A DNA stretch of 64,000 nucleotides. It comes from a bacterium. Its GTDB lineage: Bacteria; Actinomycetota; Acidimicrobiia; Spongiisociales; JAHEDJ01. A program made the translations under genes and the position numbers. The DNA is taken from contig JAHEDJ010000001.1 in NCBI GenBank assembly GCA_024641325.1, forward strand, positions 23,594 to 87,593, given 5' to 3'. Position 1 is the stretch's first letter. The number at the start of each line of letters is the position of its first letter. Positions 1 to 64,000 of the stretch are shown here, in pieces. The notes beneath the pieces are model-generated. The model saw nothing but the letters and a program-made list of their open reading frames with translations. It had not been told where the DNA came from and ran no database searches.

Positions 1-645
1 TATCCCCACACGACCGCTACGGAGGTGTCGGATAGCGAGCCTCCCAGTATCACCGTTGGGCTCACGCCGGCGGCAGTCGGTGGGGCGCTCGCATCCGCTC
101 TCACGATCAGCTTCGGGGCGCCACCTGCGATATCGGCCATGAGCAGTGTGTCGGGATCTACTCCCTCTGCGCCTTCGAGAAACAACAGAGTGGTTCGGCC
201 GTCCACCTCTTCGACGTCCAGCAGACGGATCTCTCGCTCCCACTCCGCGAAGAGAACCACCTCGGGTGAAGAAGTGCCTGCGGCGATGTGGAGCACACTA
301 TGCGGTGGGAATTGTTCAGGAGTGGTCTGGTATTGGTAGACGAGGCCGCCGGAGAGATCATCGAACGCCACCGCCACGGGATAGTCGGCATCTCCGGGAA
401 GGTCGCGTGTCTGTCCGCTTTCGAACAGAGTTACTCCTCCGAGGCGCGCAACGATCAAAGAGACATTCCCTTGAACAGCGGGCGTCGTCGATGTGGGCTG
501 TGTGGTTGTGCTCGTTGTCTGTGGGGACACTCGAGTATCGGTCGTGGTGGACCCAACCGTGCTCGTCGTTGCACCCGTTGAACATGCGCTTGCGGCGACG
601 ACCACGGTTATGTAGAACGAGAGCTTCCTCATGACCTGAAATACG

Positions 646-2034
646 TCATCTGCCGATCGATCGTTCCCGACGGTAGAGCATCGCCTGTTCGTAGGCGACG
701 AGGTAGTGCTGAGCCGCCGCCCCCCACGAGAAGTCGGTCAGCATGCCGTTGCGCTGCAATCTCCGGTATTCGCCTCTCGACTGCCGGAATATCCGCATCG
801 CTCTGCGAACCGTCTTGATCAGCTCTTCGTGCCTGAAATCCCGGAAGCCGAATCCGGTGGCGTCGGCGGGGCTCTCGTCGAGATCGATGACCGTGTCGTT
901 CAAGCCTCCTGTGAGGCGTACGACCGGCGGCGCTCCGTAGCGCATCGCGTAGATCTGTCCGATTCCGCACGGTTCGAAACGTGAAGGCATCAAATAAAAA
1001 TCTGCTCCGGCAGAGACAACCCTGGAAAGTCGTTCCTCATACGGGGCGTGCCAGATGGCATGAGGATGACGTTCTACCCAACTATCGACCATCGGATTCA
1101 AGTCGCCGTCTCCCACCAGAACGAGGCGCAGGCCCTCACCAACCAGCAGGTCGATGGCCGGGGCGAGTAGGTGAAGGCCCTTCTGCTCGGCCATGCGGCC
1201 CACATTGCCGAACAAGATTCCATCGGCCAACCCTGCTTCGGCCAGAAGGGCCTGGCGAGTGGCCTTGCGCGGGTACGGCCGATTTGGTGTGAAAGGGGCG
1301 GTCACGGCGGTGTCGGTTCTGGGGTTCCATTCGTCTGGGTTGAGCCCGTTGACTATTCCGGCGACCGGATGAGGAAGAGCGCGGATAACACCGTCGAGGC
1401 CTCCCGAGATCGAGGCGTCTTCGGTCAACTGCCTGGCGAAGGAAGGGCTCACCGTCGTTACCCGATCGGAGGCGGCAATCCCGGCCTTCAAGAAGTTGGC
1501 CTGACCCCACCATTCCAGATTGGCTCCGGGGGCCGTGTGGCGGGAATCGACTCCGACCACGGCTGCGGTTTCTGCCAGAGGGCCGAAGATGCCGTAGGCC
1601 GAATTGTGGATGGTGAATACTGTTGGAGTCGGGTTATCGAGGGCTGCCGGGCCGGCATGAGCATCGTGCAGATGGACCACCTCGTAATCGTGAGAGATGG
1701 CTCGCACCGCCGCCGAGAATCCACCGAAGCGCAGCCACTGGTCGTCGTACCCTTCTCCGTGAGAATCTCCATAGATACCATCTCGGTCGAAGGCAGGAGG
1801 ATCATCCACCAGGATCACCTCGACACCACCGGTCTCGTGGCGGTAAGTTGTCCGGGCCGGACCGGCCGGTTCGCTTTCGACTCCCAGGGCCATCAGGTGG
1901 CGATAACGGGGGAGAGCCACAGACACATCGTGCCCGGCTTTCACCAGAGCTCCGGCGATGCCGGCAACTGCTTCACCAAGACCACCGGTCCTGACAAGCG
2001 GCGAGAATTCGGACGCGGCGAGCAGGATTTTCAT
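646..2034 (-). CDS. glgA: Glycogen/alpha-1,4-glucan synthase (GlgA-like glycosyltransferase)
   Basis: The 462-aa product starts MKILLAASEFSPLVRTGGLGEAVAG, matching the E. coli GlgA N-terminal KTGGL motif region. Its start overlaps the stop of the upstream GH57 gene, suggesting an operon. Confidence 0.78.
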   Translation of the reverse strand: MKILLAASEFSPLVRTGGLGEAVAGIAGALVKAGHDVSVALPRYRHLMALGVESEPAGPARTTYRHETGGVEVILVDDPPAFDRDGIYGDSHGEGYDDQWLRFGGFSAAVRAISHDYEVVHLHDAHAGPAALDNPTPTVFTIHNSAYGIFGPLAETAAVVGVDSRHTAPGANLEWWGQANFLKAGIAASDRVTTVSPSFARQLTEDASISGGLDGVIRALPHPVAGIVNGLNPDEWNPRTDTAVTAPFTPNRPYPRKATRQALLAEAGLADGILFGNVGRMAEQKGLHLLAPAIDLLVGEGLRLVLVGDGDLNPMVDSWVERHPHAIWHAPYEERLSRVVSAGADFYLMPSRFEPCGIGQIYAMRYGAPPVVRLTGGLNDTVIDLDESPADATGFGFRDFRHEELIKTVRRAMRIFRQSRGEYRRLQRNGMLTDFSWGAAAQHYLVAYEQAMLYRRERSIGR

Positions 2035-3911
2035 TCCGAACCGGCCTCGAGGACAGTTTGTGTATCGACCGGCGGCTCTTCAGCCACATCGAGAATCTCG
2101 ACCGTCATTCGATAGAGCCCCGACGTCGGACGTATCCAATGGGGCCACAACAATATTCCTTGCTGCAACTCTTCGTCTCCTGTTTCGTTGCGAATAGCGG
2201 TCGTGAGGGGGAGGACGAACAGCTCACCGGGGTGACGGAGCGCGATCAAGATTTCGTTCATCCGATCTTCGTGGCGGAATCTGAAGCGATGGCCGGAAAC
2301 GGCCATAGGCATATCGATAGTTTGCCATGCACCGCCGTCGACTCGTAAGGATCCTGCGTCTCGCCGCACCGCAACCGGGAACTCCGTTCCGAAGCGACAC
2401 TCCGGGAGGTCGTCGATCTCATAGGTGATGTCGAAGGAGCGGTTCTCTGCTCGCATCAACCGGCGAACCCGTCCGTCGTGGGAAGTCGAAACGATGGTCA
2501 CCGAGCCTTTGCCCTTTTCCACGTCTCCTGTTTCGAAGGGGTGCCCCAAGACCATATCGGGTTCCATCGACTCCAGGGCGCCAGGCGACGCATCGAGGGG
2601 GAGGGTTCTTGTCGTCAGCCACCGATGGGTTCGAGATGGGCTTTGATCGGTGTGGTAATCCTCGATATGGGCGGCGACGACATCCGCGACCATCCACATT
2701 GAGGGCTTGTCGTCGTAGTAGGCGAGTGCTCCGTCGTCGAGATCGAGCACCCACGACTGGTCGGGGAGTTCGACGTAGATCTCGTCGCGTCCGTCGGCGT
2801 CCCAGTCGAAACTATCTAGTTTCGCCCACGACCGACCTGATCGTTTCGCCTTGTCGACGACCATCCTGGAGGCAAGCAACCGTCGATGTGTCTCCGCACG
2901 CAGGTGCGGCAGATATAACCCCCCGAACGCTCCGTGCCAGTAGGAGTCGTTGCCCTGTCCGCGTAGTACCTCGGTGAGCGCTTCGGCAGGTGCCTTGTCG
3001 CGACTTGCCCGTTTAGAAGCGTTCAACATCTTGCGGTACAGGACGTCGGCTTCGGGGTACCGATCCAGAAAGTGCTCCCAGCGCCCGTCGGACCAGTCGG
3101 TCATCTCTTGGTAGGAACCAGGAGGCAGCGAAGTCCGCTCGGTCGCCGGGTGGTCGGCCAGGTGCCGTTCGAAGGTGGTCAAATCGACCCACTCGACGGC
3201 TTCCGCGGCGGTGAAGAATCGATCGAGCCAGCCGTCGGGACCGTAAACCCGCCGGCTGCTGCCCGGCCACAGCCCGTACTTCTCCCCGTCGTCGGCCAGC
3301 ACGGCCACCGCATCCGGGTTTGCCTCATGAAGGTGACGCAGGCTTTCAATCAGTGTCTCGGGGTCTTCTCGGGGAGCGGCGTAGCGTAGATCGACGGAAA
3401 TCGGATACGCAGTTATGAGCCTGTCGAGGTAGTGGACCAGGTAGTTGCGATCGAGGTGCTCGAGTCCTGCTCGTTCGAAGTGCACATCATCGAGCGGTAT
3501 TGCGTCGTAGCCTGCTTCAGCGAAGGTTTCGACCAGGGACGGCTCCCAAACCCGCTCGGGAACCCAGGCTGTGATTGGATCTTGAGAGAAGCGCTCGTTG
3601 ATCGCACCCCGCATCCGCTTCAAGTGCTCGATCCGATCGCGCGGAGGAATCGCCGGAAGGATCGGCTCGTACATCGCTCCGCCCATCCACTCGATTTGTT
3701 CATCCGATCCGGAGAGGACATCGAGCAACTCGGGTCTGTGGGTCTCCAGTTGTTCGAGAAGCGTTCCCGAATAGTGCACGTTGACCGAGATTCCCGGGTG
3801 GCGTTGAAGGACATCGAGGAACGGCAGGTAGGCGCGATCGATTGCCTGATCGAGAACGGTTTCTAGTTGTCCAAACGGCTGGTGGCAGTGAACTGCGAAT
3901 ATGAGCTGCAC
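2031..3911 (-). CDS. Glycoside hydrolase family 57 (alpha-glucan branching/4-alpha-glucanotransferase type)
   Basis: The 626-aa product starts MQLIFAVHCHQPFGQ, carrying the HCHQP motif typical of GH57. The gene is coupled to glgA. Confidence 0.72.
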   Translation of the reverse strand: MQLIFAVHCHQPFGQLETVLDQAIDRAYLPFLDVLQRHPGISVNVHYSGTLLEQLETHRPELLDVLSGSDEQIEWMGGAMYEPILPAIPPRDRIEHLKRMRGAINERFSQDPITAWVPERVWEPSLVETFAEAGYDAIPLDDVHFERAGLEHLDRNYLVHYLDRLITAYPISVDLRYAAPREDPETLIESLRHLHEANPDAVAVLADDGEKYGLWPGSSRRVYGPDGWLDRFFTAAEAVEWVDLTTFERHLADHPATERTSLPPGSYQEMTDWSDGRWEHFLDRYPEADVLYRKMLNASKRASRDKAPAEALTEVLRGQGNDSYWHGAFGGLYLPHLRAETHRRLLASRMVVDKAKRSGRSWAKLDSFDWDADGRDEIYVELPDQSWVLDLDDGALAYYDDKPSMWMVADVVAAHIEDYHTDQSPSRTHRWLTTRTLPLDASPGALESMEPDMVLGHPFETGDVEKGKGSVTIVSTSHDGRVRRLMRAENRSFDITYEIDDLPECRFGTEFPVAVRRDAGSLRVDGGAWQTIDMPMAVSGHRFRFRHEDRMNEILIALRHPGELFVLPLTTAIRNETGDEELQQGILLWPHWIRPTSGLYRMTVEILDVAEEPPVDTQTVLEAGSE

Positions 3912-3994
3912 GGTCTGGCTCCTCTTTCGTAGCCAAAGCTAGCCGGGTCATCGGGAGCCTACGACCGCGCCCGCAACCCCCCTACACTCTGCGG

Positions 3995-4285
3995 ATGCCC
4001 ATCGATATTGATATCGCTCATGTTGCGCGGCTCGCCCGGCTCGGGTTGAGCGACGCAGAGTTGTCCCACTACCAGGCCCAGCTTGCTGTGATCCTCGATC
4101 ATGCCGCTCGCGTGCAGGAAATCGATACAGAAGACGTCAAGCCAACCGCCCATCCTCTATCGATGGTGAACGCGTTTCGGCGCGACGAGGTGCGGCCGTC
4201 CCTCGACCGGACCGAGGTGCTCGAGCAGGCTCCAGAGCACGAAGACGGCTACTTTCGGGTTCCGCCGCACCTGGAGACGCAATGA
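3995..4285 (+). CDS. gatC: Asp-tRNA(Asn)/Glu-tRNA(Gln) amidotransferase subunit C
   Basis: The 96-aa product has a GatC-like sequence (DIAHVARLARLGLSDAEL). Its stop overlaps the gatA start (ATGA). Confidence 0.85.
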   Translation: MPIDIDIAHVARLARLGLSDAELSHYQAQLAVILDHAARVQEIDTEDVKPTAHPLSMVNAFRRDEVRPSLDRTEVLEQAPEHEDGYFRVPPHLETQ

Positions 4286-5745
4286 GCGAATACACCCTCT
4301 CCGGAGCCCGGACGGCCCTCCGCGATGGTTCAGTCTCTGCTCGGGAGTTGATCGACGCTGCATTGGACAGAGCAGCGAAAACCGAGGCCGAGCTCCATGC
4401 CTTTCTCACGCTCGATCACGACGGTGCTCGCCTGGCGGCCGACGCCGCCGACGCAGAGTTCGCAGCCGGTCGAGATGCCGGCCCTTTGCAGGGCATTCCG
4501 GTAGCCGTCAAGGACAACATGGTGACCAGAGGCATCGAGACGACCGCCGCTTCACAGATCCTCGCCGGCTACGTCCCGCCCTACGACGCCACCGCCGTGG
4601 CGAGACTCAAAGAACAGAACGCGGTGATTGTCGGCAAGACCAACATGGACGAGTTCGCTATGGGCTCATCGACTGAGAACTCCGCATTCGGATCGAGCCG
4701 CAACCCATGGCACACCGATCGAGTGCCAGGTGGATCGTCGGGGGGTTCGGCTATCGCCGTAGCGGCCGGTTCGGCGATAGTTGGACTGGGATCCGACACA
4801 GGCGGCTCGATCCGGCAGCCGGCGGCCCTGTGCGGAGTGGTCGGGATGAAGCCGACCTACGGTCTGGTGAGCCGGTACGGGCTGATCGCCTTTGCCTCGT
4901 CGCTCGATCAGATCGGTCCTCTCACCAGGACCGTCGAGGATTCCGTGACCGCTCTCGAAGCGCTGGCCGGCCACGATCCACTCGATGCGACTTCCTATCG
5001 GGGTGATCGGCCGGACTTCCGAACGGGACTCGATGGCGGCGTGGCGGGGCTCAGAATCGGCGTTGTGCGCGAGTTGAGCGGAGAGGGTTTCGACGCGGAT
5101 GTGGAGACCGCGTTCCGGCGTACCGTCGATCTGTTGAGTGAGGCAGGTGCCGAGATAGTCGAGGTTTCGCTGCCATCGATGGAAACGTCGCTGAGTGCCT
5201 ACTACCTCATCGCGCCCGCCGAGTGCTCGGCCAACCTCGCCCGGTTCGACGGTGTTCGTTATGGATCGCGCCACGACGGGGCGACGGTCGAGGAGATGAT
5301 GACCGCAACGAGGGCCGACGGATTCGGCCAGGAGGTCATACGCCGGATTCTGCTCGGCACGTATGCGTTATCGGCCGGTTACTACGACGCCTTCTACGGC
5401 CAGGCGCAGAAGGTGCGAACCCTCGTCATCCGCGATTTCGAATCCGCCTACCGCCGGGTTGATGCTCTGGTATCTCCGACCGCCCCAACCACGGCCTTTG
5501 AGATCGGCTCCAAGACTCAGGACCCGCTCTCGATGTACCTGTCCGATGTCTGCACGATCCCATCCAACTTGGCCGGCGATCCTGCGATCTCCGTGCCGGT
5601 CGGTTGCGACGGCGACGGATTGCCGATCGGATTCCAGATCATGGCCCCGGCGCTTGGTGAAGCCGTCATGTTCCGTGTTGCTCACACTGTTGAGCAGTTG
5701 GTGGGCTTCGAACAACGTCCTCCGATGCTGGAGGTTTGGGCATGA
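4282..5745 (+). CDS. gatA: Glu-tRNA(Gln) amidotransferase subunit A (amidase signature family)
   Basis: The 487-aa product carries the amidase signature GGSSGGSAIAVAAG and is colinear with GatA. Confidence 0.9.
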   Translation: MSEYTLSGARTALRDGSVSARELIDAALDRAAKTEAELHAFLTLDHDGARLAADAADAEFAAGRDAGPLQGIPVAVKDNMVTRGIETTAASQILAGYVPPYDATAVARLKEQNAVIVGKTNMDEFAMGSSTENSAFGSSRNPWHTDRVPGGSSGGSAIAVAAGSAIVGLGSDTGGSIRQPAALCGVVGMKPTYGLVSRYGLIAFASSLDQIGPLTRTVEDSVTALEALAGHDPLDATSYRGDRPDFRTGLDGGVAGLRIGVVRELSGEGFDADVETAFRRTVDLLSEAGAEIVEVSLPSMETSLSAYYLIAPAECSANLARFDGVRYGSRHDGATVEEMMTATRADGFGQEVIRRILLGTYALSAGYYDAFYGQAQKVRTLVIRDFESAYRRVDALVSPTAPTTAFEIGSKTQDPLSMYLSDVCTIPSNLAGDPAISVPVGCDGDGLPIGFQIMAPALGEAVMFRVAHTVEQLVGFEQRPPMLEVWA

Positions 5746-7190
5746 GTTGGGAACCTGTGATCGGGATCGAGGTCCATGTTGAATTGAAGACCAACTCGAA
5801 GATGTTCTGCGGGTGTCGGGCCGACTTCGGCGCAGCCCCCAACACGAACATATGTCCGGTGTGCCTGGCTTTGCCGGGAGCGCTTCCGGTTCCCAACGAA
5901 CAGGCAATCGAGTGGATCGTGCGGATCGGCCTCGCCCTGAATTGCACGATTGCTCCCGAGAGCATCTTCCATCGGAAGAACTACTTCTACGCGGATCTGC
6001 CGAAGAACTACCAGATCTCGCAGTACGACCAGCCGGTGTGCACGACCGGGCATCTCGACGTCGATCTGGACGGCGAGACGACCCGGGTGGCAATCAACCG
6101 TGTGCATCAGGAAGAGGACACCGGCAAGAGCATCCACGTGGGTGGAGGGGGCCGCATTCATTCCGCCGAGGCGACCCTGCTCGACTTCAATCGAGCCGGG
6201 GTGCCGTTGGTCGAGATCGTGAGTGAACCCGACATCCACAGTCCTGCACAAGCCCGCGCATATGCCCAGCAGCTGCGTTCCCTTGTGGAGAGCCTCGGCG
6301 TTTCTGACGCGAAACTCGAGGAAGGCTCTATGCGGTTCGACGCCAACGTTTCGATCAGGCCAACGGGCGACGAGGAGCTCGGAGCGAAGGTCGAGGTCAA
6401 GAACATGAACTCTTTCCGGTCGCTCGAACGAGCGCTGGCCTATGAGATTGATCGCCAGACCGAAGTCCGGGAGTCCGGTCGGCGAATTCCACAGGAGACA
6501 CGCCACTGGGATGAAGCGGCCGGCATTACCCAAAGCATGCGTTCGAAGGAAGGCTCCTCGGACTATCGCTACTTCGCCGAGCCCGACCTTGTTCCAATCG
6601 TCATTTCGGAGGAGAGGCGCGAGGAGATCCGCGCGACACTGCCGGAGTTACCCCACGAGCGTATCGCCAGGTATGTCGAGTCCGGGTTGGACCCGCACGC
6701 TGCTTCCGTGTTGGTGTCGGGTGAGATGGGTTTGGGAGCCCTCTTTGAAGAAGCCGTCCAAAACGGCGCCGATCCGAAACAGGTTGCCAACTGGTTGACC
6801 GGCGAAACAACCGCCTACCTGCGCAAACGGGAAACAACGATCGAGCGCACCGCGCTGACCGCTGCTCATCTTGTGCAGATGACGGGAATGTTGACCGAGG
6901 GAAGGCTGTCTTCATCAGCTGCCAAAGACGTACTGGCCGGTGTTCTCGAGGGCGAGGGGTCGCCCGAGGATGTGGCAGCCGCCAGAGACCTCATCCAGAT
7001 GTCGGATACCGGGGCCATCGAATCTGCGGTCGATAGCGTGCTGGCGTCGAATCCGGATGCGTTGGAGAAGCTCCGTGGAGGCGACATGAAACCATTCGGG
7101 TTCCTGGTGGGACAAGTGATGCGTGCCACCGGAGGCAAAGCCGACCCGAAAGTCGTCAACGAAATTCTGCGGGATCGGGCGGCCCGATGA
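5742..7190 (+). CDS. gatB: Asp-tRNA(Asn)/Glu-tRNA(Gln) amidotransferase subunit B
   Basis: The product MSWEPVIGIEVHVELKTNSKMFCGC matches the GatB N-terminus. I prefer the ATG at 5742 over the TTG at 5736 used by the ORF track. The gene overlaps the gatA stop. Confidence 0.9.
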   Translation: MSWEPVIGIEVHVELKTNSKMFCGCRADFGAAPNTNICPVCLALPGALPVPNEQAIEWIVRIGLALNCTIAPESIFHRKNYFYADLPKNYQISQYDQPVCTTGHLDVDLDGETTRVAINRVHQEEDTGKSIHVGGGGRIHSAEATLLDFNRAGVPLVEIVSEPDIHSPAQARAYAQQLRSLVESLGVSDAKLEEGSMRFDANVSIRPTGDEELGAKVEVKNMNSFRSLERALAYEIDRQTEVRESGRRIPQETRHWDEAAGITQSMRSKEGSSDYRYFAEPDLVPIVISEERREEIRATLPELPHERIARYVESGLDPHAASVLVSGEMGLGALFEEAVQNGADPKQVANWLTGETTAYLRKRETTIERTALTAAHLVQMTGMLTEGRLSSSAAKDVLAGVLEGEGSPEDVAAARDLIQMSDTGAIESAVDSVLASNPDALEKLRGGDMKPFGFLVGQVMRATGGKADPKVVNEILRDRAAR

Positions 7191-7816
7191 GCCGCCCGAT
7201 CATCTTCGACTGTGATGGCGTGCTGGTGGATTCGGAGGAGCTCGCCTGGTCGGCCTGGCGGGAGGCTCTCGCCCCCCACGGCCTGGAGATACTCGATGAA
7301 GAGATTGCCGCGCTTTCGGGCCGGACGGAAGTAGATGCTTTCCGCCACTTTGCCGAGCGAGGCGATATACCTCCCTATGAGGAGTTCTGGCCGCTCCTCG
7401 CAGATCGTGTGCATGCGCTGTTCGAGCAGTATCTCGAAGCATTCGAAGATGCGGCAGACACGCTGGAGGTACTCCATGCGCAAGGTCGCTCGATCGCGGT
7501 GGCCTCGAGCAGTCCGAGAGAACGCCTCAACCTATCGTTGCGGTCGACCGGCTTGGACCGCTTCTTCGACGTTGTCGTTGCCGGTGATGAGGTGACCACC
7601 GGCAAACCGGCCCCCGACATCTATCTCGCGGCTGCAGCCGGCCTGGGTGTTGACCCGCGAGATTGTGTTGCGGTCGAGGATGCTCCGGCCGGGATAGCCG
7701 CTGGGAAGGCTGCCGGTATGCGGGTGGTAGCGGTGTTGCGGGGCGGGTACGCCCCCGACCAGTTGAGTGAAGCAGACCTGATCGTGCCCCGACTCACCCC
7801 CGCGGCGCTTGTGTAG
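7187..7816 (+). CDS. HAD-superfamily hydrolase (beta-phosphoglucomutase-like subfamily IA)
   Basis: The product starts IIFDCDGVLVDSEELA, which is HAD motif I, and has the later motif VAVEDAPAGIAAGKAAGM. Its start overlaps the gatB stop (ATGA). Confidence 0.7.
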   Translation: MSRPIIFDCDGVLVDSEELAWSAWREALAPHGLEILDEEIAALSGRTEVDAFRHFAERGDIPPYEEFWPLLADRVHALFEQYLEAFEDAADTLEVLHAQGRSIAVASSSPRERLNLSLRSTGLDRFFDVVVAGDEVTTGKPAPDIYLAAAAGLGVDPRDCVAVEDAPAGIAAGKAAGMRVVAVLRGGYAPDQLSEADLIVPRLTPAALV

Positions 7817-7829
7817 CGCGCGTTGGCGA

Positions 7830-7980
7830 TAGGCCGTAAGCAGTGGGCCACAAGCCTTAGGCCGTAAGCAGCGGGCATTTGGCGATTGGGGATTGGCGAT
7901 TGGCTCCCGGTTGAAGCCGTTGGTCGTGAGCCCTGGCCATAGGCTTTAGGCCATAGGCTTTAGGCCATAGGCCATAGGCT
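7830..7980. repeat. Cluster of short direct/tandem repeats (2x TAGGCCGTAAGCAG[T/C]GGGC; 2-3x GGCGATTGG; 3-4x GGCCATAGGCT[TTA])
   Basis: The repeats are directly visible in the intergenic sequence between the HAD gene and the small ORF/tupB. GTAAGCAG in the first repeat is the reverse complement of the heptamer-array unit downstream. Confidence 0.8.
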
Positions 7981-7987
7981 CAGTCAC

Positions 7988-8085
7988 TGCTTACTGCTTA
8001 CTGCTTACTGCTTACTGCTTACTGCTTACTGCTTACTGCTTACTGCTTACTGCTTACTGCTTACTGCTTACTGCCTACTGCTTAC
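7988..8085. repeat. Heptanucleotide microsatellite (TGCTTAC)x14 (13 perfect units plus one TGCCTAC variant)
   Basis: There are 98 nt of perfect 7-nt tandem repeats. The tract ends about 20 nt upstream of the small ORF start at 8107. Confidence 0.95.
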
Positions 8086-8106
8086 CGCTCACGCTAACCT
8101 CCCCCC

Positions 8107-8244
8107 ATGGAAAACCTCTCGCTGTACATCGGCATCGCGGCGGCTGCTCTCGTCGGGTGGTGGATCTTCAGGAAGCTGTTCAAGCTGGCGCTTTATGCCG
8201 GGATCATCGGCGTCGCTGCCTGGTTCTTCTACTTCCAATCTTGA
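8107..8244 (+). CDS. Small hydrophobic membrane peptide (45 aa, two predicted TM helices)
   Basis: The product is [45 protein letters not shown]. Codon usage has high GC3, consistent with coding. The stop lies 4 nt before the tupB ATG. There is no clear SD sequence, and the ORF is not in the track because it is under 60 aa. Confidence 0.4.
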
Positions 8245-8248
8245 TCGT

Positions 8249-8950
8249 ATGGACTTCCTCTTTGAGGTCGTCGGCGATGCGCTGAGTTCGCTTGCCGGTT
8301 TCGGAGGCGAGCTCCGGCGGGTAATCGGACTGACCCTGGTCGTGTCGTTGCTGGCGACCGCAATGGGAGTGACCATCGGTGTCCCGCTCGGCGCTTGGAT
8401 TGGTTTGGGTCGGACCCGGGTTCGAACGGCGTGGTTGGTGGCCGTCAACATCGGTATGGGTATGCCGCCGGTCGTGGCCGGCCTGGCATTGCTCTTGTTG
8501 ATCTGGGACACCGGGCCGCTTGGCGGACTCGGTCTGCTTTTCACTCCGAGCGCAATGGTGGCCGCGCAGACGCTTCTGGCAATCCCCATCGCGGCGGGCG
8601 TGACCGCTGGTGCGATAAAGGGCCTTCCGTCGTCGGCTTCAGAGCAATTGGCGGCATTGTCCCTGTCCGGATGGCAGCGCGGCCGGGTGGTTCTGGTCGA
8701 GGTCTGGCCCGGCGTGCTGGCGGCCGTAGCTGCCGCCTTCGGCCGTGTCTCTTCTGAGGTTGGGGCAGTGCTGGTGGTGGGTGGCAACATCGTAGGAGAG
8801 ACCCGTGTGCTCACGACTGCGATTGTGCAGGAGACTCGCCAGGCCAACTTCGGAGATGCGCTGGCACTCGCCATCGTATTGATCGTGCTGGCGGCCATCA
8901 TCAACGGATTCCTCACCTGGATGCAACTCAGGGATACTCGCCGTGCGTGA
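8249..8950 (+). CDS. tupB: ABC transporter permease (tungstate/molybdate-type, TupB-like)
   Basis: The product is polytopic. The start MDFLFEVVG is preferred over the upstream GTG/TTG. Gene order is permease-ATPase-SBP, and the SBP carries a TupA-like motif. Confidence 0.6.
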
Positions 8951-9932
8951 GAAGCTCGATCTGCGCTTTCCAGCCGACGGTTCCGTTCTTTCCATCCAGG
9001 GCCTCGAAATCCGGCCGGGCGATCGGCTGGTCGTCTTTGGACCCAATGGTTCGGGGAAGTCGACGCTGCTCCGGCTCATGGCCGGGACACTGTCGGGAGG
9101 GCCCGCACTCGACTCGACCTACCTACCGCAGCATCCGTATCTGTTTCGGGGAAGTGCCGGATTCAATATGGGCCTTGGCCTGACGACCGAAGAGGCGGTA
9201 AGAGCTCGGTATTTGGCCGATCGGATCGGAGTGGGCGACCTTCTCGAATACGAGGCTTCCTCGTTGAGCGGCGGTGAAGCGCAACGACTGACCCTTGCCA
9301 GGGCCCTGGCGAAACGTCGGCCATGGGTGTTGCTCGACGAACCGCTGTCGGCGCAGGACGAGCGTGATCGATTCGAAATTGCAGCTCTGATAAACAGCGA
9401 GATCGGCGATCGGGGGGCGGTGATCATCACCCACGATCGACAGGAGGCAGCCTTCCTCGGCAATCGGATGGCGGTACTGGTCGGCGGGCGAGTACTCCAG
9501 GAAGGACCGGTGGGCGAGGTGTTCTCGCTTCCGGCAAGTGATGAGGTGGCCGCGGCCGTCGGTATCGGCAATGTCATCGACGGTGAGGCCGTCGACGGCG
9601 AGGGCCCTCTGACTGCGCTTCGAGCAGGGGAGATGACCATCTGGGGAGTGGGCGACGTGAATCGTGGGCAACCCGCCCGGGCCGTATTCGGGGCAGAGGC
9701 GGTGACGCTGTTCCGGGGCCGTGAGGGAGCGGCAGGCAGTGCACGCAACCGGTGGGTCGGTACGGTGACTGAGTTTCGTGATCTCGGCAGATTGGTGGAG
9801 GTTGTTATCGATGTCGGCAGCCGGGTCGTTGCTTTGGTCACACCAGGTTCGCAGGAGGTGCTCCAACTCGGGCCCGGTGCCAAAGTCACTCTGACGGTGA
9901 AAGCGACTGCAGTGAGAGTCAACCTGAGGTGA
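8943..9932 (+). CDS. tupC: ABC transporter ATP-binding protein with C-terminal TOBE domain (TupC/ModC-like)
   Basis: The product has a Walker A motif GPNGSGKST and the signature LSGGEAQR. A C-terminal roughly 70-aa TOBE-like domain is present. The GTG start overlaps the tupB stop. Confidence 0.6.
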   Translation: MREKLDLRFPADGSVLSIQGLEIRPGDRLVVFGPNGSGKSTLLRLMAGTLSGGPALDSTYLPQHPYLFRGSAGFNMGLGLTTEEAVRARYLADRIGVGDLLEYEASSLSGGEAQRLTLARALAKRRPWVLLDEPLSAQDERDRFEIAALINSEIGDRGAVIITHDRQEAAFLGNRMAVLVGGRVLQEGPVGEVFSLPASDEVAAAVGIGNVIDGEAVDGEGPLTALRAGEMTIWGVGDVNRGQPARAVFGAEAVTLFRGREGAAGSARNRWVGTVTEFRDLGRLVEVVIDVGSRVVALVTPGSQEVLQLGPGAKVTLTVKATAVRVNLR

Positions 9933-10705
9933 AACGGCTTCTCGCGGCGTTGTTCGTGGTGTTGGCGGCCTGTTCCGGTGGTGGGCAGGAGCGGGTGATA
10001 GTCGCCGCCGGGACCACCCTGGTCGACAGTGGCCTTCTCGACGCAGTCGCGCGTATCTTCGAAACCCAGCATCCCGGCATCGACCTGAGCGTTGTTGGGG
10101 AGGCTACGGCTCAGGTGCTCGAACTGGGGAGGCGTGGCGGCGCTGATGTGGTGATCGCCCATGCCCCGGAGCTGGAAGCGAAGTTCATCGAAGACGGCCT
10201 GGCAGCACGCTATGAGCTGGTTCTGTCCAGTACGTTTGTGATCGTCGGCCCTCCGGGCGGGGCTCCTTCCGGAGCCACCTCGGAGGTGTTGAGTGCGCTG
10301 GCCGGAAGTGGGACTCCGTTCGTGAGTCGTGCAGATGGAAGCGGAACCTACGAGGTAGAGCGACGGCTGTGGGCGGCTGCCGGCATCAACCCGGATGGAC
10401 ACGCATGGTATCTCGAGACCGGGCAGGGCATGGGTTTGACTCTGCAAGTCGCCGACCAGCGGAAGGCCTACACGTTGAGCGAGCTGGGGACATTCCTGGC
10501 TGCCTCAGGGTCCCTCTCCCTCGAACCGGTCGAGATCAGTGACCTCCCGCAGAATCCATATCACCTCATTGTCGTAGCGACCTCGCCGGCACGGGCGGCG
10601 GGTGAGCTGTTCCTCGACTGGCTCATCGGGCCGGACGGCCGGGAAGCGATCAGACGAGTGAACCTCGAGCTCTTCGATCAGGTGGTCTACGAGCCCGCCG
10701 GTTGA
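9929..10705 (+). CDS. tupA: Tungstate ABC transporter substrate-binding protein (TupA-like)
   Basis: The product has a lipoprotein-like N-terminus (LAACSGG). The motif VAAGTTLVDSGLLDAV resembles the TupA TTTSxxxSGLLD anion-binding motif. The GTG start overlaps the tupC stop. Confidence 0.58.
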   Translation: MKRLLAALFVVLAACSGGGQERVIVAAGTTLVDSGLLDAVARIFETQHPGIDLSVVGEATAQVLELGRRGGADVVIAHAPELEAKFIEDGLAARYELVLSSTFVIVGPPGGAPSGATSEVLSALAGSGTPFVSRADGSGTYEVERRLWAAAGINPDGHAWYLETGQGMGLTLQVADQRKAYTLSELGTFLAASGSLSLEPVEISDLPQNPYHLIVVATSPARAAGELFLDWLIGPDGREAIRRVNLELFDQVVYEPAG

Positions 10706-10780
10706 TTTCAACCTCCCACAACGTTATCCCGCGGTGATCCCACGCTATATGGGCGTATTCCAGGGCGAGGACAAACAGGG

Positions 10781-11389
10781 TCAGAGCTCGGCGCCGGGGT
10801 TGCTGGGTGCTTCTTCCCAGGCACGAAGGAACTCGGCTGCTTCTGGTGAATTGTGCAGGGCCGCGAAGCGGGCGACCTGAACACCGACGTCACGAAGGCG
10901 TTCGAGGTGGCGAGTGCGGGTCGGAGATTCGGGAGCCAGGGCAGCCGAAGCATCTGGAACGGCGGCCTGCTGGGGGATCACCCACGCATGAAGTGCCCGG
11001 CCGATCGCCCGCAATCCCTGGAGGGCGTGGGAGGCTCCCATCGCGCCACCCGACACACCGACGAGTCCGACGATCTTCCCCTCGAATTCGTCGAATCCCA
11101 TCAGGTCGATGGCGTTCTTCAAGAGTCCGCTGTATCCGCCGTGATACTCGGGGGTGCCGATGATCAACCCGTGTGCCGTCCTCACATCCTCACGGAGGCG
11201 GACAACATCGGGTGAAGAGCTCGTATCGTCCTCGTTGCAGAACGGGAGATCATATTCGCGCAGGTCGACAAGCCGGGTTGCGGCTCCTGATTCCGCCGCT
11301 CCTTCTAGGGCGGCCAGGACTGCAAGTCGAGTCTTGCTATCTTCCCGGAGGCTGCCGACTATGCCGGCAATGATGATTTCCTGGGGCAC
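10781..11389 (-). CDS. NADPH-dependent FMN reductase family protein
   Basis: The 202-aa product belongs to the FMN_red family (IIIAGIVGSLREDSKTR...GTPEYHGGYSGLLKNAID). It uses a GTG start. Confidence 0.7.
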   Translation of the reverse strand: MPQEIIIAGIVGSLREDSKTRLAVLAALEGAAESGAATRLVDLREYDLPFCNEDDTSSSPDVVRLREDVRTAHGLIIGTPEYHGGYSGLLKNAIDLMGFDEFEGKIVGLVGVSGGAMGASHALQGLRAIGRALHAWVIPQQAAVPDASAALAPESPTRTRHLERLRDVGVQVARFAALHNSPEAAEFLRAWEEAPSNPGAEL

Positions 11390-11438
11390 GCCGGCACCCT
11401 AGTAGCCGGCCTACGTCTAGTGACCAGCAGCGAATAGC

Positions 11439-12236
11439 TCAACTCCGCGGGAGGATGCGCGCCAGCTGGCGACTCAACGCGACCAGATTCCCTTCTGAGT
11501 CCCAGATTTCGCCGTCTTCCTCGACATGACTCTCGACCAGGAAGCGGGAGATGAACCATGCACGCAGCCAACCTGGTGCCGGTTTGGCACGGAAGTGGAT
11601 TGTGAGTTCGATTGTCGGCACCCAGCCGAACCGATCGAGGTTGAGAACCGTCGGGGGAAAGGCATCTGCGAAAAAGGCAAGTGAAAGCAGGTCGGGCGGG
11701 CGTCCATCTGCGAAACGAATCCATCCTCCGGTCTCGGGACGCCCGACAGGTTCTCCGACTGCTCCTCCGGCAACGCTCGGCTCGAGCCGAGCGTCCACCC
11801 GGTGGTGAAGCTCGAGTGCTGCGAGGCCGCCTTCGTTTCGAACGCACCCGTCCGGAGGCGGCATGGGTGGAGGTGCAGCGGTGACGAAGGTGGGTCCCTC
11901 CGAAGCGTCGAGGTCTCCGTAGGTGGCCAGCATTCTGAGTCTCTCACGACCGTCCTGAAGCAATCGTGCGCAGGCCGTCGACAGGGTCCGGCCCCGCCTC
12001 AGGACTTCGACCTCGATGGTGGCCGGCGCCCCCGAGTTGACACGCCCGAGGTAATGGCTCGTGACCGTCAGCGGATCGGGATGAGGCAACTCACGACCGA
12101 CGGCCGACAGAGCAACGGCAGTGAGATAGCCGCCGTTGGGAATGGTGCCGATGTTCCACCCCGTCGAGATCTCGGCCGACCATGCGCCGTCACCCAGCGG
12201 CGTAACCGCCGTGTCGCGATCGAACTCGAACGGCAC
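11439..12236 (-). CDS. Acyl-CoA thioesterase II-like (double hotdog) family protein
   Basis: The 265-aa product has TesB-like length and composition. The call is tentative. Confidence 0.45.
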   Translation of the reverse strand: MPFEFDRDTAVTPLGDGAWSAEISTGWNIGTIPNGGYLTAVALSAVGRELPHPDPLTVTSHYLGRVNSGAPATIEVEVLRRGRTLSTACARLLQDGRERLRMLATYGDLDASEGPTFVTAAPPPMPPPDGCVRNEGGLAALELHHRVDARLEPSVAGGAVGEPVGRPETGGWIRFADGRPPDLLSLAFFADAFPPTVLNLDRFGWVPTIELTIHFRAKPAPGWLRAWFISRFLVESHVEEDGEIWDSEGNLVALSRQLARILPRS

Positions 12237-12677
12237 CTAGGGGACCACTACCACAGGGCAGTTGGAGTAGTGGACGAGTCGGTCGGCAACGGATCCCATG
12301 ACAAAGCGCTCTATCAGCCCGGCGCCGCGCCGGCCGATGACCAGCAGGTCGGCGTCGACGTCGTCGCAGTAGTGCACGATTGCTCCGGCAGGGTCGCCCA
12401 GTTCCTCGTTCACCTGATAGTCGATACCCTCGAGGTCGACCTCGCGGATGGTGCGGTCCAGAACCTCCTTCTGTGCTTCGACCAACGATTCGGACAATGC
12501 TCTGGCAGGCGGTGGCGCTCCACCGATGCCCCACCAACCCTCAGGCGGGCGCACCACCGTGAGGATGTGCAGCTTGGATCCGTTGCGCCTCGCCATCTCG
12601 GCTGCCAAACGAGTGGCTTCGATGCTGCGGTCCGAACCATCGACCGCGGCCACGATCACATTCGGTGCCCAGACCAT
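12237..12677 (-). CDS. Universal stress protein (UspA family)
   Basis: The 146-aa product runs VIVAAVDGSDRS...LLVIGRRG...GSVADRLVHYSNCPVVVVP, fitting the UspA family. Confidence 0.8.
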   Translation of the reverse strand: MVWAPNVIVAAVDGSDRSIEATRLAAEMARRNGSKLHILTVVRPPEGWWGIGGAPPPARALSESLVEAQKEVLDRTIREVDLEGIDYQVNEELGDPAGAIVHYCDDVDADLLVIGRRGAGLIERFVMGSVADRLVHYSNCPVVVVP

Positions 12678-12788
12678 CTTCGACCTCCTATCTACCTCTA
12701 TCTCACTCTACGTCGTGCCGGCTTCGAACGGCGGGTTTGGTATGCGTCGCACTGTGGGGCAAGATTGATCGTTGAGGAGGTAGAGCCC

Positions 12789-14375
12789 ATGCGGCCCAAA
12801 GTTGTGATTGCCGAGACTATCTCGCAAACCGGGATCGATGCCCTCGGTGAGCACTGTGCTGTGGATGTGGCTGCCGGCGTCGACCGGGCCGACTTGTTGG
12901 ACCGGGTGGCCGACGCCGATGGATTGATCGTTAGGTCGGAGACACAGGTCGATGCCGAATTGATTCAGGCTGCTCCCGGCCTCCGTGTGGTGGGTCGAGC
13001 CGGGGTGGGAGTCGACAACATCGACCTTCGAGCTGCGACAGCCGCCGGAATCCTGGTGGTGAACGCTCCGCAAGCCAACATCATCAGCGCTGCAGAACAC
13101 ACGATGGCTCTGCTGCTCGCGCAAGCTCGCAACGTCGCCTCCGCAGATGCAAGCATGCGGGCGGGTCGCTGGGATCGGAAGAAGTACCAGGGCATCGAAC
13201 TGCACGGTAAGACACTCGGTGTTATCGGTCTCGGCCGGATCGGATCGCTTGTTGCTCAACGGGCGCTGTCGTTCGGGATGCGTCTCATCGCTTTCGATCC
13301 CTATGTCTCGTCTGAACGCGGACGTCGGCTCGGCGTTGAAGTCGCCGACCGTCTCGACGACTTGCTGGCCGAGGCGGATTTCATCACCGTTCATCTTCCC
13401 CGCAACAAGCAGACCCTCGGTCTGATCGGGAACGAGAACATCGCCAAAATGAAGGACGGCGTGCGAATTATCAATGCCTCGCGCGGTGGCATCGTCGACG
13501 AGCAAGCTCTGGTCGAAGCCGTACTGTCCGGCAAGGTGGCAGGCGCAGCCCTGGACGTGTTCGACCGGGAGCCTCTGGCAGACAGCCCTTTGCGAGACGT
13601 CCCTGAGATCGTCCTGACTCCTCATCTGGGCGCATCGACTGTCGAAGCGCAGGACAAAGCAGGGGTCGATGTCGCTAATGCGGTTGGCGCCGCATTGCGC
13701 GGCGAACTGGTCCTCTCTGCCGTCAACGTGGATCTCGGTCGGGACGTGGCGGACGAAACCCGCGAGTTTCTCGGCGTCGCCGAGTACCTGGGGGCCATCT
13801 TCTGTCGCGTCGCCCAGGGTCTTCCCGACCGCCTCGTGGTGAGAACCGAGGGCCGGATCGCCGGTTTCCCGATCAGGCCGTTGCGGTTGTCGGCGCTGAA
13901 AGGAGCTTTCAACGTCATAAGCTCCGCACCCGTCTCGTTCGTCAATGTCGAGGCTCTGGCTGCCCAGAGTGGCCTGGCAGTGGAGGAGGAGGCGTCGACG
14001 GAGTCCGACGAGTTCGTTTCGCTGCTGCGCCTCTCAGGTGTCGTAGGCGGCCGGGTTGTGTCGATCGCAGGGACCATCGGGCGCAAGGGTCCGCACCTGG
14101 TTTCGATTTTCGGACACGACGTGGAGCTGTTGATGTCTCGCCACATGTTGCTGATCCGCAACTCGGACGTGCCGGGCGTGATCGGACGGGTCGGCACCTA
14201 TCTGGGAGACATCCACGTAAACATCGCCAACATGGCAGTTGGCCAATCACCCGAGACGGGTAGCGCCGCGATGATGGGCCTCAGTCTTGACAAGGCACTC
14301 GATGAGCAGCAGATGGCCGGGCTCAGAGCGCTGGAAGGTGTCGAAGAAGCGCAGCAGGTGGAGCTTCCCATCTAG
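12789..14375 (+). CDS. serA: D-3-phosphoglycerate dehydrogenase
   Basis: The start MRPKVVIAETISQTGIDAL is preceded by a GAGGAGG SD sequence. Domains for NAD-binding 2-hydroxyacid dehydrogenase and a C-terminal ACT regulatory region are present. The ORF-track N-terminal extension 11802-12788 is not coding. Confidence 0.85.
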   Translation: MRPKVVIAETISQTGIDALGEHCAVDVAAGVDRADLLDRVADADGLIVRSETQVDAELIQAAPGLRVVGRAGVGVDNIDLRAATAAGILVVNAPQANIISAAEHTMALLLAQARNVASADASMRAGRWDRKKYQGIELHGKTLGVIGLGRIGSLVAQRALSFGMRLIAFDPYVSSERGRRLGVEVADRLDDLLAEADFITVHLPRNKQTLGLIGNENIAKMKDGVRIINASRGGIVDEQALVEAVLSGKVAGAALDVFDREPLADSPLRDVPEIVLTPHLGASTVEAQDKAGVDVANAVGAALRGELVLSAVNVDLGRDVADETREFLGVAEYLGAIFCRVAQGLPDRLVVRTEGRIAGFPIRPLRLSALKGAFNVISSAPVSFVNVEALAAQSGLAVEEEASTESDEFVSLLRLSGVVGGRVVSIAGTIGRKGPHLVSIFGHDVELLMSRHMLLIRNSDVPGVIGRVGTYLGDIHVNIANMAVGQSPETGSAAMMGLSLDKALDEQQMAGLRALEGVEEAQQVELPI

Positions 14376-14420
14376 CGAGCGTATGCGCGGGTGGGAGGTA
14401 GCAGACGGTCGTTGTACGTT

Positions 14421-14867
14421 TTACGTGAGTACCCGGAACGCCCATCCCGCAGCCAGCCCGTACAGGCCCGCCACAAGGTCGTCCGCCGTGATTCCCCAGC
14501 CGCCACGGAGCCGTTCTGCTACTCCGACTCCCGGGGTCTGTTTGAAGATATCGGCGATACGAAAGACGACGAAGGCGACGGCTGCGGACCAACCCAACAA
14601 CCCGATAGTGGCCAGGAACATACCGGCCGCTTCGTCTACCACAACCCAGGCCGGATCACCCTCATCTGCGAAGTGACCGGAAGCCCAGACCGACACGGCC
14701 GAAACGGTGACCGCGGCCAGCGCTTGAACCCACCAGCCCATTACTCCGAATCCAATAGACATCAGTAGCGCCAATGCAGCGCCGATGGTGCCGGCTCCGG
14801 TATCGGAACCACGCATTGCTCGCAAGAGCAGGCCGGATCCGAACCATGAGGCGATAAGTCGTGGCAT
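14421..14867 (-). CDS. pgpA: Phosphatidylglycerophosphatase A
   Basis: The product is a PgpA-like hydrophobic protein with a DEAAG motif. I chose the internal start MPRLIASWFGSG. Confidence 0.6.
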   Translation of the reverse strand: MPRLIASWFGSGLLLRAMRGSDTGAGTIGAALALLMSIGFGVMGWWVQALAAVTVSAVSVWASGHFADEGDPAWVVVDEAAGMFLATIGLLGWSAAVAFVVFRIADIFKQTPGVGVAERLRGGWGITADDLVAGLYGLAAGWAFRVLT

Positions 14868-14877
14868 TGGCGGGAGG

Positions 14878-15402
14878 CTAATCGCCATCGGCCGCCGGCT
14901 TGTGACCGTGTGCCCACGTCGCATAGCCGAGTGCAATGAATCCGAACAGCATCAACTGGGGGGCTAGAACGCCCCCCGTGGCGGTCAGTGATGGGAGCAG
15001 GCGTTTCCACGGCCCCAGTGTCCCCATTCTCCAGGCGGCGAAGCCAAGCAGACCGAGGCCGACGGGGAGCAAGATCAGGAAGCCGGGGGCAATTGCAGCA
15101 AGTGACGCATAATCAACGAGCGAGTCGTCCCCCCGCGCCTCTCCGTAGGCTGCCACGACGTAGCCCATGGTCACCAGAAGCACTGCCACCTCAGCGATCC
15201 AGAAGCCGGCCGTCATGATCGAGGTCCGACCCTCGGAGTGAATGGCCAGTAATCCATGGACGCCCCATCCGAGGAGAGGAGCGAAGAAGGCTGATGCTGC
15301 GAATGCGACCAGATCGCTCTGGAAGCCCGCGACCACGAGAATGAGCGCCGCCCCTGCTGCGCCGGCTACTCCCGCGGCTCGGCTCGATTGTGCATTGATC
15401 AT
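14878..15402 (-). CDS. Hypothetical polytopic membrane protein
   Basis: The roughly 175-aa hydrophobic product takes its start from the internal MINAQSS. No family was recognised. Confidence 0.35.
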   Translation of the reverse strand: MINAQSSRAAGVAGAAGAALILVVAGFQSDLVAFAASAFFAPLLGWGVHGLLAIHSEGRTSIMTAGFWIAEVAVLLVTMGYVVAAYGEARGDDSLVDYASLAAIAPGFLILLPVGLGLLGFAAWRMGTLGPWKRLLPSLTATGGVLAPQLMLFGFIALGYATWAHGHKPAADGD

Positions 15403-15595
15403 GGGTTCACTCACATAACCAGCTGTTGTTCGGTCGAGTGCACGGTAACCAAAACGTGGCCGGCAGCCACACGGTGGGCTATGGGCCTCTTCCAACAGCC
15501 GGACGCCTCTGCAGGCGGTCAACGCCGGATTGCCCCAATCGGTGACCCCTCCACTTGCCACTAGATTCTCAAATGCAGAACCTCGAAAGGACATC

Positions 15596-17515
15596 ATGCA
15601 GTCTTCCGATCTCGCCCGTCTCGCCGTTCCTTCGGACCCGCAAATCAGTCCGGACGGCTCCCGGATTGCGTTCGTGGTGTCCCACCCATCCGTCGAGCAA
15701 GATCGCTACAACCGATCGATCTGGGTTTGGGACGGAGAATCCGCCCGACCCTTCACCCATGGTCCTTCCGACTTCAATCCGCGCTGGTCTCCCGACGGAG
15801 AGTCCCTGGCGTTTCTGCGCGGAGGAGAAACGCCAGAACAGCGGCCACAGGCGGCGGTGATGCCGGCCGGCGGTGGCGAGGGCAGAAAACTCACGGAGAT
15901 TCCTCTGGGATGTGAGGAGTTGGAGTGGTCCCCCGATGGTTCGGCACTTGCGGTCGTCGGGGTCTCGTATGTAGATGAGTGGTCGGATCTCAACGATGAA
16001 GAGCGCGCCCGCAAGCCTCGTCGCGTGACGGATGTGCCGTTTCGATTCGACAACATGGGTTGGACGCACGACCGCAAGCGGCACGTGTGGCTCGTCGGTG
16101 CCGATGGAGACACCGAACCCCGCTGTTTGACCGAAGGCGAGCATGATGAACGGTTCATTGCCTGGCGGCCGGATGGCTCTGCGGTCGCGTTTTACACAGA
16201 TCGATCTCCGCGGCGGGCGTTCGAGGACGGCGCCGACCTGTTCGAAGTCGATATCGAGACCGGGGAGCTGAGACGAATCGCCGACCGCGGCTCTTGGGCC
16301 TTTCCGACTTTCAGGCCGGACGGGCGGCTCCACGCAGTCGGTGATCCGGTCCCCGGCAGCTGGCCGAACTTGATCTCCGTCTGGAGATTCGATCCAGAAC
16401 CCGTGGATTTGACCGGTCACCTCGACCGCAATGTCTACTCGATGACTCTCGGTGTGACACCGCGTGGCCCCCAGTGGCACGGCGGCTCCTTCTTTTCGGT
16501 CATCGAGGATGCGGGTCGTGTCGGCGTTGTCAGAGTGCATGAAAACGGGGTGGTAGACCATCTCGTCGACGGCGACCGAGCGGTGAAAGGCCTGACCGTC
16601 GACGGTGCCGGTCGACGCCTCGCCATGATCATCAGCAGTCCAACCGATCCGGGGGAGGTCTATCTCTGGGAGGACGGCGAGGAGCGTTGCCTCACCGACC
16701 TGAACGCCGAGTTCCGTGAGCGGGTACCGATGGTCGAACCGGAGCACTTCCACGTTGTCTCCGGCGGTATCGAAGTGGATGCATGGGCCTACTTACCACC
16801 CGGTGAGGAGAGCGTCCCGGTGCTGCTCAACATCCACGGCGGTCCAGCCAGCCAGTACGGATGGGGTTTCTTCGACGAATTCCAGGTGTTTGCAGGCGCC
16901 GGCTACGCGGTTGTTGCGTGTAACCCACGAGGCTCGACTGGTCGGGGATTGGAGCATGTCAGGGCCGTTGTCGGAGATGGATGGGGGGTTGTCGACGTCG
17001 AGGACGTCACGAACACGATCGAGGAAGCGCTCCGCAGATATCCGCGCCTCGACCCGGAACGAATCGGTGTGATGGGGGGTTCCTACGGCGGGTTCCTCAC
17101 CGCCTGGTTGATTGCCAAGGACCATCGCTACGCATCTGCAGTGGTGGAGCGAGCGCTGCTCTCGTTCACATCGTTCGCCGGTACATCCGATATCGGCGCC
17201 ACGTTCCCGAAGGCCTATGCGGGAGTCGATCTGGTTGAAGATCCCGACATCCTCTGGCAGAAGAGCCCGTTGGCGATCGCAGACCAAATCCAAACTCCAA
17301 CACTCATCCTCCACTCTGAGAACGACTTCCGCTGCCCGATCGAGCAGGCCGAGCAGCTATTCGTGATCTTGAAACGGCAGGAAGTCGATACCGAGTTCCT
17401 TCGTTTCCCCGGTGAAGGCCACGAGTTGTCTCGCTCCGGCAAGCCGAAACACCGGCAAGAGAGATTTGATGCAATCCTCGATTGGCACGGGCGCAAGCTG
17501 ACCTCCGCCGGGTAG
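15596..17515 (+). CDS. S9 family serine peptidase (prolyl oligopeptidase/acylaminoacyl-peptidase type)
   Basis: The product has an N-terminal beta-propeller-like region and a C-terminal alpha/beta hydrolase domain with GGSYGGFL (GxSxGG). The start MQSSDLARL is preceded by a GAAAGGA SD sequence. Confidence 0.8.
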   Translation: MQSSDLARLAVPSDPQISPDGSRIAFVVSHPSVEQDRYNRSIWVWDGESARPFTHGPSDFNPRWSPDGESLAFLRGGETPEQRPQAAVMPAGGGEGRKLTEIPLGCEELEWSPDGSALAVVGVSYVDEWSDLNDEERARKPRRVTDVPFRFDNMGWTHDRKRHVWLVGADGDTEPRCLTEGEHDERFIAWRPDGSAVAFYTDRSPRRAFEDGADLFEVDIETGELRRIADRGSWAFPTFRPDGRLHAVGDPVPGSWPNLISVWRFDPEPVDLTGHLDRNVYSMTLGVTPRGPQWHGGSFFSVIEDAGRVGVVRVHENGVVDHLVDGDRAVKGLTVDGAGRRLAMIISSPTDPGEVYLWEDGEERCLTDLNAEFRERVPMVEPEHFHVVSGGIEVDAWAYLPPGEESVPVLLNIHGGPASQYGWGFFDEFQVFAGAGYAVVACNPRGSTGRGLEHVRAVVGDGWGVVDVEDVTNTIEEALRRYPRLDPERIGVMGGSYGGFLTAWLIAKDHRYASAVVERALLSFTSFAGTSDIGATFPKAYAGVDLVEDPDILWQKSPLAIADQIQTPTLILHSENDFRCPIEQAEQLFVILKRQEVDTEFLRFPGEGHELSRSGKPKHRQERFDAILDWHGRKLTSAG

Positions 17516-17527
17516 ACCTGCGAAGAT

Positions 17528-18448
17528 ATGCCAATGGAGAATTCGCAGTTCATATGGATGGACGGGGAGTTGGTGGCGTGGGAAGACGCGCAAGTGCATG
17601 CGCTCAGTCACGGACTTCACTACGGCACCGGGGTTTTCGAGGGGATACGCGCCTACGAGACGGCCAACGGCCCCGGTGTATTCCGCCTGACCGAGCACAT
17701 GGAACGGCTGCATCGGTCGGCCGCCGCTTACGGCATTCCCCTCGAATGGTCGGTCGGACAACTGGTCAATGCGACGCGGGAGGTGGTGAAGGTCAACTCG
17801 CTTCCATCGGCCTACATACGGCCGCTGGTAACGCTCGGAACCGGATCGCTGAGCCTGGATCCGAGGGCCTGTTCGACGGTCACGGTCATCGCCGCCTGGC
17901 AGTGGGGCGCCTACCTCGGCGACGAGGGGGTCAAGAACGGGATTTCGGTAGGTGTCTCCTCCTGGAGGCGGTTCTCTGAATCCACGCTCATCGCAAACGC
18001 CAAGGGAACAGGCGGATACTTGAACTCGGTGCAAGCGAAGCTCGAAGCCCTGCGCGCTGGTTTCGATGAGGCGATCATGTTGAATACCGACGGACTCGTT
18101 GCCGAGGGCAGCGGCGAGAACCTGTTCCTGGTCCGCGACGGCGGTGTCCTGACTCCGCCTGTGACGGCCGGAATTCTGGACGGGATCACCAGGCGTTCAG
18201 TAATGCAACTCCTGCGTGATGACGGCATCGAAGTCAGCGAGGTTTCGCTGTCACGTAGCGATCTCTACTACGCCGACGAAATGTTCTTCACCGGGACCGC
18301 TGCCGAAGTGACTCCCATCCGGTCGATCGACCATCGACGGGTCGGCAACGGGCACCCGGGGCCGATCACGCTTCGTGCCCAGGACTTGTTCAGGCAAGCG
18401 GTTACCGGCAAACTCGAGGCATATCAGAACTGGCTTGATTTCGTCTAG
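17528..18448 (+). CDS. ilvE: Branched-chain amino acid aminotransferase
   Basis: The 306-aa product matches IlvE-type fold-type IV PLP enzymes (FIWMDGELVAWEDAQVHALSHGLHYGTGVFEGIRAY). Confidence 0.85.
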   Translation: MPMENSQFIWMDGELVAWEDAQVHALSHGLHYGTGVFEGIRAYETANGPGVFRLTEHMERLHRSAAAYGIPLEWSVGQLVNATREVVKVNSLPSAYIRPLVTLGTGSLSLDPRACSTVTVIAAWQWGAYLGDEGVKNGISVGVSSWRRFSESTLIANAKGTGGYLNSVQAKLEALRAGFDEAIMLNTDGLVAEGSGENLFLVRDGGVLTPPVTAGILDGITRRSVMQLLRDDGIEVSEVSLSRSDLYYADEMFFTGTAAEVTPIRSIDHRRVGNGHPGPITLRAQDLFRQAVTGKLEAYQNWLDFV

Positions 18449-18458
18449 GAGATCACAA

Positions 18459-18956
18459 ATGGGTCAACAGCCCAATATCGAATTCGACGCCGACCGCATC
18501 CCCCGGTCCACTCCCGAACCCGGTGCTGCGCGTGGCTGGAAACCAAATCGGCCGGGAGAAATCAACTCGCCGAACGACATGCCAACCGGAGGTGTGTTTG
18601 GCAATCCAAGCCCAGACACAGGATGGGTAGTCAAGCTCGTTGCGCAGGCGGAGTTCGATCGGTCATCGACCGCCCTGGAGAGCGTGGTCGCCACGATCGC
18701 GTCCGTCCGCGCGTCAGTGTTCGGCCGCGGCCCTGTTCCGGACGACGTCGAGGCCGCCCTGATCGTTCTCGGCTTGCGGACCGACGGAATGCCGGCCGAA
18801 ACACAGGAGCGTCTGGCTCAGCAGCGATCGATCTGGCTGAGCAAGGTTCCTCACGAAGTCGTGCGGGGCCGGTCGGTCCTCGACGATATCGACCGGAAGT
18901 TCTTGCATCGGCCCCTCGACGAGATACGCCGTGGGATAGTCGAACAAACCGCCTGA
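18459..18956 (+). CDS. Hypothetical protein
   Basis: The 165-aa product has its start after an AGGAG SD sequence. No recognisable family was found. Confidence 0.35.
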   Translation: MGQQPNIEFDADRIPRSTPEPGAARGWKPNRPGEINSPNDMPTGGVFGNPSPDTGWVVKLVAQAEFDRSSTALESVVATIASVRASVFGRGPVPDDVEAALIVLGLRTDGMPAETQERLAQQRSIWLSKVPHEVVRGRSVLDDIDRKFLHRPLDEIRRGIVEQTA

Positions 18957-19501
18957 TGGAACCGTATCGTTACATCACGGGGACCGTGCTCCCCGTGCCG
19001 GATCGCGAGGCGCTCGTGCGAGTCCCGACCATGCATCTTCCGTGGTGCTTCGGCTGCGGCCCTGAGAACGGCGAAGGGCTCGGCTTGCGGCCCCACTTCG
19101 TCGATGATCGAGTAGAGGCCGAAATCCAGTTTGCTCCCCGATTTCAGGGAGGCCCGGGCCTGGTTCACGGCGGCGCAATCTCCGCCTTCTTTGACGATTT
19201 GATGGGTTTTGTCATGATGGCGCACCAGCGTCCGGCAGTTACGGCCAGGCTGGAGACGAATTACCTCAGGCCGATTCCTCTTGGCATCACATTGCACGGG
19301 CAGGCCTGGTTGTCAGATCAGGACGGCCGCAAGATGTGGGCAGAGGCGGTCGGTGAGGATGACCACGGCAAACGGTATATCGAAGCGAAGGCGCTTTTCC
19401 TGCCGGTGATGGCAGAGCACTTCGCAGATACGATGAAGTACATGGACCCGGGGCAAGCTGCCAAGCTCTCCAGGTACGAGAGAGACGAGTATTACCCATG
19501 A
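18956..19501 (+). CDS. PaaI/4HBT-family hotdog thioesterase
   Basis: The product carries the motif CFGCGPENGEGLGL...GLVHGGAISAFFD typical of PaaI-like thioesterases. Its start overlaps the upstream stop (ATGA). Confidence 0.65.
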   Translation: MEPYRYITGTVLPVPDREALVRVPTMHLPWCFGCGPENGEGLGLRPHFVDDRVEAEIQFAPRFQGGPGLVHGGAISAFFDDLMGFVMMAHQRPAVTARLETNYLRPIPLGITLHGQAWLSDQDGRKMWAEAVGEDDHGKRYIEAKALFLPVMAEHFADTMKYMDPGQAAKLSRYERDEYYP

Positions 19502-20259
19502 AAATCGTACGTGTACGAAACGATGAGGGCATCGTCTACGGCGCCGTCGAGCCCGAAGGCATCCGGCTGTACAAGGGTTCTCCGCTATTCGAGTGGGAGT
19601 CGACGGAGGTCGTAGCACCGTTCGATTCTGTCCAACTCCTCGCCCCGGTTTTTCCGACGAAGGTTGTTGCCGTTGGCAGGAACTACGCCGACCACGCCGC
19701 GGAAATGGGATCCGGGATCCCCGATGCACCGATTCTCTTTCTGAAACCCGCGACATCGGTCATCGGCCCCGGAGCGCCGATCGTCCTTCCACCAGACTCG
19801 AAGAATGTCCATCACGAGGCCGAAGTGGCTGTGGTCATCGGCAGCGTGGCCCGGAACGTACGCGCCGAGGATGCTGCCTCCGTCATACTCGGATATACGG
19901 CGGCCAACGACGTGACGGCGCGCGATATTCAGCGGGCGGATGGGCAATGGACCCGGGGAAAGGGTTACGACACGTTCTGCCCGCTCGGGCCGGCCATCGA
20001 GACCGAGTTCGATCCGCTAGAGGGTGCCGAAGTCATCTGTCGCGTAAACGGCGAGATCAAACAATCGGGGCCGACGACAGACATGGTCTTCGGGGTAGCA
20101 GAGTTGATCGAGTACGTATCGAGGGTCATGACGCTACTGCCCGGTGATGTGATCCTCACCGGGACGCCGTCGGGAGTCGGGCCGATCGTCGATGGTGATG
20201 TAGTCGAGGTCGAAGTCGAATCCATCGGGGTGCTCACCAATCCGGTGGTGAAAGCATGA
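19498..20259 (+). CDS. Fumarylacetoacetate hydrolase (FAH) family protein
   Basis: The product VVAVGRNYADHAAEMG...FLKP fits the FAH/HpcE-type hydratase fold. Confidence 0.75.
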   Translation: MKIVRVRNDEGIVYGAVEPEGIRLYKGSPLFEWESTEVVAPFDSVQLLAPVFPTKVVAVGRNYADHAAEMGSGIPDAPILFLKPATSVIGPGAPIVLPPDSKNVHHEAEVAVVIGSVARNVRAEDAASVILGYTAANDVTARDIQRADGQWTRGKGYDTFCPLGPAIETEFDPLEGAEVICRVNGEIKQSGPTTDMVFGVAELIEYVSRVMTLLPGDVILTGTPSGVGPIVDGDVVEVEVESIGVLTNPVVKA

Positions 20260-21692
20260 CCGTTCGAGTTCGGATTGCCCCTTCACCGACCGGCCTTTTG
20301 CATGTCGGCAATGTTCGCTCAGCCTTGTTCAACTGGCTGTTCGCCCGCCATCACAACGGGACCTTCGTGCTGCGTATAGACGACACGGATGTCGAACGTA
20401 GCGAGCAACAGTATGAAGACGACATCAAATCTGGAATGACCTGGTTGGGCCTCGATTGGGATGAAGGTGTCGATGTTGGCGGGCCACACGGGTCGTATCG
20501 GCAGTCGGATAGGTTCGATCGGTACCGGGACGTAGTTGATGAGTTGATCGGTGCCGGCCACGCCTACTACGACGACCGTTCGCCCGAACTCCTCGATGAA
20601 CTCCGCAACAAGGCGCAGAAAGAGGGCAAACACCCCAACGTCTACATCCGGCGCCCCGATACCGAAGCGACCTCCGGTGTTGTTCGCTTCTCGGTTCCAC
20701 AAGACGCACCAATCGAGTTCTTCGACCTGGTGCGCGACGAAATGCGTTTCGAGGCGGGGGTCGTCGATGACTTCGTGATCCTTCGATCGAACGGCACTCC
20801 GACGTACCACCTGGCTTCCACCGTTGATGATGTTGACTACGAGATCAGCCATGTGATCAGAGGAGAAGACCTCCTCTCCTCGACTCCGAAACACATTCTC
20901 CTGACTCGAGCCATGGGTGCCGATCCGGCCACCTATGCACATCTGCCGTTGCTCTTCGGCCCGGACGGGAAGAAGCTGTCGAAACGTCATGGTGACACGT
21001 CTCTCAAGGCCTATCGTGCCGGCGGCTACCTGCCCGAGGCGATGTTCAATTATCTGAGCCTGCTCGGGTGGTCGTACGACTCTGAAACCACGATCTTCTC
21101 GGTAGATCAAGCTGTCGAGCGGTTCGATCTCGAAGGGGTGTCGAAGAATCCTGCTGTTTTCGATGTCGACAAGCTGCAGTGGATGAACGGCGAGTACATC
21201 CGTGCCATTCCTCCCGATGATTTCGCGCAGCGAGCCAGGCCGCTTATCGAGGTTGAACTCGGACACCCGCCAACCGAGAGCGAGTGGTCCATCTTTGTCG
21301 AGATGTCGCCGCTGCTCCAGGAACGGGTGAAGCTCATCACCGAGGTGGGGGAGATGAGCCGGTTCTTGTTCGTCGACGATGTTGACTTCGATGAACAGTC
21401 GTGGTCAAAGGTGATGATAGGCGAGACGCCGGTTCTCGCTCTCTCGGTAGCGATCCGGCATTTGACGGAACTCGGAGATTGGACGGTCGCGGCGATTGAA
21501 GCGGCCTTGCGCGCGGTTCTGGAGGAGACCGACCTCAATCCCCGCAAAGGCTGGCAGCCTCTTCGGGTGGCCGTTACCGGTTCGCAAGTGTCACCCCCGC
21601 TGTTTGAATCTATGGCGGCGCTGGGCAGGCCGGGCACGCTGCACCGCCTGTCGGTCGCGTTGAATCGCCTTGCGGATGAACCAGAGGGTTAA
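20256..21692 (+). CDS. gltX: Glutamate--tRNA ligase
   Basis: The product runs RIAPSPTGLLHVGNVRSALFNWLFAR...KLSKRHG, carrying the class I HIGH and KMSK motifs. It is followed by tRNA-Glu. Confidence 0.9.
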   Translation: MTVRVRIAPSPTGLLHVGNVRSALFNWLFARHHNGTFVLRIDDTDVERSEQQYEDDIKSGMTWLGLDWDEGVDVGGPHGSYRQSDRFDRYRDVVDELIGAGHAYYDDRSPELLDELRNKAQKEGKHPNVYIRRPDTEATSGVVRFSVPQDAPIEFFDLVRDEMRFEAGVVDDFVILRSNGTPTYHLASTVDDVDYEISHVIRGEDLLSSTPKHILLTRAMGADPATYAHLPLLFGPDGKKLSKRHGDTSLKAYRAGGYLPEAMFNYLSLLGWSYDSETTIFSVDQAVERFDLEGVSKNPAVFDVDKLQWMNGEYIRAIPPDDFAQRARPLIEVELGHPPTESEWSIFVEMSPLLQERVKLITEVGEMSRFLFVDDVDFDEQSWSKVMIGETPVLALSVAIRHLTELGDWTVAAIEAALRAVLEETDLNPRKGWQPLRVAVTGSQVSPPLFESMAALGRPGTLHRLSVALNRLADEPEG

Positions 21693-21720
21693 GTGAGTCG
21701 TTCGAAACACAGGTATTGAG

Positions 21721-23586
21721 GTGAACGCGAACCGATTGCGAATTGGAGAGAGGCTTAGATGCTGCTCAGAGCGAGCCCGGCGCTGGCGTGTGCTTGTGGT
21801 GGGCCTCACCTGGATCGCGTATGCGTTCGTGTACGTTGTCCTCAGGGACCAACTCAGCGGCGAGGGGGGTGCGCTGGCGGTTGTTCCCGTCGGGGTCACC
21901 GCGCTCCTGTTCGGTTGGCCGGGAGGACTGGCGGCCGGACTCGGCTTCATTCCGATCAACGGATTGCTACATGTCCTGGCGGGAGAGTCCTTCGAAGAGG
22001 CACTCAGCGGAGAGTCCCTGGTCGGTGCTTTCGCCGTGCTCGTTGTCGGGGTAGTGGTTGGAGTAGTCCAACACTCGCGCCACGAGATCCGGCAGACCCG
22101 CGACGAACTAGCGACTGCCCGAACCAGGTTCGAGAGTGTCTACAACGGCGTCCCGGTCGGACTCTATCGAACCTCAACAGAAGGCCTGATTCTGGATTGC
22201 AATAGTGCGCTCGCCACCATGCTCGGATTCGCTGACACTGCCGACATCATCGGGTACAAAGCAGTCGAGTTCTACGCTGACCCGGAGGAACGAGGGCGGC
22301 TCATCGACTCGCTCGAAACCGTCCGTGTGGCAGAGGGCGTCGAAGTGCAACTTCGTCGCTTGGACGGTGAACCCATCTGGGCGAGGGATCACGCTCATGC
22401 TGTTGAGGGCGAAGACGGGAGCACGCTCTACTACGAAGGGGTGCTGGAAGACATAACGGCCGAGCGCCGGACTCAGCAGGCCTACCGGCTGAGCGAGCAG
22501 CGCTTTCGCGACGCATTCTCGAAGGCCCCGATCGGCATGGCGATCATCCAGACCGACGGAACGCTGCTCGAAGTCAATCAGGCGCTTGCGGATCTTCTCG
22601 GATTTGAGATCGACGAAGTGACAGGGCTCAACTGGGCCGCGATCACTCACCCCGACGATGTTGCCGACAACAGAGAAAGTATGCGAGCGATCGTGCAGGG
22701 TCTCAGGGACGTGCAGAGGGTGGAGAAACGCTACATCCACAAAGATGGCCACACCGTCTGGGCCTTGATGAATGCAACCGCCGTCCGTGACTCTGCGGGC
22801 GACGCGGCGTATCTGATCGGACAAATAGTTGATCTATCGGATCGGATTCGCGCCGAGAAGGCGTTACAGGAGTTGGTTCGGTCTAAGGACGAGTTCATTG
22901 CATCGGTGAGCCACGAGTTGCGCACGCCTCTCACAGTCGTTCACGGGCTGGCGACCGAGCTCAAGGATTTCTGGTCGGGTTTCTCGCCGGAAGAAGTCGA
23001 TGATCTCGTTGGGCTGGTAGTAGACCAATCGAGTGAGATTGCCTATCTCGTCGAAGATCTTCTCGTTTCCGCCAGGAGCGACGCTGGTTCTCTCTCGGTT
23101 CTGCCTGAAGCAATCGACGTCCGTGGAGAGATTGACCGGGTGCTCGAGTCGATTGGGTCCGGTTTCGAGGAGCGTCTCAGCTGGGACGGCGAGGAGTTGT
23201 CCGTGATGGCCGACCCCACGCGTTTTCGACAGATCATTCGCAATCTGGTGACGAATGCGGAGAGGTACGGTGGGGAGAGCCTTCGGTTCCACACGGTGGC
23301 CACGCATAGGGTCGGCGTCATCGGGGTAGCCGACGACGGCGCCGGTATCCCGGATGATCAAGTGGATCGTATCTTCGAACCGTATGGACGTGCCCACGAT
23401 GGGCGCGGGTTGCCGGCGTCCGTAGGTCTCGGGCTCACAGTGAGCCGCAAACTTGCCCGCCTCATGGGCGGTGATCTGACCTACCGTTACGAAGACGATC
23501 GCAGCGTGTTCGAGCTGACTCTTCCCCTTCCCGGGGCGGAGCCGTCGACCCAGATTTCAAGCGGCGCTTCTTCGCCTAAGATCTAG
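21721..23586 (+). CDS. Sensor histidine kinase with N-terminal TM region and tandem PAS domains
   Basis: The product has PAS-like repeats, a HisKA H-box (SHELRTPL) and HATPase_c G-boxes (DDGAGIPD...GLGLTV). The exact start is uncertain. Confidence 0.7.
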   Translation: MNANRLRIGERLRCCSERARRWRVLVVGLTWIAYAFVYVVLRDQLSGEGGALAVVPVGVTALLFGWPGGLAAGLGFIPINGLLHVLAGESFEEALSGESLVGAFAVLVVGVVVGVVQHSRHEIRQTRDELATARTRFESVYNGVPVGLYRTSTEGLILDCNSALATMLGFADTADIIGYKAVEFYADPEERGRLIDSLETVRVAEGVEVQLRRLDGEPIWARDHAHAVEGEDGSTLYYEGVLEDITAERRTQQAYRLSEQRFRDAFSKAPIGMAIIQTDGTLLEVNQALADLLGFEIDEVTGLNWAAITHPDDVADNRESMRAIVQGLRDVQRVEKRYIHKDGHTVWALMNATAVRDSAGDAAYLIGQIVDLSDRIRAEKALQELVRSKDEFIASVSHELRTPLTVVHGLATELKDFWSGFSPEEVDDLVGLVVDQSSEIAYLVEDLLVSARSDAGSLSVLPEAIDVRGEIDRVLESIGSGFEERLSWDGEELSVMADPTRFRQIIRNLVTNAERYGGESLRFHTVATHRVGVIGVADDGAGIPDDQVDRIFEPYGRAHDGRGLPASVGLGLTVSRKLARLMGGDLTYRYEDDRSVFELTLPLPGAEPSTQISSGASSPKI

Positions 23587-23596
23587 CCGCACACCC

Positions 23597-23669
23597 GGCC
23601 CCGTCGTCCAGCGGCCTAGGACGCTGGCCTTTCAAGCCGGTAACGCGGGTTCGAATCCCGTCGGGGCTG
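23597..23669 (+). tRNA. tRNA-Glu (anticodon TTC)
   Basis: I folded a cloverleaf by hand with acceptor GGCCCCG/CGGGGCT, D-stem GTCC/GGAC, anticodon loop CTTTCAA and T-arm GCGGG-TTCGAAT-CCCGT. It lies immediately downstream of gltX. Confidence 0.8.
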
Positions 23670-23672
23670 CAA

Positions 23673-23709
23673 GATGAGGCCCCCACCAAGGTGGGGGCCT
23701 CATCCTTTC
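23673..23709. terminator. Rho-independent terminator hairpin, likely bidirectional
   Basis: The sequence is GATGAGGCCCCCACC-AA-GGTGGGGGCCTCATC followed by CTTTCA. It sits between the tRNA-Glu and the convergent maeB. Confidence 0.6.
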
Positions 23710-23749
23710 ACTCAGGTTGTCGATCTGACGAGCCGCGGCCGGTTTTCTA

Positions 23750-26056
23750 TCAGAAGCTCCGTTCGATTTCCGCGGCCAACGCAGAGTTGCGGCTCTTGCG
23801 CTGAGCATCGAGCACCGCGATGGCGGTGAGGTTCACGATGTCGCCCACTTCGGCGTCACGTTGCACTACGTGCACCGATTTCGAGACGCCGGTGAGGATC
23901 GGCCCGATGACCTGGGCGTCGGCCAGGTGATGAAGGAGCTGGTAGGCAGCGTTGGCGGCGGCCAGGTCCGGGAAGATGAGCACGTTGGCCGGGCCTCCGA
24001 GCTTGTTGAACGGGTGCCTGCGCTCCAGGAGGTCTGCCCTGACCGCGGTATCCGCGTGCATCTCGCCGTCCAGCGGCAGGTCCGGTGCTTTCTCGTTGCA
24101 GATGCGCACTGCTTCCCGCACTCGCTCTGGTTCCTCTCCGCCCGCGCTACCGAAGTTCGAATAGCTGACCATTGCGACCCGGGGGGACACATCGAAATCG
24201 TGAAGGGCGGTCGCGGCCGCCGACAGGGCGATCTCGGCGAGTTGCTCGGCCGTCGGGTGGATGTTCACGGCGCAGTCGGCAAAGAAGTACGGCCTGCCTT
24301 TGATCATGACGATGTACAACGCGCTAACGATGCTGCGGCCGTGCTCCAGCGGTAGAACCTGAAGCGCCGGGCGGAGCGTATCCGCGTAGTAGGTAGTCAG
24401 ACCGCCGAGCATTGCGTCGGAGTCATTCATCTTGAGCATCATCGCCGCGAACAGATTCGGCTCGAAGATCGCTTTGGTAGCGTCGTCGAGGGCCATGCCC
24501 TTCCGCTGCCGTGTTTCGAATAGCTGCTGAGCGTAACGCGCACGGTGCTCATCAGCGCTGCGCGGGTCGAGCAAGTCGATGCCTTCGAGCGGGATCTCCA
24601 ACTCGAACGCCGTTTTCTCGATGGCGACCAGGTTCCCCAGGATTGTGGGTGCGGCGATGCCCTCGTCGGCGACCCGACGGGCAGCGCGAATGATACGAGG
24701 ATCGGCCCCTTGGGGGTAGACGACTCGCATCGCCCGTTCCTTGGCCTTGACCGTGATCGTGTGCATGAGGCCGTAGGTGGATTGGAACTTCGCGCGCAAT
24801 TCCTCGGCGTATTTCTCCATGTCATCGCACGGCGCCTTGGCGAGTCCTTCCTCGCACGCAGTTGCCGCCACGGCCGGTGCCACGTACCAGAGCACCCGCG
24901 GGTCGAACGGTTTAGGAATGATGTAGTCCGGGCCGAACGTGAGATGATCGAGGCTGTACGCCTTGAGGACAACCTCGCTGACCGGTTCCCTGGCTAGGTC
25001 GGCGAGGGCATGCGCGGCGGCGACCTTCATTTTCTCCGAAACCCCTGAGGCGCGGACGTCGAGCGCCCCGCGGAAGATGAACGGGAATCCGAGCACGTTG
25101 TTGACCTGATTCGGGAAGTCGCTTCGTCCGGTAGCAACAATGGCGTCCGGCCTTGCTTCCCTGGCCGCGTCGTAGGTTATTTCCGGGTCCGGGTTGGCCA
25201 GAGCAAAGATGATCGGTTGGTCGGCCATCGATCGGACCATGTCTTGCGTCACGGCATCGGCAACCGAAACGCCGACGAAGGTATCTGCTCCTGCGAGAGC
25301 GTCCGCCAAGGTCCGCTTGTCGGTGGTCTGCGCGAACTCGGCCTTCTCTTTCGTCATCTTCTCGTCGCGGCCCTCGTATATGACGCCCCGCGAGTCGCAC
25401 AGAAGGATGTTTTCGTGCTTAACACCGAGTTCCTGGAAGAATCGAGCACAGGCAATTCCGGCCGCGCCGGCTCCGTTGAACACGACTGTGGTGTCTTCGA
25501 TCGAGCGTCCGGTGATATCCAGCGCATTGAGGAACCCGGCTCCGGCGATGATCGCAGTGCCGTGCTGATCATCATGAAACACCGGGATATCGAGGCGCTC
25601 ACGTAGCGTTTCTTCGATGTAGAAGCACTCAGGTGCTTTGATGTCTTCGAGGTTGATGCCTCCGACCGTCGGTTCGAGCATCTCGCAGAATCGCACGATG
25701 TCGTCTGGATCGTCGGCGGCGATTTCCAGGTCGAACACGTCGATGTCCGCGAATCGCTTGAATAGAACGCCCTTGCCTTCCATCACCGGCTTGCCTGCCA
25801 ACGGGCCGATGTTCCCGAGACCCAACACGGCGGTTCCGTTGCTGACGACGGCCACCAGGTTGCCTTTGTTCGTGTACTCGAACGCCTTGGCCGGATCCTC
25901 ATGGATTGCCAGGCAGGGCTCTGCCACGCCTGGTGTATAGGCGAGGCTCAGGTCGGCTTGAGTAGCCGTAGGTTTCGTCGGCCGGACTTCGATCTTGCCC
26001 GGCCTGCCCCGTGAGTGGTAGTCGAGGGCTTCGCTGAATCCTTTACCGTCGCTCAT
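23750..26056 (-). CDS. maeB: NADP-dependent malic enzyme (malic enzyme plus PTA-like domain)
   Basis: The 768-aa product has an N-terminal malic-enzyme domain ([13 protein letters not shown]...[15 protein letters not shown]) and a C-terminal phosphate-acetyltransferase-like domain. Confidence 0.85.
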
Positions 26057-26114
26057 TCTGCACTTCCTTGTTTCAGTAGCCTTTCGATCCCCCGCCTGCG
26101 AATCGCGTTACCCG

Positions 26115-27308
26115 TCATTCGACTATTCCCATCTCCCTACCGGCCGCGGCGAACGCTTCGAGCCCGTGGTCCAGGTCACCGCGCTCATGTGCCGCGGAAA
26201 TCATCACCCGGATCCGGGCCTTGCCCATCGGTACGGTCGGATAGGCAATTGCCTGTGCGAACACTTGGTGGATGTCAAAGAGGCGCTGGGACAACTCTCG
26301 AGCAACCTTCTCATCACCCAGCATCACCGGTGTGATCGGCGTCTGGGTGAACCCCGTATCGAATCCCAGGCTCTGCATTCCCTCACGAAAGCGCCGGGCA
26401 TTCATCCAGAGACGATCGACGAGTTCCGTCGATTCGGAGAGAATGTCCACCGAGGCGATACAGGCGGCAACGTCGGGCGGAGTCGCCGCAGATGAGAAGA
26501 GAAACGGGCGGGCGCGCTGGCGGAGCCAGTCGACGACCGGCTGTGGTCCGGCGACATAGCCGCCGACAACGCCGAACGCCTTCGACATTGTTCCAACCTC
26601 GACTTCGACTCGCCCACTGAGTCCAAAGTGATCGACAATACCTCTACCTCCGCGGCCGAGAACGCCTTCGCCGTGGGCGTCGTCGACCATCACCATCGCC
26701 GCATAGCGATCGGCGGTATCCACGATTGCATCGAGAGGGGCTACGTCGCCGTCCATCGAGAATACGCCGTCGGTGATGACGAGGATTCTCCTCGCTCCCT
26801 CCGCCCTGGCCGTCGCGAGTTGGGCGTCGAGATCGCTCATATCCGCGTGTTTGTATATTTTCCTGGCCGCCCTGGCTAGTCGCACCCCATCGATTATCGA
26901 AGCATGGTTCAACTCGTCGGTCACGATTACATCGCCGGCGTCTACGAGCGCCGGTATGGCGCCCGCATTGGCCACGAACCCGGCCTGGAAGGAGATGGCG
27001 GCTTCAACGCCTTTGAAGGCGGCGAGCCGTCGTTCGAGTTCGTCGTGGATGGTCATGGTGCCCGCGATGGTGCGAACAGCGCCCGGACCGATTCCGTACC
27101 GGTCGAGAGCCGCCTTGGCGGCCGCGATCAGTCTTTCATCGTCGGCCAGGCCGAGGTAGTTGTTTGAGCAGAAGTTGAGGACCCTGCGGCCGTCGACGTT
27201 GATCCAAGCTCCCTGCGGCCCGTCGATGTGACGGATCTGATTCCTGAGCCCCGCCTTTTCCAGGCCCGTCAGTTGCTCACGCAGGTATTCGACCTTGTCC
27301 ACCGTCAC
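26115..27308 (-). CDS. kbl: Glycine C-acetyltransferase (2-amino-3-ketobutyrate CoA ligase)
   Basis: The product is a class II aminotransferase/AONS-family enzyme (NFCSNNYLGLADDE...). A GTG start at 27308 overlaps the tdh stop (GTGA). The ORF-track start at 27362 is probably too long. Confidence 0.8.
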   Translation of the reverse strand: MTVDKVEYLREQLTGLEKAGLRNQIRHIDGPQGAWINVDGRRVLNFCSNNYLGLADDERLIAAAKAALDRYGIGPGAVRTIAGTMTIHDELERRLAAFKGVEAAISFQAGFVANAGAIPALVDAGDVIVTDELNHASIIDGVRLARAARKIYKHADMSDLDAQLATARAEGARRILVITDGVFSMDGDVAPLDAIVDTADRYAAMVMVDDAHGEGVLGRGGRGIVDHFGLSGRVEVEVGTMSKAFGVVGGYVAGPQPVVDWLRQRARPFLFSSAATPPDVAACIASVDILSESTELVDRLWMNARRFREGMQSLGFDTGFTQTPITPVMLGDEKVARELSQRLFDIHQVFAQAIAYPTVPMGKARIRVMISAAHERGDLDHGLEAFAAAGREMGIVE

Positions 27309-28363
27309 TCCAGGGGTCCGTCGGCGTCTTGGGGGTCCGGGAACATGATGACCTTGCCGCACTCGCCGGACGCCATAGTCTCGAATGCTCGATCGAAGTC
27401 ATCGAGGGCATACCGGTGAGTGACAATGGGTGATAGATCGACCGCGCCCGATCGCAGCAATCCCCTCATTTGATACCAATCGATCCAGAGTCGGCGTCCC
27501 ACTATGCCGTAGACGCTGGCGCCTTTGAAGATGACGTGGTCGTCCAGGTTGAACTCGAGTGGGGCAGAGGTCAGGCCGAGCAGCGCAGCCTCACCGCCCG
27601 ATTTGAGAGAAGTGAATCCCTCGTTGATTGCCGAAGGCGCTCCGGACATTTCGAGCAGGACATCGATGCCTTCACCCTCGCTGACGTCCATGATCGTGTC
27701 TACCACATCGCCCGTGGCCGGGTTGACCGTGATGTCGGCACCCATCTGTTTCGCCATTGCAAGCCGGTAGTCGCTCACGTCGCTGGCGATGATGAGCCGG
27801 GCTCCGAGTGCACGTGCAACGGCAACCGCCATGACACCCACTGGTCCACAACCGGTGACGAGCACTTTCCTGCCCGATACCAGTGGAACCGAGGCGGTGT
27901 GCACCGCGTTGCCGAAGTTCTCCTGAAGGGAGGCGATCGAGTAGGGCATGTCGGGCGGATCCGGCCAGGCGTTCGCTGCGGGGACCGCAACGAACTCCGC
28001 ATAGACGCCGTCCCTGCCGACGCCGAGGATCTTCGTGTTCTCACAGAGATGGCCCTTACCTGTGCGGCAGAACGCGCACCGATTGCACACGACGTGCGAC
28101 TCAACTGAAACAAGTTGCCCGATCTCCGGGCCATCTGCTTTTGGGCCTTTGTCGACGACGACTCCGCACATTTCGTGTCCGACGACGATGGGGGGAGTGA
28201 CGTGCGTTTGAGCCCAAGGGTCCCAGTTGCGAATGTGCAGGTCGGTGCCACAAATCGACGTGGCTTTCACCTGAAGAAGAACTTCATCCGGTCCGAGTTC
28301 CGGCATCGGCACATCAATCATTTCGAGACCGGGTTCGGATGAAGTTTTGACGACCGCTCGCAT
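27305..28363 (-). CDS. tdh: L-threonine 3-dehydrogenase
   Basis: The product is a Zn-ADH-family enzyme: MRAVVKTSSEPGLEMIDVPMPELGPDEVLLQVKATSICGTDLHI. I chose the internal Met that aligns with the E. coli Tdh start. Confidence 0.85.
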   Translation of the reverse strand: MRAVVKTSSEPGLEMIDVPMPELGPDEVLLQVKATSICGTDLHIRNWDPWAQTHVTPPIVVGHEMCGVVVDKGPKADGPEIGQLVSVESHVVCNRCAFCRTGKGHLCENTKILGVGRDGVYAEFVAVPAANAWPDPPDMPYSIASLQENFGNAVHTASVPLVSGRKVLVTGCGPVGVMAVAVARALGARLIIASDVSDYRLAMAKQMGADITVNPATGDVVDTIMDVSEGEGIDVLLEMSGAPSAINEGFTSLKSGGEAALLGLTSAPLEFNLDDHVIFKGASVYGIVGRRLWIDWYQMRGLLRSGAVDLSPIVTHRYALDDFDRAFETMASGECGKVIMFPDPQDADGPLE

Positions 28364-28395
28364 CAATCTCAGGCTAACTGACCGGCAGAGGTCCG

Positions 28396-29004
28396 ATGAC
28401 ATCGCAACCCCGAGGCTGTGGAAGAATGACGGGAATGAGTGTTGAAACAGTATCCAAATTCTTCGCCCTGCTCACGCTGGCCGCCATGGCCGGTGTGAGC
28501 GGCGTGCTGGTGGTCATGTTGACGGCGCGGTGGTCGCCATCCATCGCCCGCTTCAGAGATTCTGCCATCGAGTTGGTGTCACCTGCTGCTCTGTGGCTCG
28601 GGTCGTTCATCGCAGCGGTTTCTATGGCGGGGAGCCTCTACTACTCAGAAGTGGCCGACTTCGCCCCGTGCGATCTGTGCTGGTACCAGCGAATCGCCAT
28701 GTATCCGCTGGCGATCATCCTGGCAATCGCCGCGTATCGCAAGGACGTTGGGATACGACGATACACATACCCTGTGGCGGTGATCGGTGCTGTGATCGCC
28801 ACATATCAGTACGTGCTGCAGCTCAGACCCAGCCTCGAGTCGGGTTTCTGCGGGGTTGATGCATCGTGCACTGAGCGTTACATCTGGCAGTTCGGGTTCA
28901 TATCGTTCCCGTTCATGTCTCTGGTCGGGTTCGCGATGATATTCACACTGCTCTACATCGCAGCCAGGGCGGAGCAGGAGCAAGCAGAAGGACCTAGGTC
29001 ATAG
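28396..29004 (+). CDS. Disulfide bond formation protein B (DsbB/BdbC family)
   Basis: The product carries the BdbC/DsbB motif LYYSEVADFAPCDLCWYQRIAMYP and a second Cys pair (FCGVDASC). There is an extra N-terminal hydrophobic segment, and the start may instead be at 28426 or 28435. Confidence 0.65.
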   Translation: MTSQPRGCGRMTGMSVETVSKFFALLTLAAMAGVSGVLVVMLTARWSPSIARFRDSAIELVSPAALWLGSFIAAVSMAGSLYYSEVADFAPCDLCWYQRIAMYPLAIILAIAAYRKDVGIRRYTYPVAVIGAVIATYQYVLQLRPSLESGFCGVDASCTERYIWQFGFISFPFMSLVGFAMIFTLLYIAARAEQEQAEGPRS

Positions 29005-29028
29005 GTTCCGGGGCGTGGTCCCGGAACC
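29004..29028. terminator. Hairpin GGTTCCGGG-GCGTGGT-CCCGGAACC between convergent genes
   Basis: A perfect 9-bp GC-rich stem is followed by the A/T-rich CAAAATTC. It lies between the dsbB-like stop and the stop of Sec-TlpA gene 1. Confidence 0.5.
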
Positions 29029-29051
29029 CAAAATTCAGAACCCAGGACGAT

Positions 29052-29720
29052 CTACCCCTCGCCGCGCATGAAGCCGATAGCGTTTTCGAGGTCTGCTCCG
29101 GTCAACGGTCCAACATGGCGGGTGACGACGGTGCCGGATCCATCCACGATTACGGAATACGGGAAGTAGACGAGACCGTAGCTCTTCATGGCGGTTCCGT
29201 TCTCATCGTCGACGAGCACCGGGATCGGCCATTCGGCCAGCCACTCGCTCGGCGGATAGCCTTTTTCGGTGGGCCTATTACTGCCTGAAACGCTGACGAT
29301 ATCGATATCGGTCGGCAGGTCGTTGGTGGACCAGTAGCTCAGCAAGTCCGAGACCTCGGACTGGCAGTGCGGTCACCAGTGGGTCAGGAACATGATGATC
29401 TTCGGTCGACCGTCGTTCTTGATTTCGACCGGCGATCCGTCAAAAGACTGACCGCTCAACTCCGGCATCGGCAAGCCGAGTGCAGGGTCTGCACCCTGCT
29501 CCGGCATGGGCACTAGGACACTGCCGATCACGGTCACGGGGCGCGTTTCACTGATGGATGCCGCAGCGGCGGCACCGTCTCCGGGTCCGCCGTCGGATGC
29601 AGTCCCCGGATCATCGGAGCCTGTCAGCAGCACGGCCGCGACCCCGGCGAGCAGCACGAAGGCGGCAGCAACTCCGAAGATGAGCAACGATCGAGTTTTG
29701 GAGGTGTTCTGGTCTGTCAT
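29052..29720 (-). CDS. TlpA/ResA-like membrane-anchored thiol-disulfide oxidoreductase, putative selenoprotein (in-frame TGA at about 29373-29375 read as Sec; active site W-U-P-H-C)
   Basis: Two track ORFs, 29373..29720 and 29052..29345, lie in the same frame and are joined by a single TGA. The joined product reads ...GRPKIIMFLTHW-U-PHCQSEVSDL... and aligns with the TlpA/ResA FWASWCGPC active site, with U at the first Cys. An N-terminal TM helix is present. A SECIS-like hairpin starts 6 nt after the TGA. Confidence 0.7.
29340..29368 (-). promoter_or_regulatory. Putative bacterial SECIS element (stem CUGCCAGUCCGA, loop GGUC, stem UCGGACUUGC)
   Basis: The GGUC apical loop sits at positions 21-24 counted from the U of UGA, versus 22-25 in the E. 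coli fdhF SECIS. The same 26 nt occur in the paralog on the other strand. Confidence 0.6.
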
Positions 29721-29776
29721 GTTCCCCTAATGTGTGCGGACAGATTGTACGTGTGATTGCGGGAAACGAGGAACTG

Positions 29777-30397
29777 ATGGCGAAGTACAAGTCGCGCAAG
29801 CGGAAGCAGAGCATGCTGCCGCTGGCCCTGGGTGTCGTTGGAGCGTTTGCCGTGCTGGCGGTTGTTGCCACCATGCTCAGCACGGACGAGGCCTCGGTTT
29901 ACGGAGATATCACGGTGCGGGGGGAAGGGTTGCCTGCGTTCGTTGCCGGCGCTCCCGATGCTGCGATAGGCCTCGCACTTCCCACCATCGAGGGTGCCGA
30001 TTTCGACGGCAACCCCGTCACGATCTCCGACGACGGTAGACCCAAGCTGATTCTCAACCTGGCGCACTGGTGACCTGTCTGCCAGTCCGAGGTCTCGGAC
30101 TTGCAGCGCTACTTCGATGAAAACGGTTTGCCTTCGGCAGTTGATCTCTACTCGACCTCGATTCTCGTCGAGCCTTCCAGAGTCAACTACCCGCCCGGCG
30201 CCTGGCTGGAGCGTGAAGGGTGGACGCCACCGGTGATCGTGGATGATCGGACCGACTCGGTTCATTCAGCGCTGGGAATGCCAAATGTCCCGGCGTGGGT
30301 TGTCGTGGGTAGCGATAACGTGGTCATTCAGCGAGTAGCCAGCGGCATCACCACGGAGCAGTTCGAGGAACTCGTGGCACTGGCGGCCGGCGCCTGA
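29777..30397 (+). CDS. TlpA/ResA-like membrane-anchored thiol-disulfide oxidoreductase, putative selenoprotein (in-frame TGA at 30071-30073 read as Sec; active site W-U-P-V-C)
   Basis: Track ORFs 29732..30073 and 30101..30397 are in the same frame. The start MAKYKSRK is preceded by an AGGAA SD sequence, and an N-terminal TM helix is present. The product reads ...GRPKLILNLAHW-U-PVCQSEVSDL..., with the TGA at the first Cys of CxxC and a SECIS-like hairpin downstream. Confidence 0.7.
30079..30106 (+). promoter_or_regulatory. Putative bacterial SECIS element (12-bp stem with one mismatch, GGUC tetraloop)
   Basis: The sequence is UGA-CCUGU-CUGCCAGUCCGA-GGUC-UCGGACUUGCAG. The loop G and U positions and the spacing from the UGA are like E. 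coli fdhF. Confidence 0.6.
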
Positions 30398-30474
30398 TCT
30401 CACTTGCAGGATTCAACATGCGGTGCGGTATGATGCCGTCCGCCCGTCTGCCAGGCGCGCCCATTCGGGGGTGG

Positions 30475-30546
30475 TGTAATTGGCAACACAGCAGGTTCTG
30501 GTCCTGTCATTGAGGGTTCGAGTCCTTCCCCCCGAGCGAGCCCGGT
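30475..30546 (+). tRNA. tRNA-Gln (anticodon CTG)
   Basis: I folded the cloverleaf by hand, finding a U1-A72 acceptor TCGGGGG/CCCCCGA like bacterial tRNA-Gln. The D-arm is GTGT-AATTGGCA-ACAC, the anticodon loop is TTCTGGT, and the T-loop is TTCGAGT. Confidence 0.7.
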
Positions 30547-30569
30547 AACGGGCACAAACGGCCCCGTCG

Positions 30570-30643
30570 TCTAGCGGCCTAGGACGCCGGCCTCTCAAGC
30601 CGGTAACGCCAGTTCGAATCTGGTCGGGGCTGCCGCACCGACA
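30570..30643 (+). tRNA. tRNA-Glu (anticodon CTC)
   Basis: The sequence is near-identical to the tRNA-Glu at 23597, with anticodon loop CTCTCAA and T-arm GCCAG-TTCGAAT-CTGGT. Confidence 0.8.
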
Positions 30644-30648
30644 CCCCT

Positions 30649-30675
30649 GCTCAGCGGGGGTGTCGCCGCGTCTGT
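30649..30675. terminator. Hairpin CGACACCCC-TGCTCAGC-GGGGTGTCG downstream of the tRNA pair
   Basis: The inverted repeat is visible directly. No U-tract follows, so it may be a processing or termination structure. Confidence 0.35.
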
Positions 30676-30791
30676 AAGTCGACCGGCGGTGAAACCGGCC
30701 ATGTCGCAGAAGCTGTGATCACGGCACGGAACTGAGTTCGCAGTCTGGGTTACGTCCGGGGAAGGATGAGCCGACTCTCAGCCGTGGATTG

Positions 30792-31501
30792 TCAGGTTTT
30801 CCCGTAGACCGGGATCACGCCGCCGGAGACGACCTCTGACTCGGGCGATACGAGAAACTCAATGACCTTGGCGATTTCGTCGGGAGTCGGCCAGTGGACG
30901 TAGTCGGCAAATGGCAGCGCCTCGCGTGTGGCAGGCGTGTCGATGACGGAAGGCATGACGACGTTGACGGTGATGTTCGTGTCGTCGAGTTCCACAGACG
31001 CCGACTTCGCCAATGCCACCACGCCGGCTTTTGCCACGTTGAAGGCTGCCTGGCCGGCCGGAGTGTCGAGAGCGGCGCGGCTTCCCACGAGGACAACGCG
31101 GCCGGCCTCGGAAGAACGCAAATGAGGTATCGATGTGCGAAGGGTGTTGAAAGCCGAAACCAGATTGAGGTCGAGCATTCGTTCCCAGCGCACGTCCGAC
31201 GTTTCTTCGATGTCGCGACCGCCGGCCCAGCCGCCGACGAGGGAGCAAACGATGTCAACCGACCCGAAACGCTCTTTGGTCTCGTTGAGGAAAGCTTCCA
31301 TCTCTTGTGGGTTTGAGGCGTCAACGCGCCTCAAGAGCAGCTGCTCCTCATCGAGGTCCAGGGCCGTCTCAAAAGCCGCAGACTCCTCGGGGCGCACATA
31401 GGTGACGGCCAGACGGTGCCCCTTGGCAGCGAGGCGTTTGGAGAGTGCGGTTCCCAAACCGCCGGTTCCCCCCGTGAGCACTGCAACACGCTGATCGGTC
31501 A
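30792..31501 (-). CDS. SDR-family oxidoreductase
   Basis: The start [28 protein letters not shown] carries a TGxxxGxG Rossmann motif. It sits after a GGAGG SD sequence. Confidence 0.75.
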
Positions 31502-31577
31502 TCGAACCTCCTTGGCGGCAAGCATAGGCGCTCTGTGCTACATTCGAGCGGGTCACCACGAGCAATCAGGAGGCACA

Positions 31578-32786
31578 GTGGCTGCCATCACTATGAAGTC
31601 GGTGGGCAAGGTCTATCCGGGTGGAATGCGTGCGATCCACGACGTCGACCTCGAGATCGGCGACGGTGAGTTTGTTGTTCTGGTCGGCCCCTCCGGCTGC
31701 GGAAAATCGACTTTGTTGAGAATGGTGGCCGGCCTCGAAGAGATCACCGAAGGTGAGATCACCATTGGCGATACGGTGGTCAACGATGTGCCGCCCAAAG
31801 ATCGCAATATTGCGATGGTGTTTCAGAACTACGCGCTATATCCGCATATGAGTGTGTTCGACAACATGGCTTTCGGTCTCAAGTTGCGCAAGATGCCCAA
31901 AGAGGAAATCAACCGGCGGGTTGGAGAAGCTGCTGCGATTCTTGAGATCACCGAGTTTCTGGACCGCAAACCGAAAGCTCTGTCCGGTGGTCAGCGGCAG
32001 CGGGTGGCGATGGGCCGGGCGATTGTTCGTGAGCCGGCCGCCTTCTTGATGGATGAGCCGCTTTCTAACCTCGATGCCAAGTTGCGGGTGCAGATGCGTT
32101 CCGAGTTGGGGATACTCCACAGCCGTTTGAAGACGACCACTCTGTATGTGACCCATGATCAGGTCGAAGCGATGACGATGGGCGACCGTGTCGCAGTGCT
32201 CAAGGCCATCTCCGGCAAAGAGATCCCGAACTTGATGCAGGTCGACACTCCCCGCAATCTGTACGATCGCCCCGACAACCTGTTCGTCGCAGGGTTCATT
32301 GGGTCTCCTTCGATGAACTTCGTCCTTGGGACCGTGGTAGCGGAGGGCGATTCGACCTATGTGACCTGGGCCGACACGAAACTGCGCGTCGACCGTTCGA
32401 CACTCGATGCCCGTCCAGATTTGGCCAACTATGCCGGCAAAGAGATCGTGGTCGGCTTGCGTCCTGAGGGGTTCGAGGCGAAGGCAGCGGTGACGGGTGA
32501 GTTCGACGATCAACGCGTGATGACGATCAACGTCGACCTGGTGGAGCAGTTGGGCTCCGAAGCCTTCATCCATTTCGAGCAGCCCCTCCCGCCGGTGATC
32601 ACACCTGACATCCAGGAACTGCTTGCAGACCAGGGCGCGGATGCTTCGACCCTCGGCAACACCACCGCCTTCACGGCCCGGATTAACCCCGACTTCGCCC
32701 CGAAGACGGGCGATCGGGCAGAGTTGATTGTCGACACGACGAAACTCCACTTCTTCGACAAGGAGACCGGCTCCGCCATCTGGTAG
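31578..32786 (+). CDS. Sugar ABC transporter ATP-binding protein (MalK/UgpC/MsiK type), stand-alone
   Basis: The product has a Walker A motif GPSGCGKST, the signature LSGGQRQR, and a C-terminal MalK-like regulatory/TOBE domain. The GTG start follows AGGAGG. No permease or SBP gene is adjacent. Confidence 0.8.
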
Positions 32787-32789
32787 TGC

Positions 32790-33548
32790 CTACGGGCTCA
32801 ACACTTTGAACGACTCGGCGAGGTCGAGTCCGGCCGGTTGTGCTTGTCGGCGAGCCCAGGCCTCCATGCGAGACCGAAATGCTTCGCGTTCCGCCCGGCC
32901 CTTGTGTGCATCCCCCATCGTGGTTGTTCCCTGTGACGAGTGAGCAAGCAGTGCCTCGAGCTTTATGTCGAATGTGTCGGTGATGTCGACCCAATGGTCC
33001 GCTTCGTCCGCGCCCCATAGATATATCCAATCAGGTCGATGTTTCTCGACGCCGCCGACGAGTTGATCGGTAAAGAACAAGTGATCGCGCGCCGCTACGA
33101 TCCCGTCGATGGCGGCGAGTCCGGTGACGCGATGATCCGGGTGAAGCTGATATCTCTGCCAGGGATCGTGTGTCAGCACAACGTCGGGCCGGATTCTCCT
33201 GATCCACAGGCACATCTCTCTGCGCAGTGCCATCGAGTATTCGAGTTCGCCGTCGGTGTGGCCGAGCATTATCGAGGTGGTGGCGCCTATTGCGGCAGCC
33301 GCGGTGTGCTGCTCGTTGCGGCGCTGATCGACCAGGGTCTGGTGGTCGACTTTCGGATTCCAGGAACCTTTCGAGCCGTCGGTGACAATCAGCATGGTGA
33401 TCTCGCACCCGGCCGCGGCCCAGCCGGCCAGCGTTCCTCCCGCTCCGAACTCCGCGTCGTCGGGGTGGGCGCCGATGGTCAGGGCTCGTGCCGGGATGCC
33501 GTCAGGTCGATCTTCAGCACGGGCATCGGGATGGATACCGCTTTTCAT
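32790..33548 (-). CDS. PIG-L/LmbE family deacetylase
   Basis: The motif AHPDDAEFGAGGTLA and a later HPDH are typical of the MshB/Mca/BshB LmbE fold. Confidence 0.7.
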   Translation of the reverse strand: MKSGIHPDARAEDRPDGIPARALTIGAHPDDAEFGAGGTLAGWAAAGCEITMLIVTDGSKGSWNPKVDHQTLVDQRRNEQHTAAAAIGATTSIMLGHTDGELEYSMALRREMCLWIRRIRPDVVLTHDPWQRYQLHPDHRVTGLAAIDGIVAARDHLFFTDQLVGGVEKHRPDWIYLWGADEADHWVDITDTFDIKLEALLAHSSQGTTTMGDAHKGRAEREAFRSRMEAWARRQAQPAGLDLAESFKVLSP

Positions 33549-33557
33549 GCCGGGAGC

Positions 33558-34151
33558 CTACCGGCCGATAGCCTGATCGAGCCAGGTCCCGCGCGGGTGG
33601 CGAGCTGCCGCCGCGTAGTCGGAGGGAGCATCTACGTCCAGAAGAAAGCCGGTCCTCGCAATGACGCGGACGGGGTGCCGGCGGACGCCGGCCAGATGAC
33701 GATGAAAGGAACCAGGGCCGTAGGCAAACGAAGGCACAGGCGCCTTGCCGGCGAAGACGCTGGTGCCTCCGTCGCGCGATGGAGCCAGCAGAAACCCATC
33801 CCGGGGTATCCGATCCCAGGCGGCTCGCACGTCCTCGGGTGTGAGCAGCGGGAGATCGGCGTGGAGGATCATCCATCTTCCATTTGCGGCCAGCTCGATG
33901 ACCCGACTCGCAGCCGCATTGAGGCCCTCGAGTCGCTCGAGAATGATCCCGGCACCCCGATCATCAGCCCACTCGGCCACAGCCTCGTCGCTCGTGACGA
34001 CCCACACGGCACCGACGGTCCGAGCGACCACCTCCAGTGTGTGAGCCGCGACGGCCCGTCCGAGCTTCTCTCGCTGCTCCGCATCAAACCCCACAGCCAT
34101 CCTTGCCTTGGCGAGGTCGAACTGTTTGAGGGGAACTGCCGCAATGTCCAT
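33558..34151 (-). CDS. cofC: 2-phospho-L-lactate guanylyltransferase-like (CofC/FbiD family, F420 biosynthesis)
   Basis: The product is a MobA-like NTP transferase of about 198 aa. The N-terminus MDIAAVPLKQFDLAKARM matches the CofC consensus (V-P-x-K-x-x-x-x-AK-R/S-R-L). Confidence 0.55.
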   Translation of the reverse strand: MDIAAVPLKQFDLAKARMAVGFDAEQREKLGRAVAAHTLEVVARTVGAVWVVTSDEAVAEWADDRGAGIILERLEGLNAAASRVIELAANGRWMILHADLPLLTPEDVRAAWDRIPRDGFLLAPSRDGGTSVFAGKAPVPSFAYGPGSFHRHLAGVRRHPVRVIARTGFLLDVDAPSDYAAAARHPRGTWLDQAIGR

Positions 34152-34257
34152 GACCCAGAGGCTAGAGCCATTATGGGCCATCGCCGTTCATGCAGCTCGG
34201 GACTATTCGTGCCGCCACCGGTGTTGGCTAGATCCGAACCAAACGAGAGGATTGTCG

Positions 34258-34542
34258 ATGGCCAGCGCTTTGTGGAACGGCGTAGTACTGGCGGAGAGCG
34301 ATGACACGGTCATTGTGGAAGGCAACCATTACTTCCCTCCCGGGTCGATCAAAATGGAGTACTTCCGGCAATCGGATAGCCACACTTCATGCCCGTGGAA
34401 GGGTACGGCGAGCTACTACGACCTGGTTGTGGACGGTCGGGTGAACCCTGGAGCTGCATGGTTCTACCCGGAGCCGAAGCCTGCAGCTCGCCAGATCCGC
34501 GACTACGTGGCCTTCTGGAGGGGCGTTTCCGTTCAAGCATGA
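34258..34542 (+). CDS. DUF427 domain protein
   Basis: The 94-aa product starts after a GAGAGGA SD sequence. The sequence NHYFPPGSI...CPWKGTASYYD fits the DUF427 pattern. Confidence 0.5.
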   Translation: MASALWNGVVLAESDDTVIVEGNHYFPPGSIKMEYFRQSDSHTSCPWKGTASYYDLVVDGRVNPGAAWFYPEPKPAARQIRDYVAFWRGVSVQA

Positions 34543-34629
34543 GCTCCAGCAGAAGGCCGGGATTTCGTTGTGCTCGAATGCCATCTTTGACCGGCGCTGC
34601 CCTACGCTTGATTCTCACGGAGGACAGCC

Positions 34630-36099
34630 ATGACCATTAGCGCGGGCCGGGAAGAGAACATTTCCGCACGCCAGACAAAGATCATTGCAACGCTCGGGCC
34701 TGCCGTGGCCTCGGGCGAAGCGATCTCGGCACTGGTCGAGGCTGGAATGAATGTGGCCCGGCTCAACTTCTCGCACGGTAGTCACGAGAACCACCGCAGC
34801 TTCTTGGAGTGGGTCAGGGCCGCAGCCGCAGAGCACAATCGTCCGGTCGCCATCCTGCAGGACATCCAGGGACCCAAAATGCGTGTCGGCAGCTTTCCGG
34901 GTGGATCGTGCGACCTCGCGGCCGGATCCGAAGTCGTTTTGGTCGCAGGCGATGATGAGGCGATCCCGGGGACTATTCCGATCGACTACCCGTACCTGCT
35001 CGACGACGTGGAGGTCGGCGAACCGGTACTACTAGCCGACGGACTGATTCGCTTGGAGGTCGTGAAGCGAATGCCCGATGGACTGCGGTCCCGGGTGATC
35101 GAGGGCGGTGTTCTGTTCGATCACAAAGGCGTGGCGTTTCCAGACACACAGCTTCAAGTCCCGGCCGTCACCGAAAAAGATCGCGCCGATCTTCTATTCG
35201 GGCGCGAACTGGGCGTCGACTACGTTGCGGCTTCGTTCGTCCGCTCCGCAGCGGATATCGCCGAAGTGGCCTCTCTGGTGGAACCGGGGACTCCGATCAT
35301 CGCCAAGATCGAACTGGCAGCTGCTCTGTCCAATCTCGACGAGATCCTGTTGTCGGCCCAGGGAGCGCTGGTCGCGAGGGGTGACCTCGGAGTGCAACTC
35401 CCGCTGCAGCGAATTCCACTGATTCAGCAGGACATCCTGCGGCGCGCCAACAGAGCCGGAATCATCTCGATCACGGCCACTGAGATGCTGGAGTCGATGA
35501 CCGACTCACCCCGACCGACGCGGGCGGAGGTAACAGATGTGGCATCGGCGATCATCGGCGGTACCGACGCGGTGATGCTGTCGGCTGAGACTGCCATCGG
35601 ACGCTATCCGGTACGTGCAGTTCAGATGATGGATGCAATATGTCGCGAGGTCGAAGCCGGCTTGCGGGAGTCGGAAGGTGTAGTCGACATAGCTTTCCTC
35701 GAAAGCAACCCGACTTTCCCCAGCGCGACGGCCAAGGCGGCCGTCGATACGGCCGCCAACCTCAAGATCAAGACGATCGCCGCCTTCACCGAATCCGGCA
35801 ACACCGCCTTGTTGCTCAGCAAGTACAGGCCCCACGCGCGGATCATCGCGTTCTCGCCTGAGCCGGCAACCCTGTTGCGGATGGCGCTGATGTGGGGCGT
35901 GACTCCGATGGCGTCCGATCGTCGGGATTCCACCGACCTGATGATCGCCTGGGCAGAGAAACACCTCGAACGAGCCGGTTTCTGTGAAGAGGGTGAGGGT
36001 GTTGTCGTCGTGGCGGGAACTCCACCGAACCAGCAGGCGTCGACCAATCTCATGAAGCTGCACGTAATCGGCGATCGACGAAGGCGCGGGCAGCGATAG
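34630..36099 (+). CDS. pyk: Pyruvate kinase
   Basis: The product contains TKIIATLGPA...MNVARLNFSHG and is colinear with Pyk (489 aa). A GGAGG SD sequence precedes the start. Confidence 0.9.
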   Translation: MTISAGREENISARQTKIIATLGPAVASGEAISALVEAGMNVARLNFSHGSHENHRSFLEWVRAAAAEHNRPVAILQDIQGPKMRVGSFPGGSCDLAAGSEVVLVAGDDEAIPGTIPIDYPYLLDDVEVGEPVLLADGLIRLEVVKRMPDGLRSRVIEGGVLFDHKGVAFPDTQLQVPAVTEKDRADLLFGRELGVDYVAASFVRSAADIAEVASLVEPGTPIIAKIELAAALSNLDEILLSAQGALVARGDLGVQLPLQRIPLIQQDILRRANRAGIISITATEMLESMTDSPRPTRAEVTDVASAIIGGTDAVMLSAETAIGRYPVRAVQMMDAICREVEAGLRESEGVVDIAFLESNPTFPSATAKAAVDTAANLKIKTIAAFTESGNTALLLSKYRPHARIIAFSPEPATLLRMALMWGVTPMASDRRDSTDLMIAWAEKHLERAGFCEEGEGVVVVAGTPPNQQASTNLMKLHVIGDRRRRGQR

Positions 36100-36136
36100 C
36101 GTTAGACTGCCCCGACCGTTTTGAGGAGCAGTTCGT

Positions 36137-36430
36137 TTGGGCCAGAAGATCGAGATAGCGAGTTCCATCACGATCGGCGACGTCGCCGTGTTCGATACAG
36201 ACCGCACGCTGAGTGGTCAGGACGGCGAGCGGTATCGGTCCCTGGATGAGACGGAAGGACGGACAACCTATCCGGCCGGTGTCGCCAGGGCTCTCATGTC
36301 GGGAGACGAAGCCGTACAAAGCGTCTACATCACCTCGAATGTCGTAACGATCGAACGACGGGGCGGTTGGGACGAGGAGTCACTCAACGAAGCCGGAAGG
36401 CTGATCAGCGACTTCTTCTTGTTCTACTAG
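36137..36430 (+). CDS. Nfu/NifU N-terminal-like domain protein (small Fe-S scaffold-related?)
   Basis: The 97-aa product has a VQSVYITSNVVTIERRGGWDE...ISDFFLFY pattern resembling Nfu_N (V.SVF.G.DFITV.K...W...I.DFF). The call is tentative. Confidence 0.4.
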   Translation: MGQKIEIASSITIGDVAVFDTDRTLSGQDGERYRSLDETEGRTTYPAGVARALMSGDEAVQSVYITSNVVTIERRGGWDEESLNEAGRLISDFFLFY

Positions 36431-36436
36431 CGATTC

Positions 36437-36457
36437 GCAATTCGCGATTCGAATTGC
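36437..36457. terminator. Hairpin GCAATTCG-CGATT-CGAATTGC between convergent genes
   Basis: A perfect 8-bp inverted repeat lies in the 32-bp gap between the stops of the + and - genes. Confidence 0.35.
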
Positions 36458-36462
36458 AAACG

Positions 36463-38334
36463 CTACGGGACTGTGGTGGTAGTGGTCACAGCCGTCGTCG
36501 ACGTTGTGGGCGGCGGCTCTGAGGTGGTGGTCGTCTCCGGTATGGGGCACTCTTCGCCGGTGTAGCCCTCAGCTCCTTCCGGGATCATGCATGAATGCAC
36601 CTCGATTTCACGGGGCTGTGCCTTGTAGCGGACCAACCAGGATTCCTCCCGCACCGTTCCATCCGACTCGGTGATCACCCGGGTGACGGTTACGGACCAG
36701 CCGTTCCGGCCCTCGACGGTGACGAGCTCCTCCTCCGGAGTGAGTTCATCATTGGCTATGTAGTCGGTGGTGGGATCGGTGAAGTTGAATCGTCCCGATG
36801 TACTTCCCTCAACTGTGAGACCGCCGTTGTCGCCGAAAAATTTCACTGTGATCGTTGTGTCGTCGTATTCGGTCTTGATGAGCACAGCCGCGGCGGTGTC
36901 GTTCCGGAATACGAGATTCGGCAGCGGCCACGAGATTGTCGCCTCTATGCCTTCCGGATACCGGGAGAAGTAATAGCTGTGCGGGGTATGGGTCACGTCT
37001 TCGTACCCGCCCCAAAAAACGGCGTTGTAGAACGTGGTTGCGAACTGGCTGACACCGCCGCCGACGGTATCCACGATCTTCCCGCCGATGATGGTCGGAG
37101 CAGGCTTGAATCCACGATCGGTCGTGCGCTGCCCGACGTGTTCATTGAGGGAGAAGGATTCGCCGGGCAGCACAAGCGCGCCGTCCACGATGTCGGCGAA
37201 GAGATGGATATTCTCGACCCGCAGCTGACAGCAGGGATGGTTGGTGCTCGCCTCCGAGACGAGGCCTGTGATGCCCAACGATTCAAGGTATTCCGTTGTG
37301 ATTTCCGGTTCGGCGCCGTCCTCGAAAGGCATGACCCCGATGCGGCTAACAGTCATCGCAGCCTCTTCCAGGGCCACTGCTGCGAGTGCCGGATCGATGA
37401 TCGTTCCCGATCGACCCGGCACGACTGTGATGCTGTCGTCTTCTTCTCCGAATTTGAATGTCGCGTCGACGGGAGGAACCTCGAGCTGGGCGCGCAGCGG
37501 CTCGAGTATTGATGCGACCTTCTCGGCCGAGAATCGGACCAGCAGCGTGGGGCGCGGCTCCAACACGAACTCCGTCTCGAATGCTTCGGCGAGGTCGGAG
37601 GTGGTGAAGGTGACCTCGACGGCCGGGTTGTCTCTGGTCAGAGTGACCCCATCGGACAGCATGCGCGTGGCAAGTGCCACGGCGGCGTCGATTTCTGTGC
37701 CCGTGAGTGGAGCGGCAACGTTGACGGTTGGCAGTGACTGCGCTTCTCTTGGAGTCGAGAGAAGCGACGCGACGATCACTCCGACCGACACCTCTCGATC
37801 GACAATCGTTCCGGCAGTCGGATAGGCGGCCACCGGAAGGCCATCGATGAGGATGACGTCACCGGAGTACGGGAGTTCGGCGATGAGCCTCGTGTCCCAA
37901 TCGGTGAGAACCTGATCGAGCGCCGCATGATCTATCTGCCCATCGATCGGTAGGTCGGCCGTCGAGGAGAGGTGTTGCAGCCACCACCCAAACTGACTGA
38001 ACACACTCCCTGTGCGTCCGGTCTCCATAGCAGTCCGCACGGCTTCGGCCTCGTCCAGGTCGAACCCGACCGAGGCGGGATCGAGATCTACGGTAATCCC
38101 GGCGACGGTGAACGGCGCCGTCTGGTCCAGCAGGAAATCCTCATAGGCCGACAGGGCCTGGACTGCCCCGTCTTCATCGAGACCCGATAGGTCAACGCCC
38201 GCCACCGCAACGTTTCGAAGTGCCTCTCCGGAGTGCGCGAATCTGTCGAGGCCGAAGGCAACCACAACGACGAGGATTAGCCCTGCCATAGACAGGGCGG
38301 CGATGATCAGCAAGCGGCGAAATGAGGATGTCAC
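36463..38334 (-). CDS. VanW-family protein with N-terminal TM anchor and C-terminal Thr/Pro-rich tail
   Basis: The VanW-like core is GGGVSQFATTFYNAVFWGGYEDVTH...FRNDTAAAVLI. There is an N-terminal TM helix, and the C-terminus is PETTTTSEPPPTTSTTAVTTTTTVP. Confidence 0.6.
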   Translation of the reverse strand: MTSSFRRLLIIAALSMAGLILVVVVAFGLDRFAHSGEALRNVAVAGVDLSGLDEDGAVQALSAYEDFLLDQTAPFTVAGITVDLDPASVGFDLDEAEAVRTAMETGRTGSVFSQFGWWLQHLSSTADLPIDGQIDHAALDQVLTDWDTRLIAELPYSGDVILIDGLPVAAYPTAGTIVDREVSVGVIVASLLSTPREAQSLPTVNVAAPLTGTEIDAAVALATRMLSDGVTLTRDNPAVEVTFTTSDLAEAFETEFVLEPRPTLLVRFSAEKVASILEPLRAQLEVPPVDATFKFGEEDDSITVVPGRSGTIIDPALAAVALEEAAMTVSRIGVMPFEDGAEPEITTEYLESLGITGLVSEASTNHPCCQLRVENIHLFADIVDGALVLPGESFSLNEHVGQRTTDRGFKPAPTIIGGKIVDTVGGGVSQFATTFYNAVFWGGYEDVTHTPHSYYFSRYPEGIEATISWPLPNLVFRNDTAAAVLIKTEYDDTTITVKFFGDNGGLTVEGSTSGRFNFTDPTTDYIANDELTPEEELVTVEGRNGWSVTVTRVITESDGTVREESWLVRYKAQPREIEVHSCMIPEGAEGYTGEECPIPETTTTSEPPPTTSTTAVTTTTTVP

Positions 38335-38403
38335 GAAAACCCCCGGAGGCCAGCAAGTGTAGTTGCACCGAATTCGTCTCCGGCCGTCGATACCATCATC
38401 ACC

Positions 38404-39174
38404 GTGATCGAATTCCCGGCTGTGGAACCCGGCGAGGATATCCGGGTGAGCGCTTCATCGTTCGTGTCGTTCTGTGAATGTCCCGAGCGCGCCGCCGCCC
38501 ATTTTCGGGGCGTCTACAGCCCGGATACCAGGGCTTCCTTCAGTGGTGGTCTCGCCCACCGCGTGTTCGCCCGACACCTCGACCGGGGCGAAATCTCCCC
38601 TGCTCAGTTCGAGCAGGCCTGTAGGGAGGAAATCGGTTCCTCGAACCTCAACTACAAGGTTGCAACCCTGGGCCTCAAACCCAGCGCCCTCGGTCGCGTG
38701 ATCGAAGAGGTTGGACTGCTCTATGAGCGATTCAAACGACTGCCGGACGAGGGTTACGAGGCTTCCGAAGTCTCGTTTGAGTTTGAACCCGCCGCCGGCG
38801 TGACTCTCGTCGGGCGAATCGATGCGGTTTTCGATGAGGACTCCGGCGCCAAATTGGTCGACTGGAAGACCGGAGCACTTGGAGAGGTTGAGCTGCAGCT
38901 TGGTTTCTACGCGATGTTGTGGGCCTTCGAGAAGGGCGAACTGCCCGGAGCGGTTGAGGCAATCTCGGTCGCGACGGGGGAGCGCTACTGCGAGGTTCCC
39001 ACTAGAACCGGAGTGCAAGAAACAGCCCGGCGCGTTTCGACCATGATCAACTCGCTCCGCCGATCTTGGCAGAGGGGCTCCGAGATGGAGAGGCGCGGAG
39101 GGCCTTGGTGCAGCTATTGCCCGGTGCTGGACGGATGTCAGGAGGGCACAGCCGCAGTTGACGTCGCAGGCTGA
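38404..39174 (+). CDS. PD-(D/E)XK nuclease family protein with Cys cluster (RecB-family exonuclease / Cas4-like fold)
   Basis: The N-terminus carries FCECPERAA, the nuclease core is VGRIDAVFDEDSGAKLVDWKTG (D...D-x-K), and the C-terminus WCSYCPVLDGC has a C-x2-C-x5-C arrangement consistent with a 4Fe-4S nuclease. Confidence 0.55.
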   Translation: MIEFPAVEPGEDIRVSASSFVSFCECPERAAAHFRGVYSPDTRASFSGGLAHRVFARHLDRGEISPAQFEQACREEIGSSNLNYKVATLGLKPSALGRVIEEVGLLYERFKRLPDEGYEASEVSFEFEPAAGVTLVGRIDAVFDEDSGAKLVDWKTGALGEVELQLGFYAMLWAFEKGELPGAVEAISVATGERYCEVPTRTGVQETARRVSTMINSLRRSWQRGSEMERRGGPWCSYCPVLDGCQEGTAAVDVAG

Positions 39175-39217
39175 TGTCGCCGGCAGTCGGCCGCCCGCGT
39201 GGCCGCAGGTAGCGACG

Positions 39218-39817
39218 TCAATCGTCTTCGTGCACCTGAGGACGAACTTCCCCGTCCCGGCAGGTTGCCTTGATCTCGAAGGTGTGGTCCTTGTTGACGT
39301 CCTTGAAACGAACCTCGACCTGTTGCGGACCTTCGGACCTGATATCTGTTTTGAAACCGGGGCTGGCAAGGGCCGATTGGAAACCGATGAGATCTCCCGA
39401 GCATGTGACCGTCACCGTGCCTCCATCCGAGAGGATGATGAAGTCGGCCGGCTGACCGGGCGTTGTCGATGGAGTGCTGGTAGTCGGGCTGCTGGTGGGC
39501 ACGGTCGATGGGGTAGATAACGCCGGCACGGTCGTCTCCGGGATGGAGGCTGAGTTGTCGGCGGTGCTGTCCGCCGTATCTCCAGTTTGGCTGGTGGGCG
39601 GAGCGTCGATGCGATCTTCGACATCCTCGGGCACGGTGACACTCGAGGGCACCGAGGGCAGATCATCTGCACTGATGGTTGTCGGGGTCCCTTCGGCGGC
39701 GGCGAGCACCGGAGCCTGTTCGGTGACCTGAGTCTGGACCAGACCAACGGCCTGATAGGCGAGAGTCACGGCAACGGCCGTAGCGAGAACCCATGCAGCT
39801 ATCAATCGCGATTTCAT
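39218..39817 (-). CDS. Secreted/membrane-anchored protein with Ser/Thr/Pro-rich linker
   Basis: The product has an N-terminal signal/TM segment (MKSRLIAAWVLATAVAVTLAY), a low-complexity STP tract, and a Cys-containing C-terminal domain. The ORF-track N-terminal extension is antisense to the response regulator and was rejected. Confidence 0.45.
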   Translation of the reverse strand: MKSRLIAAWVLATAVAVTLAYQAVGLVQTQVTEQAPVLAAAEGTPTTISADDLPSVPSSVTVPEDVEDRIDAPPTSQTGDTADSTADNSASIPETTVPALSTPSTVPTSSPTTSTPSTTPGQPADFIILSDGGTVTVTCSGDLIGFQSALASPGFKTDIRSEGPQQVEVRFKDVNKDHTFEIKATCRDGEVRPQVHEDD

Positions 39818-39928
39818 GCCTGTATCCTCGCATCTCGGCCGTATTACCAGTCCTAACGGCTGGTTAAAGGATGGCAAAACGCCCCCTTGCCGTAGTGCTG
39901 AGGCCGACCTTCTAGGTAGGGTGTTCGC

Positions 39929-40609
39929 ATGCCTTCTGTGCTCTTGATCGAAGACGATGTTCGGATCCGCCAATCGCTCGCACGTGCTCTGGCTTCCCGC
40001 GGGCACGATGTCGACAGTCTGGCAACAGGTATGGAAGGACTCGAGTACGTCATCGCCAACGCTCCCGATGCGGTGATCCTCGATCTCGGGCTCCCCGACC
40101 TGGATGGTGTCGAGATCCTGAAGTTGATTCGCGCGGTCTCCCAGGTGCCCGTCATCGTTGCGACCGCGCGCGATGAGGAAGCCGAAATCGTCAAGGTGCT
40201 CGACGCCGGAGCAGACGATTATGTCGTCAAGCCCTTTTCCGGAGAACAAATCGATGCCAGATTGCGCGCCGTCCTGCGCCGCACCGACCAGGGTGGAGCC
40301 GGTGCCAGCGTCGCGGTGGGTGATCTAGTAATCGATGGACGAGCGCGGGAGGTGACTCTTGCCGGTCAGTCCCTCGAGTTGACGCGAAAGGAATTCGACC
40401 TTCTCGCCTATCTCGCAGACCATGTTGGCGATGTGGTGTCGAAGAGGGAGTTGCTGGCGGAGGTCTGGCGGCAACCTTACGGCGGCGGTGACAAGACGGT
40501 CGACGTTCACTTGTCCTGGCTGCGCAAAAAGCTGGGGGAGACCGCCGCGGAGGCCCGCTACCTGCACACGGTGCGGGGTGTCGGCGTAAAGCTCGTCATT
40601 CCGGACTGA
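39929..40609 (+). CDS. OmpR-family DNA-binding response regulator
   Basis: The receiver domain shows DD...D...K, and a winged-helix C-terminus (LSWLRKKLG) follows. Its stop overlaps the kinase start (ATGA). Confidence 0.9.
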   Translation: MPSVLLIEDDVRIRQSLARALASRGHDVDSLATGMEGLEYVIANAPDAVILDLGLPDLDGVEILKLIRAVSQVPVIVATARDEEAEIVKVLDAGADDYVVKPFSGEQIDARLRAVLRRTDQGGAGASVAVGDLVIDGRAREVTLAGQSLELTRKEFDLLAYLADHVGDVVSKRELLAEVWRQPYGGGDKTVDVHLSWLRKKLGETAAEARYLHTVRGVGVKLVIPD

Positions 40610-41886
40610 TGCGCCGACGGCTCGTCCTCGTATCCGCGGCGATCACGTCAATGGTGGCACTCGCCTTCCTGATCCCGTTGACAGGCCTTGTCGGCCAGCT
40701 GGCGCACGACCGTGCTATGAACAATGCCGAGCGTGATGCGCAGTTCTTCGCCAGCGCGGTCGCTCTCCTGGTGCCGGATGAGCGGGGCCAGGTTTCCCGA
40801 CTCTTGTCCAGCGAGCCCTCATTCGATGGCCGGCTCACCTCTGTGGTCTTCTTTGACGATTCGGTAGCCGGAGCACCGGTGCAGATCGACTCAATAGTTG
40901 AATCCGCACGGGCAAAGCAGGCGACCACCCGGTTCGAGATGGATGGTGGAGAGGCGCTATTCGTCCCGATCAGCGAGGGTGGAGGACGAACAACTCTCGT
41001 CCGGATTTTCGTTCCCGAAGCGTTGCTCACCGAAAACGTGGCATCAGCTCGCCTCATTCTCGGGTTACTCGGTGTCACCCTCGTCGGGATAGCGGTTCTC
41101 GTTTCGGATCGGCTCGCACGATCGATAACAGCTCCGGTGAGAGAGCTCGCCGACGGGGCACATCGGATGGCGGAAGGCGATCTCAACGCTCAGGTCGAGG
41201 TTTCGGGGCCGCGGGAGGTGCAGGAAGTCGGTAGGGCGTTCAACCGGCTCTCCGGGCGAATTGGTGGCCTGCTCGTAGTGGAGCGGGAAGCGGTCGCCGA
41301 CCTGTCGCACCGGCTCAGGACTCCACTGACGGCCGTCAGGCTCGATATCGACGCCGTCGAGGATGGGGCGGTTGCAGAGCGGCTCCGGGAGGATGTTGAC
41401 GAACTCGAACGGACGGTGGACTACGTGATCCGGGAGGCCCGGCGCCCGATGCGACAGGGAGGAGGCGTGATCTCCGACCTCGTGGCGGTGGTGACCGATC
41501 GCACACAGTTCTGGGGTGCGCTGGCCGACGAACAGCAACGAAGGTGGTCGCTAACTGTGCCGGACGGTCCAAGGATGGTGGCGGGAGCTGCTGTGGACTT
41601 TGGAGCGGCTGTGGATGCGTTGTTGGCCAACGTGCTGGCACACACGCCCGCAGGGGTCGGCTTTGATGTGGCCGTGTCCGACGAGTCCGGGCTGGTACGA
41701 CTCACAATCTCAGATCAGGGTGAGGGATTCGGTGAGGAGGCACTCGAACGTGGCTGGTCGGGGAGTGATTCGACCGGCCTCGGGTTGGACATCGTGCGAC
41801 GCACTGTGGCAGACGCCGGGGGGGATCTATCCATCCGATCGGATGCTGGCAGTGTTGTGATCGTGGAGCTGCCGCTGGCAGATTAA
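40609..41886 (+). CDS. Sensor histidine kinase (TM-HAMP-HisKA-HATPase)
   Basis: The product has two TM segments and an H-box (LSHRLRTPLTAV), plus G-boxes (DQGEGF...GLGLDIV). Confidence 0.85.
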   Translation: MRRRLVLVSAAITSMVALAFLIPLTGLVGQLAHDRAMNNAERDAQFFASAVALLVPDERGQVSRLLSSEPSFDGRLTSVVFFDDSVAGAPVQIDSIVESARAKQATTRFEMDGGEALFVPISEGGGRTTLVRIFVPEALLTENVASARLILGLLGVTLVGIAVLVSDRLARSITAPVRELADGAHRMAEGDLNAQVEVSGPREVQEVGRAFNRLSGRIGGLLVVEREAVADLSHRLRTPLTAVRLDIDAVEDGAVAERLREDVDELERTVDYVIREARRPMRQGGGVISDLVAVVTDRTQFWGALADEQQRRWSLTVPDGPRMVAGAAVDFGAAVDALLANVLAHTPAGVGFDVAVSDESGLVRLTISDQGEGFGEEALERGWSGSDSTGLGLDIVRRTVADAGGDLSIRSDAGSVVIVELPLAD

Positions 41887-41887
41887 A

Positions 41888-43150
41888 TCAACCCTCAGAA
41901 CCGACGGCCGGACGGAGGTTCACTACCTCGGCCGGCCGGGTGATTCTCGTCACTTCTCGATCGAGGTCGGTGACGACCGCCAGAAGCTCTGTCCGTAACT
42001 GCTCGAGTGTCCCGCGCACGTTCTCCACCGATGTCGTTATGTCGGTTAGTGAGCGTCGGCTGCCCGACATCAGCTGGGCCAGCTGGCGTATGCGCTGGAG
42101 CCTGTCTTCGAAGAGTCCGTGGTCGAGCTCTCCACGAGTCTGACGCTCGGCAGCCATCGCAGAAATCGCCCAACGAATTGCGACGGACGTCATGGCACCG
42201 TCTCCTTGATCCACCACCAGGAGACGGTGCCCGTAAACGCCGAACTGACCGACCTCCCTCGGGAAAGCTTCGCGGGCGGAAACACAAACGGAGAAATCGG
42301 CAGACCGGTTGACGATTGCTCTGTCCAATTCGTCGAGGATGCCGTCTTTTCCCGCCAGGTTGATTCGCGCGGTGTTCTTGGCTTCGACGACGATCCGGGC
42401 CCCGTCGGCAAGTGTGACGACGAAGTCGCCGACCATTGCGTCGGCGCTGAACTCGCCGGGCGTTCTACCCGTCCGCTCGACTACGCAACCGCCGAGTCCG
42501 GCGACGGCTTCTCGAAGCCAATTCTCGACAGATTCTTCGAAGTCGAATCCCTTCTGAGTGCCGGCTTCGGCCTCTTCTGCCCGCCCTCGCTGATGCATGA
42601 CTGCGTCGCGCAACTCCGTGAGCCGATCCTCGATCGACCGGCCGAGTTGGGCGAAAGCCGATGTGTCGACGGTCGGGTCCAGCGCCTCCTCGAGACGTCT
42701 CTGGAGTTCACCTGCCGGGCCTACCAGCGACGCGAGTTGGGACAAAAAGACGGCCGTGTTGCTGTCGGCATCGGCCGGATCCATGCGCGCCAGGAAGTCG
42801 TCTCGCCAGGCCGTGAATTCGTTGAGTGTCCTCGCAACCGTCGAACTCCGATGCTCGGGAGAGAGTTGTGCTTCAAATGCGTGGCCGGCAGTCGTGAGGA
42901 CCGTCTCGACCTCCCGGCGGGCCTCGGCGGTGGCTTCGAGGATGGAACGTCTAACTCGGTCATCGATCTCCGAGAGGTCGATGCCGAGACCCATCGACAA
43001 GAGTCCTCTCACCCCGACGGCTATGGCCCTCGTGAGAACCTCAGCTCGCAACTCCTCCGGCTGAGTCGTCAGCAACTGTGCCAATCCGGGGTCGGTCACC
43101 TCGAGATCCTCGATCGTGACTGTGTCTCCGTCCACTCGTATCAGCGCCAT
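41888..43150 (-). CDS. Hypothetical coiled-coil protein with C-terminal PD-(D/E)XK-like motif (RmuC-like architecture?)
   Basis: I chose the internal Met MALIRVDG. A long helical N-terminal region is present, and the C-terminus GDFVVTLADGARIVVEAKNT resembles a D...E-x-K nuclease motif. Assignment is uncertain. Confidence 0.35.
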   Translation of the reverse strand: MALIRVDGDTVTIEDLEVTDPGLAQLLTTQPEELRAEVLTRAIAVGVRGLLSMGLGIDLSEIDDRVRRSILEATAEARREVETVLTTAGHAFEAQLSPEHRSSTVARTLNEFTAWRDDFLARMDPADADSNTAVFLSQLASLVGPAGELQRRLEEALDPTVDTSAFAQLGRSIEDRLTELRDAVMHQRGRAEEAEAGTQKGFDFEESVENWLREAVAGLGGCVVERTGRTPGEFSADAMVGDFVVTLADGARIVVEAKNTARINLAGKDGILDELDRAIVNRSADFSVCVSAREAFPREVGQFGVYGHRLLVVDQGDGAMTSVAIRWAISAMAAERQTRGELDHGLFEDRLQRIRQLAQLMSGSRRSLTDITTSVENVRGTLEQLRTELLAVVTDLDREVTRITRPAEVVNLRPAVGSEG

Positions 43151-43211
43151 GTGTTCAATGTATCCGGCACGAGTGACAGAAACGCGCATTTGGGTGTGGG
43201 ACAATCTCCGG

Positions 43212-44906
43212 ATGCCCGCACCGATCGCCCCAGTCGCCGATCTTCGTGCCGCGCTACATGCGCTGGCGGAGTTGATCGACGATGTGACGTTCAAGCTCCC
43301 CGGCAACGCTCGCACGGCTCGAAACACTCTGCGGCGAGAGACCGCCTGGGGTATCAACGAGTACCTTCTACCCAGACTCGGTGACCTCGATGCCCCTCTC
43401 GTCGCGGTATTGATTGGCTCAACCGGAAGCGGCAAGTCCACCATTCTCAACAGCCTTGCTCAACTCCCTATCAGCGATGCCGGCGCGCTCCGCCCCACCA
43501 CGACCATGCCCGTCGTCTGGGCTCACGGACTCCACGTCGATCGCTACCGGGAGGAGTTTCTCTCCGGATATGGATCCGAGCAGCAGCCTATCCGAGTGGT
43601 AGACGGCAGAGATTCGCTGCTCCGCGGGCTCACGGTCATCGACGCACCGGATTTCGACTCGGTTGTGGAGCACCACCGCCGGATGGCGGACGATTTGTTG
43701 GCGGTAGGTGATGTCATCTTGTTCGTGACCTCGGCCCAGCGCTACGCCGACGCCGTCCCGTGGGAGTTTCTGGAGAAGGCTCACTCGCGTTCGGTTCCGG
43801 TTCTGTTCATCGCCAATCGAATTCCACCCCGATCCGACGATCTGATCGCCGACTACCGGCGCCTCCTGGAGGAGAGAGGGTTCCCCCTGGAGCAGCGCTT
43901 TTTCGAGATTACCGAACAGCCTGTCGAGCGGACGATCGGTGCTCTGCCTGAGAAGGCGGTGGTCGATATCCTTGCTCGTCTGCAGGAGATGGCGAGCGAA
44001 TCGGGCCGCGCCGCGGTACTCGAGGCCTCGATACGCGGCGCCGTTGGCGAGCTTGCCGTTCGAACGGCCGCTCTCGAACAGGCCGTCTCCCAAGAGGTCG
44101 CTGAGGCCGGAGCCTTGCGTCGTGTTGCGTCTGCTGCATATGAACGTCAGGTCGGAGAGGTCTCCGGATCCCTGGATTCCGGCGAGCTGATCCGAGCCGA
44201 GGTGATCGAGAGATGGCAGGAGTTCCTGGGTACCGGCGAGTTGACGAAGGCAATCACCGACGGCGTTTCTCGCCTCTCCTCGTGGGCCAGGCGGGTGTTC
44301 GGCGGCAACCAGTCCGTCACGCGGGTCCGGGCAGATACCGGCATGGAGTTGAGCGAGGTCCTAATCCGCCGCGCCGACCTGGCCGCCACGGCTGCGGCAT
44401 CAGCGTGGGAACTGGACCCGGCCGGCGCTGCGTTGCTCGGTGGCCGGCCACTCTGGAGACACGCCGACACGACTGCGGCGCGCGCAGCCGAGGCCGTGGA
44501 AGACTGGCTGACAGACCTCTCCGAGCTGATATCCGAAGCAGGCGCATCCAAGAAGCGGACTGCGCAGGTGGCGTCCTACGGCGTAAACAGCGTTGCAGTG
44601 GCGTTGATTCTCGGTGTGTTCCTTCAGACCGGAGGCCTAACGGGTGCCGAGGTCGGGGTGGCAGCCGGAGCGGCTGCCGCACAACAGAAACTGCTCGAGC
44701 ACCTGTTCGGCTCGGCAGCTGCTCGCTCGCTGATCGAAACAGCCAGGCTCCGACTGAGCCACACGGTCGGCGTGGTGCTCACAGAAGATGGAGCGAGGTT
44801 CGGCAAGCTCCTCGACGACCATACCGATGAGTTGCCAGAGGCAGGCTCGTTGATTTCCGCGTGCGACCGGGTGCTCGACTTGGTGGAGGCATGGGATGGC
44901 GTATGA
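43212..44906 (+). CDS. Dynamin-like GTPase family protein (bacterial DLP, IniA/DynA-like)
   Basis: The product has a P-loop GSTGSGKST, a G2 Thr (RPTTT), a G3 motif VIDAPDFDS, and a long helical stalk. The start MPAPIAPV was chosen over the track start at 43116. Confidence 0.65.
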   Translation: MPAPIAPVADLRAALHALAELIDDVTFKLPGNARTARNTLRRETAWGINEYLLPRLGDLDAPLVAVLIGSTGSGKSTILNSLAQLPISDAGALRPTTTMPVVWAHGLHVDRYREEFLSGYGSEQQPIRVVDGRDSLLRGLTVIDAPDFDSVVEHHRRMADDLLAVGDVILFVTSAQRYADAVPWEFLEKAHSRSVPVLFIANRIPPRSDDLIADYRRLLEERGFPLEQRFFEITEQPVERTIGALPEKAVVDILARLQEMASESGRAAVLEASIRGAVGELAVRTAALEQAVSQEVAEAGALRRVASAAYERQVGEVSGSLDSGELIRAEVIERWQEFLGTGELTKAITDGVSRLSSWARRVFGGNQSVTRVRADTGMELSEVLIRRADLAATAAASAWELDPAGAALLGGRPLWRHADTTAARAAEAVEDWLTDLSELISEAGASKKRTAQVASYGVNSVAVALILGVFLQTGGLTGAEVGVAAGAAAAQQKLLEHLFGSAAARSLIETARLRLSHTVGVVLTEDGARFGKLLDDHTDELPEAGSLISACDRVLDLVEAWDGV

Positions 44907-46482
44907 CATAGCCGCCGCCCTCGATCTCCTCGATCTCGCCATAGGCAGAGCAACGGAGATCGTCGAGCCTGAGGTTCTGATGCCGCACGCGCAGACTGCA
45001 AAGGACGTTCGCGCCAGGATCGGCTTCCTCGGTCGGTCGGTTGTCGTCGCCCTGGTGGGCGGCACCGGATCGGGCAAATCCAGCCTCCTGAATGCACTGG
45101 CCGGAGAGGAGGTCGCGGCCACGGGCGTAGTGCGCCCGACCACCGAGCGGCCCCTCGCCTGGATCCCGGCCAACCCGGAACCTGGCCTGACCCGGCTGCT
45201 GGATGATCTCTCCATCGGTGACAGGGTCGGGCACGACTCCTTCGGAGAGATCGCCATTCTCGACCTGCCCGATACCGATAGCGTGATCCGGTCACATCGG
45301 GAGGTGGTTGAGTACCTTCTCCCCAGGGTGGACGCGGTGATCTGGGTCCTCGATCCCGAGAAATACAACGACCGTCTGCTGCACCGCGATCTGCTGCAAC
45401 CACTCAGTCGCTATTCGTCGCAGTTCATCTTTGTCCTCAACCAGATCGACCGATTGAGCCCGGCGGAGGAAAACCAGGTGGTGGATGATCTCCGGCGAAC
45501 ACTCGAGGAGGACGGAATCGATAACGCTCAACTCCTTACTATTGCCGCCGCTCCCGACAGCGGGCCACGAATTGGGATCGCCCGCTTGAGCCGTGACCTG
45601 CACGGCAAGCTCGAGGCAAAGCAAGTGGTCATGAAGAAGATCATCGCCGACCTCCGTGAAGCACGAGACGGTATCGCCCGTACGACTGGAGTCGGCGTGG
45701 GGGCGGGAACATCGTACGACGATCGCTGGGACGCGACCGCGAACCATGTCACGGGGATACTGGTTGACCCCATGGTCGGAGACGATGCGGCGGCCCTGGA
45801 AGCGGGCCGGCAGGCGGCCCTCAGAAGAGGTGGAGGACCTATTGCCGCTCTCACCGGATGGTACCGATCCACCCGGTTCGCCCGGGTGGCCGGCCGCACT
45901 CACCCGGCGGACAAGGTCCGGCTGGATGCCTCTGCGCAGCTCACGCGGGCGGCTTCGTCCGTTACCGAATTGGTGGCCGATCTGTCTTTTGAGATTGGCG
46001 GATCATTCGGGCGGGTTCTCCGTGGGGAAGTGGTGCCCGAGGGGATTGAGCAGGAGATCGGTCGAGTCGTGGAGGCGGCGTCGCGAGAGGTCGGGGAGTT
46101 CCGAGTCGGCGCGCCGAGTTGGTGGTGGCGCTTGATCGGGGTGGCTCAGTGGTTTCTGGCGGGCGCGATCCTGGCAGGGATCATCTGGCTGTGGGCCGAT
46201 CCGGATTCGCTCGAGCCGGGGGGCGACGTACGTCCTCTGTTGCTGGCCGCAGGTTCACTGGTGCTGGGATTGCTCCTTCGTGCGGCGATTGTCGTCGCCG
46301 GTCAGCGCGCCGGGCGTCGTGCCCTTCTTCGGCATGTTGACGCCCTCCGAGCCGCCGTCCGGTCGAGGCTCGATCGCGGGGTGGGAAGCTCCATCAGGAC
46401 GCGAATGAGGACCCGGGCGGAAGTCGCCGGAGCGTTGACGGAACTAGGGATTGTCACTGCGGCATTGGAAGAGAGTCTGTAA
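44896..46482 (+). CDS. Dynamin-like GTPase family protein with C-terminal TM hairpin (DynB/IniC-like partner)
   Basis: The product has a P-loop GGTGSGKSS, a G3 motif ILDLPDTDS and a G4 motif LNQID. A C-terminal hydrophobic hairpin (WWWRLIGVAQWFLAGAILAGIIWLW) is present. The gene overlaps the upstream DLP by 11 nt. Confidence 0.65.
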   Translation: MAYDIAAALDLLDLAIGRATEIVEPEVLMPHAQTAKDVRARIGFLGRSVVVALVGGTGSGKSSLLNALAGEEVAATGVVRPTTERPLAWIPANPEPGLTRLLDDLSIGDRVGHDSFGEIAILDLPDTDSVIRSHREVVEYLLPRVDAVIWVLDPEKYNDRLLHRDLLQPLSRYSSQFIFVLNQIDRLSPAEENQVVDDLRRTLEEDGIDNAQLLTIAAAPDSGPRIGIARLSRDLHGKLEAKQVVMKKIIADLREARDGIARTTGVGVGAGTSYDDRWDATANHVTGILVDPMVGDDAAALEAGRQAALRRGGGPIAALTGWYRSTRFARVAGRTHPADKVRLDASAQLTRAASSVTELVADLSFEIGGSFGRVLRGEVVPEGIEQEIGRVVEAASREVGEFRVGAPSWWWRLIGVAQWFLAGAILAGIIWLWADPDSLEPGGDVRPLLLAAGSLVLGLLLRAAIVVAGQRAGRRALLRHVDALRAAVRSRLDRGVGSSIRTRMRTRAEVAGALTELGIVTAALEESL

Positions 46483-46561
46483 GGGATTGCAGGCGTTCTC
46501 ACGATTCGTGGAGAGGCCCACTGGCTAAGCTTGCCGGCGGAGTGAGTGCGGAGGAGGCATT

Positions 46562-47422
46562 GTGACGGAATGGCGCGACTGGCCCACGTGGCGTCATGTT
46601 GTTGCGGCCGCGCATGACCAGGTTGGGAGTGCCGCAACAGTGGGCGCCGATGCCGCCCGTGCAGTCGGGGATTTGTTGAAGATCGTGTCCGATGTCACCC
46701 CGGGGGATTTCCCGGCTGCCGTGCTCGACGCCGTCGATCTGTTGTCCGCCAATCAGCAGGCTATGGCTCCCATAACCAACCTCCGCAATGCGGTCTATCT
46801 CAATGTGGACGGTGGCCCTGCCGCAGTGGCCGACGCCGTTTCCGATCTCGAACGCCGCATACGTGAAAGCTGGCGTGGTATCGCGGAGGCAGGGCTATCG
46901 GTGATTCCGCCGAACGGAACCGTTCTCATCCACTCTGCCTCGAGCACAGTCCGCACCGTGCTCGAGATGGCGAGAGACCACGTGGACTTCGACGTGGTTT
47001 GCACTCGGGCTATGCCGGTCGGCGAGGGCATGGAGATGGCGGCAGAGCTGCGCGCCGGCGGATTCGAGGTAGAGCTCATAGATGATGAGGTCGCTATCGA
47101 AGTGTTGCCCGGTATGGACGTCGTGCTGGCAGGCGCGGATGCAATCGGGCCAAGCCAGGTGATCAACAAGGTCGGAACGGCAGTGCTGGCCGGAGCAGCC
47201 AAAGCAATCGGCGTGCCGTTCTATCTGCTGGCCGCGACGAACAAGATCCTTCCCGAGGTGCTATTCAACGCCTCTCTTCAACGGCGGGGTCGTGAGGATC
47301 TGAGCGAAGCCATTGCCCTCGACGTCTTCTCCGGTGTGGTCACCGAGATCGGAGTCTTGGACGCGGGAGCCGTTGCCGGTTACGCAGGGGCGCTGGCGGT
47401 GGCGGAGGAGTTGACGGCCTAG
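46562..47422 (+). CDS. eIF-2B alpha/beta/delta-like (MtnA-related) family protein
   Basis: The 286-aa product has a GTVLIHSASSTV...LLAATNKI pattern typical of the IF-2B/ribose-bisphosphate isomerase family. The GTG start follows GGAGGAGG. Confidence 0.5.
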   Translation: MTEWRDWPTWRHVVAAAHDQVGSAATVGADAARAVGDLLKIVSDVTPGDFPAAVLDAVDLLSANQQAMAPITNLRNAVYLNVDGGPAAVADAVSDLERRIRESWRGIAEAGLSVIPPNGTVLIHSASSTVRTVLEMARDHVDFDVVCTRAMPVGEGMEMAAELRAGGFEVELIDDEVAIEVLPGMDVVLAGADAIGPSQVINKVGTAVLAGAAKAIGVPFYLLAATNKILPEVLFNASLQRRGREDLSEAIALDVFSGVVTEIGVLDAGAVAGYAGALAVAEELTA

Positions 47423-47434
47423 GGCCGGGCGACC

Positions 47435-48379
47435 TCAGACAGGCGCAGAGATTTCCGGACCGGTGGATTCGGGTCGCGGGACTACGACATTTAGAGCCGC
47501 CGGTTCGGCGCTGATCACAATGTGTCCCGATCGACCAAGCATCTCTCCATCGGCCTGAGCCGCTTCTTCGGGGTCGGCGTCGATGGTGATCTGTTGAACA
47601 TCTCGCCACACGTGCACACCTCGGACCTTATCCAACCGGCCACTTCTCAGCGCCCGGATCAAGATGGCCGGCGCGCGGCGCAAAGGCAGCCCTTCAAAGA
47701 TGATTAACGTCAGGCCATCACCTGCAGGCACTCCGAGCGGCATCTTGCCGAAGTACGTGTAGGGGGCATGCACTTGTGCAAGAACCGTAACCGCATCGAG
47801 GCTGCGCACACCGTCGGTGACGCGTAGCTGCGGTTTCCTCGTTCTGTAGTCGCTGAGCAGCGCGGACACCGCACTCCTGGCATAGTGGACGGAACCGAAC
47901 CAGTACTTCCTGTACGGCTGTCCTTCCGACCGTTCCACGACCTCGGCGTCATAACCGACACCGGTTCCGAAGGTGACATGGGAGGTAACCGGCGGGTCGC
48001 CAAGTTCGACACGCGCCGTGGGTGCGGAGATCGTGTGGACGTCCCCGATCAACAATTCGGCCGCTTTCCGGGGCCGGTTCGGGATGCCGAGAATCCGGGC
48101 GAGAACGTTGGTGGTTCCCGCCGGAATGATCCCCAGGGACGTGTCCGTACCGGTTACCCCGTTCGCTACATGGTGGACGACGCCGTCACCGCCGAATCCG
48201 ACGACCACGTCGAACCCATCGGCGGCCGCTCTTGCCGATACGAGACGCACTTCGTCGGGGCTCACAGGCCAGGACGGCTCGATCTCATAGGAATCCGCCA
48301 GCATCGACGTAATGGTCCTGAAGAGCCCGCCGGTGAAACCTGAAGCTGCCGGATTTGCCACGAGGAGAAGTCTTTTCAC
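47435..48379 (-). CDS. Diacylglycerol kinase catalytic-domain lipid kinase (DagK/YegS family)
   Basis: The product runs RLLLVANPAASG...VVVGFGGDGVVHHVANG...IIPAGTTN, fitting the DAGK_cat fold. I chose the GTG start at 48379; the track start at 48469 would add 30 aa. Confidence 0.6.
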   Translation of the reverse strand: MKRLLLVANPAASGFTGGLFRTITSMLADSYEIEPSWPVSPDEVRLVSARAAADGFDVVVGFGGDGVVHHVANGVTGTDTSLGIIPAGTTNVLARILGIPNRPRKAAELLIGDVHTISAPTARVELGDPPVTSHVTFGTGVGYDAEVVERSEGQPYRKYWFGSVHYARSAVSALLSDYRTRKPQLRVTDGVRSLDAVTVLAQVHAPYTYFGKMPLGVPAGDGLTLIIFEGLPLRRAPAILIRALRSGRLDKVRGVHVWRDVQQITIDADPEEAAQADGEMLGRSGHIVISAEPAALNVVVPRPESTGPEISAPV

Positions 48380-48419
48380 GCTCCGAGAGTACTCGTCCGC
48401 TCGGTGGGCGGGACAACCG

Positions 48420-49385
48420 ATGTCCGTCGTTAGGATGTCCGGCGGAATGAACGCATTGAGCACCAACATCAGCCGCGATTCAGGAGCAGGAGTTCTTCTG
48501 GGTCTGGCGGCGGGCGATCAGGGTTCCGGAGCCGCCTACGGACATCACGGGCAACTGGCGATGGTCGTCGCGTATGAGATGCTCCGGCACGGCGGCGTCG
48601 AACAGGTCCGTATTCGGGAGGCTCTCAGTCGTCTAACCGGTGGCAGATCTGGCCGTTCACGAGTTCGGGGGGCTCCACCCTGGCTGCACAGCTACCTCGA
48701 GCAAGAAGGGCTCAAAGGACTCGGAAGCGGACCTCACGGTGGCATGGATGTGGCAACGCGGGCCGTTTCGATCGGCGTCTGGCACCGGAACCATCCGTTG
48801 GATTTGGTTGCAGACTCGGTGCGAGCGGCCAATTCGACCCACACCGATCGCCCTTCGGCGGTAGCCGCCGCCGTTCTTGCCGGCACCATCGCAGGAATCT
48901 CTCACGGCCAGTACGGTCGTGATCTGGTCGCCGGAGCTTGGGAGGTCGGGCAGATGGCGAAGGATCGGGTTGACGGTGATCCCGCCTTCGACGGTGATGC
49001 AACACTTCTTCTCGACTCGCTGAAGTATTTGTCGTCCATGGTGGGCGAGGATCCGAGTGTGATCATCGAACGAATCCAACCGGAACGCGAGTCCCTGCTA
49101 TCGGTGATATCCGCTATCGCGATCGGGGCACCTCTTCACCAGGATCCGTTCGCGGCGATTCCCGAAGTTGCTCTGCTTCGTAGGAGAGATATCGACATCG
49201 TCATCTCGGCGATGGTTGGGGCAAGAGTCGGGCTCGTACAGTGGCCGTCGTCGGTCGCCAATGACACCTGGTTTGCCGAGACAGGAAGGCGCCTGGCAGA
49301 TCGCAAAAAGCGAGTCGACGACCTCCCTGATCTATTTGAAGTTGAGGACCGGTTGTCACACGGTCCGCCCGGCGGATACAGATAA
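48420..49385 (+). CDS. ADP-ribosylglycohydrolase family protein
   Basis: The product contains LGLAAGDQGSGAAYG and has the general family architecture. The call is tentative. Confidence 0.45.
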   Translation: MSVVRMSGGMNALSTNISRDSGAGVLLGLAAGDQGSGAAYGHHGQLAMVVAYEMLRHGGVEQVRIREALSRLTGGRSGRSRVRGAPPWLHSYLEQEGLKGLGSGPHGGMDVATRAVSIGVWHRNHPLDLVADSVRAANSTHTDRPSAVAAAVLAGTIAGISHGQYGRDLVAGAWEVGQMAKDRVDGDPAFDGDATLLLDSLKYLSSMVGEDPSVIIERIQPERESLLSVISAIAIGAPLHQDPFAAIPEVALLRRRDIDIVISAMVGARVGLVQWPSSVANDTWFAETGRRLADRKKRVDDLPDLFEVEDRLSHGPPGGYR

Positions 49386-49442
49386 GAGCCTTCCGCCCTC
49401 CGGCGAAATCCGGTCTCGCGGCAGTATGGCGGGTAGGGCTCG

Positions 49443-50585
49443 CTACCTCTCACTCTCCGCGGGCACTCTGACTTTGTCCAGCACGAATCTCGAGGCGACG
49501 AGGAATGCGATCAACGTTCCCACGGCGACGCTGCGGCCCAGGTGCAGCCTGTCGACGATGAGACCCCAGGTCAAGGGCCCGAGGACGGTGGCGAACCGCC
49601 CGACCATCCCGTACAGGCCGTAGAACTCGCCGATCGACTCGGCCGGCGACAGGCGAACCATATACACGCGGTCGCTTGCCCATGTGGCGCCGAGCGCAAT
49701 GCCTCCAAGGATGCCCAACGACCAACCGAGTTCCGGCAGATCAGCTTCAGCTGCAACGATGCCCAGACCCATGCCGATCATCCACATGTACAACGCGCCG
49801 TGTAGCACACGCCGGGGCCCAAGGCGGTCCACGAGTCGGCCGCCTCCGAAGCCGCCGATCATCGCCCCGACGATCGCCCCACCGAGCAGTATCTCCATCT
49901 CCTCTCGTTCGAATCCGATCTCATCGATGACGAACACGGCCAGAAACCCGCCGATCATTGTGTTGATCGCGTCCGAATAAAGGAAGCGGCCGACCAGGAA
50001 CCGCGTCAAACCGGGATGCTGTGATGCTCGTCGCCAGGAAATCGCTAGTTGTCTGAAGGCGCTTCGCCACGACGGAGGAGGACCGGCTGGAGCAGGTCGC
50101 GGGCGTTCTAGAACGAACAGAAAGGTCGGAATAGCGAAGAATAGGAAGGCCGCTGCCAGAGTTCGGAACAGGGCCGGATATCCGAGGCCGAGCGCGTCCA
50201 GCACTGTTCTGCCGATGATCACTCCGACGAAGGATCCGAAGTAACCGACTCCGATGCCAATCCCTGAGATCCGGCCCCGATTCTCCGGTGTGGAAACGTC
50301 CGGGAGTATGGAGTCGTATACGACCGACCCGAGGTTGAACCCGATGAGGGCAAGGCCGTACAGAGCCAGCGACCAGCCGACCGACACCGAACCCAGCAGA
50401 GCCGTAGCACCCACCGCCACGGCAGTTGTCACTGCCAGGTAGGGGATCCGGCGCGGAGCGTGGTCGGTTCTGGCGCCAATCCAGGGGTTGGCGAGAATCA
50501 CGACCAGCATTGCGGCCGCGATCGTATATGAGAGCACTTCGTCCGGTTGGTCCTGAACGTCGGTCACCCAGGTCGCGAAGTACAA
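49443..50585 (-). CDS. MFS transporter (UMF1-like); true N-terminus probably extends to about 50687 via a non-canonical start
   Basis: The product is polytopic. The in-frame upstream sequence ...IAAWATYDLANTIFALGV matches the conserved N-terminal motif (AWTMYDWANSAFATTI) of the second MFS at 60927..63104. No ATG, GTG or TTG lies upstream of that motif. Confidence 0.55.
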   Translation of the reverse strand: MYFATWVTDVQDQPDEVLSYTIAAAMLVVILANPWIGARTDHAPRRIPYLAVTTAVAVGATALLGSVSVGWSLALYGLALIGFNLGSVVYDSILPDVSTPENRGRISGIGIGVGYFGSFVGVIIGRTVLDALGLGYPALFRTLAAAFLFFAIPTFLFVLERPRPAPAGPPPSWRSAFRQLAISWRRASQHPGLTRFLVGRFLYSDAINTMIGGFLAVFVIDEIGFEREEMEILLGGAIVGAMIGGFGGGRLVDRLGPRRVLHGALYMWMIGMGLGIVAAEADLPELGWSLGILGGIALGATWASDRVYMVRLSPAESIGEFYGLYGMVGRFATVLGPLTWGLIVDRLHLGRSVAVGTLIAFLVASRFVLDKVRVPAESER

Positions 50586-50683
50586 ACCCTGGACTCCGAG
50601 CGCAAAAATGGTATTGGCCAGGTCGTAGGTGGCCCAGGCAGCAATACTCGAGCGGCGCGGAATCCAATCGGTGGTGGGAGACG

Positions 50684-51766
50684 TCAGAAGGTCACCGCCA
50701 CCGCCAGGAGTTCATCTCGACCCAAAACACCTCCGGCGGCCTGCATTGCTCGCCCGGCTTCGGCCAGCGGGAACTCATGCGACACGATCTGGTCAATCCT
50801 GTCGTCGGTCGCTAGGTGGCGGGTAGCCCAGTGGTAGCCGGCAGAGCTTGCTCCGAATGCACCACGTACGGTCAGCTCCTTGACTACCACGATATCTGAG
50901 AAGAGCTGATGGATTGCGTTGGTGCCCTTCGTCGATGCCAGTACCACCCGGCCTCCCGCTCGCACCAGGTCGAGGCCCATGAAGATCGCTTCCGGATCGT
51001 CGCTGGTGACGTCGAGAACGATGTCGGGGCGAGCACCGAGCGAGTTCGCGACAGCACTGCCGACGTCTCCTGCTTCGATGTTTACCACCATGTCTGCGCC
51101 GAGATCGGCGGCCATCTTCAGACGGTCGGTGTCGTGAGGGAGTCCGGCGACACCCACCCATCCAGCGCCGGCGGCCTTCGCTGCGATCAGTGCGGAAAGG
51201 CCCCGTGGCCCCGGGCCGAGGATGAGCACGTTCTCGCCGGTTTGTAGCCGCGGTAGCTCGACTGCCCAGGTGAATCCGGCTGCGAGCGCATGAGCGAACG
51301 TTCCGACCTCCGCCGGAATGTCGTCTGAGAGGGCATGGAGCCTGGCGCCGGGATCGAGGTAGACGTACTCGGCGAGCCCTCCCCACAACGCGGGCGGCTC
51401 CTTCGACGAAAGGTGGCCGTAGGCGTTGATCGGCCGTCGGAAAGTGCAGCTCGAAACGCCGTTGGTGCACCTACGACAGGCGCCGCATCGAATGGAAGTT
51501 TCGAGAACGACCCTGGTGCCTACCGGAAATGAAATAGAGTCATCAACCACCTCCGCGACACGTCCGACGATCTCATGTCCGGGTATCAGGGGGTAATCCA
51601 GCCTGCGGTTGGTTCCGTTCCATGCGTGAACCTCGACTCCGGAGATACCGGTCGACTCGATGGCCAGCCATCCGCCGGTTTCGATTTGTCCCATCGGAAG
51701 TCGAGTTGGGGTGAGCCGGCCGGGGCCAACCAACAGCATCGCTCTCGCAGTTGAGCCCGTCAGCAT
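50684..51766 (-). CDS. Zinc-binding alcohol dehydrogenase family (MDR) oxidoreductase
   Basis: The product runs GHEIVGRV...CGACRRC...LILGPGPRGL, carrying the GHE catalytic-Zn, the structural-Zn Cys cluster and a Rossmann motif. The track ORF has an N-terminal extension, so I chose the internal Met. Confidence 0.75.
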   Translation of the reverse strand: MLTGSTARAMLLVGPGRLTPTRLPMGQIETGGWLAIESTGISGVEVHAWNGTNRRLDYPLIPGHEIVGRVAEVVDDSISFPVGTRVVLETSIRCGACRRCTNGVSSCTFRRPINAYGHLSSKEPPALWGGLAEYVYLDPGARLHALSDDIPAEVGTFAHALAAGFTWAVELPRLQTGENVLILGPGPRGLSALIAAKAAGAGWVGVAGLPHDTDRLKMAADLGADMVVNIEAGDVGSAVANSLGARPDIVLDVTSDDPEAIFMGLDLVRAGGRVVLASTKGTNAIHQLFSDIVVVKELTVRGAFGASSAGYHWATRHLATDDRIDQIVSHEFPLAEAGRAMQAAGGVLGRDELLAVAVTF

Positions 51767-51786
51767 GGTCGGGAAGTGTACCGGCG

Positions 51787-52980
51787 TCAGATTGTCAGGA
51801 AGTCGGCGAGCCGGCTCACGCCTTCCTCGAGGTCCGCATCGCCGAGCGCGTACGAAAGGCGAGCGAATCCGGCGGCACCGAAAGCCTCGCCCGGAACAAC
51901 CGCCACATGGGCTTCCTCGAGTACCAACCCGGCGAGCTCCAGGGTCGAGGCCGGCCGATGCCCTCGGATGTCGGTGCCGAGCAGTGCCTCGAATGATGGG
52001 AAAGCGTAGAAAGCTCCCTGGGGCTCGATCACCTTCACGCCGTTGATCCCGCTCAGCATCGAGTACATGTTCCGGCGCCGGCGGTCGAATGCCTTGCGCA
52101 TCTCCTCGACGGGCTCCATTGGTCCGGTCACCGCCGCCAGGGCCGCGGCCTGTGAAACGTTGGCGACGTTTGAGGTTGAGTGGGACTGAAGGTTGGCTGC
52201 GGCCTTGATCACATCCAGGGGCCCCACCATCCAACCGACCCGCCATCCAGTCATGGCATACGTCTTTGCCACACCGTTGACAATGATGCAGCGATCCTGT
52301 AGCTCCGGGACCAGCCCTGCCATCGATGAAAAGGCGGTCTCGCCGTAGACCAGGTGTTCGTAGATTTCGTCCGTGATCACCCACACGTCATGCTCTGCCG
52401 CCCACCGCCCGATGGCTGCAATCTCCTCTGGGGGATAAACGGCCCCGGTCGGGTTGGAGGGAGACACGAAGATCAAAGCTTTGGTGTGCTCCGTCCTGGC
52501 AGCCTCGAGTTGGTCGACCGTGACCTGGAAGCCGGTTGAATCGTCGGTGGCCAGGATGATCGGTACACCACCGGCGAGCCCGATCGCCTCCGGATAGGTA
52601 ACCCAGTAGGGGGCGGGGAGCAGTACTTCGTCGCCCGGGTCGACAATTGTGGCCAGGGCCGCGAAGACGGCATGCTTGCCGCCGTTGGTGATCAGGACGT
52701 TGCCCGGAGAGGCTTCATAACCGGAATACCGGAGCGTCTTGGCTGCCACGGCTTCCCGGAGTTCCGGCATGCCGGCGGCGGGGCCATATTTGTGCATCTT
52801 GGGATCGCGGCAGGCAATGACGGCGGCCTCCACGATGTGCTCCGGAGTCGGGAAATCCGGTTCTCCTGCGCCGAATCCGATCACGTCGACACCTTGTGCT
52901 TTGAGCACCTTCGCCTTGGCGGTAACGGCCATGGTTGCCGATTCGGCAATAGACCCGATGCGATCTGAGATGCGGTGCAT
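51787..52980 (-). CDS. Aspartate/aromatic aminotransferase (class I PLP aminotransferase)
   Basis: The 397-aa product is an AspAT-like Ib subfamily enzyme ([17 protein letters not shown]...SPSNPTG...). Confidence 0.85.
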
Positions 52981-53044
52981 GGCGAATTCGCTTTCGTTGC
53001 TTCAATCGACTGTGATGTCGCTGAGTCGAAGAATAGTGGTGACG

Positions 53045-54160
53045 ATGTCCGGGCAAATCGAGATACCTCAACACCTCTTGCCGGGCGACGGACGGTTCGG
53101 ATCCGGGCCCACGAAAGTCCGGAGCGAGGCTCTCGAGTCCCTTCTCAGCGTTGGGTCCAGGTATCTCGGCACGAGCCACAGGCGCCCGGCAGTCAAGGAT
53201 GTGGTCGGTCGAATCCGGTCCGGCTTGCGTTCGCTCTATTCGCTCCCGGATGACTATGAAGTCGTGCTCGGTGTCGGCGGTGCCACTGCTTTCTGGGACG
53301 TGGCGGTGTTCGGCCTGATTGAGGAGCGCAGCGAACATCTCGTGTTCGGTGAGTTCTCGGGGAAGTTCGCGTCCTCGGTAGCGAAGGCACCACATCTGCT
53401 GTCCCCTCTCATCGTTGAGTCGCAGCCTGGCACCCATCCGCAGGTTGTGACAGACCCATCAGTTGACACATACGCCTTCACTCACAACGAGACCACCACG
53501 GGTGTGATGATGCCGATCGTGCGGCCGGGCGCGCCGGGCATCGTCGTGGTCGATGCCACTTCCGCCGCCGGAGCGATGCCGGTCGATACAGGGGAGTTCG
53601 ACGTCTATTACTTCTCACTGCAGAAGGCCTTTGGTTCGGAGGGGGGTCTGTGGGTGGCGCTGATGTCTCCTGCCGCGCTCCGACGGGTCGAGATGATCGC
53701 CGTTTCCGGCCGTTATGTGCCCCCGTTTCTCGACATGACGGCGGCAATTGAGAACTCTCGCAAGGATCAGACCGTGAACACCCCGGCTCTCGCCACCCTG
53801 TTCCTCATGGCCGAGCAGGTTGATTGGATGATTGAGCGAGGAGGGCTGGCATGGTCGGTCGGTCGAGCCGGGGAGAACGCGGCCGCCGTGTACGGCTGGG
53901 CTGAATCGGTGCCCTACGCCTCTCCGTTTGTCAGTGAGCAGGCAGAGAGGTCACCGGTGACGGCAACGATTGATTTCGTGGGGGTCGAAGCGCTGGAGTT
54001 GGCCGCAGTCCTGAGGTCGAACGGCATTGTCGATGTGGAGCCGTATCGCAAACTCGGTCGGAATCAGCTCCGGATCGGCATGTGGCCGTCCATTCCGATC
54101 GATGACATCGAGGCGTTGATCGGTTCGATCGACTACGTCGTTTCAGCCCTCGATTCCTGA
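53045..54160 (+). CDS. serC: Phosphoserine aminotransferase (actinobacterial-type SerC)
   Basis: The product MSGQIEIPQHLLPGDGRFGSGPTKVR matches the mycobacterial SerC N-terminus. The start was chosen at the internal Met of the track ORF. Confidence 0.8.
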   Translation: MSGQIEIPQHLLPGDGRFGSGPTKVRSEALESLLSVGSRYLGTSHRRPAVKDVVGRIRSGLRSLYSLPDDYEVVLGVGGATAFWDVAVFGLIEERSEHLVFGEFSGKFASSVAKAPHLLSPLIVESQPGTHPQVVTDPSVDTYAFTHNETTTGVMMPIVRPGAPGIVVVDATSAAGAMPVDTGEFDVYYFSLQKAFGSEGGLWVALMSPAALRRVEMIAVSGRYVPPFLDMTAAIENSRKDQTVNTPALATLFLMAEQVDWMIERGGLAWSVGRAGENAAAVYGWAESVPYASPFVSEQAERSPVTATIDFVGVEALELAAVLRSNGIVDVEPYRKLGRNQLRIGMWPSIPIDDIEALIGSIDYVVSALDS

Positions 54161-54165
54161 TCAGT

Positions 54166-54642
54166 ATGGCGGAGCGAACCTGGTTCTATCTCGTCGGGAG
54201 TGACCACGTGGGGCCGGTCGCAGAACCGGTCATTCGCCATATGGCTGTCGCAGGACACCTTTTCGCAGAGTCATTCGTTTGGACCGATGGTCTGGGGGCA
54301 TGGACCCCACTGGGCAAGGTGCATGGATTCGAAGGGGTGGCACTTCCGGCTCCGCAAGGACAAATGCCGCCGTCGCTGGATCGATTCCCCGGCCTGTCTC
54401 TGCCCACCGGACGTTCCCGATGGGCGGGCGTTGCCGCGAATCTGGGTTGGCTCAGCGTCCTGGTGCTCCCGGCCCCGCTGGCGCTGGCGGCGGGCGTGAC
54501 CGCGTTGCGCGAGATACTCGGATCTGAGGCTCGAGTTGGCCGGCGTTTGGGTGGAATGGGGCAGGCCGTTTTCGGCATCATGATGGGGTCGATATTCACC
54601 GCAATACTGATCTGGGCGATCACAGCAGCCGCACTCCGCTAA
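54166..54642 (+). CDS. DUF4339 (GYF-like) domain membrane protein
   Basis: The N-terminus WFYLVGSDHVGPV...FVWTDGLGAWTPL fits the DUF4339 pattern. A C-terminal TM region is present. Confidence 0.4.
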   Translation: MAERTWFYLVGSDHVGPVAEPVIRHMAVAGHLFAESFVWTDGLGAWTPLGKVHGFEGVALPAPQGQMPPSLDRFPGLSLPTGRSRWAGVAANLGWLSVLVLPAPLALAAGVTALREILGSEARVGRRLGGMGQAVFGIMMGSIFTAILIWAITAAALR

Positions 54643-54662
54643 CCACTACTCGCGACTCGCGA

Positions 54663-55325
54663 CTAGATCCCCACATCGATCAGTAGTCGGTGTGGGCGAA
54701 ACACTGAACGGTTGAGCGGTGACAACCGGGCGAGCGGATGGACTATCACGATGATGTGACGCCCGGCGGCCTTTGCCTTGAGGGCAGCATCGGCGATCCG
54801 GGACGTCGTCCAGAACCGCGACGTCGTACTGGCCACTCCCGGGGCGAGCAATGCCGTCGCTTCCTCGGGAGGTGCAACGGAAATCGGAAAATTGAGATAC
54901 CCGAGACCTTTTGATATTGCCCGCCGGTCGGTGAACAACTGAGCTCGCGAGTTGCCGAGCTGCGAGGCGGCCTCCAGTACGGAGAGAGTCGATTTCCCGA
55001 GCGAGGTAACTCCCATCGACTCATAGTGGGCGACACGCAAGCCGAGATCTGAGCTCCATGTCTCATCCTCGAGTTCCGCGACGGCCAGTTGAAGCGCTCT
55101 TCGGACCCTGTTCGGATCTGGGTCGAGGGCGCGTTCGGTGATGGCCAGCAGAAGCGGTTGATCGGGCCTCCGGGTTCGGAGCATCCTGGCGGCTTCGAGG
55201 CCGGTTTCAATCCAATCTCTTTCGACGAGCTCGAGCAGGCCTTCAGCGGCGCGGAGCGTCGTTTCGACGGGGTCGGACCACTCGTCGTGAGCGGCATCCC
55301 TGAGGAGCTCGAGAGGCCCATTCAT
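54663..55325 (-). CDS. Hypothetical protein
   Basis: This is a 220-aa ORF with coding-like composition. No family was recognised. Confidence 0.3.
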   Translation of the reverse strand: MNGPLELLRDAAHDEWSDPVETTLRAAEGLLELVERDWIETGLEAARMLRTRRPDQPLLLAITERALDPDPNRVRRALQLAVAELEDETWSSDLGLRVAHYESMGVTSLGKSTLSVLEAASQLGNSRAQLFTDRRAISKGLGYLNFPISVAPPEEATALLAPGVASTTSRFWTTSRIADAALKAKAAGRHIIVIVHPLARLSPLNRSVFRPHRLLIDVGI

Positions 55326-55352
55326 CTAGTTGCTTCCAAGCTCTTGATACGC

Positions 55353-56996
55353 ATGGCACCTCCGCGCGTCAACCTAGTCCTCACGATGGTGACGCGCCGG
55401 TCGACATCGAATAGGCTCACAGCGAAGCACATCCCGGAGGTTGCCAAAGTGTTCGAACCGTTCGCCAATGAGCCATATAGCGATTTCTCCATCGACGAGA
55501 ATTCCGCCGCCTACCGCACTGCGATTGAAGGTGTGCGCTCGGAACTCGGTCGCCATTACCCGCTGATCATCGGAGGAGAGGCCATCGATACCGACGGTCG
55601 CATCGAGAGCGTCAACCCCGCCAAACCCTCGGAGGTTGTCGGCACGGTGGCGTCCGCGACGCCGGAGCTTGCCGGACGGGCGATCGAGGCTGCTTGGAAC
55701 GGGTTCGCGGAGTGGTCGGCAATGACTGCAGAAGCCCGTGCCAGAACAGTGATGAAGCTGGCGGCCATCCTGCGCAGGCGCAAGCTGGAGCTATCCGCCT
55801 GGCAGACTCTCGAGGCATCGAAGAACTACCTGGAAGCCGAGGCCGACGTGGCTGAGGCTATCGACTTCGTCGACTACTACGCCCGGCAAGCCCTAACGCT
55901 CGCCCAGCCGGTGGCGGTCACCTCGTTTCCGAATGAGGAGAACGAATCACATCTCATTCCGCTGGGTGTGGGCGTAATCATCCCGCCCTGGAACTTTCCG
56001 CTGGCGATCCTGGCCGGCATGACCATGGGTCCCGTTGCAGCCGGCAATGCAGTGGTAGTCAAGCCCGCCTCGACGACTCCGGTTATTGCGGCACAGTTCA
56101 TGATGGCCGTCGAGGAAGCAGGGTTTCCGGCTGGTGTAATCAACTTCCTGCCGGGCGCCGGCAGTTTGGTCGGTGACACGCTGGTCGACCACCCGCGCAC
56201 CCGCTTCATCAACTTCACCGGGTCCAAGGAAGTGGGGCTGCGTATCGCCGAGCGGTCCTCGAAGGTGAATCCCGGCCAGATGTGGCTCAAACGCGCCTAC
56301 ATGGAGATGGGTGGGAAGGATGCGCAGGTCGTCGATGAGACGGCAGACCTCGACGCGGCGGCCCGCGCCGCGGTAGCAGGCGCTTTCGGTTTTCAAGGCC
56401 AGAAGTGCTCTGCCTGCTCCCGCCTGATAGTCGTCGACGAAGTGCACGACGAGGTTCTGGACAAAGTCGTCCGATACGCCTCTGAACTGTCCATGGGTCC
56501 TGCGACGGAGAACAATCAGGTCACCGCCGTCATCAGCGGAGGCCAGCATCGGACGGTTCTCGAAGAGATCGAGAAGGGCAAGCAAGAAGCGAGACTCGTC
56601 CTGGGAGGCTCGGCCGTCGAGTTGGATGGTGGCTACTACATCGAGCCGACGGTTTTCGCCGATGTGGAACCGGGGCATCGGCTTGCCCAGTTCGAAATCT
56701 TCGGGCCGGTCTTGTCGGTCATCCGTTCCCGCGACTTCGAACACGCCATTGAAATCGCCAACGGAACTGAATACGGCCTGACCGGCGGCGTGTTCACCAA
56801 GCGGCGCGATCGGATCGAGTACGCCCGTCGCAAGTTCCACGTCGGGAACCTCTATATCAACCGGAAGATCACGGGAGCGTTGGTGGCGGTTCAGCCATTC
56901 GGCGGTTTCAATATGTCCGGTTCGAATGCCAAGGCAGGTGGCCCCGATTATCTCCGACTGTTCATGGAGATGAAGACGGTCGCCGAACGCTGGTGA
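55353..56996 (+). CDS. rocA: L-glutamate gamma-semialdehyde (1-pyrroline-5-carboxylate) dehydrogenase
   Basis: The aldehyde dehydrogenase fold has a catalytic Cys in FGFQGQKCSACS and Glu in EMGGKD. The N-terminal region aligns with B. subtilis RocA. The start is uncertain between 55353 and 55386. Confidence 0.8.
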   Translation: MAPPRVNLVLTMVTRRSTSNRLTAKHIPEVAKVFEPFANEPYSDFSIDENSAAYRTAIEGVRSELGRHYPLIIGGEAIDTDGRIESVNPAKPSEVVGTVASATPELAGRAIEAAWNGFAEWSAMTAEARARTVMKLAAILRRRKLELSAWQTLEASKNYLEAEADVAEAIDFVDYYARQALTLAQPVAVTSFPNEENESHLIPLGVGVIIPPWNFPLAILAGMTMGPVAAGNAVVVKPASTTPVIAAQFMMAVEEAGFPAGVINFLPGAGSLVGDTLVDHPRTRFINFTGSKEVGLRIAERSSKVNPGQMWLKRAYMEMGGKDAQVVDETADLDAAARAAVAGAFGFQGQKCSACSRLIVVDEVHDEVLDKVVRYASELSMGPATENNQVTAVISGGQHRTVLEEIEKGKQEARLVLGGSAVELDGGYYIEPTVFADVEPGHRLAQFEIFGPVLSVIRSRDFEHAIEIANGTEYGLTGGVFTKRRDRIEYARRKFHVGNLYINRKITGALVAVQPFGGFNMSGSNAKAGGPDYLRLFMEMKTVAERW

Positions 56997-57002
56997 AATT
57001 GC

Positions 57003-57032
57003 ATGAGGGTGCACCCGGCGGTGCACCCTCAT
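57003..57032. terminator. Perfect 13-bp inverted repeat ATGAGGGTGCACC-CGGC-GGTGCACCCTCAT (bidirectional terminator)
   Basis: It lies between the convergent rocA stop at 56996 and the stop at 57056 of the minus-strand gene. An A-rich tract follows. Confidence 0.6.
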
Positions 57033-57055
57033 AAACGTCACGTGTCGGCCGCAGG

Positions 57056-57379
57056 TCAGCCGTCGAGTTGGTCTTTGACCTCGTCGACCTTTGCTTCAGC
57101 TGAGTCGGTGGCGCCTTCGGCTGCCTCTTCCACAGCTCCTGCGGCATCTCCGGCGGCTTCGTCACCCTCGCCGCGCATGTCATCGATCTTGTCTTCGACC
57201 TTGTCCTTGAGGTCACCGGCGAGATCCTTCGCCTTTTCGAAGGCCTCGCCCGCTGCTTCCTTGGCCTTGCCGACCATGGGTGCTGCCTTCTCGCCAAGAT
57301 CCTCGACCTTGTCCTTTGCCTCGCCGGCGGTTTCCTTCGCCTTGCCGAACCAGCCTTTGAGAGTGTCCATGAAGCTCAT
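57056..57379 (-). CDS. Hydrophilic repeat protein (CsbD/YtxH-like general stress-type)
   Basis: The 107-aa product has KAKE/AGEA/KDKVED amphipathic repeats. An AGGAAGG SD sequence lies upstream. Confidence 0.35.
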   Translation of the reverse strand: MSFMDTLKGWFGKAKETAGEAKDKVEDLGEKAAPMVGKAKEAAGEAFEKAKDLAGDLKDKVEDKIDDMRGEGDEAAGDAAGAVEEAAEGATDSAEAKVDEVKDQLDG

Positions 57380-57453
57380 TTTCCGGGGCCTTCCTCTTTG
57401 ATTGCCTGAACAGCCCTATTGAACCACACCCGGTACCCGGCTGCGGCGCCGGA

Positions 57454-58281
57454 TCAATATTCGAAGCGGCCGGCGATTCTGCCCTCCGGGTCGAGGAGAT
57501 AACCCACATCGCCGGAGTTGTTCCAAACGGGCCCCGATGCGCACCAGTAGAGGTGGTCCCTCTCGTTCGCTCCGCAGCCCGTTGAGATCCGGATGGTGGT
57601 TGAGCCGTCGAGAATGAAGCCGGACGGAAATGAGTACCGGTGCACAGACTCCGCGTCGCGTAGCGACCAACCGGTCAGCGAGACAGATCGGGTTCCTGTA
57701 TTCGCAATCTCAATCCACTCGTCGTTGAGGTTCTCGTCATCGCGTCCTTCTGCATCTGCTCGGATCGAATCGATGCTGAGTTGGCCGGTCACCGTGCACG
57801 CCTCTGCTGCCCACATTCCCCTCCCGCCCGCAATGGCAAGATCCTGGGCTTCGTTGAGGTCGGACAGGAGTGACGTGTTCGGCTCATAGGAGCGGGACAT
57901 TGCGAATCCGTCTGCGACGAGTTCCAGGTTGATCAGGCTGTCTCCCCGGTAGATGTACCGCAGCAACCTCCCGTACTGATCCAGCGGCGCGACGTCCTCG
58001 ACGAGCGTTACCGTCTGATTCAGGGTCAGCAACTCGAGTTGCTCCCGGGCCTCCGGCCCGAAGCATTCATCGGTTTCCGGTGCGTTGATACCGATCAAGC
58101 GGACTCTTTGCCGGATACCATCGATTTCCGCGACCAGGCTGTCCCCGTCGGCGACTCGTACCACCAGCGCCGATATGCCGTCCGGAGAGTGAGGAACCGC
58201 TGCTGTGCCTGATTCGGTGTCGACGGATTCTGTGCACGCGGTAACGAGGAGCACCAGGGCCACGAAGAGAGTGCGGAACAC
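57454..58281 (-). CDS. Lipoprotein thermonuclease (SNase-like) with C-terminal lamin-tail domain
   Basis: I chose a GTG start that gives MFRTLFVALVLLVTAC, a signal peptide with a lipobox. The SNase motif VRLIGINAPE...YGRLLRYIY is present. The C-terminus LNDEWIEIANTGTRSVSLTGWSLRD has an LTD pattern. Confidence 0.55.
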   Translation of the reverse strand: MFRTLFVALVLLVTACTESVDTESGTAAVPHSPDGISALVVRVADGDSLVAEIDGIRQRVRLIGINAPETDECFGPEAREQLELLTLNQTVTLVEDVAPLDQYGRLLRYIYRGDSLINLELVADGFAMSRSYEPNTSLLSDLNEAQDLAIAGGRGMWAAEACTVTGQLSIDSIRADAEGRDDENLNDEWIEIANTGTRSVSLTGWSLRDAESVHRYSFPSGFILDGSTTIRISTGCGANERDHLYWCASGPVWNNSGDVGYLLDPEGRIAGRFEY

Positions 58282-58349
58282 CGGGGCATTGTAGAAGTGG
58301 CCATCACTCGCGTCGCCCCTGTCCGGTTCCTCGAGGCTACGCTCGACCC

Positions 58350-59105
58350 ATGACAACAGATTCACTTGCGTATCGCTCGACTGGTAATGGGCCTCTCGCC
58401 GTATTCCTGCACGGCTTCCCGATGGACCATCGGCTGTGGGATCAGGTAGTTGCCCATCTGGGCGGCCTGAGACGGTGTGTCGCGGTCGACCTACCCGGTT
58501 GTGGAGCCTCATCGATCGACGGTGCCGCTTCCATAGACGAGACGGCAGATCGGGTGGCTTCGCTCATTTCGGAACTTGGGGATGGAGCAGATGTAATTGG
58601 TTTGTCGATGGGCGGCTACGTGCAGCTGTCTCTCTACGAGCGCTACCCGCAGACGGTTCGATCACTTGCTCTGATGGACACGCGGTCTGAGGCCGACACA
58701 GAGGAGGGCCGTGCCGGGAGGATGGCGCTCATCCAGAAGGTTGAAGCCTCCGGGGTCGGTGAGCTGGCGGACACGATGGCCGAAGCACTGCCTTCTGCCG
58801 GTGCGGCCCCCTGGGTTAGGAGACGCATTCGCGCCATGGCATTGGACTCTTCACGCTCCGGTGTGGCGGCTGCCCTGCAAGCTATGGCATCCCGGCCCGA
58901 CCGAACGGCTCTTCTCGGCTCGATCGCCGTGCCGACACTCGTACTGGTGGGGAGCGACGACAAGCTGACCCCGCCCGAAGGGGCACGGGGGATGGCCGAG
59001 GCGATTCCTGAGGCGAGCTTCGTTGAGGTTCCCGGCGCCGGACACGTGCCGCCCCTGGAGCGTCCATCTGCAGTGGTAGACGCACTGCGAGAGTTCTGGA
59101 AGTAG
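58350..59105 (+). CDS. Alpha/beta-fold hydrolase
   Basis: The product has AVFLHGFPMDHRLW, a nucleophile-elbow-like GLSMGG, and a C-terminal VPGAGH. Confidence 0.75.
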   Translation: MTTDSLAYRSTGNGPLAVFLHGFPMDHRLWDQVVAHLGGLRRCVAVDLPGCGASSIDGAASIDETADRVASLISELGDGADVIGLSMGGYVQLSLYERYPQTVRSLALMDTRSEADTEEGRAGRMALIQKVEASGVGELADTMAEALPSAGAAPWVRRRIRAMALDSSRSGVAAALQAMASRPDRTALLGSIAVPTLVLVGSDDKLTPPEGARGMAEAIPEASFVEVPGAGHVPPLERPSAVVDALREFWK

Positions 59106-59189
59106 GTAGCAGGTTCGAGATTTTGGGTTTTGGGTTCCTGCAACGGGAGCTCGGCGGCCACTTGCCAATTGCCAATCGCCTGAAATCGG

Positions 59190-60554
59190 CTAACCCGACA
59201 CGGCTGTAGCCGCCGCGGCCACCTTCCGCGCTGCGATGTTCACCGGATCCCATACGCCTGAGAACGGTGGCGAGTAGGCCAGGTCGACCATTGCCAAATC
59301 CGACGCCGTCATGCCGCTCCACAAGGCGCTCGCGACCGTATCGATGCGTTTTCCTGCACCCGGCCCACCGATGATCTGGGCTCCCAGGAGCTTCGTCGTC
59401 CCGCGCTCTGCAACCATCTTGACTCGCATCGGAGAAGAACCGGGCCAGTAGTGAGCGGCGGTGCTGCTTCCGACCTCGGCCGCCACGTATTCAAATCCTG
59501 CCGACTCGGCTTCGAACTCGGTCAGGCCGGTGCGGGCGATTTCGAAATCGTGCACTTTGGTTATCGCAGTTCCGAGAATGCCCGGGAAGGTGGCGTCGCC
59601 ACCACCGAGGTTGATCCCTGCCACCCGACCGGCCTTGTTGGCGACCGTACCGAGATGGACGTTGATCGGCAGTCCGCTTATCCGGTGCAAGGCGTCAGCA
59701 CAATCTCCCGCCGACCACACGCGGTCGATGGGCGTGCGCTGATGGTCGTCTACGGTGACACCGCCTGATGCTCCGAGCGGAATACCTGCGTCGGCGGCGA
59801 GCCGGGTGGCAGGTCGGCTGCCGAGTGCCAGAACGACGATGTCTGCCTGGATGCTCTGGTCGAAACAACCCGCCCCGACAACCTTGCCGTGGCGACCTTC
59901 GAGGCACTCGACCTTGTGCTCGGTGATCAGCTCGATGCCCATCTCTCGAAGGCGGTCGCCGACCCTTGCCCCCATATCCGGGTCGAAGGTTCGCTCCAAC
60001 ACGGTCGGCATCATCGTGACGATCGTGGTCTCGAGACCGAGAGTGTGAAAAGCTTCTGCCACCTCGAGTCCTATATATCCACCACCCACGACTACTGCCT
60101 TGCGAGCACCGCCCGTTGCCACCGTTCGAAGTGTCTTTGCGTCATCGAGGGTTCGCAACTCGTATACACCTTCGAGGCCGACTCCCTCGATCGGGGGGCG
60201 CAACGACTCGGAGCCCGTGGCGTATAGAAGGTGGTCGTATCCGATCGTCTCTTCACCAGCCGGGCTGCGGAACGTCACTTTTCCTTTGTCCGTGTCGATT
60301 CCGGTGGCTTCGTGATGAAGGCGAGCGTCGATCGAAACCTTCCAGAACTGTTCGGGCGTTCGGACCTTGAGGTCTTCGAAGTCCTCGACATCACCTGATA
60401 CGTAGTACGGCTCACCACAGGCTGAGTAGCTGACGTAGTTGCCTCTCTCCAGCACGATTATCTCGAGTTCATCGGGTTTGCGGCGACGTCGAGCCTGACT
60501 GGCTGCGGACATTCCGGCGGCGTCCCCCCCGACGACTACGAGGCGTTCAGGCAT
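59190..60554 (-). CDS. CoA-disulfide reductase/NADH oxidase family FAD-dependent pyridine nucleotide-disulfide oxidoreductase
   Basis: The start MPERLVVVGGDAAGMSAASQARRRR follows a GAAGGGA SD sequence. The redox-active Cys motif SYSACGEPYY is like SFANCGLPYY of CoADR/Nox. There is no rhodanese extension. Confidence 0.75.
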   Translation of the reverse strand: MPERLVVVGGDAAGMSAASQARRRRKPDELEIIVLERGNYVSYSACGEPYYVSGDVEDFEDLKVRTPEQFWKVSIDARLHHEATGIDTDKGKVTFRSPAGEETIGYDHLLYATGSESLRPPIEGVGLEGVYELRTLDDAKTLRTVATGGARKAVVVGGGYIGLEVAEAFHTLGLETTIVTMMPTVLERTFDPDMGARVGDRLREMGIELITEHKVECLEGRHGKVVGAGCFDQSIQADIVVLALGSRPATRLAADAGIPLGASGGVTVDDHQRTPIDRVWSAGDCADALHRISGLPINVHLGTVANKAGRVAGINLGGGDATFPGILGTAITKVHDFEIARTGLTEFEAESAGFEYVAAEVGSSTAAHYWPGSSPMRVKMVAERGTTKLLGAQIIGGPGAGKRIDTVASALWSGMTASDLAMVDLAYSPPFSGVWDPVNIAARKVAAAATAVSG

Positions 60555-60564
60555 GTTGTTCCCT

Positions 60565-60930
60565 TCAATCGGAAAGACGCTCAGCGCGGAGACGCTCGAG
60601 TTCCCTCCGCTCGGCCAGAGTCTTGCGGCGCCGGCGTCGCCAGATGTAACCGACTGCCTCATCGAAGAGTACTGCCACCACAGCAGTGCCGAGGATGATG
60701 GCGATCAGAGGCGCTCTGCCGTCCCAACCCAGGAAATTCAGGGTAACCCGCTGCGTGTTCTGCGCCGCCAGCACGGCGAGCGCGGCAACGAGTACAAGGC
60801 TCGCTACGAGGCTCCAACGGACTCCGGTTCCGTCTTCGCCAACCTTGCGAGGTTGCTCCAAAGGTGGTTCAGAGACCGGACCCACGTCGGCGACTGTGAA
60901 ATCGTCCCAATTCTCGGAGTTCTTGCTCAC
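60565..60930 (-). CDS. DUF1049 (LapA-like) small membrane protein
   Basis: The product has a single TM segment and a basic/coiled C-terminal tail (RRRRRKTLAERRELERLRAERL). Confidence 0.4.
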   Translation of the reverse strand: MSKNSENWDDFTVADVGPVSEPPLEQPRKVGEDGTGVRWSLVASLVLVAALAVLAAQNTQRVTLNFLGWDGRAPLIAIILGTAVVAVLFDEAVGYIWRRRRRKTLAERRELERLRAERLSD

Positions 60931-63104
60931 TGCCCGTCCTCCCGGTCTTCGCCCAAAAGGCGCCTATCAGCTTCGATTGCGACCCTGCGGCCCTCGTCGA
61001 CATCGACTCGCTGAAGAAGGGCGATACCCACGATGAAGAAAACAATGAGGCTGAGTACCGCCGGCCGACTGTTACCGAAGAGGGCGACCGCGCCGGCGAA
61101 GATCACCGGTCCGACGATCGACGAGAATTTCGACATCACCGAGAAGAATCCAAAGAACTCGCCGCTGATCGAGGTCGGGGACATCGATGAATAAAGGCTG
61201 CGGCTGAGCGCCTGACTTCCACCCTGTACCACTGCCACCATCCAGGCGAGATACCAGAACTCGATCACCGCATCGAGGAAGAATCCCCAGATAGCGATGA
61301 AAGCGTAGGCAATGAGCGCCAGGATGATCGCCCGCTTGGTGGTCATGGCGTCTGCCGCGCCGCCGAATAGTTGCTTGCCGAAGAGGCTGGCAAGCGCCAG
61401 CCCCACGATTTCCACGACCAGCAGGCTGCCGAGAATGAAGCCGAGATTGCTGGATCGAACGGGCGGTAGGACCTCGAACTCCCCGATGGTGACCATACCG
61501 TCGGTCGACCGGATAGTCAGGGTATGGAGGCCGGGGGAGCCGGCATCGATGGTGGTTCGAACACCGTATCGGATGGTCTCGTTGACGGCATCGATTTTGA
61601 CCAACTCGTCGTCTTCGAAGAGCGGCTGCCCGTCGATCTCGACAGACCAGATGCCGTGGTCGGGTCCGGTGCGATGCGTGAGTTTGACCTGCTGGCCGTT
61701 GAAACCGAATTCGGCTACGGCCGAGTTATCGGCTGTAGTGACATACGGAACAGGGTCCGCGGCGGTGAGCACGATCAACTGTCCGAGCGCGGCTATGAGC
61801 AATGCCACGAGACCAACGGTGGCGACGCCGATCACCGACCAGGGCGGTGTCGTCGCTCCGGTAGCCCGCCGGCGCCGCGCGACCTCCCAAGCCAGGGCCA
61901 GTCCTACCACGGCTATCACCAGGAAGTACGGAGTAACAGTGCCTGCGGTATCGCTGAGCCCGGTTGTTTGCTCGGCGACCGCTTCTCTGCTGATCACGTC
62001 CCAACTGCCGGACAACTCGACTGCCTCGTCGGTGATGCCGTACGTGCCTTCACCGACCGACGAGCCGGAGGCAAAGAAAGCGTCGGGTGCTGCTCCGACC
62101 GAGTCGGAGGGCAAGACTCGTGCGCCGACGATCCCCACCAGCGGTAAAGCAATGATGTTGAAGACGATGAAGGCGAGATAGGTGGCGCGATTGGCATCGT
62201 CGGCTTTCGGTATCCGACCGAAGATGAGACTGAACGGGATCCCAACGAACTGGACGAGGAGAATGGCGAGGATCAACTCGGTAGTGCCGAAACCGAGCTC
62301 GGCGCCGTAGATGACCGCCACTCCAATGATCGTTCCGATGCCGTCGTTGTAGATGAGGAAGGCGATCAGATATTTGAAGAGTTCCTTGTATTGCCTGAGG
62401 TTCTGGAGGGTCTCGCCCAGTCTCGAGAAGCTGACACGAACGATTGTCTCGCCCGGACGCAGGTCGCCGCCGGCCGCGGGCGGTTCCGGGACGCGGCGAA
62501 GGATCGGAATGGAGAAAACCGCCCACCAGATCGCCACCGACAGGAACGAGAGGCGAGCACCGGTCTCGGATCCGATGACGAAGATCATCACCACATTGGC
62601 TGCGAGCAAGAGGCCGCCACCGAGATACCCGACGGCATAGCCGCGCGCCGAAACCGCATCCTGATCCTCATCGCGAGCAACGTGTGGCAGCAGCGAGTCG
62701 TAGAAGACGTTGCCTGCCGCGAATCCGACCCGGCCGACGATGAAGAACGCGGAGGCGAGGAGCCAGTCACCTGTTCCGACCAGCACGAGCAATCCCGTAC
62801 CAACAACACCGACTCCCACGAAGATCGATAGGAGTTTCTTCTTCCCGCGCATCACATCTGCGATCGTGCCGAGTATCGGGGAGATGAGGGCGACAATGAT
62901 CAGTGAGACGCTGAGAGTGGTGGTCCAGTAGGCGGTGGCGACGGCCGCGCTCGGGAGACTGGCTCCCGCAACCTCGCTGTAGTAGGCAGGAAGCACGGCT
63001 GCGAGGATCGTCGTAGCGAACGCGGAGTTCGCCCAGTCGTACATCGTCCATGCACGGATGCGCTTCTTGTAGGTGGTCTCATCGATCGGTTGTGCGCTCA
63101 TCAT
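60927..63104 (-). CDS. MFS transporter (UMF1 family) with large internal extracytoplasmic insert
   Basis: The 725-aa product has the N-terminus AWTMYDWANSAFATTI. Two 6-TM halves are separated by a soluble segment of about 250 aa. Confidence 0.6.
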   Translation of the reverse strand: MMSAQPIDETTYKKRIRAWTMYDWANSAFATTILAAVLPAYYSEVAGASLPSAAVATAYWTTTLSVSLIIVALISPILGTIADVMRGKKKLLSIFVGVGVVGTGLLVLVGTGDWLLASAFFIVGRVGFAAGNVFYDSLLPHVARDEDQDAVSARGYAVGYLGGGLLLAANVVMIFVIGSETGARLSFLSVAIWWAVFSIPILRRVPEPPAAGGDLRPGETIVRVSFSRLGETLQNLRQYKELFKYLIAFLIYNDGIGTIIGVAVIYGAELGFGTTELILAILLVQFVGIPFSLIFGRIPKADDANRATYLAFIVFNIIALPLVGIVGARVLPSDSVGAAPDAFFASGSSVGEGTYGITDEAVELSGSWDVISREAVAEQTTGLSDTAGTVTPYFLVIAVVGLALAWEVARRRRATGATTPPWSVIGVATVGLVALLIAALGQLIVLTAADPVPYVTTADNSAVAEFGFNGQQVKLTHRTGPDHGIWSVEIDGQPLFEDDELVKIDAVNETIRYGVRTTIDAGSPGLHTLTIRSTDGMVTIGEFEVLPPVRSSNLGFILGSLLVVEIVGLALASLFGKQLFGGAADAMTTKRAIILALIAYAFIAIWGFFLDAVIEFWYLAWMVAVVQGGSQALSRSLYSSMSPTSISGEFFGFFSVMSKFSSIVGPVIFAGAVALFGNSRPAVLSLIVFFIVGIALLQRVDVDEGRRVAIEADRRLLGEDREDGQ

Positions 63105-63188
63105 TCCTCAGCGTTCCGGGTCTTTGGTTCTGGGTGTCTACAGGCGTCGGTCCTCCTAGAACCTAGAACGTAGAACCAGTGACTTGCT

Positions 63189-64000
63189 TCATACGGCATT
63201 AAGCGCCTGACCGAGATCCAGGATCAGATCATCTGGGTGTTCGACCCCGATCGAGACCCGCACCAGGCCTTCGGTGACGCCCAAGCGGTCCTTCTCCTCG
63301 CGCCCGACGTCTGCATGGGTCATACTGGCCGGGTGCTCCGCCAGCGACTCTGTGCCGCCGAGCGACACGGCCAGATGGACCATCTTCAGAGCATTGAGAA
63401 AACGGAACGCCCCGGCTTCGCCGCCGGGGACCTCGAAGGAGATCATCGAGCCGGATCCGAGGCACTGGCGCTTGTAGAGGTCGAACTGTGGGTGATCTGC
63501 GTCGAGATGACCGAGGTAGCGGAGATTGATCACTTTCGGGTGCTCTCGGAGGAACGCAGCTATCCGTGTCGCGTTTTCAGCCTGGCGGTTCATGCGCAGA
63601 TGGAGGGTCTCGAGACTGCGGAGCAAGAGCCACCCTGTCCAGGGGCCGACCATGGTTCCGAGGAAAGTGCGCATTGCTCTGACCGGGGCCATCATCTTCT
63701 CCGACCCGAGGGCAGCGCCGGCGATCAGATCCGAGTGCCCACCGATGAACTTGGTCGCCGAGTAGAGGACGATATCGGCTCCGTGATCGAGTGGCCGCTG
63801 AAACACGGGTCCGAGGAAGGTGTTATCAACGGCAACGGGCACACGGTGATCATCCGACGAATGCCGGGAGGCGATTTCAGCCCCCATTGCTATGTCGATC
63901 AGATCGTTGGTCGGGTTGGCGGGGGTTTCGATGAGGATCAGGCCGAGGCGCTTTCCCGGGGCTTCGCTCGATAGCCGCGCCTCGATCGACTCAACAGTGT
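63189..64000 (-). CDS. Cys/Met-metabolism PLP-dependent enzyme (cystathionine gamma-synthase/lyase or O-acetylhomoserine sulfhydrylase family), 5'-partial at window edge
   Basis: The motif YSATKFIGGHSD contains the PLP Lys. The frame stays open upstream to the window end (IETPANPTNDLIDIA...). The ORF-track start at 63887 is an internal Met. Confidence 0.75.
   Translation of the reverse strand, partial: TVESIEARLSSEAPGKRLGLILIETPANPTNDLIDIAMGAEIASRHSSDDHRVPVAVDNTFLGPVFQRPLDHGADIVLYSATKFIGGHSDLIAGAALGSEKMMAPVRAMRTFLGTMVGPWTGWLLLRSLETLHLRMNRQAENATRIAAFLREHPKVINLRYLGHLDADHPQFDLYKRQCLGSGSMISFEVPGGEAGAFRFLNALKMVHLAVSLGGTESLAEHPASMTHADVGREEKDRLGVTEGLVRVSIGVEHPDDLILDLGQALNAV

Follow-up and report, generated by a model that had tools for sequence, protein, structure and literature searches.

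A DsbB/BdbC-family gene and two neighboring TlpA-fold genes, here called A and B, probably encode a two-component extracytoplasmic disulfide-forming module in which DsbB reoxidizes its predicted selenocysteine (Sec)-containing TlpA-fold partners. The genes lie in a 64,000-nucleotide stretch of DNA from a bacterium of the Acidimicrobiia, referred to as the window. A and B would most likely act as an oxidase pair that replaces DsbA and is reoxidized by DsbB; we infer both this oxidase role and a flow of electrons from the partner to DsbB to quinone. A Cys version of the two-gene system is widespread in related bacteria, and the window probably holds a selenium-using version of it. The first-pass annotation had interpreted the locus as a selenium-dependent extracytoplasmic relay, and our analyses support that overall interpretation; its choice of "oxidase or reductase" can be narrowed, since an oxidase (DsbA-like) role is more likely than a reductive one. 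The features of the locus are as follows (position in the window, strand, identity, and basis).

28396..29004, + strand: DsbB/BdbC-family membrane thiol oxidase gene (Pfam, NCBIfam, AF2 model, and Cys conservation)
29004..29028, no strand: strong GC-rich hairpin (GGUUCCGGGG...CCCCGGAACC type) separating gene A from the DsbB gene that converges on it (fold energy)
29052..29720, - strand: gene A, membrane-anchored TlpA/redoxin-fold selenoprotein candidate, 222 aa, W-U-P-H-C (translation, Pfam Redoxin, and homologues)
29345..29362, - strand: SECIS-like hairpin in gene A (AGUCCGA-GGUC-UCGGACU) that begins 11 nt 3' of the UGA (hairpin scan and covariation)
29373..29375, - strand: in-frame UGA of gene A, predicted Sec116 (codon aligns with homologue Cys)
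29721..29776, no strand: A/B divergent intergenic region, 56 bp, presumed shared promoter region (gene coordinates)
29777..30397, + strand: gene B, membrane-anchored TlpA/redoxin-fold selenoprotein candidate, 206 aa, W-U-P-V-C (translation, Pfam Redoxin, and tree)
30071..30073, + strand: in-frame UGA of gene B, predicted Sec99 (translation and homologue alignment)
30084..30101, + strand: SECIS-like hairpin in gene B, with the same sequence and the same 11-nt spacing from the UGA as in gene A (hairpin scan and covariation)
30465-30537, + strand: tRNA-Gln(ctg) (ARAGORN and Rfam)
30560-30634, + strand: tRNA-Glu(ctc) (ARAGORN and Rfam)

In the proposed mechanism, a five-helix DsbB/BdbC-type protein would reoxidize a membrane-anchored TlpA-fold partner and pass the electrons presumably to quinone, while the partner, in the role of DsbA, would pass the bond at its active site on to proteins that are secreted or reside in the membrane. 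The exposed attacking Cys of the partner would be encoded by UGA and read as Sec through a SelB-type SECIS 11 nt downstream, such that the active bond would be a selenenylsulfide (U-x-x-C). In the ancestral layout, a single partner gene would have followed dsbB, with the two genes translationally coupled. Two partner paralogues are present here: B would group with the ancestral downstream gene, and A would be an inverted insertion between dsbB and B. The two may differ in their substrates or in having an oxidase versus an isomerase role.

DsbB-family proteins are thiol oxidases, and the first gene belongs to this family. The DsbB-like open reading frame, which includes CDLCWYQRIAMYP (+ strand), probably starts at ATG 28426 to give a protein of 192 aa, because the 99%-identical database protein P0172 is 192 aa long. 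In a profile search, its match to Pfam PF02600 scored 52.9 bits (cut-off 22.1; E = 6.7e-14), and this domain was present in 120/120 DsbB homologues among the matches listed. Its score against the BdbC-type NCBIfam model PRK03113 / NF002849 was 121.4 bits, just under the curated cut-off of 124, and on these scores the gene is classed as a DsbB-family, BdbC-like member that falls short of BdbC equivalog status. The two essential Cys pairs are arranged as in the family, in the two outward-facing loops, with a CxxC (CDLC) after TM1 and a C-x5-C (FCGVDASC) between TM3 and TM4; all four residues (C82, C85, C142, and C148) were invariant across 60 homologue sequences and were kept in 75-77 of the 81 sequences of the locus set. 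The AF2 model (pLDDT 91.4, pTM 0.88) contains five helices, at residues 6-33, 38-76, 83-105, 108-133, and 161-187, which form the four-helix bundle of the DsbB fold plus one extra N-terminal helix. The top PDB fold match of the model was E. coli DsbB (2zuq_A), with a probability of 0.99 and a TM score of 0.61 but an E-value of only 0.3. The first-pass annotation was correct in calling a DsbB/BdbC homologue with an additional N-terminal hydrophobic segment, and the extra helix is a trait shared across the family rather than a local oddity.

Genes A and B each contain a single in-frame TGA. When U was read as C, both products matched the Redoxin domain PF08534 (36.5 for A and 30.7 for B versus a gathering cut-off of 26.6), and the match spanned the TGA in each case (residues 82-213 of A and 67-187 of B). 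In an alignment of 60 TlpA-like sequences, W115, C116, C119, and the cis-Pro P187 were invariant or nearly so. A Pfam search returned no DsbA-family match (PF01323 / PF13462) for either protein at E <= 0.01; A and B may work in a DsbA-like manner but fall outside the DsbA family. Their NCBIfam scores for ResA, StoA, TlpA, and CcmG-type families were all far below the cut-offs. Both proteins have one hydrophobic N-terminal segment (residues 12-30 in A and 16-34 in B) that is flanked by K/R-rich sequence on its N-terminal side and acidic sequence on its C-terminal side. This combination of anchor hydropathy and flanking charge suggests that both thioredoxin domains are extracytoplasmic, in line with the topology that had been proposed. 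In the databases, gene A is split into two entries named "hypothetical protein" (115 and 97 aa), and gene B is likewise split into two 98-aa pieces.

The first-pass annotation had proposed a synteny check on the pairing of the dsbB-like and tlpA-like genes, and conserved linkage was found when the DsbB homologues of species-representative genomes were surveyed, taking the 80 nearest. A TlpA-like gene adjoined DsbB in 66/80 loci, 64 of which had it directly downstream on the same strand, and the modal spacing was a 4-nt start/stop overlap (-4 nt). DsbB was also present on 24/24 Sec metagenome contigs that were long enough to judge. The TlpA-like partner was the only broadly conserved neighbor of DsbB across the 80 loci; CcdA, DsbD, ResB, and ResC were not among the conserved neighbors. 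The link of UxxC TlpA/redoxin-like selenoproteins to DsbB appears to be undescribed.

The arrangement within the window matches the description in the first-pass annotation: gene A is convergent with the DsbB gene, and genes A and B diverge from the 56-bp intergenic region, in which neither a sigma-70 consensus nor a special fold was found. Since gene A is convergent with dsbB and gene B lies 773 bp downstream of it, the tight operon coupling of the relatives has been lost in the window. This loss counts against our main explanation. The hairpin between dsbB and gene A (-20.7 kcal/mol, z = -3.2, with 1/200 shuffles as good) is probably a bidirectional transcription terminator; a consensus scan for promoters and terminators called nothing, and it missed this hairpin because the hairpin lacks a T-run. 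Downstream of gene B, both ARAGORN and Rfam confirmed the tRNA-Gln/tRNA-Glu pair. Its suggested use as a synteny marker held for the closest lineage only, as the pair was found at 9/105 loci (including L001, L126, L128, L130, L117, L024, and L038). The tRNA pair marks the locus boundary and is no part of the redox system. A further ARAGORN call, a tRNA-Phe at 26980-27054, was rejected as false, since its position falls within a gene of the aminotransferase class (Aminotran_1_2, kbl-like) and Rfam gave no tRNA match there.

The linkage data bear on an alternative that we consider unlikely, namely, that A and B are ResA/StoA/Etrx/CcmG-type reductants or isomerases that are reduced by a CcdA/DsbD encoded elsewhere, with the adjacency to dsbB reflecting co-regulated oxidative and reductive arms or a DsbB that acts on another target. 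The best family matches of the two proteins (StoA, DsbE, ResA, TlpA, and MauD) and their structure matches (StoA 3erw, CcmG, ResA, and pneumococcal Etrx 4hqz/2yp6) are consistent with such a role, as are the established effects of Sec, which raises nucleophilicity and lowers redox potential, and the non-DsbA dipeptides of gene B-type proteins (PV here and PF or QF elsewhere). Nevertheless, none of the four reductive-pathway genes named above is a conserved neighbor in the 80 loci, partner genes as a rule overlap dsbB in the manner of translational coupling, the DsbA motif CPHC occurs in 89% of the Cys forms, and Actinobacteria already have TlpA-fold proteins, DsbE and DsbF, that are oxidants in vitro (PMC3853704).

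Two further observations concern the oxidase model itself. The proteins nearest to A and B in sequence and in solved structure (ResA, StoA, Etrx, and CcmG) are CcdA-fed reductants and not oxidases, which counts against the model. In addition, selenenylsulfides are generally more stable, and thus less oxidizing, than disulfides, so a Sec-based oxidase would be thermodynamically weakened. In favor of the oxidase direction are the thiol oxidase function of DsbB-family proteins, the in vitro oxidant activity of the actinobacterial TlpA-fold DsbE and DsbF (PMC3853704), and the active-site dipeptides of the partner: the Cys forms carry the CPHC motif of DsbA, with the PH dipeptide in 164/184 sequences versus 12/43 of the Sec forms. 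The low pKa of Sec would make the His of CPHC dispensable, which fits these counts.

The relationship between the two paralogues was assessed with neighbor-joining (NJ) trees, in which gene B clustered with Sec genes of other lineages that occur singly, immediately 3' of DsbB, while gene A formed a separate clan near other Cys forms. These positions could indicate a division of labor, whereby only B, as the descendant of the ancestral downstream gene, is the oxidase substrate of DsbB and A, as an inverted insertion, has another redox partner and functions, e.g., as an isomerase or in peroxide/sulfenate reduction. A and B are also only about 35-42% identical, with unlike dipeptides (PH versus PV), and M. 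tuberculosis likewise keeps two paralogues, DsbE and DsbF (PMC3853704). We regard this division as improbable, however, given that the DsbA-like PH dipeptide is in A and not in B, that the NJ topology is weakly resolved and shifts with sampling, and that A and B always occur together beside dsbB in the window lineage (the window, L001, L126, L128, and L130). The Sec forms made up one clade when 112 sequences were used and two clans when 232 were used, and this disagreement over their monophyly counts against our main explanation.

The UxxC motifs named in the first-pass annotation are supported by alignment and by a conserved hairpin. The TGA occupies the position of the first Cys of WCPHC in 119/120 homologues and lines up with this Cys in 64 neighboring genes from relatives, and in both A and B, the reading frame and the Redoxin domain run on past it. 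The SECIS-like hairpin that follows, a 7-bp stem with a GGUC loop, recurs across other genomes and metagenomes in 45 Sec-type genes whose proteins are only 35-100% identical. Over 40 distinct sequences, 98.9% of pair cells were paired, and two pairs showed compensatory changes, both in the outer stem (A-U to G-C and G-C to A-U). The third (synonymous) positions of TCC-GAG-GTC-TCG were invariant even though the search pattern had left them free. At the hairpin site, the Cys forms read Q[A/R]EVP, whereas the Sec forms read Q/R-S-E-V-S, with Ser in 100% of the Sec forms where Pro is found in 96% of the Cys forms; these residue changes are the ones required for building the stem.

Since the TGA-plus-hairpin pattern occurred twice in the window and in none of 100 shuffles, its presence in A and B is not attributable to chance. 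Genes A and B were the sole coding-like TGA-interrupted open reading frames with such a hairpin in a scan of the 64-kb window, and that scan revealed no further convincing TGA-interrupted frames. When genes with a TGA and a GGUC hairpin were sought, 44 were TlpA-like and the only other hits were 4 spurious off-frame matches. The UGA codons of A and B are thus far best read as predicted Sec codons, a reading supported by the Sec/Cys homologue pairs and the conserved SECIS-like hairpin. Global reassignment of TGA was rejected because it is the commonest ordinary stop codon in the window, where it ends 22/40 genes.

Genes for the Sec machinery (selA, selB, selC, and selD) were absent from the 64-kb window, part of a contig of at least 296 kb, by Pfam searches of its ~40 genes, ARAGORN, and Rfam, and Sec machinery was likewise not detected in 10-kb flanks taken from other assemblies or in 1.67 Mb of related loci searched by tblastn with approximate E. 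coli SelA, SelB, and SelD queries. The absence of these genes from the searched sequence counts against our main explanation. Sec machinery does exist in Actinomarinales, another order of the Acidimicrobiia (bioRxiv 10.64898/2026.04.03.716425). No match to an Rfam SECIS family was obtained, either at the gathering score or at E <= 10. While this result, the undetected machinery, and the public annotation of the gene halves as separate hypothetical proteins would all fit UGA codons that mark pseudogenes, split genes, or hairpin-promoted read-through (as Cys or Trp) without SelB, we consider such a reading highly improbable, since the retention of frame, domain, and a TGA at the catalytic position by 45 genes on many contigs, at 35-100% identity, is incompatible with decay, a thioredoxin fold split at its active site cannot work as two proteins, the hairpin has an apex and spacing in common with the proven SECIS of fdhF, and Rfam SECIS models cover bacterial elements poorly (bioRxiv 10.64898/2026.04.03.716425).

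A DsbB-driven oxidase module with Sec-containing partners would be of interest for several reasons. The DsbB-DsbA pathway is the textbook route to protein disulfides outside the cytoplasm, and to our knowledge, no natural selenium-dependent version has been characterized. Sec and Cys forms that share the same DsbB partner would provide a natural comparison of what Sec contributes to an oxidase, and the trade-off between faster exchange and a less oxidizing bond would be open to measurement. For many Acidimicrobiia and for Chloroflexota of the Limnocylindria type, the protein dedicated to partnering DsbB would have the TlpA fold rather than that of DsbA, which bears on the genome-based prediction of disulfide-making bacteria. 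The locus also exposes an annotation error, in that genes of the A/B type are stored publicly as pairs of truncated hypothetical proteins. More tentatively, proteins of this type could be natural selenium-based DsbA replacements, representing the first DsbB-driven oxidative folding with a membrane-anchored selenenylsulfide donor, in which the His is dispensable and the dipeptide free to vary and which has persisted and diversified in a sediment or marine clade of Acidimicrobiia.

Several known systems resemble parts of this locus. Like the SECIS of E. coli fdhF, the hairpins of A and B lie just 3' of the UGA and present an apical A-GGUC-U, with the loop starting at position 22 in fdhF versus 21 here when counted from the U of UGA. 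Their stem sequence differs from that of fdhF and shows no evident bulged U; they are putative, SECIS-like elements. A ResA-like selenoprotein family is also represented in NCBIfam, by NF041054 ("ResA-like WAxxUGC motif-containing protein"), albeit with a different Sec motif and length; membership of this family was rejected at 15.8 bits versus a cut-off of 300. Predicted UxxC selenoproteins have already been catalogued as "thiol-disulfide isomerase-like" (cd02966), "Redoxin family protein / Prx-like 3" (PF08534), "DsbA-like," and "DsbG-like" (PMC13188914, PMC1088965, and PMC2398784). A 2026 review lists HEU0032618.1 as a "Redoxin family protein." These catalogued proteins share with A and B a UxxC in a thioredoxin fold and are greatly outnumbered by their Cys homologues, and the same logic of an in-frame UGA plus a SECIS led to their discovery, but their functions are uncharacterized, and the texts searched made no connection between them and DsbB.

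Among Cys-containing proteins, ResA, StoA, TlpA, CcmG, and pneumococcal Etrx come closest in both sequence and solved structure, and they are similarly membrane-anchored proteins or lipoproteins with a WCxxC and a cis-Pro. In contrast with the locus described here, where DsbB is linked and CcdA is not, they are fed by CcdA/DsbD and are reductive. The DsbE (MPT53, 1LU4) and DsbF proteins of M. tuberculosis offer an oxidative parallel, since they are two exported actinobacterial paralogues with the TlpA/CcmG fold that act as oxidants in vitro (PMC3853704), and MPT53 gave a weak sequence match (E = 7e-5 over 66 residues). Unlike A and B, they carry Cys rather than Sec, and DsbD or Rv2877c, rather than a DsbB, has been proposed as the membrane protein they work with. 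The present system resembles the BdbC-BdbD pair of Bacillus subtilis in its membrane component, which is of the BdbC-like subtype (PRK03113, 121 bits) with a PCxLCWYQR motif and a second Cys pair, as well as in its adjacent partner gene and the predicted outward-facing active sites of both proteins. It differs from BdbC-BdbD in that its DsbB carries a fifth helix at the N-terminus, a feature conserved across its family, its partner has a TlpA/redoxin fold rather than a DsbA fold (with no PF01323 match), and the first Cys of that partner is replaced by a predicted Sec.

The first-pass annotation had described a dsbB-like gene, two candidate selenoprotein genes on either side of a 56-bp gap, and a tRNA pair; this description was accurate, and every feature was recovered in the window (62% G+C; part of a 296,650-bp NCBI contig).

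28396-29004, + strand: dsbB, open reading frame (ORF) for a DsbB/BdbC-family membrane thiol oxidase; motif PCDLCWYQRIAMYP; Pfam DsbB match
29720-29052, - strand: gene A, thioredoxin fold, convergent with dsbB; TGA at 29375-29373, W-U-P-H-C
29777-30397, + strand: gene B, thioredoxin fold; TGA at 30071-30073, W-U-P-V-C
30465-30634: tRNA-Gln(ctg) and tRNA-Glu(ctc), just downstream of gene B

Genes A and B diverge across the 56 bp, and each contains only one in-frame TGA. With U read as C, both products exceed the Pfam Redoxin cutoff, and the domain spans the TGA. Public collections hold genes A and B only as split halves (115+97 aa and 98+98 aa) named "hypothetical protein"; this splitting into truncated halves is a systematic misannotation of the clade (related record, HSR44667.1). 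Exactly between the stop codons of dsbB and gene A lies a very stable hairpin (29004-29028; -20.7 kcal/mol, z = -3.2), likely a bidirectional terminator without a T-run. On the opposite strand, the region directly upstream of dsbB (26115-28402) holds what we read as a tdh-kbl threonine degradation pair: a threonine dehydrogenase-like gene (zinc ADH family; clustered with proteins named threonine 3-dehydrogenase) and an aminotransferase class I/II gene. Since the tdh ORF runs 13 codons beyond most homologs (352 aa), its overlap with dsbB is probably not real. The tRNA-Phe(gaa) called by ARAGORN at 26980-27054 (+) is probably a false positive, being antisense within the kbl-like ORF (26115-27362) and having no Rfam tRNA match. 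Unrelated to these genes, two neighboring large GTPase genes with Dynamin_N matches (43116-46482, +) look like a bacterial dynamin-like pair.

Several lines of evidence support a selenocysteine (Sec) reading of the TGA codons of genes A and B. WCPHC falls exactly at the TGA position in 119 of the 120 best homologs (38 to 53% identity; those with names are from Acidimicrobiia or Actinomycetota). Eleven bases 3' of the TGA, both genes carry an identical hairpin, AGUCCGA-GGUC-UCGGACU, and the TGA-plus-hairpin pattern occurred in none of 100 shuffles of the window. Both the A-GGUC-U apex of the hairpin and its spacing from the UGA agree to within one nucleotide with those of the Escherichia coli fdhF SECIS, the sequence of which was verified against 5,419 E. 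coli genomes. In a metagenome scan, the pattern constrained H-W-TGA, the second Cys codon, and GAR-GTN-TC and nothing else; of the 58 stretches returned, 25 were chance matches, and the rest were 33 contigs carrying genuine TlpA-like genes. Together with two species-representative genomes (related loci L001 and L003), these contigs yielded 45 Sec-type genes with mutual protein identities of 35 to 100%. The synonymous positions of the codons TCC-GAG-GTC-TCG are invariant in all 45, while adjoining codons vary. In the stem, 98.9% of cells are paired across 40 distinct sequences; the three outer pairs vary, and two of these show compensatory double changes. The protein has also been bent to fit the RNA structure, since the substitutions that distinguish Sec types (W-U-x-x-C-[Q/R]-S-E-V-S) from Cys types (WCPHCQ[A/R]EVP) create the stem; Ser is present in 100% of Sec forms where Pro occupies the site in 96% of Cys forms.

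Because 22 of the window's 40 genes end in TGA as an ordinary stop codon, the recoding is local; the signature appeared in no further gene of the window or of related loci totaling 1.67 Mb. A search of the window, both flanks, and the collected related loci found no selA, selB, selD, or tRNA-Sec gene. Sec machinery is reported to be universal in Actinomarinales, another order of Acidimicrobiia (2026 preprint, bioRxiv 10.64898/2026.04.03.716425), so the trait is plausible in this class and putative in the window's organism.

The dsbB product matches Pfam DsbB (6.7e-14) and falls just short of a BdbC-type NCBIfam subfamily (121.4 bits; cutoff, 124). Its start is probably ATG 28426, given that a 99%-identical database protein has 192 aa. 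None of the four DsbB cysteines (a CxxC pair, plus a C-x5-C pair in the second outward loop) varies among 60 homologs, and a confident AlphaFold model built with these homologs (pLDDT 91.4) has five helices, with E. coli DsbB (2zuq_A) as its best PDB match (probability 0.99; TM 0.61 on target; weak E value). The "extra" N-terminal helix noted previously is present, but it can be aligned in most of the 80 closest homologs and so is a subfamily trait. Judging by the K/R-rich loops, which follow helix 0 and join helix 2 to helix 3, both Cys pairs lie outside. Each TlpA-fold partner has a single hydrophobic segment near its N terminus (residues 12 to 30 in A and 16 to 34 in B); basic residues precede it (in B, MAKYKSRKRKQS), and acidic ones come after. 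The anchor is thus predicted to be N-in and C-out, leaving the thioredoxin domain outside, in line with the extracytoplasmic topology that had been proposed.

The proposed linkage of dsbB to tlpA-like genes also holds in relatives. When one genome per GTDB species was scanned with the DsbB protein and the 80 best loci were retained (Acidimicrobiia, other Actinomycetota, and Limnocylindria-type Chloroflexota), a TlpA-like gene adjoined dsbB in 66, immediately downstream on the same strand in 64. The exceptions include one assembly gap, two contigs that end too early, and ~10 loci truly without the gene. At L002, a run of Ns (~10750-10870; assembly gap or masking) interrupts an apparent TlpA-like gene right after dsbB, so this gene is probably there despite the lack of a tblastn match. 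Six Limnocylindria-type loci (L030, L036, L040, L041, L045, and L063) have DsbB homologs without an adjoining TlpA-like gene; in L036, L040, L041, and L045, the homolog adjoins a long ORF with a putative initial dinucleotide-binding-type motif that is convergent with amino acid metabolism genes. The commonest dsbB-partner spacing, a 4-nt start/stop overlap (32 of 57 loci with placeable starts), is a signature of translational coupling. Neighbor clustering of the 80 loci identified the partner as the only broadly conserved neighbor of dsbB, with no CcdA, ResB, or ResC among the clustered neighbors. Of the 33 metagenome contigs bearing Sec-type genes, 24 also have dsbB; the other nine end before its expected position or, in one case (L132), have an IS element there. 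The L132 element, a 285-aa transposase-like ORF (27-884, -), comes straight after an A-type Sec gene on its downstream side and suggests that an IS has inserted into the module.

Sec-type genes occur either singly downstream of dsbB (19 contigs plus L003) or as an A/B pair (the window, L001, L126, L128, and L130). In a neighbor-joining tree, gene B grouped with the single downstream genes and gene A in a separate clan, so that gene A appears to have been inserted, in inverted orientation, between dsbB and the partner that dsbB originally had, although this tree is not robust and a second one disagrees on monophyly. The tRNA-Gln(ctg)-tRNA-Glu(ctc) pair is found downstream of the module in the window, the other four A/B loci, L117, L024, and L038. 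Suggested earlier as a conserved locus boundary, it has that role for the closest lineage plus two Cys-type genomes, the other DsbB loci lacking the pair (present at 9 of 105); it is a lineage-level synteny marker.

DsbB-family proteins take electrons from a thioredoxin-fold partner, thereby oxidizing it, and transfer them to quinone. A partner gene joined to dsbB in an operon would be expected to encode that substrate, as in bdbDC of Bacillus. The active-site motif of the Cys-form partners, CPHC, is also that of E. coli DsbA. For the Sec forms, established selenium chemistry predicts faster thiol-disulfide exchange but a less oxidizing couple. TlpA-fold oxidants are known in Actinobacteria (Mycobacterium tuberculosis DsbE and DsbF; PMC3853704). 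Based on the dsbB operon, the CPHC motif, and these precedents, we infer that the partner is most likely a DsbA replacement, with the Sec forms acting as selenenylsulfide-forming oxidases. The main rival, that the partners are reductants like ResA/Etrx, draws on the fact that these are their nearest sequence and structural relatives, yet we consider it unlikely. One pattern in favor of the oxidase reading concerns the dipeptide between the active-site residues: PH accounts for 164 of 184 Cys forms (89%) versus 12 of 43 Sec forms (28%) (loci L001-L138; proteins P0001-P0120), the remaining Sec forms having PG, PF, PY, PV, PL, PA, PT, or QF. From these sequences, the constraint on the DsbA-like His, which tunes the Cys pKa, seems relaxed when Sec is present, as if the His were dispensable.

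Our literature search found no paper naming selenoproteins together with DsbB and TlpA and no description of a dsbB/TlpA-fold module. Since predicted UxxC thioredoxin-fold selenoproteins have already been cataloged, as "thiol-disulfide isomerase-like" (cd02966), "Redoxin family / Prx-like 3" (PF08534), "DsbA-like," and "DsbG-like," all functionally uncharacterized (PMC13188914, PMC1088965, PMC2398784), the kind of selenoprotein found here is not new. The locus, a real and well-supported feature, combines two known kinds of system, DsbB-partner oxidative folding and UxxC thioredoxin-fold selenoproteins, and provides a naturally occurring, testable comparison of Sec with Cys within an oxidase pathway.

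Follow-up and report, generated by a model that had tools for sequence, protein, structure and literature searches.

Selenoproteins with a UxxC active site of the TlpA-like and Redoxin type have been catalogued since 2005, and the kind is known from ocean surveys (PMC13188914 Table 1; PMC1088965; PMC2398784). The catalogued proteins include UxxC thiol-disulfide-isomerase-like (cd02966), thiol:disulfide interchange (PF13098) and Redoxin-family (PF08534) selenoproteins (PMC13188914 Table 1; PMC1088965). Annotation resources already recognise the kind as well, with the NCBIfam model NF041054 covering a ResA/TlpA-like selenoprotein. Described Cys-containing proteins of this fold are ResA and StoA of Bacillus subtilis, rhizobial TlpA and Escherichia coli CcmG (DsbE), which carry CxPC-type motifs and are reductants fed by CcdA/DsbD. 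To our knowledge, selenium use is little documented in Acidimicrobiia, within Actinomycetota.

Here we describe a pair of divergent genes in a 64,000-nt stretch of Acidimicrobiia DNA (the window), each interrupted by one in-frame TGA. An earlier note, made from the sequence alone, had proposed both as selenoproteins. The features discussed below are, by position in the window:

28426..29004, plus strand: DsbB/BdbC-family membrane protein with a CDLCWYQR motif, convergent with gene A
29052..29720, minus strand: gene A, 222 codons, membrane-anchored TlpA/ResA-fold oxidoreductase, predicted active site W-U-P-H-C
29342..29365, minus strand: SECIS-like hairpin of gene A, GCC-AGUCCGA-GGUC-UCGGACU-UGC
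29373..29375, minus strand: in-frame UGA of gene A, codon 116, predicted selenocysteine codon
29721..29776: intergenic region between the starts of the divergent genes A and B, 56 nt
29777..30397, plus strand: gene B, 206-codon paralogue of gene A, predicted active site W-U-P-V-C
30071..30073, plus strand: in-frame UGA of gene B, codon 99, predicted selenocysteine codon
30081..30104, plus strand: SECIS-like hairpin of gene B, same sequence as the gene A hairpin

The two minus-strand ORFs, 29373..29720 and 29052..29345, form a single frame whose sole interruption is the TGA at 29373-29375 (complement), as the earlier note had read it, and gene A is terminated by TAG at 29052-29054. On the plus strand, the ORF that ends at 30073 likewise shares its frame with 30101..30397, with the TGA at 30071-30073 as the sole interruption. 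Translation of gene B probably begins at the ATG of 29777 (MAKYK..., with GAGGA 8 nt upstream) and not at the GTG of 29732. Gene B ends with TGA (30395-30397), so that the same triplet would act within one gene as selenocysteine (Sec) codon and as stop. The joined product of gene A reads GRPKIIMFLTHW, the TGA and then PHCQSEVSDL, and that of gene B reads GRPKLILNLAHW, the TGA and then PVCQSEVSDL; the two proteins are 35-39% identical. Hydrophobic N-terminal segments are visible in both sequences (residues 12-33 in A, 13-34 in B), in line with the membrane anchors proposed earlier. The 56-nt intergenic region contains the Shine-Dalgarno-like sequences AGGGGA and GAGGA, one per strand, and a consensus scan of 28900-30700 for promoters and terminators found none, including no sigma-70-type consensus. 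The head-to-head order of A and B was also observed in related loci (L005, L008-L010, L012-L014 and L016).

Alignment with 17 full-length homologues placed both TGAs in the column of the first Cys in HW-C-PHC, where the Cys homologues do carry Cys, and the second Cys was invariant. This motif was seen in about 120 Acidimicrobiia homologues that are full-length and carry Cys. CPHC is near-invariant in the Cys homologues, and the gene A counterpart is UPHC. The dipeptides between the two active-site residues differ between the copies: A has UPHC, and B has UPVC, UPFC or UQFC. The position of the TGA at the catalytic Cys had been predicted correctly; the type of motif had not. Instead of the WCxPC of ResA and CcmG, the W-U-P-H-C found here follows the CPxC pattern (compare CPHC in DsbA), and the string quoted earlier as ResA, FWASWCGPC, is a thioredoxin motif, ResA having CEPC.

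A metagenome scan yielded 71 loci. In all, 27 distinct TGA forms from independent MAGs and metagenomes were compared with about 50 TGC/TGT forms. TGA was present in all A-clade and all B-clade orthologues. In the orthologous locus of the Acidimicrobiia-like MAG Ww199 (L005, 71% amino-acid identity) it is kept in both genes, and overall it recurs in 27 distinct sequences, which span about 40-86% identity; this pattern is far beyond chance. In every sequence whose downstream frame is complete on its contig, this frame runs on from the TGA for 105-108 codons and reaches the normal C-terminus of the family. This region is under purifying selection (dN/dS 0.07-0.27, similar to the values upstream). 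A sequencing or assembly artefact as the source of the TGA is a practically negligible explanation, as the identical codon occurs in independent assemblies, namely MAGs at NCBI, metagenomes from JGI and at least five SRA runs assembled in Logan.

Genes that have decayed or are truly split, from which only N-terminal fragments of about 115 residues or two small proteins are made, would also contain such a stop. Gene callers and GenBank list the halves in relatives as separate 97-115-residue "hypothetical proteins" (HSR44667.1, MDF1598068.1/MDF1598069.1), and the Sec machinery was not found in the window and related loci (see below), both of which would suit this explanation. However, all 27 distinct sequences have their single stop at this one catalytic codon, without any other stop or frameshift, and dN/dS stays low behind it. 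The TGA co-occurs without exception with the hairpin described below, and a C-terminal fragment alone would be devoid of the first active-site residue and of the membrane anchor. We regard decay or splitting as extremely improbable. The earlier note had likewise argued that two paralogues with a lone stop at the catalytic codon are hard to explain by decay, and the orthologues from sister genomes and metagenomes bear this out, since they keep the TGA and never show additional lesions.

The hairpin of gene A begins 10 nt past the UGA and codes for C-Q-S-E-V-S-D-L. In this region genes A and B share 26 consecutive identical nucleotides, while the paralogues are otherwise about 55-60% identical. 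The hairpin is composed of a perfect 7-bp upper stem, a GGUC loop and a C/U mismatch followed by a variable 2-bp lower stem. Folding of the gene A hairpin gave z = -2.9 in a 57-nt context; for the hairpin alone, in 66-nt pieces, shuffle z values were modest (-0.8 to -1.2), because the sequence is GC-rich.

Comparative evidence for this structure was obtained from the relatives. In 27/27 TGA forms the hairpin is located 10 nt downstream of the TGA and encodes the peptide C[QR]SEVS[DG] via CNGTCCGAGGTCTCGGNC, whereas the approximately 50 TGC/TGT forms encode CQxEVP and have no hairpin. Loss of the hairpin from orthologues that retain TGA, named beforehand as an observation that would speak against a selenoprotein, was thus not encountered: every TGA form keeps it, and every Cys form is without it. 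No variation was seen in the hairpin core TCCGAGGTCTCGG, four synonymous third positions included, compared with a flanking synonymous divergence of pS 0.3-0.75. In the 7-bp stem, 181/182 cells are paired, and at two of the pairs both bases have changed in a compensatory manner (A-U to G-C in 4 sequences, G-C to A-U in 1). When the 3' partners were shifted by 1-3 columns, pairing fell from 92% to 17-43%. Across 1 Mb of strand, a TGA followed by a GGUC-looped stem of 6 bp or more was found only at sites of this family and in 2 unrelated places. When the window was scanned for other TGA-split ORFs with coding-like composition, only genes A and B had the hairpin.

Bacterial SECIS elements are stem-loops right after the UGA that have a G among the first loop positions and a distance of about 16-37 nt between UGA and loop; the element described here, with its 7-bp stem and a GGUC loop from +21, agrees with this. 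It resembles the SECIS of E. coli fdhF: both are coding-region hairpins just 3' of the UGA, both have A-GGUC-U as the apical loop, and the spacing is close (loop start at +21 here, at +22 from the U of UGA in fdhF). Unlike in fdhF, the upper stem has no bulged U. Because the hairpin matches the fdhF element, we infer that Sec insertion would be SelB-dependent. Rfam searches of the region and the window in gathering and permissive modes detected neither a SECIS nor a tRNA-Sec family. We do not hold this against the Sec reading, because bacterial SECIS elements are poorly covered by Rfam.

Searches for the Sec machinery were negative within the DNA covered: ARAGORN predicted no tRNA-Sec in the 64-kb window and 21 loci, tblastn with E. 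coli SelA, SelB and SelD gave no matches in the window and related loci (504 kb), and Pfam detected no sel genes among about 30 window ORFs. Sec machinery has been reported in Actinomarinales, another order of Acidimicrobiia (bioRxiv 10.64898/2026.04.03.716425). A global reassignment of TGA was excluded, since TGA is an ordinary stop that terminates many genes of the window, gene B included.

The same negative searches would fit a UGA that is recoded to a residue other than Sec, by Trp or Cys read-through or by Cys-tRNA(Sec), in a lineage that does not make Sec. In addition, a JGI gene call read the TGA of one family member as Trp ("HWWQHC"). This Trp is a gene-caller artefact, however: genetic code 4 had been applied, and the codon on the contig is TGA. 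Loop sequence and spacing of the hairpin are those of the SelB-binding SECIS type, and UGA at the nucleophilic Cys of UxxC is a hallmark of known selenoproteins (PMC13188914 Table 1). Were the residue meant to be Cys, a single-step change from TGA to TGC/TGT would make the hairpin needless, and the sister Cys forms indeed do without it. We consider non-Sec recoding very unlikely.

Based on the conservation of the TGA, the hairpin with its covariation, the purifying selection and the position at the Cys column, we conclude that genes A and B are almost certainly real, unannotated selenoproteins. We propose that the UGA would be read by Sec-tRNA(Sec) delivered by SelB, and that SelB would be recruited by the hairpin in the coding region, whose 7-bp stem and GGUC loop follow the UGA at a distance of 10 nt. 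The products would be full-length oxidoreductases of the thioredoxin fold, about 206-222 residues long, extracytoplasmic and tethered to the membrane, with selenocysteine as the N-terminal nucleophilic residue of CxxC (UPHC in A, UPVC in B). The hairpin overlaps the predicted start of helix alpha-1 and would there impose the peptide C-Q/R-S-E-V-S-D/G. A neighbour-joining tree groups the Sec forms as one clade nested among the Cys forms. The Sec subfamily probably had one origin, from a Cys family widespread in Acidimicrobiia, and then diversified; in this lineage the Sec gene would have been duplicated, resulting in the divergently transcribed A/B pair.

Both joined proteins scored above the cut-offs of Pfam Redoxin (PF08534; A 36.5 bits, B 30.7 bits, cut-off 26.6) and AhpC-TSA (PF00578; A 30.7 bits, B 27.5 bits, cut-off 26). 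The AlphaFold model of a Cys homologue, P0004, was used as a stand-in for the window proteins (pLDDT >90 over the domain). Its best PDB matches were ResA, Mtb DsbF/DsbE, Etrx and CcmG, with a TM of about 0.8 to ResA; a helix begins at the CPHC motif, and an invariant Pro takes the cis-Pro position (P187). Judged by this model, the fold is TlpA/ResA-like (CDD cd02966 type). The label given in the earlier note stands for the fold but has to be adjusted for function, since CPHC and the DsbB neighbour suggest a DsbA-like role and not that of a reductant in cytochrome c maturation. The NCBIfam equivalogs TlpA, ResA, DsbE and StoA scored far under their cut-offs (TlpA 26 vs 230, ResA 23 vs 170). Membership in NF041054 was rejected (15.8 bits vs a cut-off of 300; HWUPHC/HWUPVC instead of WAxxUGC). 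Membership in the DsbA family was also rejected, as Pfam gave no match to the DsbA profile (PF01323) and the ResA-like domain, with about 145 residues, is too short for the DsbA helical insertion domain.

The product of 28426..29004 was identified as a DsbB-family protein (Pfam DsbB 52.9 bits; NCBIfam PRK03113 "disulfide oxidoreductase" 122 bits). The TlpA-like gene has a DsbB-like neighbour in nearly all loci of sufficient extent, Cys and Sec alike, and the identity of these neighbours was confirmed with Pfam in 6 examples. Nearly every Cys locus has dsbB immediately upstream on the same strand, as do Sec clades C and D; in the A/B clade it is convergent with gene A and not co-transcribed. 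Because DsbB adjacency extends across Cys and Sec forms and CPHC is the ancestral motif, A and B are most likely soluble-domain partners of DsbB in extracytoplasmic thiol-disulfide exchange, a role proposed on gene neighbourhood and the CPHC motif, and their redox partner is probably the product of 28426..29004. A selenenylsulfide would stand in for the disulfide in the Sec forms. The direction of redox flow is inferred.

The proteins could instead be true selenoproteins that act as ResA/CcmG/TlpA/StoA/Etrx-like reductants and are not oxidised by DsbB, serving for example in cytochrome c maturation or as donors to an extracytoplasmic Msr or peroxidase. Their best sequence and structure matches (StoA, ResA, CcmG, Etrx) are reductants, Sec is usually tied to efficient reductive catalysis, and the convergent dsbB of the A/B clade shares no operon with gene A. 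On the other hand, mycobacterial DsbE and DsbF, which have the TlpA fold and are also among the structural matches, are reported oxidants. The family consensus is the DsbA-type CPHC and not CxPC, and PDB entry 3c71 terms CPHC a "DsbA-like active site motif". That a DsbB-family gene directly precedes the TlpA-like gene on the same strand across nearly all the Cys loci, and also in Sec clades C and D, points in the same direction, and CcdA, ResB and ResC were not found among the window ORFs scanned. A role as reductant is a real possibility, albeit one that we do not favour. As a whole, we consider it highly probable that A and B are full-length extracytoplasmic Sec oxidoreductases with SelB-dependent decoding, most likely as partners of DsbB.

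These results correct an annotation error that is spreading in public databases, where the proteins appear as two "hypothetical protein" fragments or, after a switch of the genetic code, as a "Trp" variant. They also add a well-supported selenoprotein subfamily to Acidimicrobiia. The general picture is unchanged, because thioredoxin-fold UxxC proteins are already the commonest class of predicted bacterial selenoproteins. With S-E-V-S-D in helix alpha-1 confined to the Sec clade, the family offers a clean natural case of a SECIS hairpin that would dictate protein sequence. It further raises the testable idea of a DsbB-coupled, DsbA-like redox step run with selenocysteine. We suggest only tentatively that this might be the first selenoprotein wired into DsbB-type oxidative folding, with a U-P-H-C selenenylsulfide as disulfide donor that a DsbB/BdbC homologue would re-oxidise; a search of the literature for selenoproteins tied to DsbB returned no relevant match. 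If so, selenium use in aerobic or estuarine Acidimicrobiia would also cover the oxidative folding of proteins beyond the cytoplasm, and the A and B copies might split the labour, for example as oxidase versus isomerase or reductase.

Compared with the catalogued UxxC selenoproteins, A and B belong to the same fold superfamily and the same Pfam/CDD families, and Sec would replace the first Cys of CxxC. Both sets have an in-frame coding-region SECIS, were found via pairs of Cys and Sec homologues, and comprise proteins with uncharacterised functions. Set beside this catalogue at the family level, the suggestion that the proteins are possibly undescribed holds for the subfamily only, the UxxC kind having been published already; the DsbB linkage, the UPHC motif and the divergent A/B pair are not mentioned in the selenoprotein literature searched. 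NF041054 is the same kind of ResA/TlpA-like selenoprotein but differs in its WAxxUGC motif and longer architecture (354-position model). With ResA, StoA, TlpA and CcmG the proteins share the fold, the N-terminal anchor, the Pfam Redoxin/AhpC-TSA matches, a CxxC at the start of helix alpha-1 and the cis-Pro loop; they depart from these Cys-containing, CxPC-type reductants by the U/C-P-H-C motif and the DsbB neighbour. With E. coli DsbA-DsbB and B. subtilis BdbD-BdbC they have in common the CPHC dipeptide, the adjacency to DsbB/BdbC and the predicted extracytoplasmic location. In contrast to DsbA and BdbD, they have a TlpA-type fold without a DsbA Pfam match, and their first active-site Cys is predicted to be Sec.

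Genes A and B, which encode paralogous oxidoreductases, lie head to head with a 56-nt spacer between them, and, as the earlier note had observed, a single TGA breaks each of the two reading frames:

window 29052-29720, minus strand: gene A, TGA at 29373-29375 (complement), codon 116
window 29777-30397, plus strand: gene B, TGA at 30071-30073, codon 99

The joined products read ...FLTHW*PHCQSEVSDL... (gene A) and ...NLAHW*PVCQSEVSDL... (gene B). When the stop is read as Cys, both score above the gathering cut-offs of Pfam Redoxin and AhpC-TSA. Each N-terminus holds a single hydrophobic segment without a lipobox, which predicts a membrane tether and an extracytoplasmic catalytic domain. The window has a G+C content of 61.8% and includes housekeeping genes (gatA/gatB, gltX, serA, pyk, tdh and kbl). 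TGA is a common normal stop among its genes and also terminates gene B itself; global reassignment of TGA in this genome is therefore ruled out.

Gene A, used as a database query, had 241 relatives, and the 120 best of these were all full-length (about 204-259 residues) and at most 53% identical; the named entries among these 120 were TlpA-family or CcmG/DsbE proteins from Acidimicrobiia/Actinomycetota. The family motif in the alignment is H-W-C-P-H-C, with an invariant second Cys, and its first Cys column corresponds to the TGA of both genes, as had been predicted from the sequence. That no closer full-length relative was found among the best 120 of 241 is expected if close relatives carry TGA and are split by gene callers. 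Exact look-ups confirmed such splitting: Acidimicrobiia MAGs have the two halves under records of their own, as "hypothetical proteins" of 97-115 residues (HSR44667.1, MDF1598068.1/MDF1598069.1), and one of the C-terminal halves occurs on 56 contigs. The protein record of one database homologue, P0001 (L082:958-1590, JGI Ga0589154_00406485), reads "HWWQHC", yet the codon on the contig is TGA, making it a further selenocysteine (Sec) form, here a lipoprotein version with the lipobox LAAAC. Evidently the JGI call used a genetic code that reads TGA as Trp, and similar artefactual Trp variants of selenoproteins are probably present elsewhere in metagenome protein sets.

Scanning of a genome collection yielded a syntenic locus, L005, in MAG Ww199 (JAHEDK010000009.1), which shares the gene order tdh, dsbB, A, B, tRNA-Gln, tRNA-Glu with the window. 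Identity to gene A is 71%, and TGA is kept at the same codon in both genes of the locus. A metagenome scan added 71 further loci. Across all loci read, the active-site codon is TGA in 27 distinct sequences and TGC or TGT in about 50. The TGA forms, a lipoprotein among them, span clades A and B (the divergent pair) as well as the single-copy clades C and D. None of the 27 carries an additional stop or frameshift, and in each one whose contig covers the whole gene, the frame after the TGA continues for 105-108 codons up to the usual C-terminus; the split or pseudogenised orthologues with extra lesions considered in the earlier note were thus not seen. Pairwise dN/dS downstream of the TGA was 0.07-0.27 (Nei-Gojobori, hairpin codons excluded, synonymous sites there near saturation), and the upstream part gave comparable values. 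In a neighbour-joining tree of catalytic domains, the Sec forms make up one clade nested within the Cys forms, which indicates that a single Cys-to-Sec conversion would have been followed by diversification and then by the A/B duplication in the window lineage.

Directly downstream of gene B lies a tRNA-Gln(CUG)/tRNA-Glu(CUC) pair (window 30465-30537 and 30560-30634). The pair recurs in every orthologous locus extending far enough (L005, L008-L010, L013, L014, L016, L026) and is a stable synteny anchor of the A/B clade.

Ten nt 3' of the UGA sits a hairpin, AGUCCGA-GGUC-UCGGACU, which in many sequences continues past a C/U mismatch into a lower stem of 2 bp. Every TGA form encodes the peptide C-[Q/R]-S-E-V-S-[D/G] via the nucleotides C-N-G-TCCGAGGTCTCGG-N-C and keeps the hairpin; in every Cys form the peptide is C-Q-x-E-V-P and the hairpin is absent. 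Genes A and B share only about 55-60% DNA identity overall, yet 26 consecutive nt across the hairpin are identical, and the 13-nt core TCCGAGGTCTCGG is invariant in 26 distinct sequences, four synonymous third positions included. In these alignments 181 of 182 cells of the 7-bp stem are paired; compensatory double changes occur at two stem positions (A-U replaced by G-C in four sequences and G-C by A-U in one), G-U intermediates were also found, and when the 3' partners are shifted by 1-3 columns, pairing falls from 92% to 17-43%. By itself this covariation is modest evidence, because the aligned sequences are related and most pairs are invariant. Taken together, the synonymous-site invariance and the exclusive association with TGA are the stronger evidence.

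The A-GGUC-U apical loop is the same as that of the E. coli fdhF Sec-insertion hairpin (SECIS), where the loop starts 22 nt from the U of UGA as compared to 21 nt in the window genes. In about 1 Mb of strand searched, a TGA with a GGUC-looped stem of 6 bp or more at that spacing occurred only in genes of this family and at two unrelated places (L014:~320-360 and L053:~3745-3785, both plus strand). Rfam contained no model matching the hairpin. No tRNA-Sec, selA, selB or selD was found within the 64-kb window or the 504 kb of collected loci. A precedent is published for Actinomarina, from another order of Acidimicrobiia: selC, selA, selD and a divergent selB are present in all 84 complete genomes, and each genome has about five predicted selenoproteins (bioRxiv 10.64898/2026.04.03.716425). 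On the comparative evidence, genes A and B very probably undergo genuine Sec decoding; the conserved TGA, the restriction of the hairpin to TGA forms and the downstream dN/dS all support the selenoprotein interpretation first proposed for them.

The AlphaFold model of a Cys homologue, P0004 (pLDDT >90 across the domain), matches ResA (TM ~0.8), M. tuberculosis DsbF and DsbE, pneumococcal Etrx and CcmG, and PDB sequence searches agree, so that on this model the fold is TlpA/ResA-like. The original TlpA/ResA-like label holds for the fold; its functional side needs refinement. The P-H dipeptide of the family is the DsbA motif, whereas ResA, CcmG and TlpA have CxPC; CPHC grafted into ResA has been termed a "DsbA-like active site motif" (PDB 3c71). 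Furthermore, a DsbB/BdbC-family gene (Pfam PF02600 in the window and five other loci; CxxCW[YF]QR motif) adjoins the TlpA-like gene in nearly all loci extending far enough. Cys forms and Sec clades C and D usually have it directly upstream in the same orientation; in the A/B clade it is convergent with gene A. Dipeptide and neighbour point away from a classical reductive role. The window ORFs that were scanned include neither CcdA nor ResBC. We lean towards A/B-type proteins being a DsbB-oxidised partner in extracytoplasmic disulfide exchange, in which the DsbB homologue would oxidise them and a selenenylsulfide would stand in for the disulfide. A ResA- or Etrx-like reductant, to which the matches of the P0004 model with ResA, Etrx and CcmG would be suited, is somewhat less likely given the P-H dipeptide and the DsbB neighbour. 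Gene B has PV in place of P-H in the window (PF or QF in other loci) and a diverged cis-Pro loop (VPAW vs FPY/FPF), suggesting that A and B probably no longer share the same substrate or redox role.

A dsbB-like gene followed by a CPHC TlpA-fold gene forms a conserved two-gene unit in L006, L028 and L032-L078, spanning very diverse Acidimicrobiia-like contigs, AT-rich marine ones included; in L038, dsbB is followed by a tandem pair of Cys paralogues. This unit looks like a lineage-typical disulfide-bond system in which the TlpA-fold protein would replace DsbA, and we found no description of such a system.

Other features of the window are as follows:

11802-14375, plus strand: 857-codon ORF with SerA (phosphoglycerate dehydrogenase) domains at residues ~334-830 only
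26115-27362, minus strand: 2-amino-3-ketobutyrate-CoA-ligase-like (class I/II aminotransferase, kbl-like) gene
27305-28402, minus strand: threonine-dehydrogenase-like gene
33039-34304, plus strand: 421-codon ORF with coding-like GC3, without Pfam match
43116-44906 and 44896-46482, plus strand: two adjacent, slightly overlapping dynamin-family GTPase genes

Measured from their first start codons, the kbl-like and threonine-dehydrogenase-like genes overlap by about 58 nt; they are divergent from dsbB, an arrangement conserved in L005. A tRNA-Phe(GAA) called by ARAGORN at 26980-27054 (plus strand) lies inside and antisense to the kbl-like gene, has no match to the Rfam tRNA model and is probably a false positive. 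The ~330-residue N-terminal extension of the SerA ORF is without Pfam match and may stem from a start codon called too far upstream or from a fusion. The 421-codon ORF is antisense to PIG-L-like and CofC-like genes (32790-33548 and 33558-34187, minus strand) and is probably a shadow ORF of these high-GC genes. The two dynamin-family genes resemble a bacterial dynamin-like protein pair.

The earlier note considered the selenoproteins possibly undescribed. The HW-U-PHC subfamily of Acidimicrobiia, its DsbB linkage and the divergent A/B pair were indeed not found described, the catalogue being compared at family level, and genes A and B and their relatives are currently mis-annotated. UxxC thioredoxin-fold selenoproteins as a kind are already known: a 2026 review of the prokaryotic selenoproteome lists a UxxC "Thiol:disulfide interchange protein" (PF13098) and a UxxC "Redoxin family protein" (PF08534) (PMC13188914, Table 1), and NCBIfam holds a model for a ResA-like WAxxUGC selenoprotein, which the window proteins do not match (15.8 bits vs the 300-bit cut-off). 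Beside these known families, a specialist would see in the genes a clean, useful example more than anything surprising, and the idea of a DsbB-coupled selenoprotein is the part that merits experiment.

Follow-up and report, generated by a model that had tools for sequence, protein, structure and literature searches.

At the locus analyzed here, two divergent paralogous genes, termed A and B, each encode a TlpA/Redoxin-like thioredoxin-fold protein with an in-frame UGA codon in the active site motif, followed directly by a short RNA hairpin; a gene for a membrane disulfide oxidoreductase of the DsbB/BdbC family converges on gene A (Table 1). The reading frame of gene A consists of 115 codons, the UGA and 106 further codons, with the Shine-Dalgarno-like sequence GGGGA before its ATG. 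Gene B, the second case to emerge when every TGA of the window (i.e. the whole 64-kb stretch of DNA that was analyzed) was scanned for open frames on both sides and a hairpin beyond, consists of 98 codons, the UGA and 107 further codons. For dsbB, the start may be that given in Table 1 or position 28426, as in the public call of a 192-aa gene.

Table 1. Features of the locus, with positions counted from the first nucleotide of the window.
Feature	Position	Strand	Remarks
dsbB, DsbB/BdbC-family membrane disulfide oxidoreductase	28396..29004	+	Pfam DsbB 6.7e-14; convergent with gene A, directly downstream of it
Gene A, TlpA/Redoxin-like thioredoxin-fold protein, 222 codons	29052..29720	-	In-frame UGA at codon 116; active site W-U-P-H-C (U, predicted Sec)
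Predicted SECIS upper stem-loop of gene A, AGUCCGA-GGUC-UCGGACU	29345..29362	-	Nt 14-31 from the U of UGA; loop 29352-29355
UGA codon of gene A, predicted to be read as selenocysteine	29373..29375	-	Homologs have the first Cys of CxxC at this position
Divergent intergenic region between A and B, 56 bp	29721..29776	.	Presumably holds both promoters
Gene B, paralog of A, 206 codons	29777..30397	+	W-U-P-V-C (U, predicted Sec); predicted membrane-anchored architecture as in A; divergent from A
UGA (predicted Sec) codon of gene B	30071..30073	+	From the scan of TGA codons
Predicted SECIS upper stem-loop of gene B, same sequence as in gene A	30084..30101	+	Loop at 30091-30094, reading GGUC on the coding strand of gene B

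A scan for promoter and terminator consensus sequences over 28900-30500 returned no match, including none to the sigma-70 consensus. The 47 bp that separate gene A from the convergent dsbB contain an inverted repeat, GGTTCCGGG-N7-CCCGGAACC (29005-29029), which is without a T-run and was not called by the terminator scan. Directly after gene B lie genes for tRNA-Gln(CTG) and tRNA-Glu(CTC) (30465-30634, +); the synteny is conserved, because the same tRNA pair recurs in seven of the metagenome loci with the UGA-containing form described below (L082, L088, L111, L118, L130, L133 and L136). A tRNA-Phe(GAA) called by ARAGORN at 26980-27054 (+), inside an aminotransferase ORF (26115-27362, -), is probably a false positive, the Rfam tRNA model being silent there. 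Elsewhere in the window, a perfect 13-bp hairpin, ATGAGGGTGCACC-CGGC-GGTGCACCCTCAT (56994-57040, +), is located ~10 nt past the TGA that ends the ORF at 55089-56996, and a split ORF at +43062, considered as a possible FdhA-like selenoprotein, was rejected, the part upstream of its TGA being a non-coding frame.

Translated across the UGA, the gene A product matches the Pfam families Redoxin (5.2e-09; 36.5 bits, cut-off 26.6) and AhpC-TSA (3.4e-07; 30.7 bits, cut-off 26), as well as Thioredoxin_2, and that of gene B matches Redoxin (3.2e-07) and AhpC-TSA with 30.7 and 27.5 bits, respectively, both above the cut-offs. The nearest solved structures to the gene A protein by sequence are Bacillus subtilis StoA (3ERW, 6.3e-11), followed by 3OR5, 4HQZ, CcmG/DsbE and MPT53 (1LU4). 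Its best 120 homologs in the database belong to the TlpA family, are 203-259 aa long (mostly 220-226), share at most 53% identity with it and, where the source is named, derive mostly from Acidimicrobiia or other Actinomycetota. At the site of W-UGA-P-H-C in gene A, 119 of these 120 homologs have W-C-P-H-C; the remaining one, for which the JGI translation reads WWQHC, has a TGA in its DNA. By this alignment the UGA sits at the N-terminal, predicted attacking Cys of the CxxC motif and forms a classic Sec/Cys pair. Both proteins have a basic N terminus followed by a hydrophobic stretch of ~23 residues, as read from the sequence, and some homologs of the gene A protein have a lipobox-like LAAAC; from their N-terminal sequences, the A and B proteins are predicted to be membrane-anchored and extracytoplasmic. 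Public gene calls cut both genes at the TGA, into pieces of 115 and 97 aa (gene A) and 98 and 98 aa (gene B), and the 115-aa and 98-aa fragments, with the members of their clusters, are either nameless there or called only 'hypothetical protein'.

The minus strand of gene A reads CAC UGG UGA CCG CAC UGC CAG UCC GAG GUC UCG GAC UUG around the UGA, exactly as described in the earlier note, which had placed a GGUC loop at nt 21-24 counted from the U of UGA. Seven bases (AGUCCGA, A14-A20) pair perfectly and without a bulge with UCGGACU (U25-U31), A20-U25 closing a loop of G21-G22-U23-C24 (29355-29352), and the optional lower pairs G11-C34 and C12-G33 can extend the hairpin to 29342-29365. The earlier note had named a preferred fold lacking the GGUC loop as a point against its reading; RNAfold retained the hairpin, in both the minimum free energy and the centroid structures. 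A 59-nt stretch of gene A folded with -24.5 kcal/mol (z = -2.7), and of the two 45-nt stretches of the window, that counted from the gene A UGA gave -15.4 kcal/mol and the other -17.5 kcal/mol. The description of the element as a minus-strand copy also proved apt, there being an identical plus-strand copy 700 bp off, in the paralogous gene.

In 200 simulated 64-kb sequences with the dinucleotide content of the window, stems of at least 7 bp closing a GGTC loop occurred on average 1.06 times per sequence, and the same with a TGA 16-37 nt upstream 0.27 times. A GGUC-loop hairpin near a TGA is, by itself, not rare and lies within reach of chance; that of gene A rises above this level because of the reading frame, the Cys/Sec alignment, the second identical copy and the conservation in TGA-containing members of the family. 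With respect to the second copy, the A and B proteins are 39% identical, and their genes agree at 37% of third codon positions. The longest run of identical nucleotides between the two genes is nevertheless 26 nt and includes the hairpin, the second-longest being the 11 nt of CAC-TGG-TGA-CC at the active site. All 8 codons in the 26-nt run are the same, whereas elsewhere only 25 of 66 identical degenerate residues share a codon.

Relatives were sought in a metagenome collection with the pattern CAYTGGTGANNNNNNTGYCARNNNGARRT, which fixes the protein context H-W-UGA...C-Q...E-V/I and leaves free the Ser codon of the 5' arm of the hairpin and the whole of its 3' arm. The scan returned 66 loci, containing 33 in-frame-TGA matches to the TlpA-like family (two loci having two each), 31 of which encode H-W-U-P-x-C-Q-S-E-V-S-D; the divergent A/B pair is also present in two of the metagenome loci (L082 and L088). 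The 7-bp stem is found in 30 of the 33 sequences and a 6-bp version in one more, and it is absent from two variants (L101 and L124), which are considered below. The earlier note had named conservation in TGA-containing orthologs as a check on its reading, and 31 other TGA-containing metagenome matches indeed have the hairpin, with hardly a base changed. Its proposal that the features of the hairpin constitute a signal for Sec insertion, i.e. a SECIS element, is thus supported both by folding and by conservation in TGA-containing relatives.

For alignment, 28 distinct Sec-form sequences were used, comprising the two window copies, one related metagenome gene (L001) and 25 sequences from the metagenome scan; at least six subfamilies are represented. 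All 28 encode S-E-V-S as TCC GAG GTC TCG, with zero synonymous change, whereas the other invariant residues of the same alignment have synonymous heterozygosities of 0.13-0.63. The GGUC loop is likewise present in every sequence, always spaced by 17 nt (positions 4-20) from the UGA. The RNAalifold consensus consists of the 7-bp upper stem only (-9.75 kcal/mol), and in the case of L086, where the core hairpin alone forms in the 45-nt fold, the energy is -9.8 kcal/mol. Changes within the stem amount to one compensatory G-C to A-U replacement, one G-U pair and one A-C mismatch at the stem base; the evidence from covariation comes down to a single compensatory pair because the stem is so invariant. 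Lower-stem pairs in fixed register occur, depending on the pair, in 9 to 16 of the 28 sequences (about 30-60%); the lower stem is thus present in many sequences, without a common register, and lies outside the consensus.

The corresponding Cys forms were collected by scanning a genome collection with a pattern built from Cys and Trp codons, which gave at least 80 loci and 79 genes. Among the matches listed, the best stem at the position of the hairpin has 5 bp or fewer in 67 of the 79 genes. In the sequences compared, the hairpin is limited to the TGA-containing members, where it stands in fixed register to the TGA, and the Cys homologs are without it. The two groups also differ in the encoded peptide, Q-S-E-V-S-D of the Sec clade corresponding mostly to Q-K/R-E-V/I-P-L in the Cys homologs. 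In two comparisons of related sequences, the differences downstream of the UGA were distributed over codon positions 1, 2 and 3 as 12/12/39 and 6/2/23, respectively; because third-position differences dominate, the region downstream of the UGA is translated and under purifying selection.

Several further sequences deserve mention in their own right. The two TGA-containing relatives without the 7-bp stem, at L124:4461-4489 (-) and L101:54-82 (+), encode HWUPHCQAEVP, like the Cys forms, and their downstream RNA differs, L124 having a hairpin with an AGU loop 23 nt from the UGA and L101 showing no clear loop that starts with G. Either sequence errors or separate conversions from Cys to Sec may account for the two. 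At L001:958-1590 (+), the JGI translation (protein P0001) has Trp at the proposed Sec UGA (THWWQHC), a call which apparently results from the use of an alternative genetic code on a short contig, and consequently a selenoprotein is masked as an ordinary full-length protein. At L035:10854-10900 (+), in a metagenome-assembled genome from Actinomycetes, an ORF encoding FWAPW*TTCQGEAPEV adjoins a Cys-form TlpA homolog; past its in-frame TGA, nt 13-28 from the UGA form the hairpin CAGGGG-GAAG-CCCCUG, and the ORF may be an independent Sec-containing TlpA-like gene.

The published bSECIS model calls for an apical loop of 3-9 nt on an upper stem of 4-16 bp, a G as the first or second nucleotide of the loop, with G or U usually next, a spacing of 16-37 nt from the UGA to the loop, and a free energy of -7.5 kcal/mol or lower (PMC13188914). 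On all four of these points the A/B hairpin falls within the model, having a 4-nt loop on a 7-bp stem, GGU in the loop, a spacing of 17 nt and an energy of about -9.8 kcal/mol, and both genes also provide the in-frame UGA with an ORF continuing downstream that the model demands. In searches of the window with Rfam release 15, only tRNAs passed the gathering score, and nothing was reported at the hairpins even at E-values up to 10. Overall, we consider it highly probable that the hairpins of genes A and B are bacterial SECIS elements.

Components of the Sec machinery were sought around these genes. A tRNA-Sec was called by ARAGORN neither in the window nor in any of 29 Sec-form loci, regular-expression motifs for SelA, SelB and SelD gave nothing convincing in the window and all of the fetched loci, and no sel genes were found in the ~10 kb beyond the right end of the window. 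Sec machinery has been reported elsewhere in Acidimicrobiia, in Actinomarina of the order Actinomarinales (bioRxiv 10.64898/2026.04.03.716425), and Actinobacteria appear in a list of phyla with a wealth of selenoprotein families (PMC1794560). The GltX and pyruvate kinase of the source contig have close relatives that bear the name Acidimicrobiia bacterium, and the organism also occurs in SRR12825429-32.

Other explanations of the UGA and its hairpin have to be weighed against the SECIS reading. It is conceivable that the UGA is read through or recoded without Sec, by near-cognate insertion of Trp or Cys or through reassignment, with the hairpin slowing ribosomes or stimulating read-through. 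A clearly translated downstream frame would fit with such a process, sequence not identifying the amino acid inserted, as would the W which the JGI pipeline puts at this codon in the related metagenome gene and the negative outcome of the search of the window for Sec machinery. However, TGA is the commonest stop codon of the window, where it terminates 13 of the 24 genes and is internal only in A and B, and a change in the genetic code is therefore ruled out. The UGA lies exactly at the catalytic Cys of the CxxC motif, where a Trp would destroy the active site, and the hairpin agrees with every criterion of the published bSECIS model, including the G-G/U loop signature; moreover, its base-for-base invariance is more in keeping with a protein that recognizes a specific sequence than with a generic roadblock. 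We thus regard non-Sec recoding as quite unlikely. That the TGA is a genuine stop, the genes being pseudogenes or pairs of small ORFs (115 and 97 aa, 98 and 98 aa) and the hairpin incidental, is so improbable as to be scarcely tenable. The public calls, in which each gene is broken at the TGA into parts described as hypothetical, accord with such a view, and a hairpin considered alone could arise by chance, but both paralogs, and 31 further matches drawn from many samples, share the TGA and its frame and have an intact domain beyond it. In addition, the downstream part is under purifying selection, a thioredoxin fold cut within its CxxC motif would be non-functional, and the TGA-specific hairpin is invariant.

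The conservation of the 18-nt palindrome might alternatively have a different cause, such as a protein-level constraint on SEVSD, a hairpin that acts in regulation or processing, or gene conversion acting on the two paralogs. Throughout the Sec clade Q-S-E-V-S-D does not vary, Glu followed by Val or Ile is common at these positions in the Cys homologs too, and the two window copies, being identical, could have homogenized each other. A peptide constraint cannot, however, explain why six-fold and four-fold degenerate sites never vary among the 28 sequences, nor can gene conversion explain the identity across at least six diverged subfamilies from different organisms, and in the sequences compared the hairpin is found only together with the TGA codon and in fixed register to it. 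A purpose other than Sec insertion for the palindrome is, in our assessment, very unlikely.

On the SECIS reading, SelB carrying Sec-tRNA(Sec) would bind the 7-bp stem and GGUC loop, which begin 10 nt downstream of the UGA, and the in-frame UGA of gene A, likewise that of gene B, would then be decoded as selenocysteine instead of as a stop. The product would be a full-length extracytoplasmic, membrane-anchored TlpA/Redoxin-like oxidoreductase, in which Sec, as the attacking residue of W-U-P-x-C, would form a selenenylsulfide with the resolving Cys. We infer SelB binding, the actual insertion of Sec at the UGA codons of A and B, and the direction of the redox reaction from the sequences and their context.

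The context of the genes points to a possible partner for their products. The window DsbB scores 121.4 bits against NCBIfam PRK03113, the cut-off being 124. When its protein sequence was compared with all of the fetched loci by tblastn, a DsbB homolog was found directly upstream and on the same strand in 69 of the 79 Cys-form genes (among the matches listed) and in 15 Sec-form genes, and in convergent orientation in three Sec-form genes and the window. The window dsbB, being convergent with gene A, is thus not co-transcribed with it. Because linkage to a DsbB homolog is so frequent, the TlpA-like family appears to be a conserved partner of DsbB, and the window DsbB is a probable redox partner of the gene A protein. 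The role of the A and B proteins is most likely that of a DsbB-recycled partner in extracytoplasmic disulfide formation or exchange, it being solely the gene linkage that suggests an oxidase function. Taking the observations together, we tentatively raise the possibility that A and B belong to a previously undescribed and diversified clade of extracytoplasmic selenoproteins of sediment and estuarine Acidimicrobiia, in which a TlpA-scaffold U-x-x-C protein would serve as the dedicated partner of the quinone-linked oxidase DsbB/BdbC, i.e. as a seleno-'DsbA' on a different fold, with a SECIS that is fdhF-like apically and has stayed fixed at every base in at least six subfamilies.

Genes A and B are unannotated additions to the thioredoxin-fold UxxC selenoproteins already known, and the mechanism is not new. 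Their recognition corrects the annotation of the locus, in which four short 'hypothetical' ORFs become two predicted full-length selenoproteins, and adds, for Acidimicrobiia, a Sec/Cys family that is well supported and has DsbB as a conserved partner; our literature search found only one recent report of selenocysteine use in this class. The A/B family also provides an unusually clean natural case of an RNA signal dictating protein sequence and, if the link with DsbB reflects function, a case in which the use of selenium chemistry for extracytoplasmic disulfide formation could be tested.

A close known counterpart of the A/B element is the SECIS of E. coli fdhF, for which a 46-nt reference was verified, both listed records being 100% identical to it and annotated as fdhF, and 5413 of 5420 matching records being at least 99% identical. 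As with A and B, the fdhF SECIS is within the coding region, directly downstream of an in-frame UGA, and has a GGUC tetraloop with an A-U closing pair, a likeness to which the earlier note had drawn attention. SelB contacts G23 and U24 of the fdhF loop, and these have counterparts in G22 and U23 of the A/B loop. The claim of fdhF-like spacing holds approximately: the fdhF loop does occupy nt 22-25, as the earlier note had it and as the verified sequence bears out, whereas that of A and B is at nt 21-24, one nt closer to the UGA. The upper stem of the fdhF SECIS carries a bulged U (U17), which is lacking from the perfect 7-bp stem in all 28 A/B-type sequences, and the lower stem is not conserved across the A/B-type family. 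The host, being of an actinobacterial lineage, and the protein, which is unrelated, differ as well.

With respect to the proteins, prokaryotic selenoprotein catalogues already list thioredoxin-fold UxxC families matching these domain models, namely 'Redoxin family protein' (PF08534, UxxC) and 'Thiol-disulfide isomerase-like' (cd02966, UxxC), which have the same domain model and the UxxC motif in common with A and B. In these families Sec is likewise at the position of the N-terminal Cys, the sources are marine or estuarine metagenomes, and prediction was by Sec/Cys pairing together with bSECIS; the exemplars listed for them are HEU0032618.1 and MGB1650493.1. The A/B clade is marked by H-W-U-P-x-C-Q-S-E-V-S-D, a predicted N-terminal membrane anchor, linkage to DsbB and, in the window, a divergent paralog pair. 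None of the NCBIfam selenoprotein models covers it, the nearest, NF041054 (ResA-like WAxxUGC selenoprotein), scoring 15.8 bits where 300 are required, and the A/B motif being HWUPxC.

TlpA, ResA, StoA, CcmG(DsbE) and MPT53 have in common with the A/B family a W-C-x-x-C type active site, and their membrane-anchored or secreted location is like that predicted for A and B, but they use Cys. The characterized TlpA/ResA-type proteins are mostly reductants fed by CcdA or DsbD, in contrast to the A/B family, which is tied to a DsbB/BdbC homolog. In this regard, the arrangement predicted at the locus resembles that of the BdbC-BdbD and DsbB-DsbA pairs and of the predicted 'DsbA-like' selenoproteins, where a DsbB-family protein is likewise adjacent to an exported thioredoxin-fold partner with CxxC or UxxC; the partner in the A/B family differs from those of the DsbB-DsbA pairs in having a TlpA/Redoxin scaffold instead of the DsbA fold.
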